Part shown: positions 1 to 64,000 of the stretch, piece by piece
Position numbering within the stretch: position 1 is the first letter of the stretch
How the letters are laid out: the number at the start of each line of letters is the position of its first letter
Source: Parcubacteria group bacterium
Lineage (GTDB): Bacteria; Patescibacteriota; Minisyncoccia; Phycocordibacterales; Phycocordibacteraceae
Assembly (NCBI GenBank): GCA_028286615.1
Contig: JAQBRG010000003.1
Span: 13,125 to 77,124 of the forward strand
Direction: 5' to 3'
Length of the DNA: 64,000 nucleotides
Made by a program: the position numbers and the translations under genes
The notes under the pieces: generated by a model
What the model was told of the DNA's origin: nothing
The model's database searches: none
Seen by the model: the letters and a program-made list of their open reading frames with translations, nothing else

Positions 1-38
1 ACGCCCAATGTGGGCGTTTAATTCCAAGACTTATTTAA

Positions 39-122
39 GGTGCGCCGGGGAGGATTCGAACCTCCGAAGCCAGAGGCGGCACGTTTACAGCGTGCTTGTT
101 TTGACCACTTACCTACCGACGC
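39..122 (-). tRNA. tRNA-Tyr (anticodon GTA), class II with a long variable arm. The 3' end encodes discriminator A plus CC but not a full CCA.
   Basis: Read on the minus strand the sequence is GCGTCGG..GCACG-CTGTAAA-CGTGC..GGAGG-TTCGAAT-CCTCC-CCGGCGC-A-CC. The acceptor stem is 7 bp with one G-U pair. The anticodon stem is 5 bp with a 7-nt loop, U33, anticodon GTA and A37. The T-arm carries the canonical GGTTCGAATCC. A 13-nt variable arm with a small stem resembles bacterial tRNA-Tyr. The D-stem pairing is weak by my folding. Confidence 0.7.
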
Positions 123-897
123 ATGAAAAGTTTTCAAAGCGCTGCTGGTGCTTCGTGTTCGCAGGTTTTATTTCGCGAAAGAAGCGCTCAACGTCCTTGC
201 GTCGAGTCAAATACACTACCACTCCTGCACTGATCTCAGACGGTTTGTATTCTAGCTCAATTAGAATACGTCGTAAAGAAACTAGCATGGGCAAGGACAT
301 GTTAGTAAGGGAGATTTGTATACCGAACTTTAGCTTATATACTGACCCGTCTGTATCAAAGAAACCTTTAAGAAAGGCCACTTTCCATTCCTTTCTTTCA
401 AAAATCCACGAAGGGACATCAACTTGTGACGCAACTTTGTTATAAACCAAACCTTCCTTCTGTAGCCATCTAGTTAATTCTACTGATCCAATATAGACGT
501 TACGATAACCATCCTTTCGTACATTAATAGTTGCAGGCGTATTGAAGAGATGTTCCATTAACGAAGCTACGTACTCAACGTACGGAAGTTCCTTTGTACC
601 AAGCGTCACTGTTGCTTGAAAAGGAGACAAATGTCCGTCGCCCAACATAATACCCATGAACTCGGCTAAGAGAACAGAATACTTTGGGAGCACAATATTT
701 TGCTTCTTATTATTGTGTCTCGGCTTCTTATCTGGCGTACACCTAATTCCTAAGCGTCCCATTCGTGCATACAACGTGCTTTCCTTTAAATTTAAGGCAA
801 TAGCCACCTCTCCAAGGGATAAGTTCTGGATTTCATAGAGTTCTACAATTTCTTTTCTGTAGTTCTCCTCTTCTTTTGTGGTCCATCGATTTGGCAT
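109..897 (-). CDS. LAGLIDADG-family homing endonuclease with an N-terminal HTH (sigma-r4-like) domain. Its 3' end overlaps the tRNA-Tyr 5' end by about 14 nt.
   Basis: Two LAGLIDADG-type motifs are present, MGIMLGDGHL and LKGFFDTDGSV, about 100 aa apart. The N-terminus carries LSLGEVAIALNLKESTLYARMGRLGI, a helix-turn-helix. Confidence 0.75.
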   Translation of the reverse strand: MPNRWTTKEEENYRKEIVELYEIQNLSLGEVAIALNLKESTLYARMGRLGIRCTPDKKPRHNNKKQNIVLPKYSVLLAEFMGIMLGDGHLSPFQATVTLGTKELPYVEYVASLMEHLFNTPATINVRKDGYRNVYIGSVELTRWLQKEGLVYNKVASQVDVPSWIFERKEWKVAFLKGFFDTDGSVYKLKFGIQISLTNMSLPMLVSLRRILIELEYKPSEISAGVVVYLTRRKDVERFFREIKPANTKHQQRFENFSCVGR

Positions 898-965
898 CTA
901 TCCATACTGCCAAAAGTAAGGTGATGCAGCTGTCGATTTCTAATAAGAAACTGCTGAACTTATTA

Positions 966-2210
966 TTACTTCAATACCAATATCAAAACCTCTCGCTTCC
1001 CTCTCTTTACGAGTGCCAGACCGCTTACAAAGTCTTCTATTGAAAGCATCTGTTCGTTTGTAACGGTCTTACCATTTAGACTTATCCCATTTCCTTCAAT
1101 AAGGCGCTTTGCATCAGACTTTGAAGAAACCAAGGGACTGGTTGCGAGCACGTCAAGAACGCTTAGACCTTTTGTAACATCTGCCTTAAGTACTGGAATA
1201 TTTGGTGCCTCAGCAAGAATGGTGGCGTGTGCCAGTTGAGGCAATTCCTTGAGACTTCCTCCAAAGAGTGCGCTTGAAGCGGCTGCAGCGGTTGCTGCTG
1301 CAGCAGGGCCATGCACAGTCTCGGTTATAAGACGTGCAAGAGTCTCCTGCGCTTCACGAGCTCCAGGGTTTTCTTTGTGTGCTGCTATAAGAGTGTCTAT
1401 CTCGGCAATAGAAAGGAATGTGTAGTAACGGAAGTAGTTCTCAAGTCCTTCGTCTGGGAGTGTTAGCCAGAATTGGTAGAACTTAAATGGAGAAGTCTTC
1501 TTTGCATCAAGCCATACGGCATTGCCTTCAGACTTGCCAAACTTCTTTCCTGACGCATCCGTAACAATAGGACCGCAAAGTGCAAATGCTTCTTTTCCTA
1601 ACTTGCGGCGAATAAGCTCAACTCCCGAGAGAATGTTAGTCCATTGGTCAGAGCTTCCAATCTGGAGGTCTACCCCTTTCTTCTGGTACAGCTCAAGGAA
1701 GTCATAACCTTGAAGAAGCGAGTACGCGAACTCAGTGTATGAGATGCTTTCGTCTGGAGTTTCAAGACGGCGGCGTATGATATCTCGCTTGATAAGCTCG
1801 TTAACGGTGAAATGCTTGCCAATATCTCGAAGGAAGTCGACAAGATGCACTTTAAGGAGCCAGTCTGCGTTATCAACAACTGTTATCTTTGCGCCAACTA
1901 TTCGCTGCATCTGCTCTTTGAGCGCCTTCTTGTTCTTTGCTATAGCCTTACTGTCTAAAAGTACTCGCTCTCCTTTTTCTTTCGGGTCCCCGATCATGCC
2001 AGTACCTCCTCCAACAAGAAGGACAATCTTATGTCCGTCTGCAGCAAGACGCTTCATGGTTGTAAGTGGAACAAGGTGCCCTACGTGCATAGAGTCTGCT
2101 GTAGGGTCTACACCTAAATACACCGTCCTCTTCTTTTCAAGGATGGTTTCTATAGGCGCAGAGCTATGTTCTACGAGTCCACGGGCTTTGAGATCTTCAG
2201 CGAGGTTCAT
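966..2210 (-). CDS. tyrS: tyrosyl-tRNA synthetase
   Basis: The class I HIGH motif appears as (M)HVGHL and the KMSKS motif as KFGKS. Length is 414 aa and there is a C-terminal S4-like tail. Confidence 0.93.
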   Translation of the reverse strand: MNLAEDLKARGLVEHSSAPIETILEKKRTVYLGVDPTADSMHVGHLVPLTTMKRLAADGHKIVLLVGGGTGMIGDPKEKGERVLLDSKAIAKNKKALKEQMQRIVGAKITVVDNADWLLKVHLVDFLRDIGKHFTVNELIKRDIIRRRLETPDESISYTEFAYSLLQGYDFLELYQKKGVDLQIGSSDQWTNILSGVELIRRKLGKEAFALCGPIVTDASGKKFGKSEGNAVWLDAKKTSPFKFYQFWLTLPDEGLENYFRYYTFLSIAEIDTLIAAHKENPGAREAQETLARLITETVHGPAAAATAAAASSALFGGSLKELPQLAHATILAEAPNIPVLKADVTKGLSVLDVLATSPLVSSKSDAKRLIEGNGISLNGKTVTNEQMLSIEDFVSGLALVKRGKREVLILVLK

Positions 2211-2239
2211 GAGGCAAGTATAGCAGAATATGCTTAATC

Positions 2240-2872
2240 TTAGCCAAGATGAGCGTGGTCATTCCAGGTATATACCCACCATGGCCTGTCCTTGGTCTCG
2301 TCGTACTTAATTATGGTAAGACCCGTATTCTGCGTTCTAAAAGACCACATCATTCGGTCACACTCGTGAGCTGTTAATGCTTCGCCAAAGGTAACTTGCG
2401 CAATAAGTGCTCTTAGAAAGAACCCGTGAGTAACAACAAGAATATGTTCCTCAGGACGCTCCTCCAAATACTGCAATGCTTTTTGTGCACGTTCCTTTAA
2501 ATCATCAAAGTTCTCCTCGTCCGCGAATCGATATCCTGGAACAGTAAAGTTGGCTAGAATATTTTGCTCAGCGATAACAAAATCCTCGTGATCTTTAGGC
2601 TTATCGGTTTGAATGCTGGCTCTGCTTCGTTCAACAAACAATGGTGAGGTCTCAAGTGCCAAACCTGTGCGTTTAGCAACCGCTTCCGCTGTCTGCTCAG
2701 CTCGTAGCAAGGTACTAGCTACGATTGCTTGAACAGGAAGCCGTGAGGCTCTTTCTGCAAGAAACGCAGCTTGCTGCTGCCCTTTCTCCGTTAAGGCTGG
2801 TGCTTCCATCTCAGATATCATGCCTACATTAGCCTCACTCTCCCCATGCCGGATAAGGTATACGGTCTTCAT
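2240..2872 (-). CDS. histidine phosphatase family protein (phosphoglycerate mutase-like)
   Basis: The N-terminal RHGES catalytic motif is present (YLIRHGESEAN), with a later His (VVTHG). Confidence 0.8.
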   Translation of the reverse strand: MKTVYLIRHGESEANVGMISEMEAPALTEKGQQQAAFLAERASRLPVQAIVASTLLRAEQTAEAVAKRTGLALETSPLFVERSRASIQTDKPKDHEDFVIAEQNILANFTVPGYRFADEENFDDLKERAQKALQYLEERPEEHILVVTHGFFLRALIAQVTFGEALTAHECDRMMWSFRTQNTGLTIIKYDETKDRPWWVYTWNDHAHLG

Positions 2873-2874
2873 GC

Positions 2875-4539
2875 TTATACGGGCAGCTCAACAACGAATG
2901 TAGAACCTTTGCCTGCGCCCTCAGACTCTGCCCACACCTTTCCTTTGTGTGCCTCAATTATGTTCTTAACGATGTAGAGACCGAATCCAGTTGATTCAAC
3001 ATTAACTTTAGTTGATTCTTTGCCGTGTCCTCCCTCTGTAAAGAGATGGTGCATGTCCTCAGCAGTTATGCCCACGCCGGTGTCTTTAATATCGAAGTGT
3101 ATTTTTCCATCCTTCTGTGCAAGCGTTACGTCCACGCTTCCAGACGGTGTGTATTTAACTGAGTTGTCTATAAGGTTCTTGAATACGTTTACAAGCTGGC
3201 CGCGGTCCCCGGTAAACATAAGAGGTGCATCACCGGTATGAACATTAAGCGCAAGCCCTTTCTCATCGGCTACGCGTTTCTGCTCCGTAGCAATCTCATC
3301 TACAAGTGCCTTAAGGTCAAAGGACTCCATCTTGTATGAAACCTTTCCGCTCTTAATATTCGCAGCATTAAGAATCTCTTGAATGGTCTGAGTTCCCTTA
3401 GTGTCTGAGTTCAAACCTTCTTGAAGCATGGGGCGCATGGTATCGGGTACAGGTCCAAAGTCTCCATCAAGCACCATGGAGAAGATGTTTCGAGACTTAG
3501 CAACGAAGCCTTTGATTTGGTGCGTGATGAAGTGGATAAGAGTAACTTGCTGCTTGTTTGCCTGCTCAAGTTCTTTAGCAAGTTTTTCGATACGTTCACG
3601 CTGCTCAATCTCCCTTTTAACGCTTCGAAGTAACAAGTATCCCGCTGTAATAACGAACACAAGGGTAACGTATGTAATGTTGTGAGCTGTACCCACATCG
3701 TTGATCAGAAGAAGAGATCCAACCAGAAGAACTAGAGCCACAACCAGTATCTGTGCACCAAACACTTTAATATTAAAGAGTCGGAATCGAACCATGATGT
3801 ACGCAAGCATGCCTATGAATACAGGCACGCCAAATAGTCCATACTGCCCAATGGTCCAACTATAGTCTCCGAGAAAACTAAGGTCGCTAAAAAGGCTACC
3901 TATTATGTTTCCAAAGGCGAAGGATAGAAGAAAGAGGACAATTCCTGTTGAAGCTAATACAATCTGTTTTCTCTGGTCTCCAGGAGGAGTTTTCATGTGC
4001 CTACCAAACGCAAGCAATATTATCCAAATCGCAGATACGAATTCTAAGAAGAAACCGTAGTAGATCAGCGGACCTTCAACAGCATCCCTGTCACAACTGC
4101 TTAGATCGAAACCTGAAAGCGCGAGCATTGTTGGCGTGAGAACAATGATAGGAAGAAATGGGATAAAAATTAAAAGCTTCTTTTTAAAAGAAATGTCTTT
4201 CTTATCTATAAATACGTATACGAAATAGAGACTAAAAAGATACACAAGAGGCTCTGTGAGAATAGTGAGCGACCAGAAGAACATGGTAAATTCCGGTCTA
4301 TCCGTGGCCCATACGACCAAGTCAGAGAAGAGCCATGTGCCCAAACAAAGAGTTATAAGAAACAGAATTCTAGCCGCAAGCGACTTGCGATTCTTCATTA
4401 AAACAAAAAGTCCGAAACCAAGCGATACTACCAAGGCCGTTATGTGAGAATAATAGATCAAAGGATCAAAAACATTGCTTGAGAAAATCAAGAAACTAGG
4501 CCGCGCCCACTCACATGCTTGTATTACGTCAGAAATCAT
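2875..4539 (-). CDS. sensor histidine kinase with a polytopic N-terminal membrane domain and a C-terminal HATPase domain
   Basis: Multiple hydrophobic helices occupy the N-terminal 300 aa. An H-box region (ITHQIKGF) is followed by N, G1 and G2 boxes (NLIDNSVKY, DTGVGI, GTGFGLYIV). Confidence 0.85.
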   Translation of the reverse strand: MISDVIQACEWARPSFLIFSSNVFDPLIYYSHITALVVSLGFGLFVLMKNRKSLAARILFLITLCLGTWLFSDLVVWATDRPEFTMFFWSLTILTEPLVYLFSLYFVYVFIDKKDISFKKKLLIFIPFLPIIVLTPTMLALSGFDLSSCDRDAVEGPLIYYGFFLEFVSAIWIILLAFGRHMKTPPGDQRKQIVLASTGIVLFLLSFAFGNIIGSLFSDLSFLGDYSWTIGQYGLFGVPVFIGMLAYIMVRFRLFNIKVFGAQILVVALVLLVGSLLLINDVGTAHNITYVTLVFVITAGYLLLRSVKREIEQRERIEKLAKELEQANKQQVTLIHFITHQIKGFVAKSRNIFSMVLDGDFGPVPDTMRPMLQEGLNSDTKGTQTIQEILNAANIKSGKVSYKMESFDLKALVDEIATEQKRVADEKGLALNVHTGDAPLMFTGDRGQLVNVFKNLIDNSVKYTPSGSVDVTLAQKDGKIHFDIKDTGVGITAEDMHHLFTEGGHGKESTKVNVESTGFGLYIVKNIIEAHKGKVWAESEGAGKGSTFVVELPV

Positions 4540-4709
4540 ATTTGTACTTCAGGTGTGCTTGAGGCTTCCTCAGTATCTATTGTCTGTTCAGGCTCTGGTA
4601 GAAAAATGTCAAAATTTTGAATGACCACATACCTATAGTAAGTAACGCCGACAGAAGCCAGAATTACAAACGCAAACAACCAGAGAAATATCTTTGACTT
4701 CTTATCCAT
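4536..4709 (-). CDS. small (57 aa) single-TM protein, translationally coupled to the histidine kinase (ATGA stop/start overlap). It is not in the supplied ORF track.
   Basis: My manual translation gives MDKKSKIFLWLFAFVILASVGVTYYRYVVIQNF...PEVQI. It has a hydrophobic core, and its stop overlaps the HK start codon. Confidence 0.35.
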   Translation of the reverse strand: MDKKSKIFLWLFAFVILASVGVTYYRYVVIQNFDIFLPEPEQTIDTEEASSTPEVQI

Positions 4710-5199
4710 GCTTCTTGAGCTGATGGTAAGAATTATACACCCTCTGGAAATAGGTTGGCACGTAGGGCAGGTATTTCTTATACGTGGCTAAAGGTATGTG
4801 CTGAATTGAGCGTACAACAGGTCGGAAGCCTGGAACACTTTTCTTCTCGCCATTTTCCATTTCCCACAAGAGCGTCTCTTCAGTGATTGAGTAGTCGATT
4901 GTCACCTCCTCCCCTTTCTTTATATTTCTTAATGCAACAAAAGTAACCCTTCCTTTTATTCCCATATTTGGGTTACAGGAGTGATTCATATACAAAAAAG
5001 GATACGCAGGATCAATCCACGTATCTTTACCCACTCCTACCCAGTTGGGGCCTTCCTGAGCTGTGCTTTTGTCTTTCACGTGCCATTTTTTAAGTTTACC
5101 TTTAAGAATAAATATAATTTCTCCACGTTTAAAATTACGACTTGCGAATATACCCCTACCCTCGATGGAACTTTCTTTTACATAAATGTTCCGGGTCAT
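4702..5199 (-). CDS. SET-domain protein (putative lysine methyltransferase), paralog 1
   Basis: The SET signature NHSCNPN is present, followed by a downstream ...VTIDYS... motif, about 165 aa total, with a hydrophobic Tyr-rich C-terminus. Confidence 0.8.
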   Translation of the reverse strand: MTRNIYVKESSIEGRGIFASRNFKRGEIIFILKGKLKKWHVKDKSTAQEGPNWVGVGKDTWIDPAYPFLYMNHSCNPNMGIKGRVTFVALRNIKKGEEVTIDYSITEETLLWEMENGEKKSVPGFRPVVRSIQHIPLATYKKYLPYVPTYFQRVYNSYHQLKKHG

Positions 5200-5205
5200 G
5201 AGTAT

Positions 5206-5700
5206 TTAAGCTTGAACCAAGTCAGTACCCTGCTGATGCTTTAAGTATAGCTTTTTGAAATAGGTAGGCACATACGGTAAGTATTTCTTGAACTGCTCAT
5301 TGGGAATATATCGTATTGAGCGGATCACTTTGCGACAATTGGCTTCCCCACACGAACAAGGCATTTCCCAAAGATCATCTCCTTCGATAATTGAGTAGTC
5401 AACCGTGATCTCCTCGCCCTCTCTAATATCTTTGAGAGCAACCATGGTAACTGTGCCCTTTATTCCAGAATTTGGGTTACAAGAGTGGTTTAGATACTGG
5501 TTAGGTGCATTCGGGTCTATCCATTTGTTTTTTCCAATGCCAATCCAGTTAGGGTACGAAAGAGACTCCTCTTTAGAGGTAATGGCAAGGAATTTAGCCT
5601 CACCCTTTATGTGCTGTATAGTTTCTCCTTTCTTGATATCCTCTCCAGCCGTAACCCCCTGGCCATCAATCTTGCTAGTGCAAATATATATATGCTTCAT
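5206..5700 (-). CDS. SET-domain protein, paralog 2, with a post-SET Cys cluster
   Basis: NHSCNPN and ITVDYS are present, plus CSCGEANC (post-SET zinc cluster). It is collinear with and similar to the adjacent 4702..5199 protein. Confidence 0.8.
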   Translation of the reverse strand: MKHIYICTSKIDGQGVTAGEDIKKGETIQHIKGEAKFLAITSKEESLSYPNWIGIGKNKWIDPNAPNQYLNHSCNPNSGIKGTVTMVALKDIREGEEITVDYSIIEGDDLWEMPCSCGEANCRKVIRSIRYIPNEQFKKYLPYVPTYFKKLYLKHQQGTDLVQA

Positions 5701-5798
5701 AAGCCTTTGCTTTGATTATACTAGACTAATAATGGTAAAAAATGCAATCTTTGGTAATAAGTGTAAAAAGAGGTCTGCATCGCTGGAGCGAGCAGACC

Positions 5799-6380
5799 TC
5801 AAGTTTTTTGGAACTTTTTGTAGAGAACCAACACCAGGATGAGGCTGTGAGTTCCGAGATGCACTACAGGAAAGGCTAGCTCCCCTAAGTGGTTCAGACG
5901 CATCAGCACAACAACGAGGTGCAGAGCGTATGCGACGGACCAAACAGCCCATGGCAGCCAGTGTTCTTTATGCTTGTCTGCCAAGATGTCTCTGGCCATA
6001 GGCCTGAAAGACAGGACGGTGCTTGCTTGGTAGAGCAGGTTTGCAACAAGTGCGGTGGTGAAGAGCCAGAGGAAGGTGATGAAGGTATCCAATCCGAAGA
6101 TCAGCCAATCTTCTTTCTCTGGCTTATCGAGCCGCCCTTTTGCAAACAAGTACCCAACCATAATCATGCAGGCCATGGAACAGGTGAAAGGAAGAACTTC
6201 CTTAACCCAGTCCTCGGCAACGAACGCGTACGACAAGGCGTCCACGAACGCACCGAAAGCCCACATGACCCAAGAGCCGGCGCCTGCTTGTTTGGTTAGT
6301 TTGACGTAGAGGTAATACCCCAGTAATTGCGTCGCCCCGGCCAACAAGCCCAGGGCAACCGAAAAATGTTCGGTACCCAT
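5799..6380 (-). CDS. polytopic membrane protein of unknown function (locally GC-rich)
   Basis: There are 5-6 hydrophobic helices. GC is by eye higher than the flanks. No motif recognised. Confidence 0.5.
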   Translation of the reverse strand: MGTEHFSVALGLLAGATQLLGYYLYVKLTKQAGAGSWVMWAFGAFVDALSYAFVAEDWVKEVLPFTCSMACMIMVGYLFAKGRLDKPEKEDWLIFGLDTFITFLWLFTTALVANLLYQASTVLSFRPMARDILADKHKEHWLPWAVWSVAYALHLVVVLMRLNHLGELAFPVVHLGTHSLILVLVLYKKFQKT

Positions 6381-6533
6381 CAGGGCCTCCTATGGCTAGT
6401 GTTCAAATATCAAGCAATGAAGCTCTTTTACAGAGCTTTACATCACAACTGACGTGATTATAGCATATACTTGTTATTTTGCAAGTATATCTCTAGTTCG
6501 AAACTATAATAATAGTGGCATACTGTTTTAACT

Positions 6534-7394
6534 ATGACCACCGAATCTCTAGCAACCTATCCAGGAGTACAGAAAGTGTTGGAAGGTAGCGCTGCAGGTA
6601 AGGAGCTCTTGGTCATCGCTGGCATACATGGAAATGAGACATGCGGTATTGAAGCTATGCAAGCATTGCTTCCTACGCTCTCTGTCTCTGCAGGACGCGT
6701 AACATTTATACATGGAAATATGCAGGCCATAGAAAATAACGTTCGTTTTGTGGAACAAAATCTCAACCGGCTGTTTAGACCGTCTTCGGAACTCTCGGAA
6801 ACTCAGAAAAGCTCTTATGAGTACGTTCGCACGCAAGAACTCATGCCACTTATAGAACAGTCTGATGCAGTACTTGATATCCACTCTAGTGCAACAATCG
6901 GATCTCCCCCGTTTGTTATATGCGGGCGTCAAAATATTGATGAAGCCAAAAGACTTCCATTTCCTCTTATATCGTATGGGTGGGACGCTCTTGAACCTGG
7001 CGGTACTGATGATTACGCTTTAAGAAAGGGTGTAAGTGGCATTACCGTTGAGTGCGGTTTTCATAAAGACCCAGAGGCTGTTGTGCTTGCTCAAGAAGCC
7101 ATACGTGCATTTCTCTACCTGCATGGAGCTATTAATAGCTATGTATCAAACTTTACATCAGCCACGCCGCAAGAAATTGAAGTAATTTCAATACATCATA
7201 CAAAATCTGACTTCGTTCCTTCGAGAGTCTTTAAAGATTTTGAGGAAGTTGCAAAAGGTGACGTGATGGGAACAGATGGCAAGGACACAATACACGTACT
7301 TGAACCGGGTGTAGTTGTTTTTGTACGTACACGCACAAGTCCAAAGGAAGAGGCTTTTATTTTCGGGAAAATAGTACCACCAATGTCTATTTAA
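6534..7394 (+). CDS. succinylglutamate desuccinylase/aspartoacylase (AstE/AspA) family zinc hydrolase
   Basis: The GIHGNE(T)CG motif near the N-terminus is typical of the AstE/AspA metallo-carboxypeptidase-like fold. Later His/Glu residues are present. Confidence 0.7.
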   Translation: MTTESLATYPGVQKVLEGSAAGKELLVIAGIHGNETCGIEAMQALLPTLSVSAGRVTFIHGNMQAIENNVRFVEQNLNRLFRPSSELSETQKSSYEYVRTQELMPLIEQSDAVLDIHSSATIGSPPFVICGRQNIDEAKRLPFPLISYGWDALEPGGTDDYALRKGVSGITVECGFHKDPEAVVLAQEAIRAFLYLHGAINSYVSNFTSATPQEIEVISIHHTKSDFVPSRVFKDFEEVAKGDVMGTDGKDTIHVLEPGVVVFVRTRTSPKEEAFIFGKIVPPMSI

Positions 7395-7517
7395 AGAGTG
7401 TAAATACAAATGCTACTATTAATAACACACAACGCAGGGTTCATCTTCCAAAATTGTGCAGAGCAACAGAGGTGGAGGTCCCTTCCGTCTCGCTTTTGAA
7501 GTTAAGAAAATCGTAAC

Positions 7518-8516
7518 ATGTCAACAAATAAAATATCACAATCTCCTGCGCGTCTCGAACAAGGAGATCTTGTTCGAGTAATATCTTTTGGATTAAGCTT
7601 AAAAGGAGCATCTCTTTCTCAACGAGAAATTTGCAATATGAATCTGACCGCACTCGGTCTTCGTGTCTCTTTTGGTAAGCATATTGAATCAAGCGATGAG
7701 TTTGATACCTCCAGCGTTGCAGACCGAATAGAAGATTTACACGAAGCTTTGCTAGACCCTGAAGTCAAAATGATAATGTCTGGTTTGGGTGGCATGAACG
7801 CTGCACAAATTCTACAGTCAATAAACTGGGAGTTGTTGAGAGAAAACCCAAAGATATTTTGTGGATTTTCTGATATGGCGGTACTTGTAAATGCCATTTA
7901 CGCAAAAACAGGAATTGTAACTTATTACGGTCCTTTCTACGGCACTTTTGGAATGAAGAAGGGAGCTGAGTATATGTTGGAATCATTCCGATCTTGCATG
8001 CTGTCTGATGATCCGTTTGTTGTTAATCCCGCTCCTGATTGGAGTGATGATTGGTGGTGGGACGATCAAGAAAACAGAACTTTTGTTCTAAATACCGGAC
8101 CCCTTGTTATAAATGAAGGTGAAGCTCAGGGTAAGTTACTTGGCGGTCATATCACATCTCTAGCTACAATTTTCGGAACTGATTTTTGTCCAGACTTATC
8201 AAACGCTCTCCTTATGTTAGAGGAGAATAGTGAAATTAATCCAAGATCATTTGACCGTTTGCTTCAGTGCGTAATACTTCAAAAAGGCTTTGACAAAGTA
8301 AAGGCGATTTTGATTGGACGATTCACCACACCAACCAAAATAACTGACGAGATTCTAATAAAGATTATTCGCAGTCACCCTGAACTCTCTCAGATTCCAG
8401 TGGTTTCGAATCTGAGTTTTGGGCACACATACCCCCAATTCACTTTTCCGATAGGTGGTACTGGTCGGATAAATGCAAAAGAAAACAAAGTAACTTTTGA
8501 GATTCTTGATCATTAA
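7518..8516 (+). CDS. ldcA: LD-carboxypeptidase (peptidase S66, LdcA/MccF-like)
   Basis: The nucleophile motif GFSDMAVL is present, with C-terminal His/Glu in an LLGGHITSL...E context, about 330 aa. Confidence 0.8.
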   Translation: MSTNKISQSPARLEQGDLVRVISFGLSLKGASLSQREICNMNLTALGLRVSFGKHIESSDEFDTSSVADRIEDLHEALLDPEVKMIMSGLGGMNAAQILQSINWELLRENPKIFCGFSDMAVLVNAIYAKTGIVTYYGPFYGTFGMKKGAEYMLESFRSCMLSDDPFVVNPAPDWSDDWWWDDQENRTFVLNTGPLVINEGEAQGKLLGGHITSLATIFGTDFCPDLSNALLMLEENSEINPRSFDRLLQCVILQKGFDKVKAILIGRFTTPTKITDEILIKIIRSHPELSQIPVVSNLSFGHTYPQFTFPIGGTGRINAKENKVTFEILDH

Positions 8517-8529
8517 GACTTTATATTTT

Positions 8530-9948
8530 TTAAATATCAAGGTCTAAAAGTTCGGTCAGACTGTTTATGCTTAAGTACCTTGACTCATCCAAGTCTGAGA
8601 TGTTTTGTACACGCCATGAATTAGGATTCCTAAAATGAATTCCTCTAAGACCAGCCTGAAGTGCTGGCTCTATATCTGAACGTAAACTATTTCCTACCAC
8701 TAAAAATTCACCAGAATCAAGATTAAAATCGTACCTCAATCGCCCAAGCGAGCTTACATCTTTAGATTTTACGACGCAAAGTGCATGAAAGTATTCGGCT
8801 AATCCAGAGCGAGCAATTTTCTCAAACTGAATTGACAGTGGTCCTTGTGTATAGAGAACAAGTCCATCACCACGTTTCCATAGCTTTGATAGCACTGCAA
8901 TTGCATCGGCAGTCAAGGTTTCTGGCTGACTCCTTAGAGTAGGGATGATTGATTCAAATAACTCCGTGGGTCTGGGAATCAACTTTCCAGAAAGAAGGAG
9001 ATTCGCATAAATAGTCTCTAGAGAAATCTTAAAACCAGGCGCGCCAAAACCGTGCTCAAGTATTACTTTTTCCTCCATATCGTCTATCATCTGACGAACT
9101 TCTTGCTCAGTTATTTCCTGTAGGTAAGGAAGACAGTGTTCAATAAAATCATCAACTATTTTCATGTAAGCAATGTTGTCCTCCCATAGAGTGTCGTCAC
9201 CATCAATTATCCATGTTCTTCGAAAAGTCCCATCTAACGAAGCTGTTTTACAAAAGTAGTAATCCCCTTCTTCTGGGAAGACCGCTGGAATCGTGTGCTT
9301 GCCCTCAGAAAATTTACTGTAAAGATATCCAAAATTCTGCGGCGTAATCTCGCCAAGTAATTGCTCTGCGTTAACTGAAAAACCTGCCTCCTCAAAAGCA
9401 GTCAGTTTCTTTGGGTTGTTGCTAAGGAGAGAGATTTTTTTAATATCCATGTCCTTAAGGATTTTAAAAGCGAGCGAATAGATTCTACCGTCAGTTTCAA
9501 AAGCAAGCTTTTCATAAGCGCCGTAAGTGCTCAGAGACTGTGACTGCATGGTGTACATTCCTAAGTATTTTGAAAAGATACCTGCTCCACGCCCTTCTTG
9601 AAATAAATGAATCAGTACTCCATTTTCTTGTCTCAAAATATCAATCGAACGCAGGAGCTGGCTGCGACAGTCGCAATCAAAGCTTCCTAGTATGTCGCTG
9701 TTAGCGCATGACGAATGAAGTCTTATTGGAACTACACGGGAAGTGTTTAAAAATTCAGGTTCATTGAAGATTACAACCAATGCAGTTTGTTCCTTATCAG
9801 TGTAAATACAGGAATACACGAGACCATTGCTGGTAAAATGTCTAACAAATGGAGTTTTCGTAGTCTCTTCGTCGACTTGTATCGTCGGATCGTAGAGAGC
9901 GTTGTTTATTTGCTCTGTCCCAATATTAGTTTTTCGTGCCGATGTCAT
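8530..9948 (-). CDS. fusion protein: N-terminal GTP cyclohydrolase II (RibA)-like domain plus C-terminal HAD-superfamily hydrolase domain
   Basis: The RibA zinc site is present as RLHSSCANSDILGSFDCDCRSQL, with QEGRGAGI and LSNNPKKL (compare E. coli RVHSEC..CDCG, RQEGRNIGL, LTNNPKK). The C-terminal half carries HAD motif I, IIDGDDTLWED. Confidence 0.75.
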   Translation of the reverse strand: MTSARKTNIGTEQINNALYDPTIQVDEETTKTPFVRHFTSNGLVYSCIYTDKEQTALVVIFNEPEFLNTSRVVPIRLHSSCANSDILGSFDCDCRSQLLRSIDILRQENGVLIHLFQEGRGAGIFSKYLGMYTMQSQSLSTYGAYEKLAFETDGRIYSLAFKILKDMDIKKISLLSNNPKKLTAFEEAGFSVNAEQLLGEITPQNFGYLYSKFSEGKHTIPAVFPEEGDYYFCKTASLDGTFRRTWIIDGDDTLWEDNIAYMKIVDDFIEHCLPYLQEITEQEVRQMIDDMEEKVILEHGFGAPGFKISLETIYANLLLSGKLIPRPTELFESIIPTLRSQPETLTADAIAVLSKLWKRGDGLVLYTQGPLSIQFEKIARSGLAEYFHALCVVKSKDVSSLGRLRYDFNLDSGEFLVVGNSLRSDIEPALQAGLRGIHFRNPNSWRVQNISDLDESRYLSINSLTELLDLDI

Positions 9949-9965
9949 AAGTCTGAGTATAACTT

Positions 9966-12752
9966 TTATATCTCGTCTTTTATTAAGCTAAACCGAATGT
10001 TTCCTGTAGAAATTTCCGCAGTATGCACTCCATCAATAGACTTCTCCACTCTAATTCTATCTTTTGTTGAAAATCCTTCCTGTTTACGTGCTTCTGCAAC
10101 TGCGCGCATGAGAGCTCGCTCATCGCCCTCTGCAACAAGCTCCGGAGTGAGTTCAGTATCAAGTGCAAGTTTGTCAGAGTTTTGTACAACATTCTTAACA
10201 TTCACTTCTTCTGCGAGTATGGAGATAAGTTCATTAGAAATCTCACCGGGAATAAAAAGCTGTGCAAGCGGTTGTCGAACAACGATACCTGCTTTTTGTC
10301 GTAACATAAGTACCTCACTTGCCAGAGAGCGCACTCGAGACATCTCTGTTATTAGTAGCACGTCCTTTTTTTCAGACTTATCCCAAACAGAGTCAAGGGG
10401 CCACATCGAAAGATGTACACTTTCGGGATCATCAACGGTTTTCACGTTTTGATAGATCTCCTCAGCAATAAATGGTGCTGCAGGCGCCATAAGTATAGCT
10501 AGGGTATGTAGTGTGTATCGAAGTGTTGCAAGCGCAGCTGCCTTGTCTTCGCCATCGTCTTTAAAACGATCACGCGAACGACGTGTATACCATGCGGATA
10601 AATCATCAATTAAAAGTCCGAGTGGGCGTGTGGCCGCATGGAGTTCATAACGTTCGTACGCCCCAGTCACACCCTTCATGAGTTCGTTAATGCGTGCAAG
10701 TATCCAACGATCAAGAGGGTGAACGCTATTCGCGTGAGGCAAAGTTTTATTTTTATAAAGCTCATAAAACGTAAGCACGTTTCTTAAGCGTCCAATACTC
10801 TTCTTTGCCACCTCCTCCACTCCGCTCTCAGAAAATGCCAGATCCTCTGCCTGTACTACAGTTGAGGAAAGTAAATAAAGCCGAAGTGCATCGGCGCCAT
10901 ACTTTTCAACCATATCCATAGGGTCGGGATAATTTTGAAGACGCTTTGACATCTTCTTTCCGTCTTCCGCAAGTACGATTCCGTTCACAATAACGTTCTT
11001 AAATGCCGGCTTTCCAAATAAGCCACCTGATAGTACATGTAGATAATAAAACCAAGCACGAGTCTGGTCAGTACCTTCGGCGATAAATTGTGCTGGAAAT
11101 ACTGCGTCAAATTCGTCTTTGTTTTCAAAGGGATAGTGACGAGAAGCGTACGGCATGGATCCAGAGTCAAACCAGGTGTCCAAAACATCTGGTACTCGTT
11201 GCATAATGCCCCCACAGCTACAGGGTACTTTAATCTCATCTACGATATGCTTATGTAGATCACTCACTACCATGCCGCTCGCTGTCTCAAGTTCGCCGGC
11301 ACTGCCAAAGACACGTTTTTCTTTACAGGTATTACATATCCAAATAGGAATAACGCTAGCCCAAAAGCGCTGACGAGAAATGGACCAGTCCCGGGCATTT
11401 TCAAGCCATTTGCCAAAACGACCCTCCTTTATGTGTGCAGGCGACCAATTAATTTCCTTTGCGTTGTCTAATAGATTTTCCTTTAGCTTTACCACTGAAA
11501 TAAACCAGGATGAAGTAGCATAATTAAGAAGTGGTGTATCACAGCGCCAACAGTGAGGATACGCATGCATAATATTCTCTTTTGAGAAGAATAAATTATG
11601 CTCTTGAAGATATTTAAGAATAGCGATATCAGTACCAAGTCTAGTTTTGCTATCGTCAGACTTTGGGCGCACCTCCATTCCTGCGAAATCAACAACTTCT
11701 TCTTTCATTGTGCCATCAAAATTCACATGCTGTACGAAAGGTAGGTTCTCTTGCTTAAGAAGCTCCCAATCCTCAGCACCAAAGGCAGGTGCTTCATGCG
11801 CAATAGCTGTTCCGCTGTCTTCAGTTATAAAATCTGCAGCGTATACTTTCCAACCGTTCTCTCGGTTCTTCAAGTCTTGATCTTTATAGTAGTAGTCAAA
11901 AAGTGGCTTATATTTTTTGCCAACGAGTTCGCTGCCATGAAATAATCTTGACGGTGCGCCGAGGCCCAGAGTGATAGCCTGCTGAGCTCCTACAATTATA
12001 TTTTCACCATCTTTTTCATATAGACCATATTCAATATCATTTCCGACAGCAAGCGCGACATTCCCTGGCAAAGTCCATGGTGTCGTTGTCCAAGCGAGAA
12101 AATATGTACCCGGCTCGTCGACAGATTCAAACTTTACTGTAACTGCGATATCCTTAACGTCTTTGTATCCTTCTGCAACTTCTGTCTGTGCCAGAGTTGT
12201 CTCGCAACGAGGGCAAATATGCATGGAGCGATAGTCCTCATACACCAAACCTTTGTCATATATCTCTTTAAAAACCCACCACACGCTCTCCATGAATGAT
12301 TTATCCATGGTGCGATAAGCGTTTTTCATATCCACGAAACGTCCAATACGAGGAATTATCTTCTCCCACTCTTGAGCGTATGATAATACTCGCTCGCGGC
12401 AAAGTTCGTTAAATTTTGCAACACCAAATTCTTTTATGTCTCGTTTATGCTTGAAACCCAGCTCTTTCTCAACAATATTTTCTATTGGTAGTCCGTGACA
12501 ATCCCAACCCCAAATACGTGGCACATGGTATCCGCGCATAGTGAAATAACGCGGAATAGCGTCTTTAATTACACTCGCAACAATGTGGCCATAATGCGGC
12601 AAACCAGTCGCAAAAGGCGGACCATCATAAAAAATGAAATCACCTGAAGGCGCCGGTTTCTCAAGCGTTTTCTCAAAGATACGGTTCTTATTCCAAAAGT
12701 GCAGCACTACCTCTTCCCGCTTGGCGGTGTCGGTTTTTTTTGGATTCATCAT
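9966..12752 (-). CDS. ileS: isoleucyl-tRNA synthetase
   Basis: HIGH motif (PHYGHI), KMSKS (KMSKRL), the WCISRQR-like motif and an editing domain are present; 928 aa. Confidence 0.95.
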   Translation of the reverse strand: MMNPKKTDTAKREEVVLHFWNKNRIFEKTLEKPAPSGDFIFYDGPPFATGLPHYGHIVASVIKDAIPRYFTMRGYHVPRIWGWDCHGLPIENIVEKELGFKHKRDIKEFGVAKFNELCRERVLSYAQEWEKIIPRIGRFVDMKNAYRTMDKSFMESVWWVFKEIYDKGLVYEDYRSMHICPRCETTLAQTEVAEGYKDVKDIAVTVKFESVDEPGTYFLAWTTTPWTLPGNVALAVGNDIEYGLYEKDGENIIVGAQQAITLGLGAPSRLFHGSELVGKKYKPLFDYYYKDQDLKNRENGWKVYAADFITEDSGTAIAHEAPAFGAEDWELLKQENLPFVQHVNFDGTMKEEVVDFAGMEVRPKSDDSKTRLGTDIAILKYLQEHNLFFSKENIMHAYPHCWRCDTPLLNYATSSWFISVVKLKENLLDNAKEINWSPAHIKEGRFGKWLENARDWSISRQRFWASVIPIWICNTCKEKRVFGSAGELETASGMVVSDLHKHIVDEIKVPCSCGGIMQRVPDVLDTWFDSGSMPYASRHYPFENKDEFDAVFPAQFIAEGTDQTRAWFYYLHVLSGGLFGKPAFKNVIVNGIVLAEDGKKMSKRLQNYPDPMDMVEKYGADALRLYLLSSTVVQAEDLAFSESGVEEVAKKSIGRLRNVLTFYELYKNKTLPHANSVHPLDRWILARINELMKGVTGAYERYELHAATRPLGLLIDDLSAWYTRRSRDRFKDDGEDKAAALATLRYTLHTLAILMAPAAPFIAEEIYQNVKTVDDPESVHLSMWPLDSVWDKSEKKDVLLITEMSRVRSLASEVLMLRQKAGIVVRQPLAQLFIPGEISNELISILAEEVNVKNVVQNSDKLALDTELTPELVAEGDERALMRAVAEARKQEGFSTKDRIRVEKSIDGVHTAEISTGNIRFSLIKDEI

Positions 12753-13597
12753 ACGTTCAAATTATTCTCTGAGAATCCACAGCACAAATTACCTTTCTCT
12801 AGAGGTAATCCATTAAACCAAAGACGATGCATTTTCCTACCACTACCTGCCTCAAAAGCAGTTCTTGCATGTAAGACTGTTAAATTGTCTGTAATTAACA
12901 CTTGCTTTGATTTAAGATTAAAACTTACTAAATTTCTCTTGTCAGATAAGAAATTAGCCAATAAGTGAAATCCTTTTTGTATATCTTTATTCTCAGAAGC
13001 GGACGCAGCATCATCTGTCCGATATCGAATCGCTACCCGATTTTCTGAAAACTTTTTAAATACTGCTCCTGAGAAAGACTTGCCTGCACGAGTGATCGAA
13101 AGCGCATTTTCTTTATAAAGAGCCGCTAGAGCTTCTTTGTCACTAGACATTAGCAATTCGTGAAGTTTTTTTCCACTCGCAAGTTGAGTTATTCCGCCGC
13201 TCTCCGCGGGTGTCTGACACCTTAGAGCGACAATCCTTGGTGGATTTTCATCATACGAACCATCTGTGTGAAAGGTGTAAGCTCGTGATGAAATACCGGG
13301 ATATGGTGAAGTTTCATCAATTACAGCTACTTCCGCAATGCCTTGAACATCAGACCGGTCATGGCTCATTATTTCTCCAAAAATCTCTTTAAAACACAGT
13401 AGTTGTTCGTGTGGGGGCTCATTTTCCTCAAATTCAACAATAACTACTCCGTATGTATTTAATAGTTGGCAAATTTGCGAAGTAAAAGACAGGATTTCTC
13501 TAGAAGAAGGTACTGTAACAAGTAAGGCTTCAGGCGCAAGCTCTGAATCGAAGGCTTGTTTTGGCTGGTCTTCACATGTTTGGGAAAGCAAATCCAT
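12749..13597 (-). CDS. TauD/TfdA-family Fe(II)/2-oxoglutarate-dependent dioxygenase
   Basis: The H-x-D iron motif in FHTDGSY is present, with a later His and Arg (VLHARTAF), about 280 aa. Its stop overlaps the ileS start. Confidence 0.65.
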   Translation of the reverse strand: MDLLSQTCEDQPKQAFDSELAPEALLVTVPSSREILSFTSQICQLLNTYGVVIVEFEENEPPHEQLLCFKEIFGEIMSHDRSDVQGIAEVAVIDETSPYPGISSRAYTFHTDGSYDENPPRIVALRCQTPAESGGITQLASGKKLHELLMSSDKEALAALYKENALSITRAGKSFSGAVFKKFSENRVAIRYRTDDAASASENKDIQKGFHLLANFLSDKRNLVSFNLKSKQVLITDNLTVLHARTAFEAGSGRKMHRLWFNGLPLEKGNLCCGFSENNLNV

Positions 13598-13632
13598 ATT
13601 GTTTAACTAAAAATCAATTTCCTTTGAATACA

Positions 13633-14394
13633 CTAAATTTTACTCCAGGAAATAATATCCCCAACCTTAATGTTAAGTTTTTTAGCTCCTAAGTCTCGTG
13701 CCTGCCCTAGTTCAAATAACCCAAATGAACTACCAGTAAAAAATGCCCAAGCACCTGTCTCTAGAGACATCATGCGCTGTTCATAAACAGCTACAAACTT
13801 ATTGTTATTAATTACAACCTGGTAAGAATCTCCAGGTGATGCATCACCTAAGTCACCAACAAATTTCATCATTCCAAAATTATCAATATGCACAATAGTA
13901 CCAACTGCTAAATCGAGCCTTACGATGCCGCTAGGATCGATTGCTTCACCAAGCTCTGAGAGTGGTGTTCCTAGCGCCGCAGCAGCCGCAACTTTTGCAG
14001 TAACATATTTCCCAGCGAATGATACGAACTCACCGGCATTATACTTTGTAAGATCATAAAGTTCTGCACATCCAAAATCTCGTGTCAACCAATCAAAACT
14101 ACCCATATTTCTACCGATAAAGACAATGTTACGGTCCTTAGTTCGACCGACAACATTCATCGGCCTAACTTTTTCAGCATTTATAGTTGTCATTAAGACG
14201 CTATTTTCTGGATATGAGTCAGCCATAAGGCGAACAGCAAAGTTGGTATTTATAACTGAGAATTCTGGAGAAATGGGCGTAATTGGGGGTACTACTACAT
14301 CTGGCATTTTCTCAACCTCACGTGCAAGGACTGCATAGAGTTCACTCGCAGCTATGTCGGTACAGTCAGTAATGTTTACGAGATATTTTTTCAC
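13633..14394 (-). CDS. DUF62 / SAM hydroxide adenosyltransferase (fluorinase/chlorinase-like) family protein
   Basis: The C-terminal-domain signature HIDNFGM (compare HIDxFGN) is present, with a terminal GSSFGLFELGQ...VGD region resembling GSSGLLEIAVNQG..GD. The N-terminal DFG-type motif is degenerate (TDCTD). Confidence 0.55.
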   Translation of the reverse strand: MKKYLVNITDCTDIAASELYAVLAREVEKMPDVVVPPITPISPEFSVINTNFAVRLMADSYPENSVLMTTINAEKVRPMNVVGRTKDRNIVFIGRNMGSFDWLTRDFGCAELYDLTKYNAGEFVSFAGKYVTAKVAAAAALGTPLSELGEAIDPSGIVRLDLAVGTIVHIDNFGMMKFVGDLGDASPGDSYQVVINNNKFVAVYEQRMMSLETGAWAFFTGSSFGLFELGQARDLGAKKLNIKVGDIISWSKI

Positions 14395-14491
14395 TTAAAT
14401 ATAATACCATTATTCGACAAACCCGCAATTCTCATTCATTACCCTAATGAAGGCAGCAACAAGCTTCTTTCAAACTGTGCGCCTGCATCAT

Positions 14492-16282
14492 CTAAGATGC
14501 ATCAGTCAAAAAACTTCCTGCTTGAATACTCCATAACTTGTGATACAAACCACTCTTGTCGTCCAAGAGTTCAGTATGAGTTCCCTCAGCAGCAATCTTT
14601 CCTCCTTCAATAACAACAATACGATCCATAGTCATGATGGTTGAGAGACGGTGAGCAATAACAATAACTGTCTTCCCTTCCATAAGAACCTTAAGCGCAT
14701 CTTGGATTAGATGTTCTGACTCGGAGTCGAGACTCGAGGTTGCTTCGTCGAGTACGAGTATTGATGCATCCTTAAGAATTGCACGGGCTATAGCCACGCG
14801 CTGGCGTTCTCCTCCTGAAAGCTTCACGCCTCGTTCCCCTACGTGAGTATCGTACCCAAGAGGAAGTGAGGTTATGAACTCGTGACAATGCGCCTTCTTT
14901 GCGGCAGCAATAATCTCTTCTTCGGTAGCATCTGCTTTTCCGTAACTAATGTTCTCCCGGAGAGTTCGGTGGAAGAGTGCGGGTTCTTGAGGCACGAACG
15001 CAATAGCTTTGCGTAGACTTTCCTGAGTAACCTTGGTTATGTCCTGCCCATCAATCTGTATTGTGCCGCTTGTAGCGTCATAGAGACGTAATAGCAACTT
15101 CGTAATGGTGGACTTCCCAGCTCCAGAAGGGCCAACGAGAGCAATCTTCTCTCCGCCCTTAATTGCAAGGTTGAAATTGGAGAGCACGGGACGTTCAGGA
15201 TCAAAGAAGAAAGAGATATCGTTAAATGCCACTACTCGTTCAGAAACCTTAAGTTCCTTAGCATTAGGTACGTCGAGAATTGCATGCGGTGTCTCAATGA
15301 TATCTATCATTTCTGAGGCATCTGCGAAGGCATCATATAGACGTCGCATATTGCTGCCGATATTCCAAAGGCGTTCTATAAGCGCGATGATGTAGACCTG
15401 TATCAATACAAAGTCCCCTATGGTTATGCGCCCTTGTTCCCAAAGATATACAGACCCAACCAATAGGCCGATCTCAACCGCAATAGCTAGAAGACCTTGG
15501 ATAGCATAATTCCAGGCATCAGCATTCCAAGCGCGCATAGTAGCTGCTCGCCACTTTCCTACAATTTCAGCAAAGAAAGCTTGCTCCCTACCCTCAGCAG
15601 CGAACTGCATAACGGCTGAATGGTTCCCAATAGCATCAGAAAGTACACCGGTCATGCGGCTGTCCTGAGCAGCTCTTTCTACTTTGTACTCATGGCGCCA
15701 ACGGGTCATGAATATCTGAAGCGTAATAAATAGAATGGTCCAGATTAGCAATCCGGTTCCCAAGATAGGGTTTCGTAAGAAGAGCACAACAATAACACCA
15801 ATAGCAAATAGTGCCGTAGGAAAGAAGTTTAAAAGAAAACTATCAAGTACCTGTTCAAAGGAACGGGCGTAACGCGTAACGCGGCGAGTAAGCGTTCCGG
15901 TAAAGTTCGAGATAAAGAAGTCATGTGCATGTCCAAGTAGATACCCGAACCCTCTATTTGAGAGATCTGCCATTACCCTACTCTCTACACCCATAACAGA
16001 AACCATCTGTATTCTGCGTCCAAGCCAGCCAATGAGCGACATAAGACCGTACCCAATCAGTATAAAGAGAAGTGCGTGCACAATTTCCCCAGACGGAGTT
16101 GATTGCGAGATAGTATTTATGAACTCGCGCATGAACAGAGGTGCAGTAATACCTGACCCCTCAAGAAGCAGTGTGCCAAAGATAATACTCCCTAAAATAT
16201 AGGGGTATTTAATTGCTGCAGCGTAATAATCCCGCAGAACGGGCCATATACGAGCTACTTTCTTTTCTTGATCCGGCGGCAT
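14492..16282 (-). CDS. ABC transporter, fused permease/ATPase (MsbA-like exporter)
   Basis: Six TM helices are followed by Walker A (GPSGAGKST), the ABC signature (LSGGERQR) and Walker B (ILVLDEATS). Confidence 0.9.
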   Translation of the reverse strand: MPPDQEKKVARIWPVLRDYYAAAIKYPYILGSIIFGTLLLEGSGITAPLFMREFINTISQSTPSGEIVHALLFILIGYGLMSLIGWLGRRIQMVSVMGVESRVMADLSNRGFGYLLGHAHDFFISNFTGTLTRRVTRYARSFEQVLDSFLLNFFPTALFAIGVIVVLFLRNPILGTGLLIWTILFITLQIFMTRWRHEYKVERAAQDSRMTGVLSDAIGNHSAVMQFAAEGREQAFFAEIVGKWRAATMRAWNADAWNYAIQGLLAIAVEIGLLVGSVYLWEQGRITIGDFVLIQVYIIALIERLWNIGSNMRRLYDAFADASEMIDIIETPHAILDVPNAKELKVSERVVAFNDISFFFDPERPVLSNFNLAIKGGEKIALVGPSGAGKSTITKLLLRLYDATSGTIQIDGQDITKVTQESLRKAIAFVPQEPALFHRTLRENISYGKADATEEEIIAAAKKAHCHEFITSLPLGYDTHVGERGVKLSGGERQRVAIARAILKDASILVLDEATSSLDSESEHLIQDALKVLMEGKTVIVIAHRLSTIMTMDRIVVIEGGKIAAEGTHTELLDDKSGLYHKLWSIQAGSFLTDAS

Positions 16283-16329
16283 AAGCGTACATTATATCAT
16301 GAGCGCTTCATATTGCCCAAAAACGTGTT

Positions 16330-16857
16330 CTAGTGAATGAAGAGGAAGAGTCCGATGAGAGGAGCAATAAACCACCAGAAGAAGTATCCCTGAGGAGCAA
16401 AGAAGGTATCAAGAGGAGCTGGGAATGTATATATATTGCTGATATCGAACACGTGGTATCCAAGGGCAAGAAGAAACGCTGCGGTTAAGAACGAGAGCAT
16501 AAAGCGGGGCACTACAGAAAGTACTCCAAACCCGCTTCCAACTAATCTTTGTACGAAAAGATACGGCGCAATAGTTGCAGCTGCATACAGGACGATACTA
16601 ATAACCGCTTTCATCATGGTTGAGCCTCCTGCGCTGATTATCTTTTCCGTAAATGGAAAGACTATATAGATTGCGTAGCCAACATAAAGGCCAACAATAA
16701 GAGAGATGATGCCGCCCCTCCCTCCCTTGTAGGAAAAGAGGATCATGACAATGGTAAGCACGAGAAGTACCAAGAAGTTCCCTATCCAAAGAGAGGCACT
16801 GGAGATGCCTGTAGTTGTAAGGTTACTTACCTGCTCAGCAACCGTATTGATGTCCAT
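16330..16857 (-). CDS. membrane protein, unknown function
   Basis: Four or five hydrophobic helices; no motif recognised. Confidence 0.45.
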   Translation of the reverse strand: MDINTVAEQVSNLTTTGISSASLWIGNFLVLLVLTIVMILFSYKGGRGGIISLIVGLYVGYAIYIVFPFTEKIISAGGSTMMKAVISIVLYAAATIAPYLFVQRLVGSGFGVLSVVPRFMLSFLTAAFLLALGYHVFDISNIYTFPAPLDTFFAPQGYFFWWFIAPLIGLFLFIH

Positions 16858-17209
16858 AGATACAGTATGCCGTACTTAAAAACCTGTGCACTACCCCATA
16901 TAGGGATAGCTCATATTCTACTTATCTAAAATAAGAAAGGCTCTTACTATTTTGAACTTGGAGATGTAACAGGTAAAGAGTCATCAGCTATACTTTCTCA
17001 AATTCGATTTATAGACTGTAAACGTTTGCATGAGAAAATCTGTTCACTCGATACTAAAACATTTAGGAGACTCGTTTCTGATCTTATCGAGGTTAATTTC
17101 AATGAGTATCAGTAGGTAAATGTTCTCCGCCCGCTCTTTCGAGCGGGCGGCAGGCCGAAGCCGTTGTTGAACTTTGACAGTATATCAATGCTAATTCTAG
17201 AGTCAAGAA

Positions 17210-18292
17210 TTAGAGACCCTCAGCCTTCAATTCCTCGATAACTTTCTTCGCCTTTCCGGATAACTTCTTAGGGAGTGCAATAGTAAGGCGAATAAGAAGA
17301 TCTCCCTGTACGTTATCTACAGAGACGCCTCTGTTGCGCAGACGGAGTGTTTCTTCGGTTGTGGTCATGGCAGGAATCTTAACCTCGAGCTTCTTGCCTT
17401 CAACGGTCTCAATAGTTGTCGTAGTGCCAGTAAGTGCATCGGTAAGCTTCAGCGGCATGTGCATGATGAGATTCATACCCTCCTTACGGAATACCGGATG
17501 CGGCTTTACGTGTACTTTGATGTAGAGATCTCCTGAAGTGCCTCCCTTAACCGCTTCACCCATTCCTGGCATACGCATCATTTCTCCCCCATCAATACCT
17601 GCAGGGACATCGATGTTGATTTCTTCTTCCTTCTTAAGGATTCCATGTCCAGCACACGTTACGCATCGCTCCTTTGGAATCTTGCCTGTACCCTCACATG
17701 TCGGGCAAGCTCGAACGCTTGTGAATGCGCCAAGTGGAGAGTTGCGTGTCTCGCGAACCTTTCCGTTTCCGTTACAGGTCTTGCACGTATCCATCTCAGT
17801 ACCAGGCTTTGCCCCGCTTCCATTACAGGTGTCACATTTCCCTACCTTGGTTATAAGCACTTGGCGCTTGGTGCCGAGTATCGATTCTTTGAACGAAATC
17901 TCAATATCTATAGAAATATCTCGTCCGCGCTTTACTCGTCCTCGGCCCGAGCCTCCGAAGATATCTCCAAAGCCTTGGAAGAGATCGTTGATATCAAACT
18001 CCATGTTTCCGTTCTGGAAGCCGTTGAAGTCAAAACCTCCGAAGCCAGCAGCTCCGGCTCCTTGTCCCGCATTTCCCCCAAAGCTCTGTCCATACGAGTC
18101 ATACTCACGACGACGCTTGTCGTCATTCAAAATAGAATAGGCTTCAGTTATCTCCTTGAACTTAGCCTCATCCCCGCCTTTGTCGGGATGGTGCTTCTGA
18201 GCAAGCTTCCTGAAAGCTTTCTTTATATCGTCCTGAGTGGCTTTCTTGTCCACGCCGAGGATGTCGTAGTAGTTTTTAGCCATATCAATCAA
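17210..18292 (-). CDS. dnaJ: molecular chaperone DnaJ
   Basis: J-domain with HPD (YYDILGV..HHPDKGG), a Gly-rich linker, and four CxxCxGxG zinc-finger repeats. Confidence 0.95.
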   Translation of the reverse strand: MIDMAKNYYDILGVDKKATQDDIKKAFRKLAQKHHPDKGGDEAKFKEITEAYSILNDDKRRREYDSYGQSFGGNAGQGAGAAGFGGFDFNGFQNGNMEFDINDLFQGFGDIFGGSGRGRVKRGRDISIDIEISFKESILGTKRQVLITKVGKCDTCNGSGAKPGTEMDTCKTCNGNGKVRETRNSPLGAFTSVRACPTCEGTGKIPKERCVTCAGHGILKKEEEINIDVPAGIDGGEMMRMPGMGEAVKGGTSGDLYIKVHVKPHPVFRKEGMNLIMHMPLKLTDALTGTTTTIETVEGKKLEVKIPAMTTTEETLRLRNRGVSVDNVQGDLLIRLTIALPKKLSGKAKKVIEELKAEGL

Positions 18293-18349
18293 CTATACAC
18301 CTCAATATTTTATGCAGCAAAAGTATAGAAAGTGTGAAGAAAAAAGAGA

Positions 18350-18392
18350 AGAGCGATGTTTCATTTCTGAAGCATCGCTCTCTATCTTTTTT
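18350..18392 (-). terminator. bidirectional terminator-like hairpin between the 116-aa ORF and dnaJ
   Basis: agagcgaug ... caucgcucu, a 9-bp stem, with T-runs on both strands. Confidence 0.5.
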
Positions 18393-18406
18393 GAATCTCA
18401 GGGAGA

Positions 18407-18757
18407 CTAAGGCCCTGTTAGAAGTTTCATTGGCGGCGACGCTGGCAGCGACACCATGTCGTTTGCGGGCTGCGTGGATGAGCGAGCTCGAATATGCTTA
18501 CCCTCATCCTGTAGTTCTTTGATAACCCTCCTAATTTCGAAGTGGCTTGGAAACGTATAGAAGTGAGGGTCAGTGGATCCAAGGAAACACTGCAGCCTAA
18601 TCCAGAAGGGATGCCTCCTGTCAGCTCGAAGCTGCAACTCTCTCCGAACCTGCTCTGTAATCTGGCAAGTCCTGATTCTTTCACCGCGCCTTCTTTCTAG
18701 AATGGTGCGGACCAGTTTTTTAGTGCGTTGGTCTCGGTACCATTTGAAAAAGCCCAT
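18407..18757 (-). CDS. Arg-rich 116-aa hypothetical ORF occupying the dnaK-dnaJ spacer. It has terminator-like hairpins on both sides, so coding status is uncertain.
   Basis: The ORF lies between hairpin 18836..18859 (after dnaK) and hairpin 18350..18381 (before dnaJ). No motif recognised. Confidence 0.3.
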   Translation of the reverse strand: MGFFKWYRDQRTKKLVRTILERRRGERIRTCQITEQVRRELQLRADRRHPFWIRLQCFLGSTDPHFYTFPSHFEIRRVIKELQDEGKHIRARSSTQPANDMVSLPASPPMKLLTGP

Positions 18758-18833
18758 TTTTTCCTCCCGGGAACTAGAGCCACTAAAATAGTACTCCTAG
18801 TCTAGATTTTGGCTAGGGTGAATGAGTGTAAAG

Positions 18834-18866
18834 AAAACAGCCTGGGATGCCAGGCTGTTTTTATCG
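18834..18866 (-). terminator. rho-independent terminator directly after dnaK
   Basis: aacagccugg-cauc-ccaggcuguu, a 10-bp stem, followed by a T-rich run; palindromic, so active in both orientations. Confidence 0.7.
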
Positions 18867-20777
18867 CTATGCCTCTGGAGGTTTCTCCGTAAACTCAGCA
18901 TCTGTTGCTCCAGCTTCTGGAGGAGTCTCAGGATTTGGCTGAGCACCTGCTGCGGGCTGGTCTTTCATCATGGCTTCGCCAATCTTTGAGAGCGAAGTCG
19001 AGAGAGCTTCGGACGCAGACTTAATAGCTTCAATGCTATCTCCGTCCTTGGCTGTGCGTAGTGCAGCAATCTTTTCGTTCACCTCAGTTACAACCTCTGC
19101 AGGAGCTTTCTCTCCAGCGTCCTTAATTGCTTTCTCAGCAGTGTAAATCATCTGTTCAGCAATGTTCTTGCTCTCAACAAGCTCCTTTCGCTTGAGGTCT
19201 TCTGAAGCATGCGCTTCTGCGTCTGCTTTCATCTTTTCAATGTCTTCTTTAGAAAGTCCTGTTGAGCCCTCAATACGGATACTCTGCTCTTTGCCCGTTG
19301 TCTTCTCAAGAGCCTTAACGGTTAGGATGCCGTTCGCGTCTACGTCGAATGTAACTTCAACCTGAGGAAGGCCGCGAGGAGCTGGAGGAATGCCCTCAAG
19401 CATGAAGCGTCCAAGAGACTTGTTGTCTGCAGACATGGCGCGTTCTCCTTGAGTAATATGGATTTCTACACCGGTCTGGTTGTCTGCTGCAGTTGAGAAT
19501 GTCTGAGAGCGAGAGGTTGGCACCGCGGTGTTGCGTTCAATGAGCTTAGTTGCAACGCCTCCCATGGTCTCAATGGAAAGTGAAAGGGGGATAACATCAA
19601 CGAGAAGAATATCCTTTACGTCTCCCTGTAGAACTCCCGCCTGAATAGCAGCACCAATAGCCACAACCTCGTCTGGGTTTACATCCATGTGCGGATCCTT
19701 TCCAAAGAGTTTCTTAACCTCTTCCTGAATGCGAGGCATACGTGTCTGGCCACCAACGAGAATAACCTCGCCAATGTCGGCAGCTTTCATGCCTGAAGCT
19801 TCTAGAGCCCGCTTGGTTATGTCTATAGAACGAGTAACAAACTCTTCTGAAAGAGACTCGAGTGTTGCACGCGTGAGCTTAACAAGAAGGTGCTGTGGGT
19901 TGCCGCTTCCGTCTACGGTTATGAACGGAATGTTAACCTCAGTCTCGCTTGCTGTAGAGAGTTCGTGCTTTGCTTTCTCAGCCCCTTCATCAAGGCGCTG
20001 GAGCGCAAGAGGATCCTTGGTTACATCAAGTCCACTCTGCTTCTTAAACTCGTCAGCTATATAGCGAACAATCTTCTGATCTATATCGCGACCTCCCATG
20101 TGTGAGTCTCCATCGGTTGAACGAACTTCAATAGTTAGTTCTCCCGCGTCTCCGATAGCAACTTCAAGTACAGACACGTCGAAGGTTCCTCCTCCGAAGT
20201 CGTACACAACAATCTTCTCGTCTTTCTTTTTATTAAATCCGTATGCAAGAGCAGCGGCAGTTGGTTCGTTGATGATGCGCTTAACATCGAGCCCTGCAAC
20301 CTGCCCTGCGGCCTTAGTTGCTGCACGCTGTGCGTCGTTAAAGTATGCAGGAACGGTAATAACTGCTTCAGTTATTTTTTCTCCAAGCTTTGCCTCGGCA
20401 TCTGCCTTGAGCTTTGAAAGAATCATCGCTGACACTTCCTCAGGACGGTAGTCTTTGTCGCCAAGATGTACCTGTACGCCTCCGTCTGGGCCTGCCTTGA
20501 TCTCATACGGCACAACACCTTTATCGTTCTGAACTGCCTCATCCTTGAAGCTATGTCCCATGAAGCGCTTGATACCGTAGATAGTATTCTTCGGGTTCGT
20601 AACAGCCTGACGCTTTGCGAGCGTTCCAACGAGCCGCTCCCCGTTCTTAGCGATAGCAACAACAGACGGCGTAGTGCGCTGTCCTTCTGCGTTCTCTAGA
20701 ACGCGTGGTTCGCCTCCCTCCATGATTGCCATGGCGGAGTTTGTGGTACCGAGGTCAATGCCAAGAATCTTTGCCAT
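18867..20777 (-). CDS. dnaK: molecular chaperone DnaK (Hsp70)
   Basis: [25 protein letters not shown] and the other Hsp70 signatures are present, with a C-terminal EEVD-like acidic tail. Confidence 0.97.
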
Positions 20778-20868
20778 AAGGAAAAGTAAAACTAGTTAAT
20801 AAGAATTTAGAAATAGCCCTTCGCACCTGATGTATTCATTTTACTACTCTCGCGCCTAGGTTCAAGGG

Positions 20869-21417
20869 CTAGGCCTCAAAGTGCCCAACACGAACTTTGG
20901 CGGGACGGATAACCATATCCCCAGCCTTCCAGCCTGGTTGAAGGACGAGCGTAACCGCATCGTCCTCATCAGCTTCATGTACCACATCTTGTCCTAAGGC
21001 TTCGTGAAGAACAGGATCGAACTTTTCTCCTTTCTCCCCAAAAGATACAAGACCAAGTTCTTTTGCTGCAGTCTCAAGCTGTCTCGCAATGCCCTGGAAG
21101 CCCTCAGGAAGCTCGGTAGCGAGAGCTAGAGAGTCTAGTGCGGGCAGAATAGCCTTTATGGCTTTCATCTTGCCCAAATCAACTGCGCGTAGCTTGTCTT
21201 CCTCAAAGCGTTTGAGCGCATTTACATAGTCCGCCTTAGCACGCTGCCAACCGTCCATGTATTCCTGTCGCTCTTTCTTAACTTGGTCGAGTTCCTTCTT
21301 GAGCTTGGTTGACTTCGTGTCTGCACGGCTCTCAACAGAATCGAGTTCCTCTTCGCTCATGCCAGCCTCCTCGTGGCCGTCTTGTTCAATTGAAATGTCA
21401 TCCTCATCCATATGCAT
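20869..21417 (-). CDS. grpE: nucleotide exchange factor GrpE
   Basis: A coiled-coil N-terminus is followed by a C-terminal GrpE beta domain. It sits immediately upstream of dnaK. Confidence 0.85.
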   Translation of the reverse strand: MHMDEDDISIEQDGHEEAGMSEEELDSVESRADTKSTKLKKELDQVKKERQEYMDGWQRAKADYVNALKRFEEDKLRAVDLGKMKAIKAILPALDSLALATELPEGFQGIARQLETAAKELGLVSFGEKGEKFDPVLHEALGQDVVHEADEDDAVTLVLQPGWKAGDMVIRPAKVRVGHFEA

Positions 21418-21523
21418 TGAATATGCCTGAAGTGGAGGAGAGAGTCAAAGTCCCATGTAGTAGATCATAGTAAATAGAAAAAGGACGGCCACGCTCTTGC
21501 GTTAAGCCGTCCCTTCATGAGTC

Positions 21524-21817
21524 TTATCCGTTCCGGATCTTGTAGTAGATCCAGTTCCAGTCGGAACGCCGGATCACCTTGCGCACGTTCAGAGCCGGCG
21601 ACGCGTCGATCCAGCTGTCAGAACCGTACGGCTCCACCTGGATCCGGTAGGTGCCCCTAATGTCGATGACGAATGCACCGGCGCACTTCTTCGCGGCCTC
21701 CACGTAGGTGTAGCCGCACGGCCTATAAGGGCCGAGGTATCCGGGCCTGGCTTCTGCCGTGGACGCCGTCATGATGGTGACAGACATGCACAAGGCAAGC
21801 AACGTAAACGCACGCAT
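21524..21817 (-). CDS. small secreted protein (signal peptide), encoded in a distinctly GC-rich stretch
   Basis: The N-terminal signal peptide is MRAFTLLALCMSVTIMTASTAEA. Two Cys are present. Local GC is by eye about 60% against about 47% in the window overall. Confidence 0.45.
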   Translation of the reverse strand: MRAFTLLALCMSVTIMTASTAEARPGYLGPYRPCGYTYVEAAKKCAGAFVIDIRGTYRIQVEPYGSDSWIDASPALNVRKVIRRSDWNWIYYKIRNG

Positions 21818-21895
21818 CTAATCCTCGATTCGAAAGAGTTGAAACTTATATAAGTATACAGTCATTAATAGAAATGTCAAACTACTGCTCTTTTA

Positions 21896-22438
21896 TTAAA
21901 AGAAGCTTAAGATCCAGGAGATAAGAGAATTCCAGATCTGGATGATGCGCGAAGGTGTGTGCTCAGCCGTTGTGGTGGCTTCTGTGCTGGTAGCTGTAGT
22001 GGTGGCAGCAACCTCAACAGGGGCAACTACAGGCGCTGGTTTTTCGTATGCAGTGCAGTATCCAGGAGTTGGCTCGTTCATACAGGCACGCATCGTACAG
22101 ATGCTCTGGCCGTTAGGCCGTTTGCTGCAAGAGTTACAGCCATCGAACCACGCAATACAGCTTGCGGGCGGCTTGTACGGCTCAGTTGGTTTTATGGGGC
22201 CAGATTCTTTCTCGGTACACTCTCCATCATGAATATAGGTTCCCTTTTCAGCTCCAAGGGTGCAGCTGTTGCCGTACGTGTGATACATAGGGTAGCAAGG
22301 CGCGGCAAAGCACTGTACCTGCTGTGCTCCACAGACTGGTTGATACTGTTGAGTACACATTGTTTGTTCTTCAGCACGAACTAGCTGAGGGGCTACTATC
22401 GCCACCAGGAATGCGAGGGGAATAAGAATAGATTTCAT
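21896..22438 (-). CDS. secreted Cys-rich protein with a Kazal-like motif, a Thr/Ala-rich linker and a C-terminal hydrophobic anchor
   Basis: A signal peptide is present. QPVCG...TYGNSC resembles the Kazal PxCG...TYxNxC core. There are 15 Cys. A TTTATSTEATTTAE linker precedes a hydrophobic C-terminus. Confidence 0.55.
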   Translation of the reverse strand: MKSILIPLAFLVAIVAPQLVRAEEQTMCTQQYQPVCGAQQVQCFAAPCYPMYHTYGNSCTLGAEKGTYIHDGECTEKESGPIKPTEPYKPPASCIAWFDGCNSCSKRPNGQSICTMRACMNEPTPGYCTAYEKPAPVVAPVEVAATTTATSTEATTTAEHTPSRIIQIWNSLISWILSFF

Positions 22439-22534
22439 ATGTATAAGTATAGACGGTGTTTATTGCCAACTCTTACTAATACACTGTACTGACAATGTAT
22501 TGACACATGAATTCAGCTTATATAAACTGAGTGT

Positions 22535-22804
22535 ATGACAACCACAATTCAGCTTCGAATTGACGAGAAGATGAAAAAAGCTGCTCAATCAGTATTTGAA
22601 AAAATGGGCTTGGATCTCTCAAGTGGGGTGAAGCTATACCTAGCACAGGTTATACAGGAACAAGGCCTTCCATTTACTCCTCGCACCATAAACAGTCTTA
22701 CTCCTGCGTACGAAGCACGTCTTCTCTCTGAAGCGAAGTCTGCTAAGAAAAAAGGTACTTCTTATCGTTCCGCGAAAGCTGCGCTACAAGATATTTTGCC
22801 TTAG
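22535..22804 (+). CDS. dinJ: type II antitoxin, RelB/DinJ family
   Basis: The N-terminal ribbon-helix-helix sequence IQLRIDEKMKKAAQSVFEKMGLDLSSGVKLYLAQV...LPF closely resembles DinJ. It is followed 3 nt later by a YafQ-like toxin. Confidence 0.8.
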   Translation: MTTTIQLRIDEKMKKAAQSVFEKMGLDLSSGVKLYLAQVIQEQGLPFTPRTINSLTPAYEARLLSEAKSAKKKGTSYRSAKAALQDILP

Positions 22805-22807
22805 TCC

Positions 22808-23083
22808 ATGTATGAGCTTCGCTTCTCTCATCTTGCAAAGAAGTCACTGAAGAAACTTGCTCGAAGCGGTTCATTTGATGCAAAAGGTCTAGAAACAGCT
22901 CTTGACTGCTTTATTGCAGGTACAACTTTGCCGTCTAAATTCAAAGACCATCAACTCAAAGGGGACCTTTCAAGTTTTAGAGAATGCCATCTTGGCTTTG
23001 ATCTGCTTGTGAAGTACGAAAGAGACGAATCACTCAAGATGGTCATCATTGCAGACATAGGAACCCATAACAGTATCTTCTGA
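22808..23083 (+). CDS. yafQ: type II toxin, YafQ/RelE family mRNA interferase
   Basis: The motif DHQLKGDLSSFRECHLGFDLLVKY matches the YafQ DHKLTGxxxxxRDCHIxPDxLLIY pattern. Size is 91 aa. Confidence 0.8.
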   Translation: MYELRFSHLAKKSLKKLARSGSFDAKGLETALDCFIAGTTLPSKFKDHQLKGDLSSFRECHLGFDLLVKYERDESLKMVIIADIGTHNSIF

Positions 23084-23160
23084 TGTTGACAAATATACTT
23101 AAAAGTGTTAGTCTAAATAACACTGATCTTTAGCAACACTCATTCGCCAAAGGGTTTCCA

Positions 23161-23376
23161 ATGAAAATTCTTTACGCTACTCTCGCCTCGGTTCTGCTGC
23201 TCACCGCCTGCGGAGAAACAAACGAGAAGAAATGCTCACGTCTGTACGACCAAGCGGCTAAATACGAAGCATCCTTTCCTACGCCGGCCGGCCGGCACAT
23301 GCGTCGCAGCAGCCACCGTCTAACGAAGGAAGAGAGTGTGCAGTTCTGTCTCGCCGACCTGCAAGACAAGAACTGA
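23161..23376 (+). CDS. small lipoprotein
   Basis: A lipobox LLTAC follows the signal peptide. The 3' end is GC-rich. A terminator hairpin follows. Confidence 0.45.
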   Translation: MKILYATLASVLLLTACGETNEKKCSRLYDQAAKYEASFPTPAGRHMRRSSHRLTKEESVQFCLADLQDKN

Positions 23377-23381
23377 ATTCC

Positions 23382-23414
23382 GGGAGCATCTTAGCCAGAT
23401 GCTCCCTTGTTTTA
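23382..23414 (+). terminator. rho-independent terminator after the lipoprotein gene
   Basis: Stem gggagcat/atgctccc of 8 bp followed by ttgtttt. Confidence 0.6.
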
Positions 23415-23525
23415 TATAACTGAGTAAAAAGAATCCCAGACATAAACCTGGGGGGTTTCTTACAAGACTAATGCTTACGAAAGACTTACCATCCAAATTT
23501 TCTAACAGTAAGGTTTTATTGCTCA

Positions 23526-23560
23526 GTGTAAAACAAAAAGCAACAGTTTTAGCTGTTGCT
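23526..23560 (-). terminator. rho-independent terminator downstream of the HNH-AP2 gene
   Basis: On the minus strand: agcaacag-cuaaaa-cuguugcu followed by ttttgtttt. Confidence 0.6.
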
Positions 23561-23588
23561 TAGTTTGTGGCCACGTTGTCCCATTGCC

Positions 23589-24203
23589 TTAGAATACAGG
23601 TTCCACATCATTGTATGGCATGGCTTGAATGGCAGAGTCCTCAGGGAAATCTGCTTTGAGGTTTCGCAGATACCGATTGTACATTCGATACCCTTCCTCT
23701 TGATTCGGAGCAATTCCAACGTAGCGATTCTTGCCCTGCAGAACTATCCGAACTTCCCAGCGACTGCTAGTACGTACCCAGAGCACCCCTCTACGTGATG
23801 AGTATGTTATAAACGCTAGGTTTGATCGCCTGAAATCAAGCAAATGGTCGACTCTACAGACAGGGCCATCAAGCGACCTTCCCATGCGTTCCCATATTAT
23901 ATGGTTTAGAGTCATGCAGGACACTTCCCCAGCAACAGACCGTCGCCTTCGGATTTGAATACTTTGTTGTCTACTCTTGCCGCAGATATTTCCGCACCAA
24001 ATGTATTCTTTCATCACCTCCAGATCTTCAGGAGAGACGAGTACATACCACCCATACAGAGCGGACGGGTTTCGGTTTCTAAGACGACACGCAACAAAGG
24101 GACCTTTCTCGTCACTGCCTTTCACAAAATCACGCCCGATTGCTTGAGCATGAGTGAAGAGAGGCGTGAGCGGCTTCCCGTTAAGCATGACTGGTTTGGC
24201 CAT
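23589..24203 (-). CDS. HNH endonuclease with a C-terminal AP2 DNA-binding domain (phage/intron-type homing-endonuclease architecture)
   Basis: The HNH_3-type motif VDHLLDFRRSNL matches DHxxxxxxNRxxNL. A Cys pair is upstream (CGNICG). The AP2-like segment is WEVRIVLQGKNRYVGIAPNQEEGYRMYNRY. Confidence 0.7.
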   Translation of the reverse strand: MAKPVMLNGKPLTPLFTHAQAIGRDFVKGSDEKGPFVACRLRNRNPSALYGWYVLVSPEDLEVMKEYIWCGNICGKSRQQSIQIRRRRSVAGEVSCMTLNHIIWERMGRSLDGPVCRVDHLLDFRRSNLAFITYSSRRGVLWVRTSSRWEVRIVLQGKNRYVGIAPNQEEGYRMYNRYLRNLKADFPEDSAIQAMPYNDVEPVF

Positions 24204-24562
24204 CTGTCTCTCCCAAATAACAAATACAGCTGCGTGGAGTCTACAAGAAGGGTTGGGTAAGTCAATTTATGCGCCATTACTAATATCTATCTCCTAATTA
24301 CAAAAAGGACCGCATCCAAACCAAGGCTTGGATGCGGTGAGGAATTTGTGCATTCGATCATTCTAACGTCTTATTCATTAGACGCATGACGATTTCGGTC
24401 AAGTTTTGAAAAACTCGGCACAACACCGGTCGGCAGAAAGATGGGGGTAGACAGGAGGCGCACAAACCATCTCTCCTTGATGTTGCATGTAGGACAATCC
24501 GACGTATCTCTTCCTTGCGTCTTGCGCGCCTAGACTAATACTGTAACAAATAAATACTCTTT

Positions 24563-24602
24563 GTCAAAGAGAAACCCCGTCTTGAAACGGGGTCTTTCTC
24601 TT
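24563..24602 (-). terminator. terminator after rpsI (end of the ribosomal/rpoA operon)
   Basis: Stem ccccgt/acgggg with T-rich tracts on both sides, immediately after the rpsI stop. Confidence 0.6.
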
Positions 24603-24608
24603 ATAAAA

Positions 24609-25010
24609 CTAACGCTTGCTCCACTGAGGACGCTTGCGGGCCTTGAGAAGACCTGGCTTCTTTCGTTCCTTAGCACGAGGATCACGAGTGAGAAGTCCTG
24701 CAGCCTTGAGAGTCTTGCGGCTTCCCTCTTCTGCCTTCTCAACTGCGCGAGCAATAGCATGACGAACTGCCTGAGCCTGAGCTGAGATGCCACCACCCTG
24801 TACCTTTGCTTCTACAGCATAAGTATCTTTCCACTCTCCTGCGCGGAATACGTCGGTGGTAACTGACTCGCGCTCTGCGGTCTTGAAGTAGTCCTTAGCA
24901 GACACACCGTTAACCATAACGGAGGTCTTAGCTGCAGGAGTAAGCTTCACGCGAGCGCTCGCAGTCTTGCGGCGTCCGACAGCGACAGTGTAGTTGGTTG
25001 ATTCGGGCAT
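24609..25010 (-). CDS. rpsI: 30S ribosomal protein S9
   Basis: The C-terminus is ...ARKRPQWSKR and length is typical. Confidence 0.95.
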   Translation of the reverse strand: MPESTNYTVAVGRRKTASARVKLTPAAKTSVMVNGVSAKDYFKTAERESVTTDVFRAGEWKDTYAVEAKVQGGGISAQAQAVRHAIARAVEKAEEGSRKTLKAAGLLTRDPRAKERKKPGLLKARKRPQWSKR

Positions 25011-25028
25011 AGTAAATCTCGGGTGCTA

Positions 25029-25412
25029 TTAATCGACGAGCGTAAGACGCTTCATGCGCTCCTTGCGAAGCGAGTTGCGAGGGATCATACCGTCTACGGC
25101 TTTGCGCATAACCTCCCCGATGCCTTTCTTCTCGATAAGCATCTGCATGGTGGTGGTGATAAGACCTCCTGGGTACTGTGTGTAACGTGTGTAGGCTTTT
25201 CCAGCGATACGACGCTCGCTCATAAGAAGCTTTGATACGTTTACAACCTCAACTTCAACAGGAAGCACTTCGTTCTTCATAAAGTGAGGAGACTTCTTGC
25301 CTAGGAGTGCTGATGCAGCCTCAGAAGCAACACGGCCGAGGGACTGGCCCGCTGCATCGATGGTGTAGAGCGTACGCTCTCCTTTCTGAGTCTTAGTGAT
25401 GGTCATAGTCAT
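25029..25412 (-). CDS. rplM: 50S ribosomal protein L13 (start trimmed to an internal Met to avoid overlap with rplQ)
   Basis: L13-like sequence. The supplied ORF extends 5' into rplQ, so the true start is probably MTMTITKT. Confidence 0.9.
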   Translation of the reverse strand: MTMTITKTQKGERTLYTIDAAGQSLGRVASEAASALLGKKSPHFMKNEVLPVEVEVVNVSKLLMSERRIAGKAYTRYTQYPGGLITTTMQMLIEKKGIGEVMRKAVDGMIPRNSLRKERMKRLTLVD

Positions 25413-25413
25413 G

Positions 25414-25767
25414 TTATACGAAGGCGATGTACGCGGTCTTGCGTCCGTCTGTTGCGGTTGCTGCACGCTTTACGATACGAGTGTATCCTCCAGGACGTTC
25501 AACGTAGCGAGGAGCGATAGAAGCGAAAAGCTTCTTGGTAACCTCGTCATCGTTTCCAAGACGAGCTGATACCAGACGACGGTTCGCTACGCTATCAACG
25601 CGAGCGTGAGAAACAAGCTTCTCGATGATAGGTCGGAGTTCCTTGGCCTTGGCCTCGGTTGTTGAAATACGCTCGTGAATGATGAGCGAACGCATAAGGC
25701 CTCGCATAAGCGCAGTGCGCTGGTCATGCGAGCGTCCAAATGATCGTCCTTTATGTTGATGGCGCAT
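25414..25767 (-). CDS. rplQ: 50S ribosomal protein L17
   Basis: MRHQHKGRSFGR..., typical L17. Confidence 0.93.
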   Translation of the reverse strand: MRHQHKGRSFGRSHDQRTALMRGLMRSLIIHERISTTEAKAKELRPIIEKLVSHARVDSVANRRLVSARLGNDDEVTKKLFASIAPRYVERPGGYTRIVKRAATATDGRKTAYIAFV

Positions 25768-25803
25768 ACGTAGTTTTTAACACGAATCCTTACTATAGGC
25801 TAC

Positions 25804-26778
25804 TTATTCGCCTTTGAGCTCCAAACCGAGCTTGTCGAGGGCTTCAGCGATCTCAGTTACGGCCTTGTCGCCGATACCATCCATCTCCTTAAGCTGCGTG
25901 CCGGTCTTGCGAACGAGACCTGCTACAGACTTGATACCTCCCTCTTCTAGGGCGGCTGAGATGCGAGGGCTGAGCTCGAGTTCCTCAATCTTTACCTTAG
26001 CGGGATCCTTGCCCACTGCAGGCGCTACAACGGCCGCAGGCTTTGCCATACCAGCAATTGCAGGAATTGATACGTCATGAGTCTCGGTCTCCTCCTGGAA
26101 GCCAATTACAGACTTAAGCTGGTGGATCATGATCTCAATTGAGCGCTCAAGAGCCTCACGAGGTGTGATGGTTCCGTTGGTCTCAATAAGAAGGCGAAGA
26201 CGGTTGAAGTCTGTTCGGTCTCCAACGCGCATGTTCTCAACTTCGTAGTTGGCACGGCGAATAGGAGTGAACGTAGCATCAAGAGCGATAGTACCGATGT
26301 CTACCTTGTCGCGGGTAAGAACCTCGCGAGGTACGTAGCCAAGACCGCGCTCGATGGTTGCCTCAAGTTCAAAAGCGATCTTGCCAGAAACGTCAGCAAT
26401 GTGTGCTTCTGGGTTAGCAATACCAACCTGGGTTGGAAGCTGGAAATCTGCTGCAGTTACTTGCTTAGGACCTTTTACTGAAAGACGAATGGTCTGCGCC
26501 TCGTCTCCCTGAAGAGTGAAGTGTACGCGCTTAAGGTTAAGGAGAACCTCCATAACTGATTCGCGAACACCTTCCATGGTTGCGAATTCGTGCTGTACGC
26601 CCTCAATCTTTACAGACGTAACGGACGCTCCTGGAAGTGAGGAAAGAATAATACGGCGAAGCGAGTTTCCGAGTGTGTGACCGTATCCAGGGTATAGAGA
26701 ATCGATCTCATATACGCCCTGTACGCCCTCTTCAGAGACTACGCGAGGCTTAGACGGAAGTGTGATGTGGTGTTCCAT
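25804..26778 (-). CDS. rpoA: DNA-directed RNA polymerase alpha subunit
   Basis: N-terminal alpha-NTD, and a C-terminal alpha-CTD helix-hairpin-helix (GIGDKAVTEI). Confidence 0.95.
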   Translation of the reverse strand: MEHHITLPSKPRVVSEEGVQGVYEIDSLYPGYGHTLGNSLRRIILSSLPGASVTSVKIEGVQHEFATMEGVRESVMEVLLNLKRVHFTLQGDEAQTIRLSVKGPKQVTAADFQLPTQVGIANPEAHIADVSGKIAFELEATIERGLGYVPREVLTRDKVDIGTIALDATFTPIRRANYEVENMRVGDRTDFNRLRLLIETNGTITPREALERSIEIMIHQLKSVIGFQEETETHDVSIPAIAGMAKPAAVVAPAVGKDPAKVKIEELELSPRISAALEEGGIKSVAGLVRKTGTQLKEMDGIGDKAVTEIAEALDKLGLELKGE

Positions 26779-26828
26779 AACTCAATCAATGTTAACCAAA
26801 ATGTATAAAAGCACTGAGCACCTACGGA

Positions 26829-27446
26829 CTAACGGCTGTAGAACGAGAGCACCGTAACGAGATCTCCCGCTGGCTGCGCGCTTTCCATAGTAGGAACCTC
26901 TTGGAGGCTGCCTTCCATAGACTTCGCATTCCATGAGAGCCACGCAGGAAGCGTAGGACGCTCATTGAACTTCTCTGCGAAGTTCTCAAAGAGCCCTGCG
27001 CTCTTGCTACCGTCACGAACTGCAATCTTGTCTCCAGGACGCATAGCACGTGAAGGAATAGTTGTCTTAACTCCGTTCACGGTTATGTGGCCATGAGAGA
27101 CCATCTGACGAGCGCCACGTCGGCTCGGTGCAACACCGAGGCGGTACATAACGTTGTCGAGACGAAGCTCAAGATTGCGGTGAAGCACTTCGGTTGGAAT
27201 AGCTCCGTGAGTAGCAACGGCAGCACGCACGTATGCTGAGAACTGACGCTCAGAGATACCGTAGGTCATACGTACCTTCTGCTTCTCAAGAAGCTGCTTG
27301 CCGAATTCAGTCTGGTTACGACGTCCGCCAGAACGCTTGTTCTTTGCGGAACGCTCTTCAGCGAGTGCAAACTTCTGGCTCTGTGTCTTTGGGAAGACGC
27401 TTGCACCGAGACGCTTAGCTATTTTGTATTGTGGTCCAATTTTCAT
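26829..27446 (-). CDS. rpsD: 30S ribosomal protein S4
   Basis: An S4 domain is present, and the gene sits in the conserved rpsM-rpsK-rpsD-rpoA-rplQ order. Confidence 0.95.
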   Translation of the reverse strand: MKIGPQYKIAKRLGASVFPKTQSQKFALAEERSAKNKRSGGRRNQTEFGKQLLEKQKVRMTYGISERQFSAYVRAAVATHGAIPTEVLHRNLELRLDNVMYRLGVAPSRRGARQMVSHGHITVNGVKTTIPSRAMRPGDKIAVRDGSKSAGLFENFAEKFNERPTLPAWLSWNAKSMEGSLQEVPTMESAQPAGDLVTVLSFYSR

Positions 27447-27452
27447 ATGAGT

Positions 27453-27887
27453 TTATACGCGACGAGGCTTAGGGGGACGAGGTCCGTTATGTGGTACTGG
27501 AGTTGCGTCCTTGATTGAACGGATAGCAATACCCTTGCTTGAGAAGGCGCGAAGAGCAGACTCGCGTCCAGCTCCGATACCGCGAATAACAACTGAAGCT
27601 TCCTTGAGGCCGATTGCCATAGCCTTCTCACCGAGAAGCTCGCCAACCTTAGCCGCTGCATAAGGAGTTGATTTACGTGCGCCTGAGAAGCCAAGAGCTC
27701 CTGCAGAAGAAGACATGATTGCGTTTCCAGCATCGTCTGTAAGAACGGCCTTGGTGTTGTTGAAGGTAGCTTCAACATGGAGAATGCCGCGCTCGATGCG
27801 CTTCTTTGCAATCTTAGAAAGGGCACGCTCCTTGCGTCCCTGGTCGAGACCCTTTCCTGACTTCTTGATGATACGTTTCTTACCCAT
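27453..27887 (-). CDS. rpsK: 30S ribosomal protein S11
   Basis: The S11 signature and the conserved gene order. Confidence 0.95.
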   Translation of the reverse strand: MGKKRIIKKSGKGLDQGRKERALSKIAKKRIERGILHVEATFNNTKAVLTDDAGNAIMSSSAGALGFSGARKSTPYAAAKVGELLGEKAMAIGLKEASVVIRGIGAGRESALRAFSSKGIAIRSIKDATPVPHNGPRPPKPRRV

Positions 27888-27905
27888 AGGAAATTATATA
27901 AAGGA

Positions 27906-28286
27906 TTAGGTCTTCTCGAGCGTACGACGACCGCTACCCATAGTCTTGCGAGTGTTTCCACGAACAGTACGAGAGTTGGTCTTGGTGCGCTGATTGCGAA
28001 CTGGAAGACGGCGCTCGTGACGGATGCCACGTGCTGAACGAATATCCTTAAGGCGCTTGATGTTCTGTCCGATCTCACGGCGGAGCTCTCCTTCGATTGT
28101 GTATGCCTCAGCAAGAAGACGAATGCTCTGCTCTTCTTCTGGAGTTAGTTCACTTCCCTTCTTGGTCTCTGAAATCTTTGCTTCAGCAAGAATAAGACGA
28201 GAACGCATTGGACCGATGCCATAGATAAGAGGCAGCGCGTATAGGAGCTGCTTGTCATCTGGAAGGGTTACACCGGCGATACGCAT
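27906..28286 (-). CDS. rpsM: 30S ribosomal protein S13
   Basis: MRIAGVTLP..., typical S13. Confidence 0.95.
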   Translation of the reverse strand: MRIAGVTLPDDKQLLYALPLIYGIGPMRSRLILAEAKISETKKGSELTPEEEQSIRLLAEAYTIEGELRREIGQNIKRLKDIRSARGIRHERRLPVRNQRTKTNSRTVRGNTRKTMGSGRRTLEKT

Positions 28287-28314
28287 GTGAGAATAAACTT
28301 AAGTACTAAAATAA

Positions 28315-28431
28315 TTAGCCCTGACGTGCTTTACGACGAGGGTTGCGCTTGTTGATACGGTACAAACGACCGCGACGGCGGACGAGAATATCTCCAGGCT
28401 GCTGGACTTTAATTGAGGCGCGGACTTTCAT
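28315..28431 (-). CDS. rpmJ: 50S ribosomal protein L36. It is not in the ORF track, which lists only ORFs of at least 60 aa.
   Basis: My manual translation gives [38 protein letters not shown], which lacks the canonical Cys ribbon. It lies between infA and rpsM, as is conserved. Confidence 0.8.
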
Positions 28432-28449
28432 CGGGTTTATGATTTGGTG

Positions 28450-28668
28450 CTACGACAATCTACGAACGATACGTGCCCGGCCGCCATACGGATCGAGGAC
28501 CAACTCAACGTTGTCCCCAACCAGTACGCGTATACGGTGCAAACGCATCTTTCCAGCAAGGTAGGCGAGTAGAAGTTCCCCTGAAGGCATCCTTACTCGA
28601 AACAACGAGTTAGGAAGCACCTCTTCAACGGTGCCGGTGGTCGGCTCCTCAGCTCTCGTTTCCTCCAT
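28450..28668 (-). CDS. infA: translation initiation factor IF-1 (start at the internal Met MEETRAEE...)
   Basis: An S1-like OB fold is present (GTVEEVLPNSLFRVRMPSGELLLAYLAGKMR...). The position upstream of rpmJ is conserved. Confidence 0.85.
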   Translation of the reverse strand: MEETRAEEPTTGTVEEVLPNSLFRVRMPSGELLLAYLAGKMRLHRIRVLVGDNVELVLDPYGGRARIVRRLS

Positions 28669-28715
28669 GTGTAGCTTGGGTATAGTAGCAGGATTAAAAT
28701 ACAGCGTCAACCGTA

Positions 28716-29987
28716 TTACTGAGCATTTCCGGCCTCTTCTACCTCAACGGTGATTTTCTCCGGATTAGCGGGGAAAGAACCCTTCCAGAAAGGACGAAGA
28801 ACGAGCCTTGCGCGGTCCACTTCTGGGAAGCCTGTGAGAGCTACTTCAGCTGAATTACGGGTCTTTCCAGCCACTGCTGCAGCTATCTTAGTACCCTCTA
28901 CTTTCCATACAACGGTTGTGTTTCCTGACAGGGAGAAGGCAAATTCAGGCTGTCCAGCAGGTGAGGTGTTCACCGTAGGAGTGAGCTTGAGCTGGTCTAC
29001 CCTTGCCAGCACTACAGGCTGTCCTGAGTAGCTTCCAACGGTCTTGTAGGCTACCGACTTCGCAAGTGCTTCAGCTGGGAAGACTACGGCTGTTATGGAA
29101 CCCTTTACACGCACCTCAACTGTTCCGGTAGCACCAGCTATATCTGGCTGGGGCTCGTAGGTAGCGAATGTTGAGCCAGGTACGAGTACGTATCCGGCTG
29201 GAACTTTTTCTTTAACTGCGGTTTCAAGGTCTCCAACGAGAGTACCTTGGAGTGTTTGGGACTCCCGGTCCTTTGTTGCTTGGCTAACTGAAGGACGCGG
29301 ACCGGAGAAGCCACCCTGCATAGGATCTGCTGAACGCCCTGTTACCTGCGTAAAGGCAGCTGAGCCTGTAAGACCAGGAACCGTGAAGGTTGTAGGTCCT
29401 ACATTGTATTTGTCTCCAGCTTCGTCTGCGTAGACCGTAACGGAAAGACTTCCTGGAGTGCCGTTTTTAGCTGCTGGAACGGTTATAGAGTCACGAATAC
29501 GGAAGATTAAGCCGTCTGGAGTCTGGAAACGAGTGTTCTTTATAAGCTGCTGAGCTGCTGCCTGCTGGTTCGTAATAGTAATAGTTCCCTGTGCTGGCTG
29601 GTTAACAGTTTCGGTTGATTCAGCCTGAACTGAATTGCTTGCTACTTTGTCTACGGAAATAACTTCAAATGGAAGATCTCCCGCTGAAGCAGTTGCTATG
29701 AAGTCAGAAGTTATAGACACCTGGTTCATGGCAGGCGTTATAGAAACCTTGGCGCCTGAGAATGCGTATAGTGCCGCAGCTGATCCAATAACAACAACCA
29801 GAGCGATAATCGCGGTACCCAGTGGAAACTTCCTGCCTGAAGAAGGAGGACGTATTGGTGGAGGAACTGGTCGAGGAGGTTCGTTGCTGTAAACAGGCTG
29901 AGGCATGTCTACGGGCTGACCCATTTCACCCGTCATGGGGCGGCGACGTGATGGAGGTACGATGTCGTTCAAGCTTTTGTGCTGCAT
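28716..29987 (-). CDS. membrane-anchored protein: Pro-rich cytoplasmic N-terminus, single TM, large extracytoplasmic beta-rich domain; unknown function
   Basis: PPRPVPPPIRPP precedes a TM helix (AIIALVVVIGSAAALYAF). The remainder is Ser/Thr/Val-rich. Confidence 0.5.
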   Translation of the reverse strand: MQHKSLNDIVPPSRRRPMTGEMGQPVDMPQPVYSNEPPRPVPPPIRPPSSGRKFPLGTAIIALVVVIGSAAALYAFSGAKVSITPAMNQVSITSDFIATASAGDLPFEVISVDKVASNSVQAESTETVNQPAQGTITITNQQAAAQQLIKNTRFQTPDGLIFRIRDSITVPAAKNGTPGSLSVTVYADEAGDKYNVGPTTFTVPGLTGSAAFTQVTGRSADPMQGGFSGPRPSVSQATKDRESQTLQGTLVGDLETAVKEKVPAGYVLVPGSTFATYEPQPDIAGATGTVEVRVKGSITAVVFPAEALAKSVAYKTVGSYSGQPVVLARVDQLKLTPTVNTSPAGQPEFAFSLSGNTTVVWKVEGTKIAAAVAGKTRNSAEVALTGFPEVDRARLVLRPFWKGSFPANPEKITVEVEEAGNAQ

Positions 29988-30169
29988 ATGTAATTAAAAG
30001 TGTTCTAGAGGCGTTCCCCTAATGCTATAGAACTAGTATACCGAGCACGCTAAGCAGTGCAAAGCATGTCGAGCAAGTTGTGGGTATAAGTTATTGAGCT
30101 TCGGCTTGCTTACGAAAATGCAGAAATATGGGGCGCCGCTAGTTTCAAACGAAAGAATCGCATTACAAA

Positions 30170-30778
30170 TCAGCCTAGTAATTCTTCCAACGTACCATCA
30201 TCATTAACTTTTAAATGAACAACGATCTCGCCAATACCATCTGGAGAATCCCGTAGAGCGCCGATTATAGTGTTACTAAGTATTCTGAAGCGTTTATTGA
30301 AACTTTCATATGCTTCTCGAGAAACAGCGTTCTGTGACTCTAAGAAGTTTACCAGCCTAAAAAGTGGAGCAATGTCTATGAGAGCTTGTGCTCGTGGCGA
30401 CGCGCGACGTTCGTCTTTCGTCATAAACCTTGTTATTGCCCGTAATGATTCAAGATCATATTTGCTTTGAAAGCCCACAAATAACGCTTCAAGCTCTGCA
30501 ATTTTTTCCGCACAAAATTCTGGGCTTTCTTGTTTTCCGGGTTCTGGATGCCAGGACATCGCTTCTTCTGGGCTTCGCGGACCTGAAGAAGGATTGTTCT
30601 CGGGTGTAGGAAATTTATCAATTGTAGACATGGACTTATTGTACTTTAGACATGCAGGTATGTCTGGGACGATGTTGGAATCGAGCTTAATTTGACGAGC
30701 ATATTTTAATAATGCAATATCATCCTGGGTACTTTTGCCCTGTCTAACAAGGAGGTTCTCCCATGGAGCCCTCAACAT
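30170..30778 (-). CDS. hypothetical protein
   Basis: ORF only; no motif recognised. Confidence 0.35.
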   Translation of the reverse strand: MLRAPWENLLVRQGKSTQDDIALLKYARQIKLDSNIVPDIPACLKYNKSMSTIDKFPTPENNPSSGPRSPEEAMSWHPEPGKQESPEFCAEKIAELEALFVGFQSKYDLESLRAITRFMTKDERRASPRAQALIDIAPLFRLVNFLESQNAVSREAYESFNKRFRILSNTIIGALRDSPDGIGEIVVHLKVNDDGTLEELLG

Positions 30779-31182
30779 CTGAGAACAAGCTGGTTGATAG
30801 CTGGAAGCTGAATTTGGTTATCGGGTTTTCTCCCCCTCACGGCCTCGCACTTCCCGAAGGGTTCGTATACAAGAACGCGATCAAGAGCGTCATCGCCGAA
30901 ACACCCTGGTTGGTCAAAGAAGGCGGATCCCGGCCGGCCGAAATGGTCGTCGACAGGAAGTCGATGCACTACTCGGCGATGAGTATCTACTACAACATCT
31001 CCATCCAGGCAGAGTTAAAATCTTCCCAACTTCGCGCCCTTCGTCTATATCTGGCCGGATTGGTGAAGAAACTCGCCGAGGTGGATATCGAGCATGTGCA
31101 GGACGTTTTCGGTTATCTCGAAATGACCAGCACTCTTATAACTGAACCGAGCGTCAAAGTGTCCGCAGGACAACCGGGCTAG
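30763..31182 (+). CDS. hypothetical protein (locally GC-rich), followed by an intrinsic terminator
   Basis: ORF plus a downstream hairpin 31210..31233 with a T-tract. Confidence 0.4.
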   Translation: MEPSTSENKLVDSWKLNLVIGFSPPHGLALPEGFVYKNAIKSVIAETPWLVKEGGSRPAEMVVDRKSMHYSAMSIYYNISIQAELKSSQLRALRLYLAGLVKKLAEVDIEHVQDVFGYLEMTSTLITEPSVKVSAGQPG

Positions 31183-31209
31183 CCTGCCTAAGCAGGCAGA
31201 TAACGCTCC

Positions 31210-31247
31210 CCGCCACGTCGAAAGATGTGGCGGGTTTTACGTTTTAA
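31210..31247 (+). terminator. rho-independent terminator
   Basis: ccgccacguc-gaaa-gauguggcgg, a 10-bp stem with one G-U pair, followed by ttttacgtttt. Confidence 0.6.
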
Positions 31248-31325
31248 CGCTGGCAGTTTGGGGCGACTCTGAAACCCTCACACAAGAAGCCGCCCGCTGG
31301 GTATTCCAGGGGCGGCTTGAGATGG

Positions 31326-31670
31326 CTACTTCTGCTTGATAAGCATCAGTGGACGACCATCGGGATCTTGAACATACTGGAAGCGCATATCCGAGCTCTC
31401 CATGATTTCAGTTTTAGGAGTAATCTCGTACGTCGAGATAATTTTCAACGCCTCTTCAATCGAGTCCACTTCTATCATTAAGACGTCTGCGTTGAATTTC
31501 GTTGAAGCTTGGTAGATTTCAACCACGGCAGTATCTGACATGGGACCAAGCTCGTGGTGTACGGGTCCTCCATGCTGGTGTTCGTGTTCACTCAGACCTA
31601 GGTCTGCATAAAAGCGGGCTGTGATTTTCCGGTCACGAGCCCGGAAAATCATTCCTCTGACTTGTGCCAT
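31326..31670 (-). CDS. VOC (glyoxalase/bleomycin-resistance) family protein, tentative
   Basis: Size, a His-rich metal-binding-like segment (HEHQHGGPVHHE) and a beta-alpha-beta pattern; weak. Confidence 0.4.
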   Translation of the reverse strand: MAQVRGMIFRARDRKITARFYADLGLSEHEHQHGGPVHHELGPMSDTAVVEIYQASTKFNADVLMIEVDSIEEALKIISTYEITPKTEIMESSDMRFQYVQDPDGRPLMLIKQK

Positions 31671-31755
31671 TTCTTGTCTCCCACAAAAGAACGTTCTTAG
31701 AGACTAATACGATTGGCAATTAAGTCAAAATATTGCAGGCAGTCTAGGGTCGAAC

Positions 31756-32904
31756 CTAACTCAATTCCCCTTTAGGACGTTTCGTATGAAATAGCGCCAA
31801 CATGCTGAGATACAAGTCTCCTTCCGCAGTTCCTCGCGTTTGAACAAATGGAGCAAAGTGTTGAGGAGCAACCGGAATAACGCCAAGAGGCTCGTCTGAA
31901 AGCCAGAGGGAGCGGAGAGTGCTGCTATCTAGTAGCTTCTTTAGGAAGTCGCGGGCAAAAGGATCCGCAATAATAAACACCGTTCGAGGAAGTGGTTGGC
32001 GGCTGGAGAATTCTCCAAGCACATCTCGCAACTCCTCAATCCACTTTGCTTTGCTCTTAGCTATGCGCGCTGCCAACTTCGTATTTCGTTCCCTATCAAT
32101 TAACCCGCTTCCAAGAGAACTGGCAGTTTTTTCTCCATCGAGCGAAGAAAGTAAGTCGGTTAAACCTGTTGGTATAGAGGAGACACCCATAAGGAGTCCA
32201 CGCTTTATAAACGCGGCATCTGTAGACATGCCTGAGATATCAAGGACTATGTAATCTTTCTGGTGCGCAAAGACGTCTCTAAACACGGCGTACGCAACAG
32301 GAGCAAACGCCGTTATTGATACCGAGTGTGTATGGAAAGAGTGCCTGAGAGTTCGTTCAACTTCGTATTGCGCCTCTGTCTCAAGTGTTGAGGAAAGGAT
32401 AACCAAATCAGCTCGCTTAACCTTCTTTCCAAAGGGACTGGTTGTCTCGTATCCGTTAAGTACTGTTGCAACAACATCGCGTCCGGAAAGCGTACGTCCT
32501 TCTGGCAAAGGTTTAGAAGGAGCAGAAGCGGTTGCCATAAACTCATGCGAGAACATGAATGGTTTGTCTCGCTGCATGCTCTTAACTTCTATCTCGCTTT
32601 CCTGCCACGGCGCGCCTATGGAAGCCTCAATACGATGTATGTGTGCGTCTCCAACCTCCCGACGTAACGTAGGAGCACCTTCTGCAACCAAGAGTGCGCA
32701 TACTTCATGCAGAGCACGGATCATGGCGGGAAGAGGAGCCTCGCCTTCGTGCGGCAATACCGCAACCCGCGTTGCGTAATAGATAACGGGAGACTTCCCC
32801 TCAACCATATGCGCAAAGGCTCCACCAACAGTGGTGGCTCCAATATCAAAAAGCGCTACGGACTCAGAATTTTTCTTAAAGCGCTTAAAGGAAAAGAATT
32901 CCAT
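31756..32904 (-). CDS. actin-like ATPase (FtsA/PilM family)
   Basis: Phosphate-1-like ALFDIGATTVGGAF and phosphate-2-like YIVLDISGMSTDAAF motifs are present. Confidence 0.45.
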   Translation of the reverse strand: MEFFSFKRFKKNSESVALFDIGATTVGGAFAHMVEGKSPVIYYATRVAVLPHEGEAPLPAMIRALHEVCALLVAEGAPTLRREVGDAHIHRIEASIGAPWQESEIEVKSMQRDKPFMFSHEFMATASAPSKPLPEGRTLSGRDVVATVLNGYETTSPFGKKVKRADLVILSSTLETEAQYEVERTLRHSFHTHSVSITAFAPVAYAVFRDVFAHQKDYIVLDISGMSTDAAFIKRGLLMGVSSIPTGLTDLLSSLDGEKTASSLGSGLIDRERNTKLAARIAKSKAKWIEELRDVLGEFSSRQPLPRTVFIIADPFARDFLKKLLDSSTLRSLWLSDEPLGVIPVAPQHFAPFVQTRGTAEGDLYLSMLALFHTKRPKGELS

Positions 32905-32942
32905 GTGTGAAAAGTATACCCTTCACTTGGGTATCTTCCCTC

Positions 32943-34853
32943 CTATTTTACTAACACTGCCTTTATGCGACGAATGCCCGCGGCAACCGCTTCCTCTTTT
33001 TGAATCTTAAACGTACCTCCTTCGCGTATTTCGCTTGTGTTCGATACGTGTGGACCTCCACAGAATTCTAGAGAGAATGCATTGGGAATATCCGGAGATG
33101 CTTCTGTTGCGTGTACTGGACCAACTGAATACACAGACACCATATCTGGGTACTTAACACCGAACTCCATTTCGGCACCAAGTTTCTCAGCTTCTTCGCG
33201 TGGCATAACGGTACGAGTAACAGGAAGGTCTTGTTCAAGAGTTTCGTTCACAATCTTTTCAACTTCTGCCTTCTGCTCGTCTGTCATCTTTCCTGGAGAA
33301 GAGAAGTCTATACGCAAACGCTCTGAGGTTATGTTGCTGCCCCGCTGCTTAACTTCTGGGCCCAATACCAGCTGGAGGGCCTTAAGAAGGATGTGGTGCG
33401 TTGTGTGATACCTCACAGTCTGTTCTGCATGATCTGCTAGACCTCCGGCAAAGCGCTGCGCACCTCCTGCTCGGGACGTTTCCTGATGCTGCTCCATGAG
33501 CTTCATAACGGCAGTAAGATCTATTTCAATCTCTCGCTCGTTCGCAAGTTCTTCTGTCATCTCTACAGGGAATCCGTAGGTAGTAAAGAGGGTGAACACG
33601 TCTTCAGCGCTAACTTCCCGTTTAGCTGCTAGCTTCTCAAATTCTCGAAGACCTTGCTCAAGTGTCTTTCGAAAACGATCTTCTTCTTTCGCTAGTTCCT
33701 CTCGAATCTTTGTTGCGTGTTCTTTTACATGAGGATAGTGATCTGCATAAGCTTCTGCATATCCCTCGGCAACCTCAGGAAGAATGGCTTCTTTGATACC
33801 AAGTCTATCTGCTTCTCGAATAGCTCGGCGAATAAGACGACGAAGTACATACCCTGCTTCAGTATTTGAAGGCACAACGTCTTCAGCAAGCATGAAAGAA
33901 GCTGCTCGCATGTGATCGAGGATTATACGGAATGAGCGTGTTGCATCGGTTTCGTCATACTTCTTCCCAGAACGCTTTTCAATAACTACCCGTGCTGCAT
34001 CGAACACATCCAGCATGAATATATCTGGACCAACGGTTGCCATTGCGATACGTTCAAGACCTCCTCCGAAATCGATATTCTTTTTTGGTAGTTCTTCAAA
34101 TGCGCCGCTCTCGTTTTTCATGAACTGCATGAACACCGAATTCCCTATTTCTACAAAGCGTCCGCAATCACAGTTAGGGTGGCAGTGCTGTCCCCATTTA
34201 GGGTCGTGTGCTGTTCCAAAGTCATAGAAGATCTCTGAATCTGGACCGCCAGGTTCTCCTATGGGCATTTTTGCAGGCACTCCTGCGCGACTCCACCAAT
34301 TCTTGTCGGTATATGCAAAAACTCGCTCTCCTTCTTTCATGCCTCGATCATACCCAGCCTGCTCTGTGCCTATTGAAGCAAACTTGGCTTCAATTCCTTT
34401 TTCACTAAATAGACGCTGCCATATTTCAGCTGCTTCGGTGTCTACAGCAATACCTGCTTCAGGATCCCCTGCATACACAGTTGTGTATAGCTTCGTTGGA
34501 TCAATTCCAAATCCTGTTTCTGGACTCGTTAAGAACTCGAATATCCATGGAAGCTGCTCTTGTTTGAAATAGTCTCCGAAAGACCAGTTTCCAAGCATCT
34601 CAAAAAAGGTAGTGTGGCGATTGTCTCCAACCTCCTCAATATCTCCTGCACGAAAACTTAATTGAGAATTAACAACACGCTTTCCTTCAGGATGATCCTT
34701 CCCGAGAAAGTACGGCAAAAGCGGCTGCATGCCAGAAGAGGTAAAGAGCGTGGTCGGATCGTTTCCGGGTACGATTGGTGCGGTAGGTATGACCACATGC
34801 CCCCGCTCGGCATAGTATTGAAGAAAACGTTTACGGACTTCAGAAACGGTCAT
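32943..34853 (-). CDS. alaS: alanyl-tRNA synthetase, short form (catalytic plus editing domains, no C-Ala domain)
   Basis: Class II AlaRS motifs are present (FTSSGMQPLLPYF, HTTFFEMLGNWSFGDYFK). Editing-domain HxxxH (TTHHILLKALQ) and CGGPHV are present. Length is 636 aa. Confidence 0.9.
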   Translation of the reverse strand: MTVSEVRKRFLQYYAERGHVVIPTAPIVPGNDPTTLFTSSGMQPLLPYFLGKDHPEGKRVVNSQLSFRAGDIEEVGDNRHTTFFEMLGNWSFGDYFKQEQLPWIFEFLTSPETGFGIDPTKLYTTVYAGDPEAGIAVDTEAAEIWQRLFSEKGIEAKFASIGTEQAGYDRGMKEGERVFAYTDKNWWSRAGVPAKMPIGEPGGPDSEIFYDFGTAHDPKWGQHCHPNCDCGRFVEIGNSVFMQFMKNESGAFEELPKKNIDFGGGLERIAMATVGPDIFMLDVFDAARVVIEKRSGKKYDETDATRSFRIILDHMRAASFMLAEDVVPSNTEAGYVLRRLIRRAIREADRLGIKEAILPEVAEGYAEAYADHYPHVKEHATKIREELAKEEDRFRKTLEQGLREFEKLAAKREVSAEDVFTLFTTYGFPVEMTEELANEREIEIDLTAVMKLMEQHQETSRAGGAQRFAGGLADHAEQTVRYHTTHHILLKALQLVLGPEVKQRGSNITSERLRIDFSSPGKMTDEQKAEVEKIVNETLEQDLPVTRTVMPREEAEKLGAEMEFGVKYPDMVSVYSVGPVHATEASPDIPNAFSLEFCGGPHVSNTSEIREGGTFKIQKEEAVAAGIRRIKAVLVK

Positions 34854-34878
34854 GATTCTATGAAGATACCACGCAGCG

Positions 34879-36186
34879 CTACTTGATAAAACTTCCGGCC
34901 GCAGCTAGCGAGAGCTTTGAAAGAGGAATAAGTGCTGCCGCTTCTTTAATTTCAGAAAGCGTTAGGGCTCGTATCAGAGCTGGGTACTCATCAATATATG
35001 AAAGTGGCTTTCCTTCTCGGCCAATTTTGTGGAGAACTGCTGCCATGCCTTTGCTTGTTGAAAGACTAACAAGATAGGAACCGCTAATCTCGCTCTTTTT
35101 AAACTCAAGTGCTTCTTCAGTAATACCGTTCTTGAAGAAGAAGTTAATTTCCTTTCGTGTAGCAGCTACAGCTTTTTCGTACGTTGCTGGAGAAAACGTT
35201 GCCCATATACGGAACATTCCTTCAGTATTCTTTTCAAATCCTGTTGGCATGCAATATATGCCGTACGTATATCCATCTCGTTCACGGATAGTACGCATGA
35301 GATGTCCGCTTGAAAGACCTCTGCCTCCAAGCATGCTGCACACTGCCATGAAGGGCAGGAATTCCTTGCTGTCATAGGTAAGAGGTACTGCGACACCAAG
35401 ATAGGTATCTATATTCGCTTTATCCTTAATAGAAACTAACGTCTCTGAAGCGGAAGAGATCTTTTTGTTAGGGCGCTGAACGTCTTCTGTAAAAGTTCCT
35501 TCTGGAAGAAGCTTGAGTGCTTTTTCAACTGCTTTCTTTGCGTCTGAAGGGTGGATGTCGCCGGCAAGAGACATTACAAGGCCACGTTTTCCTAATGTCT
35601 TACGAAAAGATACGAGCTCGGCTCGAGTAACTTTTTCAGTATGCTTAATACAGATGTTTGTGGTCTCTGCGTAATTAACGTGATCGGGCGCATACACAGC
35701 TCGCATAAGTGCACCTCCTGCCTGAGTGCGTGTATCGGTAAGACTTTCCTTTAGGTTTCCAAACGCACGTTCCTTAGCCGCCTTGACTTCTGAAGCTGGA
35801 AATTCTGCACCAGCCAAACACTCAGCAATAATAGTAAGGAGCATCGTAACGTCTTCAGGGAAACATGAACCATAAAATGAAGTCCGATCAGCTCCTGGGA
35901 CAAAGTCCAACGACGCTCCTCTAGCTGCAAGAGTTTCTCTGAAAAAGTCCTTCCCTTTAGTTTTTGTTCCAGCATCAAAAATCTCTGATGCAATTCCCGG
36001 AACTTCTTTAGCAGAACCTGAAAGGGATGCCCAGCCGCCAAGAACACTTCCTTCAATAGAAACCAGATTTTTCGCTCCTGTAGGTGCAACAAACACACGT
36101 TCGCCATGAGCAAATTCGAATTCGGTAATACTTGAAGCGATAGGATTCATATTATTCGGCAGTATTAACAAACCATCCAACAACAC
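34879..36186 (-). CDS. M16-family peptidase, non-catalytic partner subunit (no HxxEH)
   Basis: An M16 fold-like sequence paired with the adjacent active M16 gene; lacks the zinc motif. Confidence 0.7.
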   Translation of the reverse strand: MLLDGLLILPNNMNPIASSITEFEFAHGERVFVAPTGAKNLVSIEGSVLGGWASLSGSAKEVPGIASEIFDAGTKTKGKDFFRETLAARGASLDFVPGADRTSFYGSCFPEDVTMLLTIIAECLAGAEFPASEVKAAKERAFGNLKESLTDTRTQAGGALMRAVYAPDHVNYAETTNICIKHTEKVTRAELVSFRKTLGKRGLVMSLAGDIHPSDAKKAVEKALKLLPEGTFTEDVQRPNKKISSASETLVSIKDKANIDTYLGVAVPLTYDSKEFLPFMAVCSMLGGRGLSSGHLMRTIRERDGYTYGIYCMPTGFEKNTEGMFRIWATFSPATYEKAVAATRKEINFFFKNGITEEALEFKKSEISGSYLVSLSTSKGMAAVLHKIGREGKPLSYIDEYPALIRALTLSEIKEAAALIPLSKLSLAAAGSFIK

Positions 36187-37459
36187 TGTTTTGGTCTTTA
36201 AAATAAGTCTTTGCGACCCGCTTCACATCTGCAGCTGTTACAGATTCAATGGCATCCGGAAGAGTTACGAACCGAGTCCAGTCTCCTGCTGCAAGATCTT
36301 CGTTAAGAGAAGCTAGTAATGCGTATGGGCCGTCTCTGCGACTTGCAACAAATGCACGCGCTGCTTGTTTTGCGCGCTTGAGTTCCGTGGTGGTTATGCC
36401 CTTGTCTGCAATAAGATCGTACTCTTTCTTAAGAAGTTGCTCAGCCTTTTCGTGAGAGGTTTTAGGAGCAAGCGTTATAAATGTTTCAAACAAGCTTGGA
36501 TCTTGGAACTGATTGCACATCACAGCGACTTCAGTTGCTAGAGCAGGTTCAACAAAACTCTTATAGAGTCTGCTGGTCTTGTCCTCATACAAAACAACCG
36601 CAAGAATAATAAGTGCAGGAATATCTGTGTGAGTTGCCTCTGGAATTTTATGAGCAAAACCAACCATGTTTACACCAGACCGCTCCACACGCACACGTCG
36701 CTGCCCTTCTTGCTTTGGTTCCTCGGTATACATCTTTGGATACCCGCCTTCTTTCCTAGAATGCTTTCCAAATTCTCGAGCAATATGCGCGAGCACCTCG
36801 TCTTCTTTAAAACTGCCGACAATTGTTACTGTTGCGTTGTCTGGCCAGTAAAAATCGTTATAGAATTGGTTTAAGCGTTCAATAGACACCCCTTCAATAT
36901 CGCTGCGCCAGCCAATTGTTGAATGATGGTACGGGTGTGCAATAAATGCTGCAGCCCACATCTCTTTATCCAAAGCTTCCATGGGAAGGTTCTCTCCACG
37001 CTCATACTCATTACGAACTATTGGCATTTCACTCTGTTTATCCTCTTCTGTTATGCGAGCCTTGCGCATACGGTCTGCTTCAATCTCAATAGCAAGAGGG
37101 AGAACGTCTCTAGGTATAACCTCGTAATAGTTTGTACGATCTAACCAAGTTGAAGCGTTTAGCAACGCTCCCTGTGACTCCATTAAATGCTCCATGTGCT
37201 TATGATTTTCTCTATTGAAATTCTCAGATCCCTTGAACATGAGATGCTCTAGTAGGTGTGTTGCTCCTGTATAGCCGGTTGCTTCGTTCTTTGAACCAAC
37301 ATGGTACGTAACCATGCAGCCTGCAACGGGCACTGAATCGTCTTTAACTAGAAGAATGCGTAGGCCGTTCTTCTCAAGAGCAAACTCCTTAATACCGCCC
37401 ATTTCCTGCACAAAAGAGACGCCTGGAGTGGAAGACTTCTTTGAAACCGTACGAGCCAT
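36152..37459 (-). CDS. M16-family zinc metallopeptidase (pitrilysin-like), catalytic subunit
   Basis: Inverted zinc motif HLLEHLMFKGS (HxxEH) and a downstream E. Confidence 0.85.
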   Translation of the reverse strand: MARTVSKKSSTPGVSFVQEMGGIKEFALEKNGLRILLVKDDSVPVAGCMVTYHVGSKNEATGYTGATHLLEHLMFKGSENFNRENHKHMEHLMESQGALLNASTWLDRTNYYEVIPRDVLPLAIEIEADRMRKARITEEDKQSEMPIVRNEYERGENLPMEALDKEMWAAAFIAHPYHHSTIGWRSDIEGVSIERLNQFYNDFYWPDNATVTIVGSFKEDEVLAHIAREFGKHSRKEGGYPKMYTEEPKQEGQRRVRVERSGVNMVGFAHKIPEATHTDIPALIILAVVLYEDKTSRLYKSFVEPALATEVAVMCNQFQDPSLFETFITLAPKTSHEKAEQLLKKEYDLIADKGITTTELKRAKQAARAFVASRRDGPYALLASLNEDLAAGDWTRFVTLPDAIESVTAADVKRVAKTYFKDQNSVVGWFVNTAE

Positions 37460-37497
37460 ATGTATTGAAGATACCAGCGGTTGATTAAGTCAGCAAA

Positions 37498-38166
37498 CTA
37501 AAGCCAATCAATCGGTTTCTCGTTGTGCTTTTCAAGATACGCATTGGTCTTGCTAAATGGTTTGCTGCCAAAGAATCCGTTACTTGCTGAGAATGGGGAT
37601 GGGTGTGCAGACTCAAGAACCAGATGTCTGGTTCTATCTATGTGCGCACCTTTTTGCTTGGCGTAGTTGCCCCAGAGTATAAACACAAGGTGTTCACGTT
37701 CGTCTGAAAGCTCTTTGATAACAGCATCGGTAAACTGTTCCCAACCGTGCCCTTGGTGCGAGTTTGCTGAGCCTGCACGTACTGTAAGAGTGGAATTAAG
37801 CAGAAGCACTCCTTGCTCAGCCCAACGAGTTAAATCCCCACTTTCGCTATTTGGCTTCTGCCCTATATCGCTTTCAATTTCTTTAAAAATGTTTTGGAGG
37901 GAGGGGGGATTTCGTACTCCATCAATAACAGAGAACGACAGTCCGTGTGCCTGGTGCGGATTAAAGTACGGGTCTTGTCCAAGAATAACAACCTTAACTT
38001 TGTTAAACGGACACAATTCAAAGGCTCTAAAGATATTCTTAGGGCTTGGGTATACTACGCCGTTCTTGTACTCCTTCTTAACGAAGTTCGTTAGATCTTG
38101 GAAATAACTTCTCTCGAATTCTCCTTTCAGATGCTTCTTCCACGAATCTTCTATCTTCACATCCAT
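37498..38166 (-). CDS. ung: uracil-DNA glycosylase, family 1
   Basis: VVILGQDPY...HGLSFSV and the C-terminal HPSPLSA-like motif (HPSPFSAS) are present. Confidence 0.9.
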   Translation of the reverse strand: MDVKIEDSWKKHLKGEFERSYFQDLTNFVKKEYKNGVVYPSPKNIFRAFELCPFNKVKVVILGQDPYFNPHQAHGLSFSVIDGVRNPPSLQNIFKEIESDIGQKPNSESGDLTRWAEQGVLLLNSTLTVRAGSANSHQGHGWEQFTDAVIKELSDEREHLVFILWGNYAKQKGAHIDRTRHLVLESAHPSPFSASNGFFGSKPFSKTNAYLEKHNEKPIDWL

Positions 38167-38169
38167 AGG

Positions 38170-38955
38170 CTATTTCTTAGCAGCTTTGTGAAGGGCTTGT
38201 AGCTTTTTGCCTGCAGCTTCGCGGTACGGGCAGAACTCGCAGCCTTTGCCTATTTCGGGAATGGCGTCTGAATCAAGAGCCGTTTTAATCTTTGGAAGAA
38301 TGTCATCTATCCAGTCAGTATTTCCTTCGCATTCAACGACTGTTACTTCAAAGTCGAGCTTCCCATCAAATGCTTCGTTCTCAGTACTTGCGTTAGCGTA
38401 TACAAAGTATCCCTTAGGAGAAACCGTAAACCCATTATTACGAAGCAACCATTGGTACACGCCCATCTGGCGCTTGTACTGCTCGTTCCAAGAGGAGTCG
38501 TCGAGCGTCTTTATGGTTCCGGGCTTTGAAGTTGATTTGTAATCTACAACCATAAGCTCGCCAGCGGGATTAACCCAAATGTCGTCAACGGCTCCTGAGA
38601 TAGTGAAGCCAGTTGGCTCGTGCTTGTACTCAACTCCCTCAAAGTTTTCCCGCCACGTATCCATCTTCTTATGCTGAAACGGCACCGCATCAATTCCATA
38701 TGCATCCATAAGCGGGTGCGCTGAACCAGCTGCACGATGTACATCAAATTCTTTCTTGAAGAGCGCATCAACGGCAATGTTGAGTGTAAAGGCAGGACCT
38801 CGAGGACGTGCGGTACCAAGCTTGTTATCTAAATAGAAACAACGAGGACATTCGTTGTAGAGCTCTATTTTTGAACGTGATAGACGCCACTTGGGTCCTC
38901 CGTAGTTCCAGTCTGGGCTGCGGTTAGGATTGTACTGCTTCTTAAAGTCGCTCAT
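38170..38955 (-). CDS. Cas4/RecB-like PD-(D/E)XK nuclease with an Fe-S cluster Cys ligand set (stand-alone; start trimmed to MSDFKKQ)
   Basis: An N-terminal Cys (ECPRCFY) and a C-terminal C..CxxC set (VECEGN...GCEFCPY) are present. The nuclease core is VVDYKS. No CRISPR array is nearby. Confidence 0.6.
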   Translation of the reverse strand: MSDFKKQYNPNRSPDWNYGGPKWRLSRSKIELYNECPRCFYLDNKLGTARPRGPAFTLNIAVDALFKKEFDVHRAAGSAHPLMDAYGIDAVPFQHKKMDTWRENFEGVEYKHEPTGFTISGAVDDIWVNPAGELMVVDYKSTSKPGTIKTLDDSSWNEQYKRQMGVYQWLLRNNGFTVSPKGYFVYANASTENEAFDGKLDFEVTVVECEGNTDWIDDILPKIKTALDSDAIPEIGKGCEFCPYREAAGKKLQALHKAAKK

Positions 38956-38971
38956 GCCCTTAGTATCTCGC

Positions 38972-39811
38972 TTATGCTGCTTTCTCGCAAAGCGTGGTTG
39001 CCTCAGCCAAAATACCGCCAACGCGCTCAGGAGTTATGCCAAGAGCCCTAAGAGCTTCTCGGTGCTCACGAATTTGTTGGCAGGTTACAAGTCCCTGATC
39101 TATGAGAAGACGCTTCTCAGATTTCTTGAGAAGCGTGAGAGCAGTTACTGGGTACAGACCACTTGCTACGATACGGTCATACAGACTGCCGTGATGTGGG
39201 TAGCTCCATCCAAGAAGATTAATGCCGGAGCAGGTAGCAAAATCTATCGCGTCACGAGTGAACTTGGTGTTTGTAATAAGAAAGCCGTGGTCAACACGTT
39301 TTGTTTCGACAGTCTCATTTGGCTTACACGCCCAAATATCATCAAGGCGAGCCTTCACGTACAAGGCAACCTTCACATCGGTCTTATAGCCTGGGTCATT
39401 ATGGTACTTGAGTTCCCCTGCTAGATACTCCCCGTTACGAGTCGCATATATATCAACCTCATGCGTTACGCATTTGCCTTGGATAATCTGCCGGTCTTTC
39501 ACGTCCCAACCTTCTGAACGAAAGAGCTCTGCAACAAAGTCTTCAAAAGGATGACCTGAGGGACCGAATTCAAAGAGCGCGCGACGAAGACTGTAGCGAG
39601 CTGCTGAAGGGCGGCTGTCACGTCGTAGCATTTGAAACGCACGCTTGTAGATATCGGTAGATTGCGCAGAATTTCCTAGAGAGGCTTCAATGGTTATGCG
39701 AATTCTGTTTGCGCTTCGTTCACTTGCGCCTGCTCGCACTAAGGAGTGTTCAAGCTTCGCTCCGTCAAAGATTTCAACCGACCCGTCTGTCTTAATAATC
39801 TCCTGATTCAT
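38972..39811 (-). CDS. ATP-cone domain fused to an Mrr-like restriction endonuclease (PD-(D/E)XK) domain
   Basis: N-terminal IIKTDGSVEIFDGAKLEHSLVRAGA is an ATP-cone. HEVDIY...AGELKYH matches a D-x(n)-ExK nuclease core. Confidence 0.65.
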   Translation of the reverse strand: MNQEIIKTDGSVEIFDGAKLEHSLVRAGASERSANRIRITIEASLGNSAQSTDIYKRAFQMLRRDSRPSAARYSLRRALFEFGPSGHPFEDFVAELFRSEGWDVKDRQIIQGKCVTHEVDIYATRNGEYLAGELKYHNDPGYKTDVKVALYVKARLDDIWACKPNETVETKRVDHGFLITNTKFTRDAIDFATCSGINLLGWSYPHHGSLYDRIVASGLYPVTALTLLKKSEKRLLIDQGLVTCQQIREHREALRALGITPERVGGILAEATTLCEKAA

Positions 39812-40861
39812 TTAGGAGATAATACCACCCCCGACACACACCTCTCCTTGGTACAGCACAAGAGACTGTCCAGAAGCAACCGATTCTTCAATTGCATTAG
39901 TTGGAATAAATTCCTTTAGGTCTTGAGAAAGGGTACCTGGAACACGGGGGCCGTGATACCGATACTGCGCTTCAAGCGTATCTGTGGAGTCTGAGAGCCA
40001 GTTTGTATCTCTAAGCTGTATAGAGGTTAGTGCATTTCCCTTCTTCTGTTCATGCGAGACCGTTAATACATTGTTCTTCAGATCTTTCTTTGTTACATAC
40101 CAAGGCCCTGCACCTGCTTTCTCAAGCGCTACGCGTTCGCCGAGGGTGTGCAGTACGGCTCCGGTATGCATACCAACTTCTTTCCCGTCTTCTGTAACAG
40201 CTTTTCCAGATTCGCTTCCCAGTTCTTCTTTTAGAAAGTCTTCAACCGATATCGACCCAAGGAAACAAATACCCTGGCTGTCCTTCTTCTCGGCAACTGG
40301 AAGATTGAACTTCTGCGCAAGCACTCGTGTCTCGCTTTTGGGAAGTCCTCCAACAGGGAAAAGTGTCCGAGCAATAACTTCTTTTGGTACAGCCCATAAA
40401 AAATAGCTCTGGTCTTTAGACTCATCAATTCCTCGCAGTAGCTTTCCTTCCCTCTGTTGTGCGTAATGTCCTGTTGCCAAGAAATCTGCATTATTCTTTT
40501 GTGCAAAGCGCCAGAACGCACCGAACTTAACTTCCCTGTTACACATAACGTCGGGATTGGGCGTTCGTCCTGCGGCATATTCTGATAGGAGATAATCTAT
40601 AACACCTTGCTTGTACTCAAGAGATGCATCAAGCGTATAAAAAGGTATCTGTAAGCGTGCTGCAACACGCATGGCGTCTCGTCTATCCGTTGCCCAGGTA
40701 CAGGGCATGCCAGGCGGATACCAGCCCTTTATAAAGACTCCGGTAACATTGGCTCCTGCTTGTTTAAGGAGTGCTGCTGAGACAGCAGAGTCCACACCTC
40801 CTGAAAGGCCAACAAATACTCGCTTTCCACGAATCGCATTCATACCCACTCGGTATACCAC
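39812..40861 (-). CDS. mnmA: tRNA-specific 2-thiouridylase MnmA
   Basis: PP-loop VGLSGGVDSAVSA, catalytic Cys residues, about 350 aa. Confidence 0.9.
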   Translation of the reverse strand: MVYRVGMNAIRGKRVFVGLSGGVDSAVSAALLKQAGANVTGVFIKGWYPPGMPCTWATDRRDAMRVAARLQIPFYTLDASLEYKQGVIDYLLSEYAAGRTPNPDVMCNREVKFGAFWRFAQKNNADFLATGHYAQQREGKLLRGIDESKDQSYFLWAVPKEVIARTLFPVGGLPKSETRVLAQKFNLPVAEKKDSQGICFLGSISVEDFLKEELGSESGKAVTEDGKEVGMHTGAVLHTLGERVALEKAGAGPWYVTKKDLKNNVLTVSHEQKKGNALTSIQLRDTNWLSDSTDTLEAQYRYHGPRVPGTLSQDLKEFIPTNAIEESVASGQSLVLYQGEVCVGGGIIS

Positions 40862-42259
40862 TTAGGTTGGAAGGTTGGTAGGTGCTTCCTTGGTTGCGGA
40901 CGGAATACGAGCAAGCGAAGGAGCCGCAACGCCAGCGCTTGGAATGTGGAAGAGTGTCGCAAGCTCTTCAGCATTTAGCATGAAATATGGAAGTACATAG
41001 GGCACGTGGAAGTGCGAGCGGCGTCGGAACGCATCAACTAATTGGTGCTGCAGGTGAGCACGGTGATGTCCCTTTTTATCCTCCCACGGATAATCTCCGA
41101 AAATGGAGTCCCAACGAGCAGTCTTAAAGCCATTGAAGCCCTCCATATTTCTCCATAGACCAATGAGCTGGCTAACCATAGTTCCCTGGAAAGAGCCCTC
41201 GGGAGCCGTGTAGATAGATCGGATAGCCACATCAAATATGGGCCTGTATACCTTGTTTTCAATAGCCGCAATACCTTCAATCTGCCCTTTAGTTGGATTA
41301 GGAAATCCCTCCGTCTCTATAACCTTGCCGGTTAGGGGGTCCGTATACGTGCTTTTCTTAACTGCGCCTTGTCGAATGCTATCAATTATTTCTCCCGCCT
41401 CGCTTTCAATAGTGTACTTCTTTCCGTCAGATGTCTTTCGTCCCGCATATTTCTCGTTTTTGCTCAATCTGAAAAGTATCTGCACCCAGAACTGTTCTTT
41501 AGGTCCGATGCCTCCGAGTGTTTCGATGATTTGTGAGAGAGAGTCAATTTGTTCTTCCGGCTTAGACAGCGGAGCGTCAGGCTTCATGAAAGAAGGGTAC
41601 GTTTTAATCGGCTTGGCATCCTCGCTTCTTAGTATGTGTTCGCAGCCCCACATCTGCATAGGAGCGTGTGTTGGGTCTGTCATGAGTGTGTAATCTATAG
41701 CCTCTATAACTTCGAGTTCCGGGTACTGCGCGTAGAGCGCGCTCTCAACAGCACGACGGTATCCTTCACGAGTCCATATATAGAAGTGCACTCTCCCTCC
41801 AAGAGAAACAATTTCCAAAGACCACCACGGTCTCACCTGTCCCTGTACCAATCTCTTGTACCAAGTTGATTCTCCGGGGCCTATATGGAGATTAGTAAAG
41901 AAGGTCTCCATGGCTAGTGGCGACTTGCGTACATCTCGCGGTATACGTAGTTCAAGCAATACATTCTTCTGCTTCGCTATATAGCCCAACCGGTTAGTAT
42001 CAACCCATCGTTCCCACGCGAAGGTTACAAGGATAAGAGGCATCCATATAGGGGCCAGGAAGAAGGCTAGCTCAAAGTTCCTAATTGATTGGGCAGGAGA
42101 GATGAAAAAGAAGATCAGAATAAGTATCGGAAAGGCTATAAGAAATGGTTTGGCTGAGAAAGCTACACCCTGTTCATGGGCACCATGGAAAAAGCCATCG
42201 ATCTTATCGAAGAATGGAAGTGGTGAGCTGGGGCCGTGGCCTCCTCCTGACATACTCAA
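40862..42259 (-). CDS. hypothetical membrane-anchored protein (2 N-terminal TM helices, large soluble domain)
   Basis: ORF plus hydropathy only. Confidence 0.45.
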   Translation of the reverse strand: MSMSGGGHGPSSPLPFFDKIDGFFHGAHEQGVAFSAKPFLIAFPILILIFFFISPAQSIRNFELAFFLAPIWMPLILVTFAWERWVDTNRLGYIAKQKNVLLELRIPRDVRKSPLAMETFFTNLHIGPGESTWYKRLVQGQVRPWWSLEIVSLGGRVHFYIWTREGYRRAVESALYAQYPELEVIEAIDYTLMTDPTHAPMQMWGCEHILRSEDAKPIKTYPSFMKPDAPLSKPEEQIDSLSQIIETLGGIGPKEQFWVQILFRLSKNEKYAGRKTSDGKKYTIESEAGEIIDSIRQGAVKKSTYTDPLTGKVIETEGFPNPTKGQIEGIAAIENKVYRPIFDVAIRSIYTAPEGSFQGTMVSQLIGLWRNMEGFNGFKTARWDSIFGDYPWEDKKGHHRAHLQHQLVDAFRRRSHFHVPYVLPYFMLNAEELATLFHIPSAGVAAPSLARIPSATKEAPTNLPT

Positions 42260-42320
42260 AGTATAGCAATAGAAAAGAAGAAGACCCGCGTGTAGCGGGT
42301 CTTCTTCTGTGTACTTCGTA

Positions 42321-43427
42321 TTAAACGGGGGTGTAGGTTCCGTCCTTCATTCGCTTAAAGTAGCGAGGGTCGTTAAGGTTCACGAGAATGGTGTTGTCCT
42401 TCACGTAGCGAACCTTCTTAACCTGCTCAATAACATCTTCGCGGGTAAGAGGCTTAGCCTTAAGTACGTTCTTGATAACGTCACGAACAACGCCAGGCTG
42501 GTATCCCCATTCCGCAAGAGCGTAGAGACCGCGTCCAACGAGTACGAAACGAGAGTCCTTGATGAGCTCGTTATGCGTAGTTGCAACGTGTGCCTTCTTT
42601 GAGAACATGGTGCCGATAGCCTTAGCCACGTCAACGAAGTGCATAGGCTCTCCCTTCTGCTTAATAACGAGGTATGCGTAGTCACGGATACCCTTGGTAC
42701 GGATAGCAGGAGAATGTGCACGTCCCCACTCAGAAAGAGGGTTGCTTGAGATGGTCTTTGAAATTGAAAGCCAACGCTTAAGAATCTCTTCGTTCTGATA
42801 TGCAGAGTTAACGGTCTTAAGCTCGTCGAGGAAACGGTTGATTATGTCTCCCTCTGAAAGCACCTCAGCGTCATCAAGAGAGTGGTAGAGACGTGTAAGG
42901 GCGGTATGCACTGCTTCAGCAGTCTTGTGATCCACGTGCCAACGAGCATAGAAGTCGTCAGTCTCGCGCTCACGGAAGAATGCGCTTCCAACAACGAGAA
43001 GGAAACGGAAACGGTTGCGAGCCTTCTCATCAACAGCAAGTCCGGCTAGAAGCGTGTCTTCTGGAATAACTGCACCGAGAGATTCAACATAGGTACGAAG
43101 TTCGTCAAAAGCTCCCTGTGACTCTTTGAATGCCTTTCCGTTACGGACAGCATCAATGCCAGCAGCCTCGATCTGGCGAACACGCTCACGCGTGATGCTC
43201 CAACGCTCGCCGATAGCCTCAAGAGTTTCGCGAGTAGCGCTAGTGCCTAGGCCGAAGCGGAAGACAAGAACCTCGCGAGCACGCTCAGGTACGTCAGAAA
43301 GAAGCTTCTTAACGAGAGCAGTGTTATCGAAAGAAAGCTTCACTGAAACCACCTTCTTTGTAGGCATTTTCTTTGAACGTGTAGGTGCTGCTTTCTTGGC
43401 AGCTTTGGCGGTCTTTTTCTGTACCAT
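42321..43427 (-). CDS. DNA-binding protein with a sigma-70 region-4-like HTH and a C-terminal HARE-HTH-like domain
   Basis: A Lys-rich N-terminus is followed by VLVFRFGL..ETLEAIGERWSITRERVRQIEA (sigma r4). The C-terminal FVLVGRGLYALAEW resembles HARE-HTH. Confidence 0.5.
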   Translation of the reverse strand: MVQKKTAKAAKKAAPTRSKKMPTKKVVSVKLSFDNTALVKKLLSDVPERAREVLVFRFGLGTSATRETLEAIGERWSITRERVRQIEAAGIDAVRNGKAFKESQGAFDELRTYVESLGAVIPEDTLLAGLAVDEKARNRFRFLLVVGSAFFRERETDDFYARWHVDHKTAEAVHTALTRLYHSLDDAEVLSEGDIINRFLDELKTVNSAYQNEEILKRWLSISKTISSNPLSEWGRAHSPAIRTKGIRDYAYLVIKQKGEPMHFVDVAKAIGTMFSKKAHVATTHNELIKDSRFVLVGRGLYALAEWGYQPGVVRDVIKNVLKAKPLTREDVIEQVKKVRYVKDNTILVNLNDPRYFKRMKDGTYTPV

Positions 43428-43487
43428 AAATGTTGTTAAATAAGTGTGGTATTGTTATACCAAATCCTGGTAAATGAGTCAAATGTT

Positions 43488-46343
43488 CTAATTTAAGCCC
43501 GTAACTACAAGGTTTAATGTACGGCCTGGTACGTATATAACCCTCGAAAGAGTCCCTTCATGAAGCATTTTCTCAACCGAAGGGAGTACGCTCGCGGACG
43601 CCAAAGCATCTTCTTCGCTAGCTTCTCGAGCAACTACAATCTCCCCTTTTCGTTTCCCATTTACTTGTACTGATACTGTCACCTCACTCTCTTCTATAAC
43701 CAGAGATTCTGGCCACATCTGAGCATGCACGCTACCCTCTCCCCCCACCTTTTCATATAGGTGCTCAGCAAGGTGCGGCGCGAACGGAGCGAGCATACGC
43801 AAGAGGTCAAGATACGCAGCACGAGGCACTGGCTTCACTGCTTCCATTTCTCGAACCAAGACCATGAGTGCAGATACGGCTGTATTAAGTTTGAACCGTT
43901 CCGTATCAGCTCCGGCTTTTTGTCCGGCTTGTGCAACATGCTTGGCAAGTTCTGGAGACACATCTACATCTTCAACTTTCTCAGAAAGTATATTTACACG
44001 ATCGAGGAAGCGGCGCATACCCTCAACTCCATCCAGATTCCATGGATAGCTGCCTGCTTCGTTATACGGACCGATAAAAGCGAGATACATGCGTACAGCA
44101 TCAGCTCCGTATTTAGTAACAAACTCGTCTGGATTAACTGTATTGCCTTTGGACTTCGACATTTTCTGTCCGTCTGGACCAAGAATTATGCCGCGATTAA
44201 AACGTTCAGCAAAAGGTTCTGGAGTTGGAACGAGCGCAAGATCGTAGAGTGCCTTATGGAAGAAGCGAGAGTATAGAAGGTGCATGGTTGTGTGTTCGCT
44301 TCCTCCTGAGTACCGGTTAATAGGTAGCCACTTCTTAAGCATGGACTGGTCTGAGAAGTCGTGACTATCTTCAGGATCTAGGTAGCGCAAGAAGTACCAA
44401 GAAGAATCAACGAAGGTATCGAGTGTGTCGTATTCAGGAGTCCATCCCTCTCCGAAGATGCGTGTTACGCGATCTTTAAGCTCCTGCGAAGAAGTAAGAG
44501 GCGAGCTCCCGTTAGGTTTGAAACCTACATCCGTAGGCAAGAGCCATGGAAGATGTTCTTGGGGAATAGCATGAGGAGTGCCTTCTGGATCGTACACGAT
44601 TGGCATCGGGCAGCCCCAATACCGCTGGCGAGAAACGAGCCAGTCTCTGATACGGAAGTTAGTTACCCTCTCTCCGTTAACTGCTTCGACAATATCCCAC
44701 ATGGCTTCTTCGTTATTTCTCCCTGAGAAATCTCCAGAGTTAACAAGGGTGCCATTGCCGGTATACGCGGCTTCTTTGCCTGACAGACGCTCAATAATGG
44801 TGTCCATCTCGGCATGTGAGAATCTCTCGCGGGTAAGATCTTCTTTCTTAACCCATAGAGTTGTGTGCTGTGCTGCCTCCTCTGTAGCAACTTCCTTTCT
44901 TGCGTCACTCTTTAATTCAAAAAGAATGGTTGCTGCTTCAGTTATGCGGTTTACATCTTTATGCGACGCAAAGAAAAGAGCCTCGGTTGGTCCTCCAAGC
45001 GTGCGTACGTAGGTGAGATCTGAATACCCTGTTTCTTCAAGAATTTCCCTTCGTGCTGCTTCAACTAGATCCTCTCCGTCTTCAACTCCGCCGGTTATAA
45101 AAGTTGTCCAGCCCTGCTTTGGCCACTCAAGAGCGAGGTATTCATCTGTAGCAGAGTTGTGCACAATACCGATTATTATCTTTCGCTTTACCAATTCTTT
45201 CCCTTCAATGTGCGGATTATTCTCATCTGTAAAACTTGGTATGACCACATGCTGTATCGTGAGTCCGTACTTTCGAGCAAAGGCGAAGTCCCTCTCGTCA
45301 TGCGCTGGTACTGCCATAACAGACCCTGTTCCATACGAAGCGAGTACATAATCTGCAGCGAATACTGGAATGAGTTCTTGGTTGGCTGGATTAACTGCCA
45401 TAACACCTTCAAGCTTCACACCGGTCTTCTCTTTGTTCTCAAGTCGCTCTCGCTCAGTCTTCTTGCTGGTGTTGTCTACGTATTCAGAAACTTTCTTTGT
45501 GTTTGTAACAGGAAGCTTAGCAACGAGAGGGTGTTCAGGAGCAAGCACTACATATGTAGCACCATATATAGTGTCAGGTCGGGTTGTAAATACTTCTATC
45601 GTTTCTTCAAGTTGAGTGCCGTCAGCTGTTTGAAGTGCAAAGGTAAGCTTCGCTCCTTCGGACTCTCCAATCCAGGCTCTTTGCGCTTCCTTTATATCTT
45701 CACGCCAAGGAAGCGGTTCAAGGTCTTCAAGAAGGCGTTTCGCATACTGTGTTATCTTCAAAAACCATTGTGTAAGAAGCTTCTCTTCGACTTCTGTGCC
45801 GCAGCGCTCACACCTCCCATCGTTCACCTGCTCGTTCGCTAGTACGGTTTGATCTTTCGGACACCATTTAACCGCAGCTTCTCGGTGTTCTGCGAGTCCT
45901 TGCTCAAAGAGTTTCGTGAACAGCCATTGCGTCCACTGGTAATACGAAGGCTCGCAGGTAACAACCTCTTTGCTCCAATCAAACGAGGCACCTATGCTTT
46001 TCAACTGGGTACGCATCTGTTCCATGTTCTTGTACGTCCATTCCCTTGGACTAAGACCGTGCTTAATTGCCGCGTTCTCCGCAGGAAGACCGAACGCATC
46101 GAATCCAATCGGAAAGAGTACGTTCTTCCCCTTCATGCGCATGTAACGCGCAAAGATATCGGTTATGCCGAACGCGTACCAGTGTCCGATATGTAGATCT
46201 CCAGAAGGATACGGGAACTCAATAAGGAGATAGTACGGATCCTTTTCAGTGTCTGACAGGTCAGTAGTGTAAAGATCGAGCTCTGCCCACTTCTGCTGGG
46301 CAGCCTGCTCAATTGCTTTATGTTCGTACCGCTCTTTAGCCAT
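43488..46343 (-). CDS. leuS: leucyl-tRNA synthetase carrying an inserted NUDIX-hydrolase-box domain between the editing domain and the catalytic-core resumption
   Basis: HIGH (DLHIGH), KMSKS and AVPAHDERDFAFA (editing) are present. Between that and VNSGDFSG...RIRDWLVSRQRYWG lie about 170 extra aa. These contain a perfect NUDIX box: GGVEDGEDLVEAARREILEETGY (Gx5Ex7REUxEExGU). Confidence 0.9.
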   Translation of the reverse strand: MAKERYEHKAIEQAAQQKWAELDLYTTDLSDTEKDPYYLLIEFPYPSGDLHIGHWYAFGITDIFARYMRMKGKNVLFPIGFDAFGLPAENAAIKHGLSPREWTYKNMEQMRTQLKSIGASFDWSKEVVTCEPSYYQWTQWLFTKLFEQGLAEHREAAVKWCPKDQTVLANEQVNDGRCERCGTEVEEKLLTQWFLKITQYAKRLLEDLEPLPWREDIKEAQRAWIGESEGAKLTFALQTADGTQLEETIEVFTTRPDTIYGATYVVLAPEHPLVAKLPVTNTKKVSEYVDNTSKKTERERLENKEKTGVKLEGVMAVNPANQELIPVFAADYVLASYGTGSVMAVPAHDERDFAFARKYGLTIQHVVIPSFTDENNPHIEGKELVKRKIIIGIVHNSATDEYLALEWPKQGWTTFITGGVEDGEDLVEAARREILEETGYSDLTYVRTLGGPTEALFFASHKDVNRITEAATILFELKSDARKEVATEEAAQHTTLWVKKEDLTRERFSHAEMDTIIERLSGKEAAYTGNGTLVNSGDFSGRNNEEAMWDIVEAVNGERVTNFRIRDWLVSRQRYWGCPMPIVYDPEGTPHAIPQEHLPWLLPTDVGFKPNGSSPLTSSQELKDRVTRIFGEGWTPEYDTLDTFVDSSWYFLRYLDPEDSHDFSDQSMLKKWLPINRYSGGSEHTTMHLLYSRFFHKALYDLALVPTPEPFAERFNRGIILGPDGQKMSKSKGNTVNPDEFVTKYGADAVRMYLAFIGPYNEAGSYPWNLDGVEGMRRFLDRVNILSEKVEDVDVSPELAKHVAQAGQKAGADTERFKLNTAVSALMVLVREMEAVKPVPRAAYLDLLRMLAPFAPHLAEHLYEKVGGEGSVHAQMWPESLVIEESEVTVSVQVNGKRKGEIVVAREASEEDALASASVLPSVEKMLHEGTLSRVIYVPGRTLNLVVTGLN

Positions 46344-46357
46344 ACAGGTATGTACGA

Positions 46358-47335
46358 CTAGAGTGGCTTAGGGTACGCCGGGTAGCGTTCTGGATCGATA
46401 GTGCGAGTAAAGCACTTCTCACCACTTTCATGCTGCCAGTTTTCATCCACACCTCCTATACCGGTTGTGTAGGCAACATCTCGTCCATAAGCTCCCTGGC
46501 CTGCAGTGTCCTTCGTGGGCATGTTAAAGGTTGCGCAGAGACTGAAGGTAGTTGGACCTGTTACTTCATATCGATACGAAGTACCAGATTGAGGGTCGTT
46601 TGGAATGCTGTTTCCTGAGAGAGGGTCAGCAAGTTCGCCCAGAGTCTTCGGAAGAGCTTGTTTCTGCTGCCAGTAATTAACTACCTGGTACTGGATGTTC
46701 TGAAGGTCGCCAACCTTTTGCTCGTCATATCGGAGCGCTCGCATGTCTGTTGGAGTGCCGATGATAAAGAATCCACAGACAATTGAAACAATGGCGAGAA
46801 CGATAACACCCACACCTACGGCATTAGCCCTCTTCCCGTTCTCAATCCAATACCCCTTCATGTCAGCTAGGAAGTGCATGAACACGCCAAGAGCAACAAG
46901 AAGTACTACAGCAACCTTAAGACCAAAGCGTATGGTTATCTCTCCTCCAAGGAAGGTGTTAATGAGTGTAACGAGATCTATAAGGATAGATACCGTAGCA
47001 ATGAAAAGCGTAAGACCGAGTGCCCAACGGCGTATCCAGATATTTGCCTTGCCTGGCTCCTTGTTAATTGAGAGACGGATGAGGTGAAGAAGCACAACCA
47101 TAGTTGGCACAAGCACGATAAGTGCTGCCATAGCGAAACGTACTGAACCTCCATACGGATCTCCGTATGATGCAAGGTTGTCTGGGAACGCGTAATTAAT
47201 GTACTCAAATAAAAGAGTGATAAGGGAGGTAATGCTGCCGTAAAGAGCGATGAGTGCCCCGGCCCAGAGGAAGAAATCTTTAGGAGTAGTGCGAGACGAG
47301 TGCGATACAGGTGCAGCAGCGGGTGTGTTTTCCAT
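46358..47335 (-). CDS. polytopic membrane protein, unknown function
   Basis: Seven or eight hydrophobic helices plus a C-terminal soluble domain. Confidence 0.45.
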   Translation of the reverse strand: MENTPAAAPVSHSSRTTPKDFFLWAGALIALYGSITSLITLLFEYINYAFPDNLASYGDPYGGSVRFAMAALIVLVPTMVVLLHLIRLSINKEPGKANIWIRRWALGLTLFIATVSILIDLVTLINTFLGGEITIRFGLKVAVVLLVALGVFMHFLADMKGYWIENGKRANAVGVGVIVLAIVSIVCGFFIIGTPTDMRALRYDEQKVGDLQNIQYQVVNYWQQKQALPKTLGELADPLSGNSIPNDPQSGTSYRYEVTGPTTFSLCATFNMPTKDTAGQGAYGRDVAYTTGIGGVDENWQHESGEKCFTRTIDPERYPAYPKPL

Positions 47336-47369
47336 ATCGCCGGATTATACCACAAAATAAGAGTGTGGT

Positions 47370-47858
47370 ATGTTCCTTACAGATGAAAGGGGGCCTATAA
47401 TGCTTGGCCGGATTCTAATTGAAAACAAGGACGGTACTCGCTGGATATACGTGCCTGAGGCACACATCCAGTTCTGGGTACCTGCCGGAGGCAGACTTGG
47501 TCTTATTCTATGTGCGTTCAGAACCGACGGGTACCACCGCAACAACGGAAACCCGATCCCGGTAACTCAATGGCTTGAGGAGAATTGCCAGTTCACCACA
47601 AAAGTTGATGTGCCCGACGACATTGTTGAGTTCGCCGTACAAAGTGAGCGAGAACGTCATGAGTCGGTTGAGGGTATCGAGGAATTGTTCCTAGATATGA
47701 TCGATCGCAAGGTTGAACGCCCTTCGCACAAAGACCTTAAGACGCTACTCGAGGTACTTGGAGAAAATACTTCAGACCAAGAGGAGCTTGACCGTATTGA
47801 GTTTGAAATAGCCAAGAGAGCGAAGGCTCTGCTAACTGACAACAGGGGTCTGCAATGA
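47370..47858 (+). CDS. hypothetical protein
   Basis: ORF only, with an acidic C-terminus. A hairpin lies downstream at 47893..47925. Confidence 0.35.
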   Translation: MFLTDERGPIMLGRILIENKDGTRWIYVPEAHIQFWVPAGGRLGLILCAFRTDGYHRNNGNPIPVTQWLEENCQFTTKVDVPDDIVEFAVQSERERHESVEGIEELFLDMIDRKVERPSHKDLKTLLEVLGENTSDQEELDRIEFEIAKRAKALLTDNRGLQ

Positions 47859-47929
47859 CTCCTGTTTTGTTCAAATACCATACTGAAACAGCCTGGGCCA
47901 CGACGGAAAAACCTGTCGTGGCCCAAATT

Positions 47930-48265
47930 TTATGCGTGTCCCTGTGAAGGAACGACGCTAAGATATAAAGTTTCTGCAATTTTTGAAGCCTCCTTTATCT
48001 GCTTGCGTGTCATCCCTTTGAGATTGGGTAGGAACACGTAAGAATCTAAATGCGCATAAAAACTCAATGAGTGGTTCTCGATGATGCCTGGCGTGCTTGC
48101 GTATCCATTCTCAACTGCAGCACAGGCTCGATGAAACCTTGTCTGAGCTTCCTTTTCAGTTTCCCCCACAATCATCGAGCCGGGTAACAAAGTTTCGTCA
48201 TGCGCGTAGAACAGGCCATAAGCGCCATGCTCTATTTTCATTTCTAACTCCTGTACAACCTGCAA
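47930..48265 (-). CDS. hypothetical protein
   Basis: ORF only. Confidence 0.3.
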   Translation of the reverse strand: MQVVQELEMKIEHGAYGLFYAHDETLLPGSMIVGETEKEAQTRFHRACAAVENGYASTPGIIENHSLSFYAHLDSYVFLPNLKGMTRKQIKEASKIAETLYLSVVPSQGHA

Positions 48266-48297
48266 TAAGGCTATCAGAGGAGTAGAGTCCGGGCAAT

Positions 48298-49395
48298 CTA
48301 ACTATGTAAGAACACCATCACGTCCCCATCATTCACAATATAGGTCTTCCCTTCAGTACGAATATCTCCCTTGTCTCGAGCCGCGCTCCAAGACCCGTTC
48401 TTGAGGAGAGTATCCCAGCCAACAACTTCGGCACGAATAAACTTATCTTTGAAATCGTTATGTATTGCGGCACCGGCTTCAGGAGCCGCGGCACCGCGCT
48501 TAACAGTCCACGCACGAGATTCTTTGGGACCTGTTGTGAAGAATGTGATGAGGCCTAGGGTTTCGTATGCTCCGCGAATAAGTGCCTCAAGGCCATCTAT
48601 CTGTACTCCTAGTTCTGAACGGAACATACTCTTGTCGTCTTCTGCCACGTCATTTAGTTCGTGTTCGGTACGGGCATCAACCTCTACATACGGAGAACCA
48701 AGAGACTTAACAAGCTCGTACGCTGCGTCAGCTCGTCCATCGTTTGCCTCAGAAAGGTTATGTCCTCCAGACTTTCCATTAAAGGAAAAGAGCATGGGTT
48801 TAAGAGTGAGGAGGTTGAGCGATTTGATTATCTTTGCTTCTTCTTCCGTAAGGTCTGCGGTACGGGCGAGATTGCCTGCAAGAAGAGTATGCTCGATCTT
48901 TGCGAGAACAGCATCCTCAGCAACGGCTTCTTTCTTATTCGAACGCACATCTCCTGAAAGTCGTTCGCGCCTTCCGTTAACAGACTGCTGGTCTGCAAGA
49001 ATAAGCTCGATGTTTATAACTTCAATATCTCGAACTGGATCAACCTCTCCATGTACGTGAATAACATCTGGATCGTCAAAGAATCGAACCATATGAAGAA
49101 TGGCATCAACCTCGCGGATATGTGTAAGGAATTGATTGCCCAGACCCTCTCCCTCAGAAGCACCTTTCACAAGTCCTGCAATGTCTACAAACTCGATAGC
49201 CGCAGGAATGGTCTTCTCAGACTTTGAGAGCTCGGCAAGTTTTGTAAGGCGCTCGTCAGGAACACCGACCACGCCGACAGAGGGGTCTATGGTACAGAAC
49301 GGGTAATTCTCGGCTGGAACCGAGGCTTTGGTGAGTGCATTAAAAAGCGTGGACTTCCCCACGTTTGGCAATCCGACGATTCCTATTTTCAACAT
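48298..49395 (-). CDS. ychF: ribosome-binding ATPase YchF (Obg family)
   Basis: GIVGLPNVGKSTLFNALT G1 motif, about 365 aa with a C-terminal TGS domain. Confidence 0.9.
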   Translation of the reverse strand: MLKIGIVGLPNVGKSTLFNALTKASVPAENYPFCTIDPSVGVVGVPDERLTKLAELSKSEKTIPAAIEFVDIAGLVKGASEGEGLGNQFLTHIREVDAILHMVRFFDDPDVIHVHGEVDPVRDIEVINIELILADQQSVNGRRERLSGDVRSNKKEAVAEDAVLAKIEHTLLAGNLARTADLTEEEAKIIKSLNLLTLKPMLFSFNGKSGGHNLSEANDGRADAAYELVKSLGSPYVEVDARTEHELNDVAEDDKSMFRSELGVQIDGLEALIRGAYETLGLITFFTTGPKESRAWTVKRGAAAPEAGAAIHNDFKDKFIRAEVVGWDTLLKNGSWSAARDKGDIRTEGKTYIVNDGDVMVFLHS

Positions 49396-49452
49396 ATTCT
49401 TACCCTAACGAATAAAGGACAAAAAGGAAAGGAAACTGTATCAAGCTACTAC

Positions 49453-50037
49453 CTATGCAGCACGCTTAGCGAAATCGCTCACTTTCTTAAGCCATCTAAT
49501 CTTCTTTGGCTCGGGAGTATTCTCAGAGCGTCCAAACGAAGTTACTTGGGTGCGCAGTCCAGCGAATTCTAGGAGTGAGCGCTTTATAGAAGCAGAATAA
49601 TCTCCGAAGGCTAGCCAATCTAGGAATGGAGGATTCCCGCAGGTTATGAATACGTGAGCTGTACGTCCTTTGAGGAGCGCATCCCAGCCAAACTTGTTCT
49701 TCCACATGCGAAAGGCGAAGCGAGGCAGGAACATACGATCCCACATACCTTTAAGCATTGCGGGCATGCCGCCCCACCAGTTTGGATAACAGAGAACAAA
49801 GTGTTCGCTCCAAGAGAGATTCTCCTGAACAGTCTTAAGATCCTGCTCAAGTTCTTGAATTGCTCTATACCCTTTGTGCAAGGTTGGATCAAAAGAGAGA
49901 TCAAAGATGTTTGTGCGACGCACCTCGTGTCCAGCCGCTTTTGCTGCAGCCTCATAGGTATCAGCAATTTGGCGAGACAAGGGTTCGGGACCAGAGTCCG
50001 GATGCCCGAGAAGAATAAATATCTTTTTAGACTTCAT
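49453..50037 (-). CDS. flavodoxin-like NAD(P)H-dependent oxidoreductase (NQO/KefF-like)
   Basis: KIFILLGHPDSG... N-terminal flavodoxin_2 pattern. Confidence 0.7.
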   Translation of the reverse strand: MKSKKIFILLGHPDSGPEPLSRQIADTYEAAAKAAGHEVRRTNIFDLSFDPTLHKGYRAIQELEQDLKTVQENLSWSEHFVLCYPNWWGGMPAMLKGMWDRMFLPRFAFRMWKNKFGWDALLKGRTAHVFITCGNPPFLDWLAFGDYSASIKRSLLEFAGLRTQVTSFGRSENTPEPKKIRWLKKVSDFAKRAA

Positions 50038-50038
50038 A

Positions 50039-50269
50039 TTACTTCTGCATCAAAGATGCGAGTTCGGTACGGTACTTCTTCATAACCTCCATAGTTGCCT
50101 TCATCTGAGGTTCCCCTCCCTTGGTTCTGCGTTCAACTTCTTCGCCTATTTTCTTAAAGAGTTCTGGGTCTTTTTGTACTAGCGTCATTATCTGTTCACG
50201 CTGCTCCTCAGGAACATCTTTCATCTTCCACTTCATAGCCTGCTTGAGCAGGAAATCTTGAATAGCCAT
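50039..50269 (-). CDS. small hypothetical helical protein (76 aa)
   Basis: ORF only. Confidence 0.3.
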   Translation of the reverse strand: MAIQDFLLKQAMKWKMKDVPEEQREQIMTLVQKDPELFKKIGEEVERRTKGGEPQMKATMEVMKKYRTELASLMQK

Positions 50270-50351
50270 ATAAATAGATTATATCATTTGTATATAACAA
50301 CAGCCTGTCTCAAGGAAAGACAGACTGTTGAGTGCAAATTGACCTAGCTTA

Positions 50352-50596
50352 TTATAGGAGCACGGTTGTCTGGTTTCCAGACACTTCAGCAATGCCTCCC
50401 TCGATAGCGATTGTGGTGTCTTCGCCTTCTAGAGATTTAATACGTGCCTCTCCAACTCGTAGAGGAGTTACAAAAGCTTCATGTCCACTCATAACCGTAA
50501 ACACACCCTCCGCCCCGGGAAGCGTTACAGAAAGAGCCTCTCCGTCAAAGAGATTCTCGCCAATCTTTGCAATGGTTAAGTGGAAGGTCTTTGCCA

Positions 50597-50597
<1 letters not shown>
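50352..50597 (-). CDS. atpC: F1 ATP synthase epsilon subunit (beta-sandwich domain only)
   Basis: Position after atpD. The sequence is MAKTFHLTIAKIGENLFDGEALSVTLPGAEGVFTVMSGHEAFVTPL. Confidence 0.8.
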
Positions 50598-51982
<1,385 letters not shown>

Positions 51983-52891
51983 CTACGTTGCTAATGCTTC
52001 CCTTCCGCTCACGATCTCAGACACTTCTCTTGTAATAGCGGCCTGACGAACCTTGTTATACACACGCGTCAGATCCTCAGTAACCTTCTTTGAGTTGTCT
52101 GATGCATTCTTCATGGCAACCATACGTGCCGAATGCTCAGACGCCTTGGCTTCTAGCAGCATATGGTAAAGAGCTACAGACACAAGTCGGGGTACCAAAA
52201 TACCAAGCACGTCGTCGTCTCCCGGCTCAACCTCGTATGCAGCAGGTGCCTCTCCCTCCTCTATCTCGCTCCACTTTCCTTTTACAGGAATAATACCGCC
52301 AACAATATCCTTAAGTGCAGGAAGAGAGAGCGGAAGCAGACGACGCATGGTTGGAATCTGCTCGAAGGTAGACTTGAAGTTGCTGTATACCGCTACAACC
52401 TTATTAAATTCCTTTGAAAGGAATCCCTCGGTTATCTCAGCAGTTATTTCTTCCATAACTGAAAGCGTTACATCGTCACTCTTGTTCTCAATTGCCTTGC
52501 GTACTTCATACTCCCGGCGCTTGAAGAATTCTTCTCCTTTCTTGCCGTACGCGAAGATAACAACGTCTTCTTTGTTACGTCCTTCGATTGCTTCAACAGC
52601 TCGTTTAATAACTCCTGAGTTAAGAGCTCCCGCAAGTCCCTTGTCGCTTGTTATAACAACAAGAGCGAGCTTGCCGTTCTCGCGGTGCTCGGCAAGAGGA
52701 TGTCCCGTACCATGCTTAGTCGCAGAAAGACGAGAAAGAATGGAGATGGCGGCACGAGCATACGAGCGCCCAGCAAAGGCGGTAATCTGTGTCTTACGCA
52801 TCTTAACGGCAGACACCGCTTCCATGGCGCGTGTCACTTTGTGCATGCGCTCAGTTGCCTTGATCTTCGTTTTGATATCTTTAAGTGCCAT
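51983..52891 (-). CDS. atpG: F1 ATP synthase gamma subunit
   Basis: The gamma-subunit termini are conserved and the gene lies between atpA and atpD. Confidence 0.9.
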   Translation of the reverse strand: MALKDIKTKIKATERMHKVTRAMEAVSAVKMRKTQITAFAGRSYARAAISILSRLSATKHGTGHPLAEHRENGKLALVVITSDKGLAGALNSGVIKRAVEAIEGRNKEDVVIFAYGKKGEEFFKRREYEVRKAIENKSDDVTLSVMEEITAEITEGFLSKEFNKVVAVYSNFKSTFEQIPTMRRLLPLSLPALKDIVGGIIPVKGKWSEIEEGEAPAAYEVEPGDDDVLGILVPRLVSVALYHMLLEAKASEHSARMVAMKNASDNSKKVTEDLTRVYNKVRQAAITREVSEIVSGREALAT

Positions 52892-52893
52892 AG

Positions 52894-53229
52894 CTATTTC
52901 TTTTCAGCAACGATATATCTGCATCCCTCTAGTCCAACTTTCGCTGAGTGCAGGATATGTGCAGGTATAAGTATCGAGTCTCCTTTTTCTAGAACTGAGT
53001 TCCTTCCATCCATATCTATATCAATTCTTCCATCAAGAATCTTGAGAAGTGTTTCGTGCTCATCCACATGCATAGGGTCTTCTTCGTTGGGAACAGCGTC
53101 CCAGATAAAAACATTCCCATACTCATCTCCGAAGCGATTCATCTCTGTTTTCTCCTCAGGACGTGCTTCGGAAATCCCGCCTTGCTGAGGTTCTGGTACT
53201 TGTTCTAGTTTTCGAAGGCCTTCGCTCAT
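52894..53229 (-). CDS. small cupin-domain protein inserted between atpA and atpG
   Basis: A beta-barrel-like sequence with His/Glu residues (HVDEHE...H). It is tightly packed within the atp operon. Confidence 0.5.
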   Translation of the reverse strand: MSEGLRKLEQVPEPQQGGISEARPEEKTEMNRFGDEYGNVFIWDAVPNEEDPMHVDEHETLLKILDGRIDIDMDGRNSVLEKGDSILIPAHILHSAKVGLEGCRYIVAEKK

Positions 53230-53234
53230 GGTTC

Positions 53235-54788
53235 TTATTCAGCAGTACGCTCAACAAACTTCTCAAGCACAGCACGAAGGTCCTTCTCGGTTGATTCTCC
53301 AATCTCTCGAGTTGTACGAATAGCAGCGAGTACGCCAACCGCCTCTCGATTAAGGAAGTCCTGAAGACGTTCCTCAGCTGCGGCAGTTTCCATAGGCGCG
53401 AACGTGTCGAAGTATCCGTTCACCGCGGCGAAGATCACAGCTGCTTCCATCTCGAACGCGAGCGGCTTGCCATTAGGCTGCTTGAGCATCTCTGTCATGC
53501 GCTGTCCGCTATCAATCTGCTTCTTGGTGTTCGCATCGAGATCTGAAGAAAACTGCATGAAGGCTTCGAGTTCACGGAACTGAGCAAGCTCGAGCTTAAT
53601 CTTTCCAGACACTTTCTTCATGGCCTTGGTCTGTGCGGCAGAACCCACGCGAGACACCGACACACCTACGTTAATAGCGGGGCGAAGACCTTTGTTGAAG
53701 AGATCGGTCTCAAGGAAGATCTGTCCGTCCGTAATAGAAATTACGTTCGTTGGAATGTAGGCAGAAATGTCATTCTCCTGCGTCTCGATAATAGGAAGTG
53801 CGGTTATAGAACCTCCACCCTTTTCCTTAGAAAGTTTTGCAGCACGCTCAAGAAGACGTGAGTGCAAGTAGAACACGTCTCCAGGGTATGCTTCGCGGCC
53901 TGGTGGGCGACGAAGAAGAAGAGACATCTGACGGTATGCAACGGCCTGCTTTGAAAGATCGTCGTATACAACGAGCACGTCCTTACCTTGCTCCATGAAA
54001 TGCTCGGCGATAGCAGCCCCTGCAAACGGTGCGAGGAACTGAATAGCAGCAGGAGCAGATGCAGGAGCGGTTACCACAATGGTGTAGTCCATAGCACCCG
54101 CTTCAGTGAGCTGGCCTACAATACGTGCAGTCTTACTCTCCTTCTGTCCAATAGCTACGTATACACAAATAGGACGGGTCTTAGAGTCTTCAGACTTCTG
54201 GTTGAGGATGGTGTCGATAGCAACCGTAGTCTTTCCTGTGCCACGGTCTCCAATGATGAGCTGGCGCTGTCCACGACCAATCGGTGTCATGGCATCGATT
54301 GCCTTGATACCAGTGTGAAGCGGCGTGTTAACAGGAGAGCGATCCATAACGCCGTATGCCTCGCTTTCAATAGGACGCATGGTTGAAGCGCCTGTTGGTC
54401 CTTTGCCGTCAACAGCTTCTCCAAGCGGATTAAGTACGCGACCAACGAGTGAGTCTCCTACGGGGATGGAAAGTAGGCGACCAAGACGACGCACGAGCAT
54501 TCCTTCATATACTTTTGAAGAATCTCCAAGAATAACGGCACGAACACCGTCCTCTTCGAGGTTAAGCACGAGACCATATACAGGAGCAGCATCCTTAAGC
54601 GCTTCTTCAAGAGAACGGTCGAATGTTGGATCGAAGAGCACCATCTCCGTCATGATCGCGCCTTCAAGGCCGTCGATCTCTGCGATACCGTCACCGGTTG
54701 CGCGTACGATGCCTGTTTCAGCAGCGTTCTCTTTCGCGGGACTGAATCCTGCGATCTCGTTCTCGATACGTTTGATGATGCTCTCCAT
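53235..54788 (-). CDS. atpA: F1 ATP synthase alpha subunit (start trimmed to [10 protein letters not shown])
   Basis: Walker A GDRGTGKT is present. The supplied ORF extends 29 codons into atpH. Confidence 0.95.
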
Positions 54789-54790
54789 AC

Positions 54791-55156
54791 TTAGTTCGTA
54801 ATCTTCTGGTAAATCTGAATAAGGGTGCTCTTGGCGGAATGGTCTATAAGCTTGCTTCCTGTACGTGCTCGCCAACCACGTAACAGGCTAGGGTTCACCG
54901 TTACTTCTTCTGCTTCAATGCCGGCTAGAGAAGCTGCTTTTCGCGCATGAGCTTTCTCAGCATCGCTTGCAACCTCAAGAGTTGGTGCGAGTTTCTTTGT
55001 GCGTGCTTCCTCATGCTTCAGTTGTCGCAATATGCCCGGAAGCAATTTGATACGTCCCTCGGCTTTCAAGTGCGCGACAAGCGAATCAGCAAGAATCTTC
55101 TGGTTTTCACCTTTCTTCGATAGCTCGATTATTGCCTGTGCGTACTCTTTTTCCAT
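54791..55156 (-). CDS. atpH: ATP synthase delta (OSCP) subunit, short form
   Basis: Position between atpF and atpA. OSCP C-terminal-like sequence. Confidence 0.65.
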
Positions 55157-55160
55157 GAGA

Positions 55161-55610
55161 CTATGCCTTGCCCTCCTCTACTGCTTTTCCTGCGGCAAGA
55201 ATAGCAAGACGTGCAATCTCGTTCTCGCTGTCTCGAAGTATCTTTGCCGCTGTTTCTTTTGCGCGGGCATCTGCATCTGCGGCAATTGCTGCAGAACGCG
55301 CTTCGGCTTCTTTAACAATGCGAGACTTCTCAGCGGTTGCCGCGTCACGAGCTGAGGCAACGATGCCTTCAGCTTCAGTTTCTGCGCCCTTAACAACTGT
55401 TGAAGCTTCTTCGTCTGCGCTTGCGAGCTTCTTGGTTGCCTCTTCAGCATCAAGGACTCCCTGCGCAACCTTTCGGCGTCGCTCGTCCATTGTTTTCATA
55501 ACCGGCTTATACAAAAGCCAGGTTAGGGCAACAAAGAGTATGCCGAAGTTAATAAGCTGCGCGAGAAGCAGCTTGCCGTTAATACCGAAGGCTTCGAAAA
55601 GTTGGTCCAT
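55161..55610 (-). CDS. atpF: Fo ATP synthase b subunit
   Basis: An N-terminal TM helix then a long charged helix (AEEA-rich). Confidence 0.8.
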   Translation of the reverse strand: MDQLFEAFGINGKLLLAQLINFGILFVALTWLLYKPVMKTMDERRRKVAQGVLDAEEATKKLASADEEASTVVKGAETEAEGIVASARDAATAEKSRIVKEAEARSAAIAADADARAKETAAKILRDSENEIARLAILAAGKAVEEGKA

Positions 55611-55631
55611 AGATAAGGCCCGTGTGGCTGG

Positions 55632-55883
<252 letters not shown>

Positions 55884-55921
55884 TTATTAATGCTCCATCC
55901 CGGAGCCACATCGAAACAAGG

Positions 55922-56680
55922 CTAATGCGCCTCGTTCCCATGCGGTTCCATGACGGCGAGCTTGATGAAGAACAGAGTCAACATCGCGAACACTACGGCC
56001 TGAATGAACCCAACAAAGACCTCAAAGGCCATAAGGGGTACCGGCAGCAGGTACGCGAAGAAGAACCCTGCAACCAGGATCATCACCTCGCCAGCAAAAA
56101 TGTTTCCGAAGAGACGGAACGAGAAGGAGATGAGACGACCCAGGTTCGAAATGATCTCAATGAGACCAACCACGAAGTTAACCGGTGAGCTAAAATTAAC
56201 ATATTTCCCGGCGTATTTAAAGAAACCGAGGACTACGATTCCTGTCACCTCAATCGTTATGAACGCGATAATAGCTAGAGCTAGAGTCATGTTGAGGTCT
56301 GCCGCAGGCGCGCGAAGAAGCGGTACTAATTCCTCTCCATTGTTGAAGAGCACAGAGCCAACTCCCGGTATGAATGCCATCTCGTTAGCAACCAAGACGA
56401 AGAGGAAGATCGTCATGATGAGCGGGAAGAACTTGCGAGCGAGCTTCTCGTTCTCAAGTGTTTCAGTCATGTATCCGAGCACCCCTTCAAATAGCCACTC
56501 AACCGCAGCCTGGAACTTGCCGGGGATAAGGGCGAGCTTCTGGCGGAAAAAGAAGGCGAATCCAATCAATACCACAAGAACAATCCACGTCATGAGGAGA
56601 GAATTGGTAATAGGAAGACCCAGGAAGGTTCCTAGTTGTTCAGCCTTAAGCACCACGTGAATACCGCTTTCGTGCTCCAT
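55922..56680 (-). CDS. atpB: Fo ATP synthase a subunit
   Basis: Polytopic, with the conserved Arg in ...SFSFRLFGNIFAGE. Confidence 0.85.
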   Translation of the reverse strand: MEHESGIHVVLKAEQLGTFLGLPITNSLLMTWIVLVVLIGFAFFFRQKLALIPGKFQAAVEWLFEGVLGYMTETLENEKLARKFFPLIMTIFLFVLVANEMAFIPGVGSVLFNNGEELVPLLRAPAADLNMTLALAIIAFITIEVTGIVVLGFFKYAGKYVNFSSPVNFVVGLIEIISNLGRLISFSFRLFGNIFAGEVMILVAGFFFAYLLPVPLMAFEVFVGFIQAVVFAMLTLFFIKLAVMEPHGNEAH

Positions 56681-56813
56681 ATCTATACGAAAAATAGACC
56701 CCTGTGGGCCATACCCTTATGCATTACTAGCATTCTACCAGAGCCTGGAGATTGGGTAAATGTAAAGGCTCCGTGGGAGACAGAGTCTCTACACGGAGCC
56801 TTATGGGCCCGCT

Positions 56814-56999
56814 TTACTGTTTAAGCGAATTAATTGAGTCAAGCAAATGCTTGCCGGTCCACATGATGGTATAACACACGGCCAACAGACCGAAGCTCGC
56901 TGCAACACCCAAGGGTATATTGTTATGCGTTCCAACAGTAACAAGAGCCCCTACGACTGAAAGGTATATAACTATTATTCCAATCTGAATGGTATTCAT
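56814..56999 (-). CDS. small 2-TM membrane protein upstream of the atp operon (AtpI/AtpZ-like position)
   Basis: 61 aa, two hydrophobic helices. Confidence 0.3.
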   Translation of the reverse strand: MNTIQIGIIVIYLSVVGALVTVGTHNNIPLGVAASFGLLAVCYTIMWTGKHLLDSINSLKQ

Positions 57000-57069
57000 T
57001 TAGCCACTCCATCTCTTTAGAATGAATCCTAAGAAAACAATAGCAGATTTATTATAAATTGTCAATACT

Positions 57070-57630
57070 CTACTTCCCTTCCTTCAACGCCTCCAAATCT
57101 GCCAGCACCCTCTGCACATCCTTGCTCAACTGCTCAAGAGCTTCAACCTTGGTTAACTTCTTCGCTGCCTTGTCTGCAGCAAGTGTAGCGGTCTCCTCCT
57201 CGCTCAGTTCCTCCACATCCTCCTGAATCTCGTCGATGTCCTCGGAGATCTCTTCAATATCCTCTTGAATCTCTCCCATATCCTCTCCAAGCTCTTCAAC
57301 GTCTTCCTGAATCTCGTCGATGTCCTCCTCAACCTCGCGCAAACTCTCCGTATGTCGGTTAACGGTTATCTGAATGAAGATGGCTAGATAGATCGCTTCA
57401 AGAGAAAGAATGGTTGTAAGGATAAGGAGCATCAAAGACCATTCCAATATTCCAAAGAGAGCAAGCGAGAAGAACGCCGCAAATGCGACGGTATGAATGA
57501 GAAGCGACTGAACTGAACCTATTGAGGCGATAACGCGCTCTATGGCCGTCGGGTCGATAGTTGCTTTGGGCTTCTTATCGCGCGGCATATCTTCTGACCC
57601 TACCACTGTTGTCCTTGGAGTGTCCACCAA
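57070..57630 (-). CDS. DUF1003-like membrane protein with a C-terminal acidic tandem-repeat tail
   Basis: The TM core LTTILSLEAIYLAIFIQITVNRHTESLRE resembles the DUF1003 ...VSLEAIFLSTFVMISQNRQ... region. It is followed by 13-aa repeats of EDIDEIQEDVEEL. Confidence 0.55.
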   Translation of the reverse strand: MVDTPRTTVVGSEDMPRDKKPKATIDPTAIERVIASIGSVQSLLIHTVAFAAFFSLALFGILEWSLMLLILTTILSLEAIYLAIFIQITVNRHTESLREVEEDIDEIQEDVEELGEDMGEIQEDIEEISEDIDEIQEDVEELSEEETATLAADKAAKKLTKVEALEQLSKDVQRVLADLEALKEGK

Positions 57631-57709
57631 TTACTCACACCATGCGGTGCATATCCTTTCATTTCACTTTATACTATTAGTAGTGCCCAACAATCTCCCC
57701 ACGACACTA

Positions 57710-58741
57710 ATGCCGCATCCGCGGTACCCGAAGAAGAAACCGTTTGCAAAAGCTGCAACGAGTCTTAAGACGTACTCGCCACTTGTTGGTGCCGTTGCTG
57801 TGCTCGCTATCTCTTTCTTCTCTCTCCCAAGCATTGTTGCCATGGACATCGAGCATGAGGCGGAGAAAGCATCAAAGCCCGCGTTCCCCGTGAGCGTTGA
57901 TCCACTTCACAAGTTAATAACCGAGAGTCCTGAGGTTGAGGCCTTGCTTGCAGACGACACCGCTCTTTCTGCTTCAGCTATTAATGCTGGGAGCATTCTT
58001 TCTTGGATAGCGAGTGCCATTTCCCTTTCCCCTGCGTATAAGCAAGTTGCAGGAAGCGATACTGCAATTGTAACTATCAAGCCAGGGTATAGAGAGGAGG
58101 AAGTTGCTCAAGCGTTTGGAAGCGCGCTTGGCTGGACTGCTGCTGAGAAGAAGTCTTTCCTTGATCAAGTACACAGCACGCCCCCCAGCCTTTCTGAAGG
58201 AGAGTTTGTTCCAGGTTCGTATGTTGTTGAAGGGCTCGCATCAGCTGAAGACATACAGGCAATTCTTAACGAACGATTCTCAAAAGATATTCTTGCTCGC
58301 TATGGCACAACGACAGAAGCAGTGCTTCCGCTTGAAGACGCTCTGACTATTGCTTCCATGCTTGAACGCGAGACACGAAACCCAGCTGAGATGCGTCTTA
58401 TATCTGGCATCATCTGGAACCGTCTATGGAGCGGCATGAACCTGCAGATAGATGCAACGCTTCAGTACGCCAAAGCAACCCAAACAACCTCTAAGAGTTG
58501 GTGGCCTAAGGTGGTGCCAGACGACAAGTACGTAAAGTCTCCGTACAACACCTATAAATACAAAGGTCTTCCTCCAGGACCTATATCAAACCCCTCAACA
58601 GCCGCTCTTCTGGCAGCTCTCAATCCAAAGGCAACGGACTGTATCTTTTACTTCCACGACAAGAACGGACACTTCACCTGCTCCAAGACGTACAAGGAAC
58701 ACGTAGCCGCCCTCAAGAAAGCGTACGGACAAGGAAAGTAG
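57710..58741 (+). CDS. mltG: endolytic murein transglycosylase MltG (YceG family); start trimmed to MPHPRYP
   Basis: An N-terminal TM helix, then the YceG signatures LERETRNPAE, LQIDATLQYA and SPYNTYKYKGLPPGPISNPSTAALLAALNP. Confidence 0.85.
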   Translation: MPHPRYPKKKPFAKAATSLKTYSPLVGAVAVLAISFFSLPSIVAMDIEHEAEKASKPAFPVSVDPLHKLITESPEVEALLADDTALSASAINAGSILSWIASAISLSPAYKQVAGSDTAIVTIKPGYREEEVAQAFGSALGWTAAEKKSFLDQVHSTPPSLSEGEFVPGSYVVEGLASAEDIQAILNERFSKDILARYGTTTEAVLPLEDALTIASMLERETRNPAEMRLISGIIWNRLWSGMNLQIDATLQYAKATQTTSKSWWPKVVPDDKYVKSPYNTYKYKGLPPGPISNPSTAALLAALNPKATDCIFYFHDKNGHFTCSKTYKEHVAALKKAYGQGK

Positions 58742-58748
58742 CGGAGAG

Positions 58749-59153
58749 CTACATTGCGAAGAACTTAATAGCAAGGAGATACGAACCTCCCGCAGCAAGT
58801 GCAGATACCACAACTCCCCACATAAGATCTACGATCGAGACAATGCCTGGCCAGTTGGTTAGGGTTGCCCAGTTCGTGAAGTCATAGGAAGCGTATACGG
58901 CAAGCCCCAGAAAACCCCCGAGAAGCATGGCCTTAAGAAGCGAGCGAGCTTCAAGAGCCGGAGCAACAGCAAAGTATGCAAGAGCAAAACAGAAGATTAT
59001 GTAGAACGCGAGAGCCGCGGGCCACACTACGCTAGGAGAAAGCAGGTTCCCCATTTGTTCTCGATAGAAGCTGTGCGCAAGAAGACCAATCCATAGCAAA
59101 TCTAGGAGGAAAATAACCGGGAATGCGAGTGCCGCGAGGATGGTTGTTTGCAT
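58749..59153 (-). CDS. 4-TM membrane protein (DUF2177-like)
   Basis: Hydropathy and size. Confidence 0.45.
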   Translation of the reverse strand: MQTTILAALAFPVIFLLDLLWIGLLAHSFYREQMGNLLSPSVVWPAALAFYIIFCFALAYFAVAPALEARSLLKAMLLGGFLGLAVYASYDFTNWATLTNWPGIVSIVDLMWGVVVSALAAGGSYLLAIKFFAM

Positions 59154-59269
59154 ATGTCATAAAGTATACATGCAATATCCAGCAAGACATCAGATTTTCA
59201 CTACTCCTCAATACGAATGCAACCTGTCCATATTGACCGCGTATTTCATCTGCGAGAAAATAGAATTAT

Positions 59270-59569
59270 ATGGATGCTGTCGAGAAAAAAATTGATGATT
59301 TAGCCGGCATGTTTGCTCGAGGTTTTTCTGAGCTGAGAGAAGACTTTAATACGTTTAGAGAAGAGATACACGAAGATATGGATACTTTAAAGGAGGAGAT
59401 GCATGGAGACATGGACACTCTTCGAGAGGAGATGCATGGAGACATGCGCATCTTAAAAGAAGACGTGAAGATTATTCTTGATAAGCACACTCATGCAGTT
59501 CACAAGGACTATGACGGACTTGCTACACGGGTTAAAGATTTAGAGGTATATACAGGAATATATAAGTAA
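59270..59569 (+). CDS. small protein built from 11-aa tandem repeats (EEMHGDMDTLR type)
   Basis: Three 33-bp DNA repeats at 59360..59458 encode EEIHEDMDTLK / EEMHGDMDTLR / EEMHGDMRILK. Confidence 0.45.
   Translation: MDAVEKKIDDLAGMFARGFSELREDFNTFREEIHEDMDTLKEEMHGDMDTLREEMHGDMRILKEDVKIILDKHTHAVHKDYDGLATRVKDLEVYTGIYK
59360..59458 (+). repeat. 3 x 33-bp in-frame tandem repeat
   Basis: gaagagatacacgaagatatggatactttaaag / gaggagatgcatggagacatggacactcttcga / gaggagatgcatggagacatgcgcatcttaaaa. Confidence 0.8.
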
Positions 59570-59628
59570 ATCTAGACTAAAGCCTCATGGCCAGTCGCGG
59601 AGTCTATAAAGAGTAGCGGTAGCAATTC

Positions 59629-59820
59629 CTACAAACTGCTTACGTCCTTATTCAACTCTTCTAACGTGTTGTTAAGCTGTTTCAGAAGCTCAAGATACTT
59701 CTCTGGATCACTGTCCTTCAGCGAAAGGAGTTCCTCGTTTACTTTCGTAAATATGTCTTCTTGCTCCTCTTTCGTTAGTTCTCCCGTCTTAACCTTCTCC
59801 ATTAATTCCTGTAGTTCCAT
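59629..59820 (-). CDS. small acidic helical protein (63 aa)
   Basis: ORF only. Confidence 0.3.
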   Translation of the reverse strand: MELQELMEKVKTGELTKEEQEDIFTKVNEELLSLKDSDPEKYLELLKQLNNTLEELNKDVSSL

Positions 59821-59848
59821 ATATCTAGTTTAGGTTGAGGTAAAGGGT

Positions 59849-60458
59849 TTAAGACGCGTAAAGAGCCTTCTCTTGAGAACGCTTTTTAAGCCACGCGAGC
59901 GTAGCGCCCAAAGCACCAATGGCTGTAGCGGCGGTAGCAATAGCTAATCCTCCATTTGCCATGTCCTGACCAATAGTCTGCCATTGATTTGTAAGCGCTT
60001 CCTGCATATCCATAGCAGCATCTAACGTCCTGCCCTTCTCAGCTGCAAATGCGCCTCCAAGAACTGTTGCAAGGCCTCCTGACAAACCAAGCATAAAGGT
60101 CATGTGGAGCGCGTGCTTAGTTTTTTCATATGCAGCGTCTATCTTTGCACGCGTAAGGAGCGATGTAGATTTGGATTCCTCTTGTGCTGGACTAGCTAGG
60201 CGAGACTCGGCTTCCTGCATGATCTCGCTGTTCTGCTGAAGATTTACACCTAGTCTCTGTTCTTCTGCTGCCACCTCTTCCATAACCTCAGCGTGACGTT
60301 CTGGCGTTAAAGCAGCTGGTTCCGAAGTTTCTGCTGCAATCTCAGTATTGCTATCCAGGTTCTCAATGGCAGCCTGTGCTTCTGATATTTCTTGTGGATT
60401 TAATGCGCGAGCTTCTCCGTCAGGAACAGAATCGAACTTTGGTGTACTTTCGCTCATA
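59849..60458 (-). CDS. protein with an acidic N-terminal region and C-terminal glycine-zipper hydrophobic segments (start probably MSESTPKF)
   Basis: GLSGGLATVLGGAFAA and GGLAIATAATAIGALGATLAWL GxxxG-type zippers are present. Confidence 0.4.
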
Positions 60459-60719
60459 TATATTGGGTTATGTAGAAAGACTATCATGATTCCTTCAGAA
60501 TCAACTCTTTGGTAGGACGTCTGGGGATAGTACAAAACCTCCAAAAAGTGGTTTTTAAAGCTTCTAATTTTGATGGTCATTGGTGCACCTCCCTCATCCA
60601 ATCGCAGCCTATACATTTCCTTAGGCTAGTTGATTCGTGGAATGGTCTGAAGGGTTGAAATTGCCCTTCGGAGCCTAGAGACTCTCGGAGATTAGAACCT
60701 ATACCTTCGAATGTTTTCT

Positions 60720-61298
60720 TTATCCATTCGTTCTGGAGGATAGACGAAGCGATTCAGGTAGATACTGATCGATTTCAGCATCAGACCAGGTAAACTGCTC
60801 ACCGCCAGGTGTGCCAGCCGTGTTCAAGCGCGTTTGAGCCTCGATATATTCCTTAGGACCAGTTTGAGGGGCGAGGTCGGATATGACTTGATATTCCGCT
60901 TGCAACGAATCGCGCCGCGCAGACACAGCATCTTGGGTTGCTCTGTCGTTCATAATATCAACGATCAGGGAGCGGTACTTGTCTCTCAACTGCATGTATT
61001 TCAAGGCGGAATTCTTGTGCGAGACCGCGATCTGGTCAAAGTTAAAGGTCAACTGAACGATGAGGAAGAGAATCTCAAATGATGCAACGGCTGAGCCGAT
61101 ATAAGAGAAAACAAAATTTGAAGGGTTCCCCACCTGTAAAAGCAGCATAAGTAGCGCAACAGCGGTGATTCCGATGTTTGCAATCTTTACATGCTTACCC
61201 CATTTACCCGCATTCTCAGCAGCAACCTCCTGCACCTTGTGCGAAAAGACGCTATTTGCGAACGACTGCCTAACGATTGAAAGATTTCTGGTATCCAT
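60720..61298 (-). CDS. SLATT-like 2TM effector protein (start probably MDTRNLS, directly after the nucleotidyltransferase stop)
   Basis: A short N-terminal region is followed by two TM helices (IANIGITAVALLMLLLQV; FVFSYIGSAVASFEILFLIVQLTF), then a helical C-terminal domain. It is operonic with the upstream CD-NTase-like gene. Confidence 0.55.
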   Translation of the reverse strand: MDTRNLSIVRQSFANSVFSHKVQEVAAENAGKWGKHVKIANIGITAVALLMLLLQVGNPSNFVFSYIGSAVASFEILFLIVQLTFNFDQIAVSHKNSALKYMQLRDKYRSLIVDIMNDRATQDAVSARRDSLQAEYQVISDLAPQTGPKEYIEAQTRLNTAGTPGGEQFTWSDAEIDQYLPESLRLSSRTNG

Positions 61299-61300
61299 AA

Positions 61301-62644
61301 TTATCCGATGGGAACGAAAACGTGTCCGGTGGCCACGCATTGTCCATTCTTAATCATATAGCATTCGACATAGTGTTCGCCATGGTAAAGAGTGCTTTCC
61401 TTCTTTGTCTCAGTTCCGTTATCATCTGTTATCTCACCACGCAAAGCGCCTAGGTTATTCGCTTCATTGCCGAAGTTTCTAACCTTCCACTTCACACTAT
61501 ACGGCGGCGGAACATTGTGAGAGGTAATCTGGAAGACTAGACTGGCGCTTTTTTGGATACGAAAACCGCGAATCTGAAATTCGCTAAGGAGCCAGTGATT
61601 CTTGCGCCAACCTTTCTGATTGACATTCACATCCACCGTGACCGAATACGTCGGATTAATGACGGTAGGAATTCCATATGTACGGTCAAGGAACTCCTCA
61701 CCAAACGAAGGGAACAAGGTCTGTAGTTTTGCGACAATCTGATGGAAGGAAACAGTGAGCGACTTAGTCACTTCAGCAGAAGGGAAATTATCGCCGAATA
61801 CCTTCCTCCATTCCATGGAGGCTTCGGGTAAATCTCCATTATTATCGAAATCTAGAGCTTTAGCCGCGCGCGCGCCGGCGGTCTCAACTCGACTCTGCCA
61901 TGCGTTACCGAGACTGATAGCTTCACCTGAAGCAGTGATGACAGTTCCATTCACACGAGTTAGCAAATACTCGAAAAATCCGTTCACGAGAATGGCGTAT
62001 CCTTTCCCCGATATCGCATCTCCTAGGGAGTCCAGATACTGCACAACCAACACCTCGATTACAAAGGACTTAATTGGAACACCGCAGTGGTCGGCCCACT
62101 TCTTGCAGAAGCGAACCAGGTCGAGCGTCTTACCTGTTTTCTTACTTGAGTCACGAATGTACTGCATCTCCCGTACCGGATCGTAGATTTGCCATGAGCC
62201 ACCATTCTCCGTGTCGGGAATCCGGAATGTGCCATCGACAAGTTTCCATGCCGGCAGGAGTTCGACGTTATGGGTGTTGTCTGCGAACTCGATAACCACC
62301 ACTTTACCGAAGGCCTTTATGACTTCGGTTGTCGTATACGTGCTCTTCAGGGCTGAGCGAATCTCTTGAAGAAGTTGCGATTGCTTATTCCCTGCGAGCG
62401 AATCGAATCGCTTAAATTCAGTTGCAGGCATTTGAAAGAGGATGTCGATATCTCGAGGAGGTCGAATATACGTTGCCTTTCCGTAGGAGCCGACAAGGAG
62501 TTTGGTTGAGCCGTCGTATGTCGTGTTCGGATAATAAGCATCATGCAATGCCTTAGAAACGCCGTTATATTTGCGTCGAGCATCTTCCTCTTGAACATCA
62601 GTTAGCCTGATGGTCTCTAGGAATTTCTTGAAGAGCGATTCCAT
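61301..62644 (-). CDS. SMODS/CD-NTase-type (cGAS/DncV-like) nucleotidyltransferase with a roughly 150-aa C-terminal beta-rich extension (possibly an AGS-C-type sensor)
   Basis: The pol-beta-type NTase motif VGSYGKATYIRPPRDIDILF (GS...DxD) is present, with a downstream acidic residue in VVVIEFADNTHNVELLP. The N-terminal helix is typical of the fold. Confidence 0.65.
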   Translation of the reverse strand: MESLFKKFLETIRLTDVQEEDARRKYNGVSKALHDAYYPNTTYDGSTKLLVGSYGKATYIRPPRDIDILFQMPATEFKRFDSLAGNKQSQLLQEIRSALKSTYTTTEVIKAFGKVVVIEFADNTHNVELLPAWKLVDGTFRIPDTENGGSWQIYDPVREMQYIRDSSKKTGKTLDLVRFCKKWADHCGVPIKSFVIEVLVVQYLDSLGDAISGKGYAILVNGFFEYLLTRVNGTVITASGEAISLGNAWQSRVETAGARAAKALDFDNNGDLPEASMEWRKVFGDNFPSAEVTKSLTVSFHQIVAKLQTLFPSFGEEFLDRTYGIPTVINPTYSVTVDVNVNQKGWRKNHWLLSEFQIRGFRIQKSASLVFQITSHNVPPPYSVKWKVRNFGNEANNLGALRGEITDDNGTETKKESTLYHGEHYVECYMIKNGQCVATGHVFVPIG

Positions 62645-63039
62645 GGCGTCTTCATTTTACGCCTCCTCGTGGTAGACGGCTACCTACCTGTTTTTAGGTT
62701 CTAAGTATCGTAGGGTTCCGGGAATATTAGAACCTTTAACGAATAAGGAAGTAAAACACGAAAACTCCCTTTCAAGAGTTTCGTGAACGAATGTGGACTC
62801 CCTTAGAGTTAATATGAACCAAATAATACCTGAATTGAAGCTCTACATGGACCTAATGATGTTTGAGCGAGAGTTGACCGCTAGAATTTAATAGATATCG
62901 TATTTATCGCATTATCGTTTTGTACCCCCCGGGGGGTGCCCGTAGGCCATTTTTCTTACCCCCAGCCTTACGGGATTAGGCTAATTTAAATATCTGTCAT
63001 AAAACCATTTGAGAGTTTTAAGCTAGTTCCACATTAAAT

Positions 63040-63453
63040 TCACTCTCCTTTCTTTAGTACCAGAGTTTGAAATTTCAGCCAAACATCTTCACTTGAGCCA
63101 TCGATGATCCTTTTCAGACACCAGCTGTAAGGAAATATGACACTGTCATCAGATAGAAAGTAGGGGAAAGAATCTTTACCTGACTCCTCCGAATCTCTTT
63201 GCCAATATCCTTTTTCAAGATTCCTTTCAATAACTGAAATAACATAAGCTGCAAACTCTAGAGCGATACCTCTTACCCCCTCTTCTTGCTTATCTTTTTT
63301 ATAGTCCTTATGAATTACACCCAAAATAACTTCTATTTGTTTTACTGACTCTATCGAGAAATCCAATTTAATATTACTTCCCGCGGCAATTTGAATTGCT
63401 AGGTCGGTAAGTTCATTTTGAAGTTTTGAGAGCTTAGCGGCGGTCGTTTTCAT
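63040..63453 (-). CDS. hypothetical protein in an AT-rich island (start probably MKTTAAK)
   Basis: ORF only; by eye well below the window average in GC. Confidence 0.35.
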   Translation of the reverse strand: MKTTAAKLSKLQNELTDLAIQIAAGSNIKLDFSIESVKQIEVILGVIHKDYKKDKQEEGVRGIALEFAAYVISVIERNLEKGYWQRDSEESGKDSFPYFLSDDSVIFPYSWCLKRIIDGSSEDVWLKFQTLVLKKGE

Positions 63454-63479
63454 TACTTTATACTTAAACAACGAAGATG

Positions 63480-63758
63480 TTAAATATTTATAAGTCCACA
63501 AATATTAAGAAGTGAAGCTATACCTATTAAAATAAAGACCACTCCTATCATTCGAGAGAAAAAGAACATGGACGGCTTACCCATTTCCTTTGCCTGCTTC
63601 TTAAAAAGAATGAAATGGGTTTTTCTGTAAAGAGATTCTAAACCTTTAATATTTCCTGCGACAAATTGGCGAGTGAAAAATGCTGCAAATACACCTAGAA
63701 CCAGAGCTCCAGCTGACCAGAAAATATTGTAGACTGTTACAATATTCTCCATTATCAA
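63480..63758 (-). CDS. small 2-TM membrane protein in the AT-rich island
   Basis: Two hydrophobic helices. Confidence 0.35.
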   Translation of the reverse strand: MIMENIVTVYNIFWSAGALVLGVFAAFFTRQFVAGNIKGLESLYRKTHFILFKKQAKEMGKPSMFFFSRMIGVVFILIGIASLLNICGLINI

Positions 63759-63762
63759 TCCA

Positions 63763-64000
63763 CAACCTCTTCTCTATAATCTTCAGCAAGACATTCAAAT
63801 GTCCCCTCTTTCATAAAGAAGGCATAATGTTTCAAACTCGGATTACTTAATTCAGTTTTTTCTCCCTGGATATAAAATTGATTTAAATATTCTAAAGGAG
63901 CATTTTTAATTTCATAGAAGGAATGCCACTCAATTTCTGGGTAATCATTAATATTCCAAAAGCCATCATTATATTTATAGTAGCCCTCGTCATTAGGGGA
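63763..64000 (-). CDS. 3' fragment of a CDS running off the window end (AT-rich island)
   Basis: An open frame on the minus strand to the window edge, ending ...FECLAEDYREEVVD*. Confidence 0.3.

Follow-up and report, generated by a model that had tools for sequence, protein, structure and literature searches.

Three genes follow one another on the minus strand near the start of the window (the whole stretch of DNA that was analysed, 64 kb in length): tyrS, an endonuclease ORF and a gene for tRNA-Tyr(GTA) (Table 1). This order, read from the sequence in an earlier note, was confirmed with ARAGORN, Pfam and TIGR00234. The tRNA-Tyr is the sole tRNA that ARAGORN identified in the entire window. 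Infernal with Rfam scored it at 51.5 bits (gathering score 29), and the boundaries given by the two programs do not place it clear of the ORF. It is uninterrupted over Infernal model positions 1-71, with a G10.A25 mismatch in the D-stem, and its CCA is only partly encoded. The possibility that the tRNA contains an intron or ribozyme, or has one nearby, was rejected: Rfam searches of 1..3000 with a limit of E<=1 and of the complete window at gathering score matched the tRNA alone, and the tRNA is contiguous, in agreement with the earlier description of an uninterrupted tRNA and a free-standing endonuclease. A terminator-like hairpin follows the tRNA, of which the T-run is not visible because the window edge cuts the hairpin; in the related locus L212, an equivalent hairpin with a T-run lies downstream of the tRNA. 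Neither a further endonuclease nor other tRNA fragments were found elsewhere in the 64-kb window.

Table 1. Features of the tyrS/tRNA-Tyr locus, in order of position in the window
Feature	Position	Strand	Basis
Terminator-like hairpin ACGCCCA-CAT-TGGGCGT, 21 nt past the tRNA	1..17	-	Direct reading
tRNA-Tyr (anticodon GTA), class II, long variable arm	39..122	-	ARAGORN; Infernal 41..122
14-nt ORF-tRNA overlap; last codons C V G R and stop from tRNA positions 1-14	109..122	-	Direct reading
Free-standing monomeric LAGLIDADG homing endonuclease gene (predicted), N-terminal HTH, 262 aa, TAA stop 109..111	109..897	-	PF14528
LAGLIDADG motif 2 (FLKGFFDTDGSVY), GFFDTDGS, catalytic Asp183	337..375	-	G178 to S185 invariant in 30 aligned homologues
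LAGLIDADG motif 1 (AEFMGIMLGDGHL), GIMLGDG, catalytic Asp87	628..666	-	G86, D87 and G88 invariant in 30 aligned homologues
N-terminal three-helix HTH domain, residues 7-48	754..879	-	Sigma70_r4_2 E=0.003; AF2 helices 7-23, 28-34, 39-48
tyrS-endonuclease spacer, 68 nt	898..965	-	Promoter scoring, consensus scan, local alignment
tyrS (tyrosine--tRNA ligase)	966..2210	-	TIGR00234 E=3.6e-103

The assignment of the ORF to LAGLIDADG endonucleases with an N-terminal HTH was likewise borne out. Two stretches of the 262-residue protein, each with one motif, match LAGLIDADG_3 (PF14528, E=7.5e-16), and the N-terminal HTH gives a weak match to Sigma70_r4_2. Since a sequence search of the PDB gave a best match of only E=0.1, a fold comparison was needed. 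The AlphaFold2 model (pLDDT 89.9) has the order of secondary structure expected for a tandem alpha-beta-beta-alpha-beta-beta-alpha fold, and its top PDB matches in Foldseek are monomeric LAGLIDADG enzymes, namely the TliVMA intein endonuclease (1.3e-10), I-Tsp061I (5e-10) and I-DmoI; the Foldseek probability is 1.00 for I-Tsp061I, I-DmoI, PI-PfuI and I-SceI. More than 450 homologues of constant length were found, some of which are labelled 'WhiA' in their sources, and the median dN/dS in the family is about 0.13 over 58 unsaturated pairs. The protein is, judged from its conservation and modelled fold, an intact enzyme under selection; like LAGLIDADG homing endonucleases in general, it would cut both strands of a long target site-specifically and leave 4-nt 3' overhangs. 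The WhiA Pfam model stays below its cut-off for the window protein (16.5 vs 23.2 bits). With its invariant catalytic Asp residues, its N-terminal HTH and its sporadic distribution, the protein does not match domesticated regulators of the WhiA type, which have lost the catalytic residues, carry a C-terminal HTH and are almost universal in their lineage.

The ORF enters the tRNA gene without any spacer. Its 3' end reads ...TGC GTC GGT AGG TAA, so that the stop lies about 14 nt inside the tRNA, as the earlier note had stated. A stop within tRNA-Tyr was found in 67 of the 74 related loci where the tRNA was identified, and the overlap is therefore not due to chance. The relatives' ORFs run into the tRNA and stop there, all three reading frames being represented; the overlaps measure 6, 10, 14-16, 22, 31-32 and 37-39 nt, which indicates that the C-terminal tail is not a conserved peptide.

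In every homologue context examined, tRNA-Tyr lies immediately 3' of the endonuclease gene. This includes all 74 metagenomic family members with sufficient downstream sequence (at least 80 nt); a single tRNA, that of L171, was missed by ARAGORN and is visible by eye. Upstream, tyrS was found in only 8 of the 60 metagenomic members for which 500 nt or more of upstream sequence was available, the other neighbours being ClpB, tRNA-Thr or other genes. Hence the partner of the endonuclease is tRNA-Tyr and not tyrS, and tyrS is an ancestral neighbour of tRNA-Tyr outside the mobile unit. The nearest relatives of the window by TyrRS (77-78% identity), L212 and L213, have the arrangement tyrS-29 nt-tRNA-Tyr without an endonuclease, the empty site carrying a TTGAAA-N17-TATACT promoter. 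As tyrS and tRNA-Tyr are also linked in seven endonuclease-free species genomes, this linkage, which the earlier note had taken to be uncommon, is a recurrent ancestral arrangement in the clade, and it is only for this reason that tyrS adjoins the element. The spacing in empty sites is 25..29 nt, and the spacer sequence is not conserved among them.

In species-representative genomes, the family (family 1) occupies only 3 of the 105 tRNA-Tyr loci sampled. Divergence of the endonuclease parallels that of TyrRS (mean identity 58.8 vs 59.1%, r=0.43), which fits long vertical residence as well as transfer. The closest TyrRS in this comparison, that of L179 (69.7%), is accompanied by an endonuclease that is distant from the one in the window (51.5%). 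A LAGLIDADG-like ORF in L101 was set aside as unrelated to the site, lying about 6.5 kb away from the tRNA.

Most of the related loci carry a second, partial copy of tRNA-Tyr upstream of the endonuclease. When the regions upstream of the ATG were compared with tRNA-Tyr 5' halves, local alignment scores reached 50, the maximum for shuffled sequences being 26, and about 40 of 77 loci scored above this maximum. A relaxed D-loop motif was found in 48 of 85 upstream regions, versus 8 of 4207 control windows. The fragments lie at fixed distances from the ATG (14 or 33-35 nt), and several begin at tRNA position 1, occupying the place expected for the original tRNA after tyrS or tRNA-Thr. They reach tRNA positions 23-30, which places the insertion inside the tRNA gene around these positions and not at the tyrS-tRNA junction that had been suggested in the earlier note. 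These scars carry several D-arm types, including those of the 'cassette type'. A tandem duplication of tRNA-Tyr as the source of the fragments was rejected, since none of 120 sampled stretches contained two matches.

No tRNA fragment could be recognised in the 68-nt spacer of the window by consensus scan. In a local alignment with the empty-site promoter and tRNA positions 1-32 of L212 (tRNA-Tyr gene of the type GCGTCGGTGGTAGAGTGGTCAATTACAACAGGCTGTAAA...), the spacer also scored no better than shuffled sequences (p=0.98). The stretch TGGCAGTATGGATAG matches tRNA positions 8-22 at 10 of 15 positions and was judged a chance similarity. For the copy in the window, the cassette model proposed below therefore rests on membership of the family.

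The D-arm differs clearly between occupied and free loci. The D-loop motif AGYGGTCAAT is present in 64 of 96 endonuclease-free tRNAs and in only 2 of 82 endonuclease-linked ones, the former having been collected by tRNA pattern from genomes and the latter by protein from metagenomes; most displaced fragments carry it as well. Among occupied loci the D-arm is the most diversified segment of the tRNA (mean pairwise identity 0.57, versus 0.78 in free loci). Alignment to the nearest relatives' tRNAs gives GGTAAGTGGTCAAAAC as the D-arm in the window and GGTAGAGTGGTCAATTAC as the common D-arm, and the differences between the window tRNA and those of its relatives are spread over the whole length, not confined to the 5' part. 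The common motif is absent from 32 of the 96 endonuclease-free tRNAs, and some endonuclease-free tRNAs bear the same variant D-arms as linked ones. None of the 96 endonuclease-free loci has a convincing leftover fragment upstream, and none of the 32 motif-less ones has any; loss intermediates were thus not seen. The correlation between endonuclease identity and D-arm identity is weak (Spearman 0.14), with endonuclease identities of 61.6% for pairs with the same D-arm and 54.3% for pairs with different D-arms.

Promoter scoring identified a -10-like box 4-12 nt ahead of the endonuclease ATG in 69% of the loci. Ahead of the linked tRNAs no promoter-like site was found, the score being equal to that of random positions within ORFs. 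The spacer in the window contains only a weak extended -10-like sequence, TGGCAGTAT at 904..912, 6 nt ahead of the ATG. The sequence GGATAG precedes the ATG in the window, and similar motifs recur; it may be a junction sequence shared with family 2 or a DnaA-box-like motif. Lacking a promoter of its own, the resident tRNA would be transcribed through the endonuclease gene and released by RNase P. That the endonuclease mRNA yields the tRNA by processing of its 3' end had been put forward in the earlier note as an alternative to homing. Such processing would instead complement homing, and the distribution of promoter-like sites, present at the ORF start and absent before linked tRNAs, gives indirect support to co-transcription, with release by RNase P as the presumed further step.

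We consider it probable that the locus carries an intron-less homing cassette. This would combine a short promoter region with the endonuclease ORF and, joined to the ORF without spacer, a substitute for the 5' part of tRNA-Tyr (the 5' strand of the acceptor stem and a variant D-arm). We infer homing from comparative anatomy. The ORF at 109..897 would be a member of a large family of active, free-standing homing endonucleases with an HTH and a double LAGLIDADG motif, with the tRNA-Tyr gene of Patescibacteria (Paceibacteria/Parcubacteria) as their homing site. Following cleavage, the cassette may spread by gene conversion and insert within the tRNA gene near positions 23-30. Its own 5' part together with the 3' part of the host gene would then form an intact tRNA, and the original 5' part would stay upstream of the endonuclease as a decaying fragment, which in many copies may now serve the promoter of the endonuclease as its -35 or TG element. 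As the variant D-arm lacks the sequence of the displaced fragments and of most endonuclease-free tRNAs, the occupied allele is presumably not cut. The absence of a spacer explains why the ORF is read on into the tRNA until a stop occurs in frame. RNase P would here play the part that splicing plays for intron-borne endonucleases.

Several other explanations have to be weighed against such a cassette. The element could have inserted plainly upstream of a resident tRNA that remained unchanged, the fragments being relics of tandem duplication or errors of repair and the D-arms simple lineage variation. The missing fragment and the differences along the entire tRNA in the window would agree with this, as would the weak correlation of endonuclease and D-arm identities and the variant D-arms on some endonuclease-free tRNAs. 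It is nevertheless unlikely, in view of the lack of tandem tRNA-Tyr in all 120 sampled loci, the constant spacing of fragment and ATG across dozens of divergent loci, the near exclusion of the common D-loop motif from linked tRNAs, and the zero-spacer fusion of ORF and tRNA, which occurs in three unrelated endonuclease families. A free-standing endonuclease directed at the intergenic tyrS-tRNA junction, with an incidental overlap of the tRNA, would account for the window and for about 13% of the relatives, where precisely this gene separates tyrS from tRNA-Tyr, and the corresponding empty sites do exist. We regard it as very improbable, as tyrS is not upstream in 52 of the 60 members with enough upstream sequence, the displaced fragments consist of tRNA sequence and not of spacer, and empty sites show no conservation of the spacer.

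A vertically inherited, immobile DNA-binding protein derived from a LAGLIDADG enzyme, such as a regulator of tRNA-Tyr/tyrS or a WhiA-like factor in a conserved operon, appears quite unlikely. The strong purifying selection, the constant length with an N-terminal HTH and the relation between endonuclease and TyrRS identities would all be expected of it, and WhiA structures are found among the Foldseek matches in addition to the 'WhiA' label of some members. Opposed to this are the low occupancy of sampled tRNA-Tyr loci, the nearest relatives without the gene, the two invariant catalytic Asp residues (unlike WhiA), the insertion scars with their several D-arm types, the varied upstream contexts and the discordance of TyrRS and endonuclease in L179. 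The likelihood of an endonuclease encoded within a group I or other intron, from which tRNA-Tyr would have to be spliced, is practically nil. Group I introns are common in tRNA genes of Patescibacteria, a few of them with endonuclease genes, and one tRNA-Tyr intron has been reported at position 35/36 (PMC13011429). At this locus, the contiguous, full-length tRNA refutes an intron, the Rfam search gave no intron or ribozyme, and in the related loci the upstream fragments are decayed.

Two further endonuclease families were found at the same position, with ORFs that likewise read into the tRNA. Building on the cassette model, we tentatively suggest, at rather less than even odds, that cassettes have captured the essential tRNA-Tyr gene in many Patescibacteria, with RNase P in place of splicing and with at least three families converging on the site: double-LAGLIDADG, a previously unclassified single-LAGLIDADG-like family, and PD-(D/E)XK. 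By providing the 5' third and the promoter of an essential tRNA-Tyr, a cassette would become difficult for the cell to lose. The cut by RNase P would also deprive the endonuclease mRNA of its stop codon. Successive cassettes of altered specificity may overwrite each other, in an arms race that would diversify the D-arm of the tRNA.

If correct, the cassette model describes a route by which a homing endonuclease can enter an essential bacterial RNA gene without intron or intein: a resistant replacement segment regenerates the gene in DNA, and ordinary tRNA 5' processing parts the two products. It would also explain the gene, annotated as 'hypothetical' or 'WhiA-like', that overlaps tRNA-Tyr in hundreds of Patescibacteria genomes, the unusual variability of the tRNA-Tyr D-arm, and the orphan tRNA 5' fragments in this group. 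The family would form a natural set of LAGLIDADG enzymes whose specificities are related but shifted; each enzyme would come with a likely target (the displaced fragment) and a likely non-target (the resident tRNA), and such pairs would be useful for studying the evolution of specificity. A full-text literature search, with subscription-only papers outside its scope, found no description of this arrangement of ORF and tRNA-Tyr.

Parts of the arrangement resemble known systems. The protein shares the double-motif fold, with catalytic acidic residues ending both LAGLIDADG helices, with I-Tsp061I, I-DmoI, PI-PfuI and TliVMA (Foldseek E from 1e-10 to 1e-7 to archaeal intron and intein enzymes; TM-score normalised to I-Tsp061I 0.73). 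Its sequence identity to these archaeal monomeric enzymes is only 16-21%, and it has an extra N-terminal HTH and a location outside intron and intein. Islands and prophages of the integrase type also occupy tRNA genes. Their recombinases are of the tyrosine or serine class, and these elements usually restore the tRNA at its 3' end. As in these islands, a partial tRNA copy borne by the element keeps the gene intact and a partial fragment is found at the other boundary; here the element is free of recombinase, measures about 0.8 kb and regenerates the 5' end.

Within Patescibacteria, self-splicing group I introns occur in tRNA anticodon loops (positions 33-38), most of them without an endonuclease and a few with an HNH enzyme (PMC13011429). 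Phylum and class of host gene are the same, and in both cases a selfish element resides in an essential tRNA gene, which is tolerated because RNA processing restores function. The cassette differs in that it has no intron and a duplicated tRNA segment restores function at the DNA level. SegB of phage T4 is a free-standing endonuclease encoded in a tRNA gene cluster and spreads by intron-less homing: it cleaves alleles that lack the endonuclease gene within the tRNA region and is co-inherited with flanking markers through gene conversion (PMC2330249). The endonuclease gene in the window is likewise free-standing and next to a tRNA gene, and would cleave tRNA-Tyr. SegB, however, is a GIY-YIG enzyme of a phage genome, encoded between other genes and with boundaries of its own, whereas the window enzyme is of the LAGLIDADG type, and no duplicated tRNA segment, ORF-tRNA fusion or variant D-arm has been described for SegB (PMC2330249).

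The mORFs of fungal mitochondria offer a further parallel. They carry the end of a foreign gene, as in atp6 of Allomyces macrogynus and atp6, atp9, cox2 and nad3 of Glomus (PMC3630166). There, too, an endonuclease ORF without an intron brings along a substitute for one segment of the gene it targets, with which it may be in phase or fused, and displaces the host's own segment, which persists as a non-functional duplicate of different sequence (PMC3630166). At the level of the family, the ORF is likewise joined to its target, and the tRNA segment borne by the element differs in sequence from the displaced one. mORFs replace the 3' (C-terminal) end of mitochondrial protein-coding genes, whereas the tRNA-Tyr cassette would replace the 5' part of a bacterial tRNA gene. 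Its functional product would be freed by RNA processing, presumably by RNase P, and not by translation, and the element also seems to deprive the host gene of its own promoter.

The earlier note had described, on the minus strand, tyrS followed by a LAGLIDADG endonuclease with an N-terminal helix-turn-helix (HTH) and then by an uninterrupted tRNA-Tyr(GTA), with the endonuclease stop codon about 14 nt inside the tRNA, and all of these elements were recovered. The open reading frame (ORF) matches Pfam LAGLIDADG_3 in two stretches (E=7.5e-16) and, weakly, an N-terminal HTH of the sigma-70 region-4 type. Its AlphaFold2 model (pLDDT 89.9) consists of a three-helix N-terminal domain and a tandem LAGLIDADG core, with the TliVMA intein endonuclease, I-Tsp061I, PI-PfuI and I-DmoI as the closest PDB folds. 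The tRNA-Tyr is the sole tRNA found by ARAGORN in the whole window; Infernal covers the entire tRNA model without interruption (51.5 bits), and an Infernal/Rfam search of the window detected no intron or other RNA family around it. Positions 1–14 of the tRNA are formed by the last four sense codons of the ORF and its stop codon. A terminator-like hairpin lies 3' of the tRNA, at the window edge.

Features of the window locus, and state of the same locus in relatives chosen by TyrRS (77–78% identity)
Feature or stretch	Position	Strand	Description
tRNA-Tyr(GTA)	39..122 (ARAGORN); 41..122 (Infernal)	-	
D-stem of tRNA-Tyr	97..113	-	weak; G10.A25 and A13.A22 mismatches, two Watson-Crick pairs only (Infernal alignment)
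Endonuclease ORF	109..897	-	262 aa, ending ...TGC GTC GGT AGG TAA
GGATAG	898..903		before the endonuclease ATG
tyrS	966..2210	-	full-length equivalog
L212, L213			empty site: tyrS-29 nt-tRNA-Tyr
L211			different endonuclease (family 2)
L214			CYTH-like ORF only

An identical sequence is annotated as hypothetical in a Parcubacteria-group metagenome-assembled genome; the closest non-identical homologue of the window protein shares only 62% identity with it. More than 450 homologues, all of about 260–270 aa, occur in Patescibacteria (family 1). Neither of the two catalytic motifs (GIMLGDG, GFFDTDGS) varies among 30 aligned members, and the median dN/dS is 0.13 (58 unsaturated pairs); judged from sequence, family 1 is an intact enzyme under purifying selection rather than a decaying relic.

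In the first homologue contexts fetched, the homologue overlapped the tRNA-Tyr 5' end every time, with tyrS or ClpB as the upstream gene. Scanning metagenome contigs with protein alignment yielded 80 family 1 loci. The tRNA-Tyr follows immediately in all loci whose sequence continues for 80 nt or more downstream, and the ORF stops within it in 67 of the 74 loci where the tRNA was found; the overlaps measure 6, 10, 14–16, 18, 22, 31–32 or 37–39 nt and occur in each of the three frames. Translated tRNA makes up the C-terminal tails (…RRSDSGYSRRL, …VGTQAVNEDAL, …SCVGR), the peptide is not conserved, and many ORFs stop at the TAA made by the anticodon GTA and A37. By comparison, of the 60 loci that extend 500 nt or more upstream, only 8 have tyrS there; the constant partner of family 1 is tRNA-Tyr, not tyrS. 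The free-standing endonuclease proposed in the earlier note can thus be retained, while its suggested target, the tyrS-tRNA junction, gives way to the tRNA-Tyr gene as the predicted homing target. In one of the family 1 loci (L171:3780-3870) the tRNA-Tyr directly after the ORF is readable by eye, with an atypical T-arm (GTGAGTGCGACTCTCAC), and was overlooked by ARAGORN.

Species-representative genomes scanned for the tRNA-Tyr sequence of this clade provided at least 120 loci. Among the matches listed, 105 have at least 900 nt of upstream sequence, with family 1 at 3, another endonuclease ORF at 6 and none at 96. The comparison of tyrS-tRNA spacers suggested by the earlier note revealed, among the matches listed, at least seven endonuclease-free genomes with 25–28 nt between the tyrS stop and tRNA-Tyr. 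Since the window's nearest relatives (see table) differ in what they carry there, the locus is polymorphic, as expected of a mobile element, and the tyrS-tRNA-Tyr linkage is judged to be ancestral among them. Both L211 (3752-4339) and L214 (2196-2777) have, between tyrS and tRNA-Tyr, a 193–195-aa ORF that weakly matches the CYTH domain (E about 1e-3). At the tyrS-linked, endonuclease-free sites the tRNA-Tyr promoter has a TTGAAA -35 and a TATAGT/TATACT -10 box. This -35 coincides with the final two sense codons of tyrS, which encode the Leu and Lys of ...VLK (L212:3740-3777, L035, L037, L053, L075, L084, L105, L128), so the synthetase gene overlaps at its end with the promoter of the tRNA that it serves. 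In L090 the two genes are 393 nt apart, and a tyrS-3'-end-like 'ttttgaaata' is repeated just before the tRNA together with a TATAGT box, which may point to an insertion or frameshift close to the tyrS 3' end.

A piece of tRNA-Tyr 5' sequence is found upstream of the endonuclease start codon in most loci. Local alignments of upstream regions to the tRNA-Tyr 5' part score up to 50 (e.g. GCGTCGGTGGTAGAGTGGTCAATTGCGATT in L194 and GCGTCGGTACTCAAGCGGTCAACGA in L184), about 40 of 77 loci exceed the shuffled maximum of 26, and 48 of 85 upstream regions contain AGYRGTYAAT, a relaxed form of the D-loop motif, versus 8 of 4207 control windows. This motif ends at a fixed distance from the ATG, 14 nt in class A and 33–35 nt in class B, and in class B the homology runs on to tRNA position 28–30. 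Where tyrS or tRNA-Thr lies upstream, the fragment is at the place expected for the 5' end of the original tRNA-Tyr. Read most simply, the element would insert inside the tRNA gene and supply a new 5' part, while the old 5' part stays behind. An old tandem tRNA-Tyr duplication as the source of the fragments is argued against by the finding that none of at least 120 sampled stretches contains two tRNA-Tyr genes. In 13 of 82 loci (e.g. L142, L148, L150, L168, L147), DnaA-box-like motifs (TTATCCACA/TGTGGATAA) occur at most 120 nt upstream of the family 1 start codon, an enrichment of about 12-fold (37 of 2929 control windows); similar GTGGATAG motifs precede family 2 ORFs, and the window has GGATAG just before its endonuclease ATG.

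Of 96 endonuclease-free tRNA-Tyr genes (among the matches listed), 64 have the common D-loop sequence AGYGGTCAAT, as do most fragments, versus 2 of 82 endonuclease-linked tRNAs, the free and linked samples having been drawn differently. The D-arms of linked tRNAs are of other types, and their stems are compensated (ACTC…GAG, CGGA…TCC, GACCC…GGGG and the variant GGTAAGTGGTCAAAAC of the window). No segment of the tRNA is more diversified in occupied loci than the D-arm (mean pairwise identity 0.57 versus 0.78 in free loci; T-arm and acceptor, 0.79 and 0.88). By inference, the D-loop and D-stem region would form part of the recognition site, and we somewhat favour the view that a tRNA with the replacement 5' part resists cleavage. 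Fragments in L184, L185, L131, L182, L191, L183 and L203 are D-arm types resident at other cassettes (e.g. GCGTCGGTACTCAAGCGGTCAACGA), which suggests serial overwriting by cassettes with shifted specificity. Altogether, we regard an intron-less homing cassette targeting tRNA-Tyr as the likely explanation.

The window copy combines intact motifs, a zero-spacer ORF-tRNA fusion and a variant D-arm. For this copy itself the cassette model is extrapolated from the family, because no displaced fragment is recognisable in its 68-nt spacer (p=0.98) and its tRNA-Tyr differs from those of relatives along the entire length. The missing fragment may reflect either decay or arrival by recombination with the left crossover in tyrS. 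Five related loci have the same D-arm, which is therefore probably functional despite its weak stem.

Other endonucleases occupy the same position. Family 2 (295 homologues; L011, L046, L066, L089, L091, L111, L211) combines an HTH with a domain of roughly 150 aa that matches no Pfam entry, and its YWAEGYK motif is invariant; its ORFs usually stop at the anticodon TAA, and profile comparison aligned its MLYWAEG with IMLGDG (E about 1e-3). A third family is represented in L039 by a PD-(D/E)XK ORF of the I-Ssp6803I family (PF11645, E=2e-21), which extends from -438 to +6 relative to tRNA-Tyr and ends 6 nt inside it. This convergence of several families supports the tRNA-Tyr 5' end as a favoured homing site. 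A family-2-like ORF (GLYWGEGTK) is located just 3' of tRNA-Tyr in L187 (1134-1773) and also in L177. About 30 nt beyond it in L187 (1800-1900) is an apparent 5' half of tRNA-Thr(GGU) followed by non-tRNA sequence, which may be an intron-containing tRNA; Rfam at gathering score reported no intron in L187, nor its tRNA-Tyr, which has an unusual D-arm.

In 69% of loci the endonuclease ATG is preceded, at 4–12 nt, by a -10-like box. Class A has an extended -10 (TGnTAnAAT), and class B a fragment-derived TTGCAA, 17 nt, TATAAT and 6 nt to the ATG, an arrangement that points to an mRNA with little or no leader. In the window there is a weak TGGCAGTAT alone, 6 nt from the ATG. No promoter-like site precedes the linked tRNAs (mean score 4.8 versus 4.4 at random in-ORF positions), and none of them scores 7 or more, versus 33% of free tRNAs. 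Most likely, therefore, the tRNA-Tyr would be co-transcribed with the endonuclease gene and then freed by RNase P, so that processing from the endonuclease mRNA 3' end, offered in the earlier note as an alternative to homing, is probably true as well. The RNase P cut would also strip the stop codon from the endonuclease mRNA and, speculatively, limit endonuclease expression.

No earlier description of this arrangement was found in the searchable open-access literature. A 2026 survey of Patescibacteria tRNA introns reported group I introns in anticodon loops, with endonuclease genes mostly absent, and does not describe it (PMC13011429); a 2024 study of candidate phyla radiation (CPR) bacteria dealt with LAGLIDADG insertions in their rRNA genes and leaves tRNAs unmentioned. 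Among known systems the fungal mitochondrial mORF comes closest, as it brings along a foreign C-terminal segment of a gene and displaces the native segment (PMC3630166), followed by the intron-less homing of T4 Seg enzymes, including SegB in a tRNA cluster (PMC2330249).

Follow-up and report, generated by a model that had tools for sequence, protein, structure and literature searches.

Work on SET enzymes has dealt almost wholly with chromatin writers or host-directed effectors. The Chlamydia protein NUE and the Legionella protein RomA/LegAS4 are equipped with secretion signals and additional modules and work in the host nucleus. They are described as bacterial SET-domain proteins (PMC3980110, PMC2904774), as are the two proteins considered here, which differ from them in lacking extra modules and in being apparently tied to the cytoplasmic side of the membrane. 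Nearer in build are vSET of PBCV-1 (119 aa), which methylates H3K27, and BurB of Burkholderia (172 aa), a stand-alone SET enzyme whose S-methylation substrate is free methionine (PMC12542666). With these the present proteins share a single-domain architecture of 120-180 aa, the SET core, the GxG and NH motifs and the conserved Tyr; neither vSET nor BurB has a tie to a kinase or to membrane proteins.

Other parts of the locus may be likened to membrane signalling systems. Chemotaxis adaptation offers a functional analogy only: there a SAM-dependent methyltransferase (CheR) has a genetic link to a histidine kinase (CheA) and to a membrane receptor, and receptor methylation by CheR tunes CheA. 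CheR belongs to the class I enzymes and O-methylates glutamates, whereas the enzymes here have the SET fold, from which N-methylation is expected; further, the present system is without an MCP or CheA, and no demethylase or esterase was found in it. Small membrane proteins such as MgrB and SafA modulate the kinase PhoQ, and transporters act as co-sensors in BceAB-BceS and LysP-CadC. The locus resembles these, in layout only, in that a single-pass protein of about 50 aa and a polytopic protein of transporter-like build are encoded together with a kinase having no extracytoplasmic domain; those systems contain no methyltransferase. Its features within the window (the whole 64-kb stretch of DNA that was analysed) are:

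6457..6484, minus strand: promoter-like TTGCAA-16-TATAAT, extended by TG, upstream of Mem193 (consensus scan)
5799..6380, minus strand: Mem193, 193-aa 7-TM protein of predicted PQ-loop/SWEET/KDEL-receptor fold, the conserved partner upstream of SET
5765..5798, minus strand: terminator-like hairpin and U-run directly after the Mem193 stop codon (read from the sequence)
5715-5720, minus strand: TATAAT, after the hairpin and before SET-B
5206..5700, minus strand: SET-B, 164-aa SET methyltransferase (Pfam, PDB sequence matches, AF2, Foldseek)
4702..5199, minus strand: SET-A, 165-aa paralogue of SET-B with the catalytic motifs and no post-SET Cys (Pfam, BLASTP)
4536..4709, minus strand: miniTM, 57-aa single-pass membrane protein between SET-A and the kinase
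2875..4539, minus strand: histidine kinase, 554 aa, polytopic HisKA_7TM sensor and HATPase_c (Pfam)
2240..2872, minus strand: His_Phos_1 gene, histidine-phosphatase superfamily, co-directional (Pfam, E 1e-35)

The SET gene pair

A preliminary description of this DNA had read positions 4702-5700 as two adjacent, paralogous SET-domain proteins of about 165 aa, a reading that the open reading frames bear out. SET-A and SET-B lie at those coordinates on the minus strand, 6 nt apart, and are 49% identical over 158 residues (BLASTP, E 1e-56). The Pfam search suggested there places both well above the SET (PF00856) gathering cut-off of 22.4 bits, at 57.5 bits for SET-A (E 2e-15) and 53.1 bits for SET-B (E 5e-14). 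As had been described, NHSCNPN is present in both proteins and the post-SET cluster CSCGEANC (C115xC117x4C122) in SET-B only; the corresponding position in SET-A reads MENGEKKSVPGF, where N-x-E...F/Y-R replaces the post-SET cysteines. Both copies carry the SAM-binding motifs G13xG15 and N71-H72-S73-C74 together with D101-Y102, which holds the conserved Tyr of ELxxDY, and these residues are invariant or nearly so among 268 family members. Loss of the catalytic Tyr and Asn, which had been named as a sign against SET identity, is seen in neither copy (N71, Y102). By their motifs, SET-A and SET-B are intact SAM-dependent SET methyltransferases, predicted to be catalytically competent. The SET identity of the genes is already annotated publicly. 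The public annotation of SET-B and of Mem193 also reads “nuclear protein”, which is misleading.

The structural prediction that had been proposed as a check yields a SET fold for SET-B (AF2, pLDDT 91.5), and we infer the same fold for SET-A from its 49% identity. The top Foldseek matches of SET-B, all at probability 1.00, are the SET domains of MLL4 (E 5e-10), MLL1, BurB (E 4e-9, rank 3, TM 0.63), NSD and ASH1L, and its PDB sequence matches include the KMT2D SET domain (E 7e-12) and BurB (E 9e-8). The match to BurB covers residues 62-136 at 24-26% identity and does not make SET-B a BurB orthologue; no bur or DMSP-pathway genes occur in the SET neighbourhood. Likeness to KMT2/MLL SET and post-SET domains is collinear through GxG, NHSC, ELxxDY and CxCx4C, at 26-28% identity and a TM of 0.57-0.63. 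The window proteins differ from KMT2/MLL in lacking the N-flanking and partner-binding regions, in their shorter SET-I insert and in their prokaryotic operon setting, and SET-A is without the Zn cluster. The SET fold starts at residue 3, so that an N-terminal signal or targeting extension has no space, and runs to about residue 130. Only a family tail follows, and both proteins end about 40 residues beyond the post-SET region. This tail, LPxxxFKKYLPYVPTYFKK in SET-B, sets the family apart from vSET and BurB (as LPxxxFKKYLPYVPTYF), as does the MLL-like CxCx4C post-SET of SET-B.

Bacterial SET proteins had been called uncommon. This does not hold for the present family, as this one subfamily of about 160 aa occurs in species-representative genome stretches of at least 501 GTDB species. 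SET-B has 303 homologues, with identities of 57-84% among the 120 matches listed, and the closest relatives come mostly from Patescibacteria MAGs. The post-SET Cys cluster, which is common to many SET subfamilies without being universal, was lost three separate times in the family, with the catalytic motifs retained. SET-A falls in a Cys-less clade of 28 members, in all of which G13, G15, N71, H72, C74, D101 and Y102 are conserved (28/28). At two loci (L030, L031) a Cys-less orthologue is the sole SET of this family found beside the kinase. The possibility that SET-A is a decaying duplicate was considered and rejected because of these sole copies, the retention of every catalytic residue and the replacement of the cluster in one fixed way.

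Tandem SET pairs were compared at five loci, where identity within a pair is 46-69%. Upstream copies of different pairs are orthologues of one another (66-71% identity), which the downstream copies are not. For this reason, and because the pair at L082 is 69% identical, one ancient duplication that left fixed orthologues at both positions was rejected; the sequence comparisons indicate that tandem duplication arose repeatedly and independently.

A cassette around the SET genes

The SET genes recur as part of a cassette comprising a 7-TM protein of about 195 aa, one or two SET genes, a single-pass protein of about 50 aa and a 7TM-sensor histidine kinase. Linkage was assessed in the 41 closest loci (L001-L042 minus L026, where the SET gene runs off the contig). 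Mem193 lies upstream of SET in 33 of these, and a kinase orthologue follows SET directly on the same strand in 32 of the 36 that could be assessed. Across all 79 loci, Mem193 and the kinase are both present in 31 and both missing from 25. Other neighbours are variable, the next most frequent being DnaJ (13 loci); housekeeping genes for aminoacyl-tRNA synthetases, DnaK and DnaJ often flank the cassette. An identical five-gene layout is shared by L081 and L082. In rearranged loci the order is SET-Mem-kinase (L027) or SET is divergent from Mem-(miniTM)-kinase (L085, L087), and these loci retain all cassette parts while their other neighbours change. The adjacency of SET and kinase is conserved and not incidental, and gene order across the genomes compared indicates a four-gene cassette conserved across Parcubacteria/Paceibacteria. 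A literature search on SET with Patescibacteria, PQ-loop, histidine kinase and HisKA_7TM found no description of it, and the cassette appears to be undescribed so far. Among the PADLOC-DB defence models, SET-A, SET-B, Mem193 and miniTM have no match, and the kinase has a generic ATPase-domain match only.

In several lineages, proteobacterial MAGs included, the SET domain is fused C-terminal to the 7-TM protein, singly (L048, L056, L068, P0228) or twice over (P0235); SET-SET fusions occur as well (L044, L045, L049). A short linker joins TM7 to SET and would place the active site close to where the 7-TM bundle opens to the cytoplasm. Three of these fusions (L048, L056, L068) belong to Alphaproteobacteria, where the Mem-SET core occurs without the kinase, suggesting that coupling to the kinase may be confined to Patescibacteria; in a further proteobacterial case (L043) Mem and SET are separate, adjacent genes. 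The proteobacterial neighbourhoods are inconsistent (GmrSD, VWA, CHASE4 kinase, OPT transporter) and give no clue to the substrate. Tails of the YLPYVPTYF type tend to accompany Mem193 (36 cases with both, 28 with neither and 21 discordant), a correlation confounded by phylogeny.

Mem193 is predicted to have seven TM helices, arranged 3+1+3 and including an internal repeat, as in PQ-loop/SWEET/KDEL-receptor proteins, and its predicted fold resembles cystinosin, SWEET transporters and the KDEL receptor at 6-13% identity. Its motifs are PN..SW and P..E..PW, not PQ, and none of 26 family members matches Pfam PQ-loop or MtN3_slv at E up to 0.1. No match to Mem193 was found in Pfam, NCBIfam or PADLOC; a word-indexed homologue search retrieved Mem193 itself only, and a PDB profile search returned one spurious lectin match. 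An exhaustive HMMER search gathered an unannotated family, which at E up to 0.001 comprises 438 sequence clusters. The predicted inner loops hold 13 lysine and arginine residues and the outer loops 2, a positive-inside count by which the C-terminus, and hence any fused SET domain, is predicted to be cytoplasmic. No fusion of a PQ-loop/SWEET-fold member to a methyltransferase was found described in the searchable literature. In this genome the promoter-like site upstream of Mem193 agrees with the consensus at 10 of 12 positions, as a pattern match only. The hairpin after the gene (−23.1 kcal/mol by RNAfold; absent from the consensus scan output) is strong, so that Mem193 and the SET genes may not be co-transcribed here.

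The miniTM gene overlaps both of its neighbours, by 8 nt where it starts at the SET-A stop and by 4 nt where it ends at the kinase start. The protein has a basic N-terminus, a TM helix, a TYYRYV..DF.IF motif and an acidic tail, and has no match in Pfam, NCBIfam or PADLOC. Homologous ORFs of 36-65 aa occupy the gap between SET and kinase in about 30 loci, and independent gene calls at this position give proteins of 53, 56, 50 and 47 aa.

The preliminary description had also pointed to an adjoining sensor kinase with no response regulator nearby, and on both counts the analysis agrees with it. In Pfam the kinase matches HATPase_c at E 7e-26 and scores 29.8 bits for HisKA_7TM, whose cut-off is 28.6 bits. 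Its phospho-acceptor His340 is invariant and its N, G1 and G2 boxes are intact; 38 orthologues show conservation of 90% or more at H340, N455, N459, D486, G488, G490, G518 and G520. A jackhmmer search with CheY and PhoB seeds found no receiver domain in the 64-kb window, and the same run detected receivers at other loci. A receiver lies directly after the kinase in three loci only (L012, L023, L033). The start of the His_Phos_1 gene overlaps the kinase stop, and the two are probably co-transcribed here. His_Phos_1 lies outside the conserved cassette, since it is not among the recurrent neighbours and its place is taken elsewhere by NUDIX, Gmad2 or ABC transporter genes.

Possible roles of the cassette

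The reading we favour, with confidence about evenly balanced, is that the SET pair is the soluble cytoplasmic enzymatic part of a membrane-associated cassette tied to kinase signalling. The SET proteins would bind to Mem193 from its cytoplasmic side, possibly by way of the basic C-terminal tail peculiar to the family, and the natural fusions argue for a physical complex of SET and 7-TM protein. Where two SET copies exist they would operate as a heterodimer, as SET-A and SET-B probably do. SET oligomers have precedent in BurB, which is dimeric in the crystal and tetrameric in solution (PMC12542666), and in vSET, a side-by-side homodimer (bioRxiv 10.1101/264291). The docked enzymes would then N-methylate a lysine of a membrane-located protein, candidate acceptors being the juxtamembrane lysines of miniTM and the cytoplasmic loops of Mem193 or the kinase, and this methylation may modulate kinase signalling or be controlled by it. 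It is possible, and we put it forward tentatively, that the cassette is an unrecognised signalling or transport device in which SET proteins seated on Mem193, often as an enzyme of two domains or two subunits, N-methylate either juxtamembrane lysines of the receptor complex, tuning the kinase in a CheR-like manner, or a transported amine, so that its translocation is coupled to methylation.

The same membrane complex might instead act on a small molecule, a somewhat doubtful alternative in which SET would transfer methyl groups to a metabolite (a free amino acid, or some other amine or thioether), the PQ-loop/SWEET-fold protein would bind or transport it, with methylation and transport coupled, and the kinase would sense the metabolite or its flux. 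Characterised PQ-loop/SWEET-fold proteins are mostly small-molecule transporters, and Mem193 matches cystinosin and the SWEET transporters in fold. BurB, whose substrate is free methionine, is among the top sequence and fold matches of SET-B and about as close to it as the histone enzymes are, which runs counter to a protein substrate. The short linker of the fusions, with the active site near the cytoplasmic mouth, fits this alternative as well. So does the distribution of lysines: none is conserved at 90% or more in the 38 kinase orthologues and none is invariant in the Mem193 and miniTM families, leaving no obvious fixed acceptor site inside the cassette. A housekeeping role, in which the enzymes methylate lysines of ribosomal proteins, EF-Tu or nucleoid proteins, the synteny is inherited but uncoupled and SET-A is redundant or decaying, would suit the family's high conservation in very small genomes and the frequent aminoacyl-tRNA synthetase, DnaK and DnaJ neighbours. 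The fusion of SET to the 7-TM protein, the survival of the four parts through rearrangement, the overlapping coding sequences and the fixed replacement of the Cys cluster beside complete catalytic residues in the SET-A clade make it unlikely.

Peptide signalling of the agr kind, with the protein of about 50 aa as a precursor or anchored signal that the 7-TM protein handles, SET modifies and the kinase senses, is quite improbable. It draws on a likeness in layout only to agrB-agrD-agrC, with a polytopic protein of about 190 aa, a peptide of about 50 aa and a kinase whose sensor is wholly embedded in the membrane; on the hydrophobic N-terminus and acidic C-terminal tail of the small protein; and on the binding of peptides by the KDEL receptor fold. 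Yet neither Mem193 nor miniTM has a Pfam match at E up to 0.01, in a library that includes AgrB and AgrD, and the hydrophobic segment of miniTM resembles a stable TM anchor. The predicted extracytoplasmic part of miniTM is without lysine in the window copy and most homologues, and a cytoplasmic SET enzyme would be unable to reach it. The preliminary description had suggested a role in host interaction or protein methylation; methylation is reasonable, and a role as host-histone effectors is unsupported. Secreted enzymes that methylate host histones or other proteins, in the manner of NUE, RomA/LegAS4 or Burkholderia BtSET, would accord with the eukaryote-like motifs of the SET domain, with eukaryotic histone methyltransferases as its best PDB matches and with the histone-bearing archaeal hosts on which some Paceibacteria live (PMC10936435). 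This role is nonetheless most improbable: with the fold starting at residue 3, the proteins have no signal peptide, NLS or ankyrin module, and they score 14.7 and 15.4 bits against a cut-off of 550 bits for NF043024 (AnkI/LegAS4). Moreover, SET is covalently joined to the predicted cytoplasmic end of the 7-TM protein in several lineages, and its tight linkage is to the kinase, not to secretion genes.

Meaning for bacterial SET domains

A SET family has been retained in some of the smallest bacterial genomes, where it appears wired to a 7-TM protein, a micro-protein and a sensor kinase. The cassette reading corrects the “nuclear protein” naming of SET-B and Mem193. If the favoured reading is true, it would provide a physiological, non-host role for bacterial SET domains and a function for the unannotated Mem193 family. 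A signalling or transport device, if that is what the cassette is, would add a new role for the bacterial SET fold and a new class of partner for PQ-loop-fold proteins. Few regulatory systems of Patescibacteria are understood, and under the favoured reading the cassette would also give an uncommon point of entry to signal transduction in this group.

Two intact SET enzymes encoded in tandem

Two paralogous SET proteins are encoded side by side on the minus strand of the window, 6 nt apart and at the very positions given in the preliminary description, within a run of five genes:

5799..6380, minus strand: Mem193, 193-aa seven-transmembrane (7-TM) protein
5206..5700, minus strand: SET-B, 164-aa ORF, SET domain with post-SET Cys cluster
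4702..5199, minus strand: SET-A, 165-aa ORF, SET domain, no post-SET Cys cluster
4536..4709, minus strand: small single-pass protein
2875..4539, minus strand: histidine kinase

SET-A and SET-B share 49% identity across 158 residues (E 1e-56), far above chance, and both exceed the Pfam SET cut-off of 22.4 bits (PF00856; 53-58 bits). As the preliminary description had it, NHSCNPN occurs in both copies and the post-SET cluster CSCGEANC in SET-B only; SET-A has MENGEKKSVPGF at the same position. The GxG motif and the DY tyrosine are likewise retained in both, with no loss of the catalytic Tyr or Asn. AF2 models SET-B confidently (pLDDT 91.5, pTM 0.84), and the first Foldseek matches to the model are MLL4, MLL1 and BurB. 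By sequence, the top solved-structure relatives of SET-B are the SET domains of KMT2D, KMT2C and MLL (E 7e-12 and weaker); BurB, a Burkholderia stand-alone SET enzyme whose substrate is free methionine (PMC12542666), also matches (E 9e-8). All testable features of the SET superfamily were found in the pair, bar the optional Zn cluster in SET-A, and the window holds two intact SET enzymes. They belong to none of the effector, BurB and KMT2 families.

SET-A is not in decay. Among 268 family members placed in a neighbour-joining tree, Cys-less SETs fall into three separate clades of 28 (with SET-A), 4 and 2 members, and G13, G15, N71, H72, C74, D101 and Y102 are kept in 28/28 members of the SET-A clade. 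The three cysteines have one fixed replacement in this clade (N, E, F/Y), and at loci L030 and L031 the only family SET found adjoining the kinase is the Cys-less orthologue.

The SET identity is already annotated: both exact proteins are in NCBI (Parcubacteria group bacterium MAG, 278-kb contig), SET-A as “protein-lysine N-methyltransferase” and SET-B as “nuclear protein”, a name that is wrong for a bacterium. Mem193 (P0218, 5799-6380, minus strand) bears the same public name as SET-B (P0001, 5206-5700, minus strand); SET fusions may be the source of this label on a 7-TM protein. The search for relatives of SET-B gave 303 homologues. Identity is 57-84% and length ~160 aa among the 120 listed, whose named sources are nearly all Parcubacteria, Paceibacterota or Patescibacteria. 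When GTDB species were scanned, each through a single genome, relatives were confirmed in at least 501 stretches; among the matches listed, these reach DPANN and Nitrososphaerales archaea, proteobacteria, cyanobacteria and Leptospira. Given these numbers and this reach, SET proteins of this kind are not uncommon in bacteria, contrary to what had been stated.

The SET-A stop overlaps the start of the small ORF by 8 nt, and the end of the small ORF runs 4 nt into the kinase gene; this translational overlap links the small protein and the kinase to SET-A. The kinase stop in turn overlaps the start of a His_Phos_1 gene, which is not conserved at other loci. Because a strong hairpin (-23.1 kcal/mol) and a U-run lie directly 3' of Mem193, and a TATAAT lies ahead of SET-B, Mem193 may have its own transcript in this genome.

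Other features of the window are as follows:

39..122: tRNA-Tyr gene
109..897, minus strand: LAGLIDADG_3 homing-endonuclease-like ORF, 262 aa, between the TyrRS and tRNA-Tyr genes
966..2210: TyrRS gene
8530-9948, minus strand: 472-aa ORF, GTP cyclohydrolase II domain (E 2e-31)

The LAGLIDADG_3 ORF overlaps the tRNA-Tyr gene by 14 nt at its 3' end. The C-terminal half of the 472-aa ORF has a weak HAD-hydrolase-like match, under the cut-off (E 0.008). G+C is 0.50-0.51 at 24000-30000, against 0.40-0.46 in the first 16 kb.

A conserved four-component cassette

The scan returned 80 species-representative loci, of which 79 were tabulated; L026 was left out, as its SET runs past the contig end. The closest set comprises 41 tabulated loci within L001-L042, 36 of them assessable for the kinase. 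In 32 of these 36, SET is directly followed on its own strand by a ~555-aa kinase orthologue; a ~195-aa polytopic Mem193 homologue directly precedes SET in 33 of the 41. The SET-to-kinase gap, usually 140-190 bp, codes for a conserved 36-65-aa counterpart of the small single-pass protein, with a basic N-terminus, TM helix, TYYRYV..DF.IFTDE motif and acidic tail. Mem193 and kinase are both present at 31/79 loci and both absent at 25/79. The remaining neighbours vary, DnaJ being the next commonest (13 loci). The same gene set was recovered when sampling began from Mem193 relatives.

Two public metagenome contigs with independent gene calls have the window's five-gene layout with tandem SETs: L081 (194 aa, SET 159, SET 154, 53 aa, kinase 560) and L082 (at least 169 aa, the gene being at the contig end, SET 160, SET 162, 56 aa, kinase 543). 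The order is SET-Mem-kinase in L027, and L085 and L087 are rearranged, with SET divergent from Mem-(miniTM)-kinase. The cassette consists of a 7-TM protein of PQ-loop/SWEET fold, one or two SETs, a micro-protein and a 7TM kinase; no description of it or its fusions was found in the limited body of papers searched. Several loci have, close to the cassette, a second family of short SET-like proteins (FFNH(D/S)..N type) that is far more diverged and scores 24-43 bits against the family profile:

L016 8492-8881: flanked by the main SET gene and the kinase
L015 10242-10784: near the cassette
L031 1293-1829, minus strand: near the cassette
L063 9814-10458: near the cassette

Mem193 matched no Pfam, NCBIfam or PADLOC model. 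An exhaustive HMMER search with E up to 0.001 yielded 438 cluster representatives, most of them 190-215 aa long. The AF2 model from an alignment of 80 representatives is a very confident seven-helix bundle (pLDDT 96.5, pTM 0.91), and in alignment a Pro/Trp motif recurs after TM1 and after TM5. Loop K+R counts (13 on the predicted inner side versus 2 outer) place the C-terminus in the cytoplasm, in agreement with the SAM-dependent SET domains fused at that end. The 400-aa P0355 (L089 3220-4422) apparently contains two Mem193-like 7-TM units, the first alone formally matched; neither SET nor kinase lies near it, so the family also occurs outside the cassette.

The kinase has a HisKA_7TM sensor, and its His340 is invariant and its ATP-binding boxes intact across 38 orthologues. 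It was rightly described as lacking a nearby cognate response regulator, as no receiver domain is encoded within the 64-kb window. Receivers directly follow the kinase at only 3 of ~40 cassette loci, and are candidates for the otherwise missing regulator:

L012 10350-10760, minus strand: receiver-domain protein immediately after the kinase
L023 10203-11063: receiver-domain protein immediately after the kinase
L033 10341-10715: receiver-domain protein immediately after the kinase

In the membrane sensor (N-terminal 160 residues), C9, W11, N22, Y29-Y30-S31-H32, W69, W77, W89, E96, C149, R151 and E155 are at least 90% conserved; the Cys pair could be a disulfide or ligand site.

Fusions and tandem duplications

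Gene fusions join SET domains both to the 7-TM protein and to one another. A Mem193-like domain is N-terminal to SET in one chain at L048, L056 and L068 (Alphaproteobacteria) and in P0228, and in the 530-aa P0235 the 7-TM part is followed by two intact SET domains (7TM-SET-SET), an order mirroring the window's genes. SET-SET proteins also occur, as single chains or an overlapping gene pair:

L044 7968-8945: single chain
L045 2249-3184: single chain
L049 3091-4011: single chain
L057 7980-8934: overlapping gene pair

Here NHSC has become RHSC or KHSC in the second domain, with loss of the NH asparagine, and DY has become DD, with loss of the catalytic Tyr; this domain is thus a pseudo-enzyme half, and the architecture is SET plus pseudo-SET. 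Neither Mem193 nor kinase was found in these four neighbourhoods. Tandem pairs have more than one origin: the upstream copies form an orthologous set across the window, L081 and L082 (66-71% identity), the downstream copies are not mutually so, and the two L082 copies are 69% identical to one another.

Substrate and site of action

The proposal of effectors acting on host histones is very unlikely to hold: SET-A and SET-B have no extra modules, NF043024, the Legionella SET effector model (AnkI/LegAS4), gives only 15 bits against a 550-bit cut-off, and the SET domain is anchored to a membrane protein on its cytoplasmic face. Housekeeping methylation without a link to the neighbours fits poorly and is improbable, and an agr-like peptide cassette, also a poorer fit, slightly more so. 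A small-molecule substrate handled by a transporter-like partner is a serious rival, if a distinctly less probable one than protein: BurB stands almost as near to SET-B as the histone enzymes do, proteins sharing the fold of Mem193 are mostly transporters, and neither the kinase nor Mem193 nor the small protein was found to have a conserved acceptor lysine. We favour, at about even chances, a protein lysine at the membrane as candidate substrate, the nearest relatives being lysine methyltransferases.

In the model that we propose, the SET proteins would work at the inner membrane face, docked on Mem193, perhaps by their family-specific C-terminal tail; tail and Mem193 are both present in 36 cases, both absent in 28 and discordant in 21, a distribution confounded by phylogeny. 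Precedent for SET oligomerisation comes from BurB, a dimer or tetramer (PMC12542666), and the PBCV-1 viral vSET, a side-by-side homodimer (bioRxiv 10.1101/264291). SET-A and SET-B would act as a heterodimer, and their methyl mark would be functionally coupled to the kinase.

Follow-up and report, generated by a model that had tools for sequence, protein, structure and literature searches.

A compact Parcubacteria gene cassette with a GTP cyclohydrolase II–HAD fusion and an isoleucyl-tRNA synthetase that may handle an aminoacyl-nucleoside-type compound

The window, i.e. the whole 64-kb stretch of DNA analysed, harbors on its minus strand a row of five genes encoding an ABC exporter, a SAM_HAT-fold protein, a TauD-like oxygenase, an isoleucyl-tRNA synthetase (IleRS) and a GTP cyclohydrolase II (GCH II)–HAD fusion (Table 1). 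All five open reading frames and their domains, as listed by the first-pass annotation, are borne out by coordinates and HMM matches. Spacing is tight, with 35 nt between the SAM_HAT-like and TauD-like genes, 17 nt between ileS and the fusion, and the previously reported overlap of the TauD-like stop with the ileS start amounting to 4 nt (ATGA). Since this spacing is combined with a linkage repeated in many independent loci, the co-orientation exceeds chance. The earlier gene list overlooked the most constant partner of the unit, an S66 peptidase gene convergent with the fusion, the two stops lying 13 nt apart.

Table 1. Features of the cassette region and its immediate neighbours in the window.
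Feature	Position (nt)	Strand	Size	Assignment and remarks
AstE/AspA-family (M14-like) amidohydrolase	6534..7394	+		PF24827 2.6e-22; upstream of S66
S66 serine peptidase, MccF-like clade	7518..8516	+	332 aa	PF02016 + PF17676
GTP cyclohydrolase II–HAD phosphatase fusion	8530..9948	-	472 aa	
HAD domain of fusion	8533-9231	-	about aa 240-472	TIGR02253, 3DDH match
RibA domain of fusion	9274-9948	-	about aa 1-225	PF00925
Isoleucyl-tRNA synthetase (ileS)	9966..12752	-	928 aa	Type-2/MupA-like; TIGR00392
TauD/TfdA-family Fe(II)/2-oxoglutarate oxygenase	12749..13597	-	282 aa	PF02668 4.1e-30
Divergent SAM_HAT-fold (DUF62/fluorinase/chlorinase fold) protein	13633..14394	-	253 aa	PF01887
Intergenic region	14395..14491	-	97 nt	Upstream of SAM_HAT-like gene; sole sizeable gap in the gene row
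MsbA-like ABC exporter	14492..16282	-	596 aa	ABC_membrane + ABC_tran

The AT-rich intergenic region contains TATTAT/TATAT-like elements, is not flagged by a consensus promoter scan, and is the probable start of a SAM_HAT–TauD–ileS–fusion transcription unit. The ABC exporter, formerly counted as a pathway member, has to be dropped: it lies beyond this 97-nt gap with a promoter-like site of its own (16319-16291), its GC3 of 0.42 is native-like and near the genome value, and no orthologue adjoins the cassette at the other loci, so that it is a neighbour outside the conserved unit. The AstE/AspA-family gene has an island-like low GC3 (0.33) and was not found near the cassette at other loci, being linked in this genome alone. 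GC3 of the cassette, ileS included (0.374), is clearly below that of the housekeeping genes in the window (0.47±0.05), which makes the cassette island-like and compositionally foreign.

Residues 45–193 of the fusion match PF00925 (GTP_cyclohydro2, E=1.9e-31), and in family-profile comparisons the RibA half matches the structures 4RL4, 4I14 and 2BZ0 at about 1e-31 to 1e-33. The zinc-binding pattern CxxGxxxxSxxCDC ascribed to it is in its exact wording the E. coli form; the fusion reads CANSDILGSFDCDC, with Ser where the E. coli form has Gly, but the cysteine spacing C81-x10-C92-x-C94 is kept and is invariant across the family. The GCH II catalytic residues comprise R76, H78, C81, C92, C94, QEGR117–120, Y132, R155, N177, N178 and K181. 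The HAD half scores 17.1 bits with PF00702, under the cutoff of 26.4, yet its assignment is secured by matches to TIGR02253 (8e-12) and to the HAD structure 3DDH (6.6e-31, family profile). The DGDDTLW motif noted earlier occupies residues 249–255 and contains HAD motif I (D249-G-D251-D-T253), accompanied by T367 and N420...D425; DxDDT is kept in 18 of 18 short orthologues. Both cores are intact, and to judge from the residues both halves should be active. The fusion is rare and patchily distributed (about 27 in 5.8 billion proteins) and scores under the RibA equivalog and subfamily cutoffs. Its protein name at NCBI is 'ribA'.

Ordinary riboflavin synthesis would make the fusion a RibA joined to the 5-amino-6-ribitylamino-uracil 5'-phosphate phosphatase and would place the remaining rib genes in another part of the genome. 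The pathway needs a HAD phosphatase, and the canonical GCH II active site, the NCBI name and an FMN-type flavodoxin-like reductase at 49453-50037 fit this explanation. However, the reported lack of ribD, ribE and ribH in the window is confirmed and extends to ribB, ribF and the FMN riboswitch, and no rib genes are listed on the flanks of orthologous fusion loci. The sub-cutoff scores and the rare, patchy distribution likewise argue against riboflavin, as does the occurrence of a HAD, GCH II and SAM_HAT trio in secondary-metabolite clusters, and we consider this explanation barely credible. The non-riboflavin role proposed at first is likely, since the conserved partners of this rare, accessory gene are SAM_HAT-like, TauD-like and S66 proteins and not rib genes. 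In this tiny genome the fusion probably does not serve vitamin B2 synthesis but belongs to a cassette that is rare and shared horizontally; a dephosphorylated, GTP-derived pyrimidine would be a plausible product.

The SAM_HAT family performs SN2 substitution at the nucleoside 5' carbon, and TauD-family enzymes hydroxylate the carbon adjoining a leaving group. Both assignments hold in profile searches: the oxygenase by the PF02668 match in Table 1, the SAM_HAT-like protein by 32.6 bits with PF01887 against a cutoff of 26.3, its C-terminal domain remaining under its cutoff. In the AlphaFold2 model of the latter (pLDDT 93.5) the fold is well recognizable, the best 40 Foldseek matches all belonging to the SAM_HAT family with a TM of about 0.8 at 16–21% identity. 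By alignment, the PH0463 triad D68/R75/H127 corresponds to N72/M79/A127, an invariant arginine (R77) stands two residues ahead of the R75 column, and SalL Y70/G131 correspond to T70/G128, while the ribose-binding aspartate D10 is kept. The DUF62-like fold thus stands, but the label 'hydrolase' is not justified because Asp and His of the Asp-Arg-His triad are absent; their loss suggests a nucleophile other than water. The nearest NCBIfam model, (R)-SAM hydrolase, is matched far under its curated cutoff. The subfamily is small (57 representative clusters only at E<=1e-30) and was not found on viral contigs. One homologue, P0301, is itself fused to a HAD domain, a pairing which recalls SalL and the phosphatase SalN reportedly acting after it. 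The TauD-like protein retains H110, D112 and H243 and has only remote matches to TmpA, TMLH and BBOX.

IleRS scores 852.6 bits with TIGR00392 (cutoff 621) and carries the HYGH and KMSKR motifs. The S66 peptidase is closest among PDB entries to the 'MccF-like' BA_5613 (2.2e-92), followed by MccF (about 1e-34) and LdcA (about 1e-17), and Ser118, Glu236/237 and His303 are present; a muramoyltetrapeptide carboxypeptidase model is also matched, far under its curated cutoff. We know of no function for its nearest relatives BA_5613 and Lmo1638, and the literature search found none. Members of the S66 family include murein LD-carboxypeptidases as well.

The comparison set comprises about 13 Parcubacteria loci, 12 of them with enough flank for S66. 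The fusion, the SAM_HAT-like protein and S66 occur together in all 12–13 although the flanks differ, S66 lying directly downstream of the fusion at each of the 12 and being linked in L013, L015 and L054 too. In variant A, TauD and ileS join these three; in variant B, a PrpD-like protein, a P-loop protein and a RimL-like GNAT do so, and a RimL-type GNAT adjoins the fusion in L006, L011 and L030. The ileS gene adjoins the fusion at 8 of the 13 loci and is absent from the other five as well as from L015, L052 and L054, whereas RibA is absent from L047, L049, L052 and L054. This leaves SAM_HAT and TauD as the sole universal pair, found in variant A, L015, L047, L049, L051, L052 and L054. The set is found again in a proteobacterial defence island of high GC; L015 (GC 0.60) has TauD, SAM_HAT (58%), S66 (59%) and RibA next to SIR2/PDC-S65 (PDC-S65 666 bits) and Upx-like genes, L054 has SAM_HAT–TauD–S66 beside McrBC, and L052 has TauD–SAM_HAT near an S51 peptidase. 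Partial recurrence is seen in a Bdellovibrionales operon with aminoacyl-tRNA synthetase (aaRS) paralogues, and L013 has AsnRS-like and ProRS-like paralogues upstream of S66–fusion–HAD. In L049 an IleRS of the 'IleRS with GNAT' type stands beside a TauD–SAM_HAT PKS/NRPS cluster. Kitasatospora NRPS clusters contain the module unfused, as TauD...HAD–GCH II–SAM_HAT (54%)...C–IleRS–NRPS, the TauD, HAD, GCH II and SAM_HAT genes forming a co-directional run with an ATP-grasp enzyme, a carbamoyltransferase and an NRPS; ATP-grasp and carbamoyltransferase genes are reportedly found in the albomycin cluster abm as well. The Kitasatospora cluster IleRS looks like an acquired extra copy, as no relative exceeds 79% identity and the closest ones come mostly from Pseudonocardia.

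The defence genes in L015 and L054 could indicate an anti-phage or abortive-infection module in which RibA-HAD and the SAM_HAT-like protein deplete GTP and SAM upon infection, and nucleotide-depleting defence systems do exist. PADLOC models, however, match none of the four proteins, a conserved sensor or regulator is missing, and since the SAM_HAT-like protein was not found on viral contigs, a phage counterpart is not known. This explanation would also leave unaccounted for the linkage to IleRS, the partners TauD and S66 and the NRPS/PKS context, and is very improbable. Somewhat less remote, though still improbable, is the idea that in a host-dependent bacterium these genes serve salvage or the control of metabolite damage, being co-located without making up one pathway. 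Here RibA-HAD would clean oxidised or excess guanine nucleotides, the SAM_HAT-like protein would remove inactive (R)-SAM or salvage adenosine and methionine, and S66 would recycle murein peptides. E. coli RibA reportedly hydrolyses 8-oxo-(d)GTP, the HAD half, which we take to resemble YjjG-type house-cleaning nucleotidases, weakly matches the YjjG and PynA nucleotidase models, the (R)-SAM hydrolase and muramoyltetrapeptide carboxypeptidase matches point the same way, and S66 is preceded in the window by an AstE/Csd4-like amidase gene. Yet all these model matches are far under curated cutoffs, the SAM hydrolase Asp and His are missing, and the rarity of fusion and SAM_HAT-like clusters, the foreign composition and the embedding in actinomycete NRPS/PKS clusters are unexpected for housekeeping repair.

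A resistance or detoxification island that only degrades exogenous aminoacyl-nucleoside aaRS inhibitors from neighbours or hosts, e.g. actinomycetes, is unlikely. S66 would take off the aminoacyl group, the bond between C5' and a sulfamate-, sulfonium- or phosphate-type leaving group would be cleaved by the SAM_HAT-like and TauD-like enzymes, RibA-HAD would destroy a purine nucleotide analogue, and IleRS would be an insensitive replacement. Oxidative removal of sulfonate, sulfate and phosphate belongs to the chemistry of the TauD family (TauD, AtsK, LipL). The minimal versions in L054 and L052 have no ligase or scaffold-forming enzyme, the module adjoins defence genes in L054 and L015, and according to the literature MccF and MccG homologues are mostly stand-alone genes, those of MccG having been proposed for basal resistance. 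Against this stand the co-directional TauD, HAD, GCH II and SAM_HAT genes of Kitasatospora, four detoxifying enzymes within a biosynthetic operon being unusual, and the canonical active site of the GTP-specific ring opener, an odd detoxifier.

Most likely, the cassette makes or neutralises a nucleoside inhibitor of IleRS. We tentatively favor, at a little under even chances, the reading that the segment 7518-14394, i.e. the operon from the SAM_HAT-like gene to the fusion plus the convergent S66, is a compact, horizontally mobile cassette which handles an aminoacyl-nucleoside-type compound directed against IleRS and combines a pathway with protection. The RibA domain would open the imidazole ring of GTP, releasing pyrophosphate and formate, and the resulting 2,5-diamino-6-ribosylamino-4(3H)-pyrimidinone 5'-phosphate would be stripped of its 5'-phosphate by the fused HAD domain to give a nucleoside. 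The SAM_HAT-like protein and the oxygenase may act as tailoring enzymes on a nucleoside, at C5' or close to it. By analogy with SbzA and AbmK, the embedded IleRS could provide activated isoleucine, transfer isoleucine to the scaffold and/or be an insensitive copy. S66 might cleave the toxic aminoacyl-nucleoside within the producer, as MccF and MccE suggest, and in variant B loci the RimL-like GNAT may fill this protective role.

This pathway with protection is favored by the conserved linkage of fusion, SAM_HAT-like protein and S66 despite differing flanks, by recurrence in unrelated genomes (L015, L054, Kitasatospora), by Rosetta-stone HAD fusions, to RibA in the window and to the SAM_HAT-like protein in P0301, and by the recruitment of three non-orthologous HADs. 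Further arguments are the aaRS theme (8 of 13 Parcubacteria loci, Kitasatospora, L049, L013), the immunity-type enzymes (S66, RimL-type GNAT, S51), operon packing, the island-like low GC3, and the missing Asp and His of the hydrolase triad. On the opposite side, a dedicated amino-acid ligase such as MccB or AbmF was not found in the window, ileS and RibA are patchy across loci, CPR genomes are aaRS-dense (four such genes in the window), so that some adjacency, e.g. of TyrRS in L050, is probably chance, and the S66 family includes murein LD-carboxypeptidases, with BA_5613 and Lmo1638 as nearest relatives. The defence-gene neighbours in L015 and L054 are no less compatible with resistance or defence than with biosynthesis. 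The original proposal of a nucleoside or antimetabolite pathway tied to ileS hence gains from the Kitasatospora clusters, L049 and the low ileS GC3, but is weakened by the five Parcubacteria loci devoid of ileS. The literature searched yielded no description matching this cassette.

Compared with RibA of riboflavin biosynthesis, the fusion has the same fold, Zn-Cys triad and catalytic Tyr and Arg, and there too a phosphatase acts in the pathway; the window gene differs in being accessory, mobile and without rib neighbours, in carrying a 3DDH-type HAD, and in that its phosphatase would act on the GCH II product directly and not after RibD. GTP ring opening as entry to a non-riboflavin product, as proposed here, reportedly occurs with ToxB of toxoflavin and with S. 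coelicolor SCO6655, in which a Tyr-to-Met switch is said to lead to the formamido intermediate. The window, in contrast, has no ToxE-, ToxD- or ToxA-type genes and the fusion keeps the tyrosine (Y132 by HMMER alignment); across the fusion family the Tyr105-equivalent position is Y, H, A or S, with a nearly invariant neighbouring Met131. With SAM hydroxide adenosyltransferase (DUF62), the fluorinase FlA and the chlorinase SalL, the SAM_HAT-like protein shares the ribose-binding Asp, the G-K motif and, at a TM of about 0.8, the two-domain fold; it differs by its identity of only 16–21% and by the lack of the DPGVG motif and the triad Asp and His.

The immunity enzymes MccF (S66), MccE2/RimL (GNAT) and MccG (S51) inactivate aminoacyl-nucleotides according to the literature. 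The window S66 is nearer to MccF than to LdcA and keeps the Ser-His-Glu triad, and elsewhere the module comes with GNAT or S51 genes; unlike in microcin C, mccA/mccB-type genes are absent and the substrate would be an isoleucyl and not an aspartyl compound. In albomycin (abm) and agrocin 84 (agn), both aminoacyl-nucleoside/nucleotide aaRS inhibitors, the clusters encode an aaRS as the cassette does, AbmK (SerRS) providing immunity and seryl-adenylate for coupling to the nucleoside and AgnB2 (LeuRS) providing immunity (PMC8323819); both differ from the cassette in target aaRS, nucleoside chemistry and uptake (Trojan-horse) moiety, and the window encodes no siderophore or opine part. The sbz cluster of Streptomyces sp. 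NCIMB 40513 produces altemicidin / SB-203207 / SB-203208, an IleRS inhibitor (PMC13518217). Its core PLP-dependent SbzP and its cupin and sulfonamide genes are absent here, while GCH II, a phosphatase and an S66 enzyme are unlisted in its description, and its nucleotide is beta-NAD and not GTP (PMC13518217). Nevertheless, sbz resembles the cassette in its Fe/2OG dioxygenase, its GNATs and its use of SAM plus a nucleotide as building blocks, and in a cluster-encoded IleRS homologue, SbzA, which is both resistance marker and the enzyme transferring L-Ile onto the scaffold (PMC13518217); together with AbmK and AgnB2, SbzA represents the cluster-encoded aaRSs that are a known signature.

The five minus-strand open reading frames proposed in the first-pass annotation are all present in the window. 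The gene of a SAM_HAT-like protein is followed after 35 nt by a TauD-like gene, whose stop codon does overlap the ileS start (ATGA, -4 nt), and ileS, embedded within the operon, is followed after 17 nt by the gene encoding a fusion of GTP cyclohydrolase II (GCH II, RibA) with a HAD phosphatase. An S66 peptidase gene converges on this operon, with the stops of S66 and fusion 13 nt apart. GC3 amounts to 0.28–0.37 for the AstE, S66, fusion, ileS, TauD and SAM_HAT genes compared with 0.47±0.05 for 15 housekeeping genes, and because of this lower value the cassette, including ileS, looks like an acquired island. The ABC exporter gene (GC3 0.42), formerly counted with these genes, lies 97 nt upstream of the operon behind a promoter-like site of its own and was rejected as a cassette member since it has no counterpart at any other locus. 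The AstE/AspA-family amidohydrolase gene directly upstream of S66 (M14-like, with a weak Csd4/M99 match; GC3 0.33) is linked in this genome only and was rejected as well.

The RibA-like domain of the fusion, residues 45–193, matches PF00925 with 109.3 bits (cutoff 23.3, 1.9e-31). The zinc-binding triad Cys81, Cys92 and Cys94 as well as Arg155 are invariant in the alignment of the fusion family and correspond to Cys54, Cys65, Cys67 and Arg128 of the E. coli enzyme; the complete GCH II catalytic set comprises Arg76, His78, Cys81, Cys92, Cys94, QEGR117–120, Tyr132, Arg155, Asn177, Asn178 and Lys181. By HMMER alignment to 2BZ0, Tyr132 is the equivalent of E. coli Tyr105, at a position that varies among distant family members, while an ungapped reading would instead pair Tyr105 with the near-invariant Met131; the Tyr-to-Met switch with a GCH III-like product that this would imply plays no part in the interpretation. 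Assignment as a functional RibA fails (TIGR00505, 104.6 vs 205.85; NF001591, 132.4 vs 148). As noted before, ribD, ribE and ribH are missing from the window: neither rib genes nor an FMN riboswitch are found within the 64 kb or on the flanks of the orthologous loci, and despite this an FMN-type flavodoxin-like reductase is encoded in the window.

The HAD half is recognized by TIGR02253 (8e-12), and a profile of 20 family sequences matches 3DDH (6.6e-31) and 2PKE (1.6e-25); PF00702 alone reaches 17.1 bits, under its cutoff of 26.4. The motifs are in place, namely D249-G-D251-D-T253 (motif I), Thr367, Lys396 and G-N420-S-L-R-S-D425, the GNSxxSD form being common to the fusion and 3DDH. The two PDB relatives yielded no functional information. 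Motif I is kept in 18 of 18 short orthologues.

The fusion is rare, with about 27 proteins among 5.8 billion clusters; pattern scans of 185,579 species genomes detected full-length orthologues on only five contigs, and metagenomes add a few more. A short form of 460–490 residues, 59–77% identical, occurs in Parcubacteria, Paceibacteria and Taylorbacteria, and a long form of 558–672 residues, 38–45% identical, carries an additional N-terminal domain of about 230 residues without Pfam match. Public names are 'ribA' or 'HAD hydrolase-like protein', likely an annotation error that is corrected here. In several long forms the HAD nucleophile is lost, with GGDD or AGDD in place of DxDD, and both long-form loci examined (L008 and L013) encode this HAD once more, as an intact stand-alone paralogue beside the fusion. 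A separate reading frame at L008 is a second copy of the N-terminal domain. The public call for one orthologue, P0018 (368 aa), begins too late, as the tblastn match runs unbroken over query residues 19–472.

The TauD-like call was borne out (Pfam 106 bits vs cutoff 27, 4.1e-30; facial triad His110, Asp112, His243), as was that of ileS, which encodes a genuine IleRS (TIGR00392, 852.6 bits). Every equivalog match of the TauD-like protein lies far under its cutoff, leaving it without a substrate-level family, and its nearest relatives are remote (TmpA, 6.8e-6; isonitrile desaturase 7TCL, 7.9e-6); 7TCL gave no functional information as a guide to its role. The S66 protein consists of PF02016 and PF17676 with the Ser-His-Glu triad (Ser118, Glu236/237, His303) in place, and matches the 'MccF-like' BA_5613 (2.2e-92), Lmo1638 (5e-85), true MccF (~1e-34) and LdcA (~1e-17). 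In fold, triad and closer similarity to MccF than to LdcA it conforms to a predicted MccF-type enzyme. Its Trp-rich loop DWSDDWWWDD (residues 174–183), conserved with BA_5613, is at most a candidate counterpart of Trp186 of E. coli MccF, the nucleobase-stacking tryptophan.

The SAM_HAT-like protein adopts the two-domain fold of this family (PF01887 and PF20257; AF2 pLDDT 93.5), and its best 40 Foldseek PDB matches all belong to it (TM 0.76–0.83, 16–21% identity), among them T. maritima DUF62, the (R)-SAM hydrolase MJ1651, SalL, fluorinase and PH0463. The earlier DUF62-like call thus holds for the fold and for the N-domain, which scores above cutoff (32.6 bits), but not for the C-domain, which stays below, nor for the residues of the hydrolase triad. 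In profile alignments Asp68, Arg75 and His127 of PH0463 align to Asn72, Met79 and Ala127, and there is no DPGVG motif; an invariant arginine, Arg77, sits two residues ahead of the Arg75 column. Tyr70 and Gly131 of SalL are Thr70 and Gly128, the ribose-binding Asp10 is retained, and NF058624 gives 24.6 bits (cutoff 350). Judged by its residues, the protein belongs to the fold but is predicted not to be a SAM hydrolase. The subfamily is small, with 57 representative clusters at E<=1e-30 in 1.84 billion, and no relatives were found on viral contigs or, for the window protein, among PLSDB plasmids. Two members of about 510 residues, P0296 and P0298, have about 250 extra residues at the N-terminus, a domain without Pfam hit that, by its GS...DIDxS motif alone, is minimal-nucleotidyltransferase-like. 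In another member, P0301, the SAM_HAT-like domain is joined to a HAD_2 phosphatase. The HAD partner is thus attached to different proteins, RibA in Parcubacteria and SAM_HAT in P0301, and Kitasatospora encodes it in a gene of its own beside the others; these HADs are not orthologues of one another. These repeated fusions and adjacencies support a pathway shared by GCH II, phosphatase and SAM_HAT-like protein.

Neighborhoods were surveyed by tblastn of the neighbor proteins against all loci (L-numbers) together with the gene lists of the loci. Every Parcubacteria locus with enough flanking sequence (12–13 loci) has an S66 gene that runs toward the 3′ end of the fusion, as well as a SAM_HAT-like gene at most 5 kb upstream of it. 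The order SAM_HAT-TauD-ileS-fusion (variant A) is present in the window, L004, L012, L023, L024, L026 and L029. In variant B (L002, L006, L011, L025 and L028) PrpD-like, SAM_HAT and P-loop protein genes are divergent from an optional RimL-type GNAT or phosphoribosyltransferase gene, followed by the fusion; L027 is of variant B, yet ileS adjoins its fusion, and ileS is found at eight of the 13 Parcubacteria loci. The outer flanks are wholly different between loci, and this conservation is therefore not merely shared ancestry of whole regions. Two membrane proteins of the window were ruled out as counterparts of the variant B P-loop protein. In L004, from the REEB413 MAG, a Transposase_mut gene lies on one side of the cassette and the gene of a large serine recombinase on the other, consistent with mobility. 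RibA-only loci from the pattern scans (L016–L022, L034–L046) have none of the partners and represent ordinary RibA genes.

Apart from the cassette, the window encodes two tandem SET-domain proteins, unusual in bacteria, which also adjoin the cassette on Logan contig L001, as well as a LeuRS of unusual architecture with a NUDIX domain (PF00293, 5.5e-12, residues 407–510) inserted past the editing domain, a CBASS-like defense pair, a homing-endonuclease-like reading frame overlapping the only tRNA of the window, and eight sizeable reading frames without Pfam match at E<=1e-5.

Positions of the cassette genes, their neighbors and related features
Feature	Locus	Position	Strand	Remark
tRNA and LAGLIDADG_3 ORF	window	41-897	-	tRNA 41-122; ORF 109-897
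Tandem SET-domain proteins	window	4702-5700	-	165 and 164 aa
Membrane protein	window	5799-6380
AstE/AspA-family gene	window	6534-7394	+
S66	window	7518-8516	+	cassette
GCH II-HAD fusion	window	8530-9948	-	cassette; 472 aa
ileS	window	9966-12752	-	cassette
TauD-like	window	12749-13597	-	cassette
SAM_HAT-like	window	13633-14394	-	cassette
ABC exporter	window	14492-16282	-
Membrane protein	window	16330-16857
ORFs without Pfam match, first four	window	21896-22438, 23589-24203, 27443-28114, 28716-29987
ORFs without Pfam match, other four	window	30170-30778, 31756-32904, 40862-42259, 59849-60616
LeuRS with NUDIX insertion	window	43488-46343	-	951 aa
CBASS-like pair	window	60720-62644	-	SMODS + AGS_C nucleotide cyclase 61301-62644; SLATT_4 two-TM effector 60720-61340
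Transposase_mut gene and serine recombinase	L004	4172-5056, 12248-13573
Fusion orthologue P0018	L004	9746-11104
Long-form fusions (P0021-P0026)	L008	10001-12019 and 8800-9771 (region with stand-alone HAD)		N-terminal domain conserved
Long-form fusions (P0021-P0026)	L013	6137-8958 (region with stand-alone HAD)		N-terminal domain conserved
Second copy of N-terminal domain	L008	12339-12776
aaRS-paralogue part of operon	L013	210-5051	+	directly upstream of S66-fusion-HAD
Module with two large proteins	L015	4691-13914		757 and 787 aa, no Pfam or PADLOC match
GCH II and HAD cluster	L019	7070-13744	+	Streptomyces lomondensis

The same gene set recurs in unrelated genomes. L015, a contig of GC 0.60 binned as Caulobacter, contains TauD-like (37%), SAM_HAT (58%) and S66 (59%) genes and a RibA whose C-terminal half is degenerate. 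This module is GC-poorer than its flanks and adjoins an Upx-like gene as well as a SIR2 candidate defense gene (PDC-S65, 666 bits). In L054 SAM_HAT (56%), TauD and S66 (66%) stand in a row following McrB/McrC. Such minimal three-gene versions and defense-island neighborhoods favor the main rival explanation, in which the cassette would serve detoxification only. PADLOC v2 matches only the neighbors in L015 and none of fusion, TauD, SAM_HAT-like protein and S66. In Nomurabacteria (L052/L053) the surroundings of a TauD-SAM_HAT pair (77%) include genes for an S51 peptidase, a P-loop protein and an alpha/beta-hydrolase.

In L013, a Bdellovibrionales locus, genes for an AsnRS/AsnA-like paralogue, a SAM methyltransferase, a short ProRS, a divergent ProRS-like paralogue, S66, the long fusion and the stand-alone HAD follow on one strand, a hint at a related cassette whose targets would be other aaRSs. 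The run in two Kitasatospora strains, K. cineracea (GCA_040638695.1) and Kitasatospora sp. NPDC085895 (GCA_040702125.1), comprises TauD, ATP-grasp, carbamoyltransferase, GDSL-like, HAD, GCH II, SAM_HAT (54%), alpha/beta-hydrolase, C domain, IleRS (TIGR00392, 791 bits), MbtH-A-PCP, MFS and NRPS. This IleRS has no relative above 79% identity, the nearest being mostly Pseudonocardia IleRSs with 74–78%; it looks like a xenologous copy, because a genus-typical housekeeping gene would not show such relatives. L049 combines an IleRS of the 'IleRS with GNAT' type with a PKS/NRPS cluster holding DUF455, TauD, two SAM_HAT genes, GDSL and carbamoyltransferase, and Kutzneria has TauD-MFS-SAM_HAT. A TyrRS beside a group of 248-aa SAM_HAT proteins in L050 scores as an ordinary TyrRS and is probably a chance neighbor. 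In L019, another actinomycete cluster, GCH II occurs together with a HAD that shares 56% identity with that of the Kitasatospora cluster, here with sulfur-transfer genes (sulfotransferase, sulfatase, GCH II, a protein of unknown function of 378 aa, HAD and another of 444 aa); a link to nucleocidin and ascamycin, prompted by this arrangement, was dropped, as no paper among those listed on these clusters speaks of a GTP cyclohydrolase.

The cassette joins, as an intact and linked set recurring across lineages, nucleoside-forming and -tailoring enzymes (GCH II, HAD, the C5′-substitution fold and a TauD-family oxygenase) with immunity-type hydrolases or acetyltransferases, and IleRS or other aaRS genes accompany it in four lineages. 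Three enzymes known to inactivate aaRS inhibitors of the aminoacyl-nucleotide type, MccF (S66), MccE2 (GNAT) and MccG (S51), have many homologues that occur as stand-alone genes (PMC8323819, PMC9239234). The combination of nucleoside enzymes, aaRS genes and immunity-type enzymes is read here as the metabolism of an aminoacyl-nucleoside directed at IleRS, with biosynthesis plus self-protection as its most probable form.

For such a biosynthetic role, step order, substrates and product are inferred. In the boldest reading, which we regard as rather doubtful, a minimal pathway of four enzymes and IleRS in CPR bacteria would make an IleRS inhibitor of a class not known before, an aminoacyl-nucleoside derived from GTP. 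GTP cyclohydrolase II would supply a ring-opened ribosylaminopyrimidine scaffold, the non-hydrolytic SAM_HAT-fold enzyme would perform a new C5′ substitution, and the IleRS of the cassette would add isoleucine and confer immunity; Kitasatospora would build on the same core by NRPS, ATP-grasp and carbamoyltransferase steps. If true, this would be a rare case of antibiotic-type chemistry in ultra-small episymbiotic bacteria; a GCH II-HAD fusion would for the first time be given a role in secondary metabolism, and the SAM_HAT (fluorinase/chlorinase) fold would gain a new type of reaction. CPR bacteria, usually thought to be metabolically minimal, would then carry antibiotic or anti-antibiotic modules and exchange them with Proteobacteria and actinomycetes. 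IleRS, the target of mupirocin, is validated as an antibiotic target, and a nucleoside directed at it would offer a new natural scaffold for inhibitors, made by a very small, easily expressed gene set. A detoxification island would instead define new resistance enzymes against aminoacyl-nucleoside antibiotics.

No description of the gene set was found in the literature searched, the PADLOC models or curated families. aaRS genes are frequent in nucleoside-antibiotic clusters, and related clusters contain MetRS and AsnRS genes. AbmK, a SerRS, serves in immunity and aminoacyl-adenylate supply, and AgnB2, a LeuRS, in immunity, while SbzA, the IleRS homologue of the SB-203207 cluster, moves Ile onto the scaffold (PMC13518217). 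An MccB- or AbmF-like coupling enzyme is absent from the window, where, by analogy to SbzA, only IleRS could couple amino acid and nucleoside; the Kitasatospora version has ATP-grasp and C domains. The IleRS of the window, embedded in the operon and with island-like GC3, may be an extra, insensitive or biosynthetic copy like the aaRSs inside clusters of the abm, agn and sbz type. With its cluster-encoded aaRS and immunity enzymes the cassette fits the known aaRS-inhibitor nucleoside clusters, but its enzymes are new among them, as is its host group.
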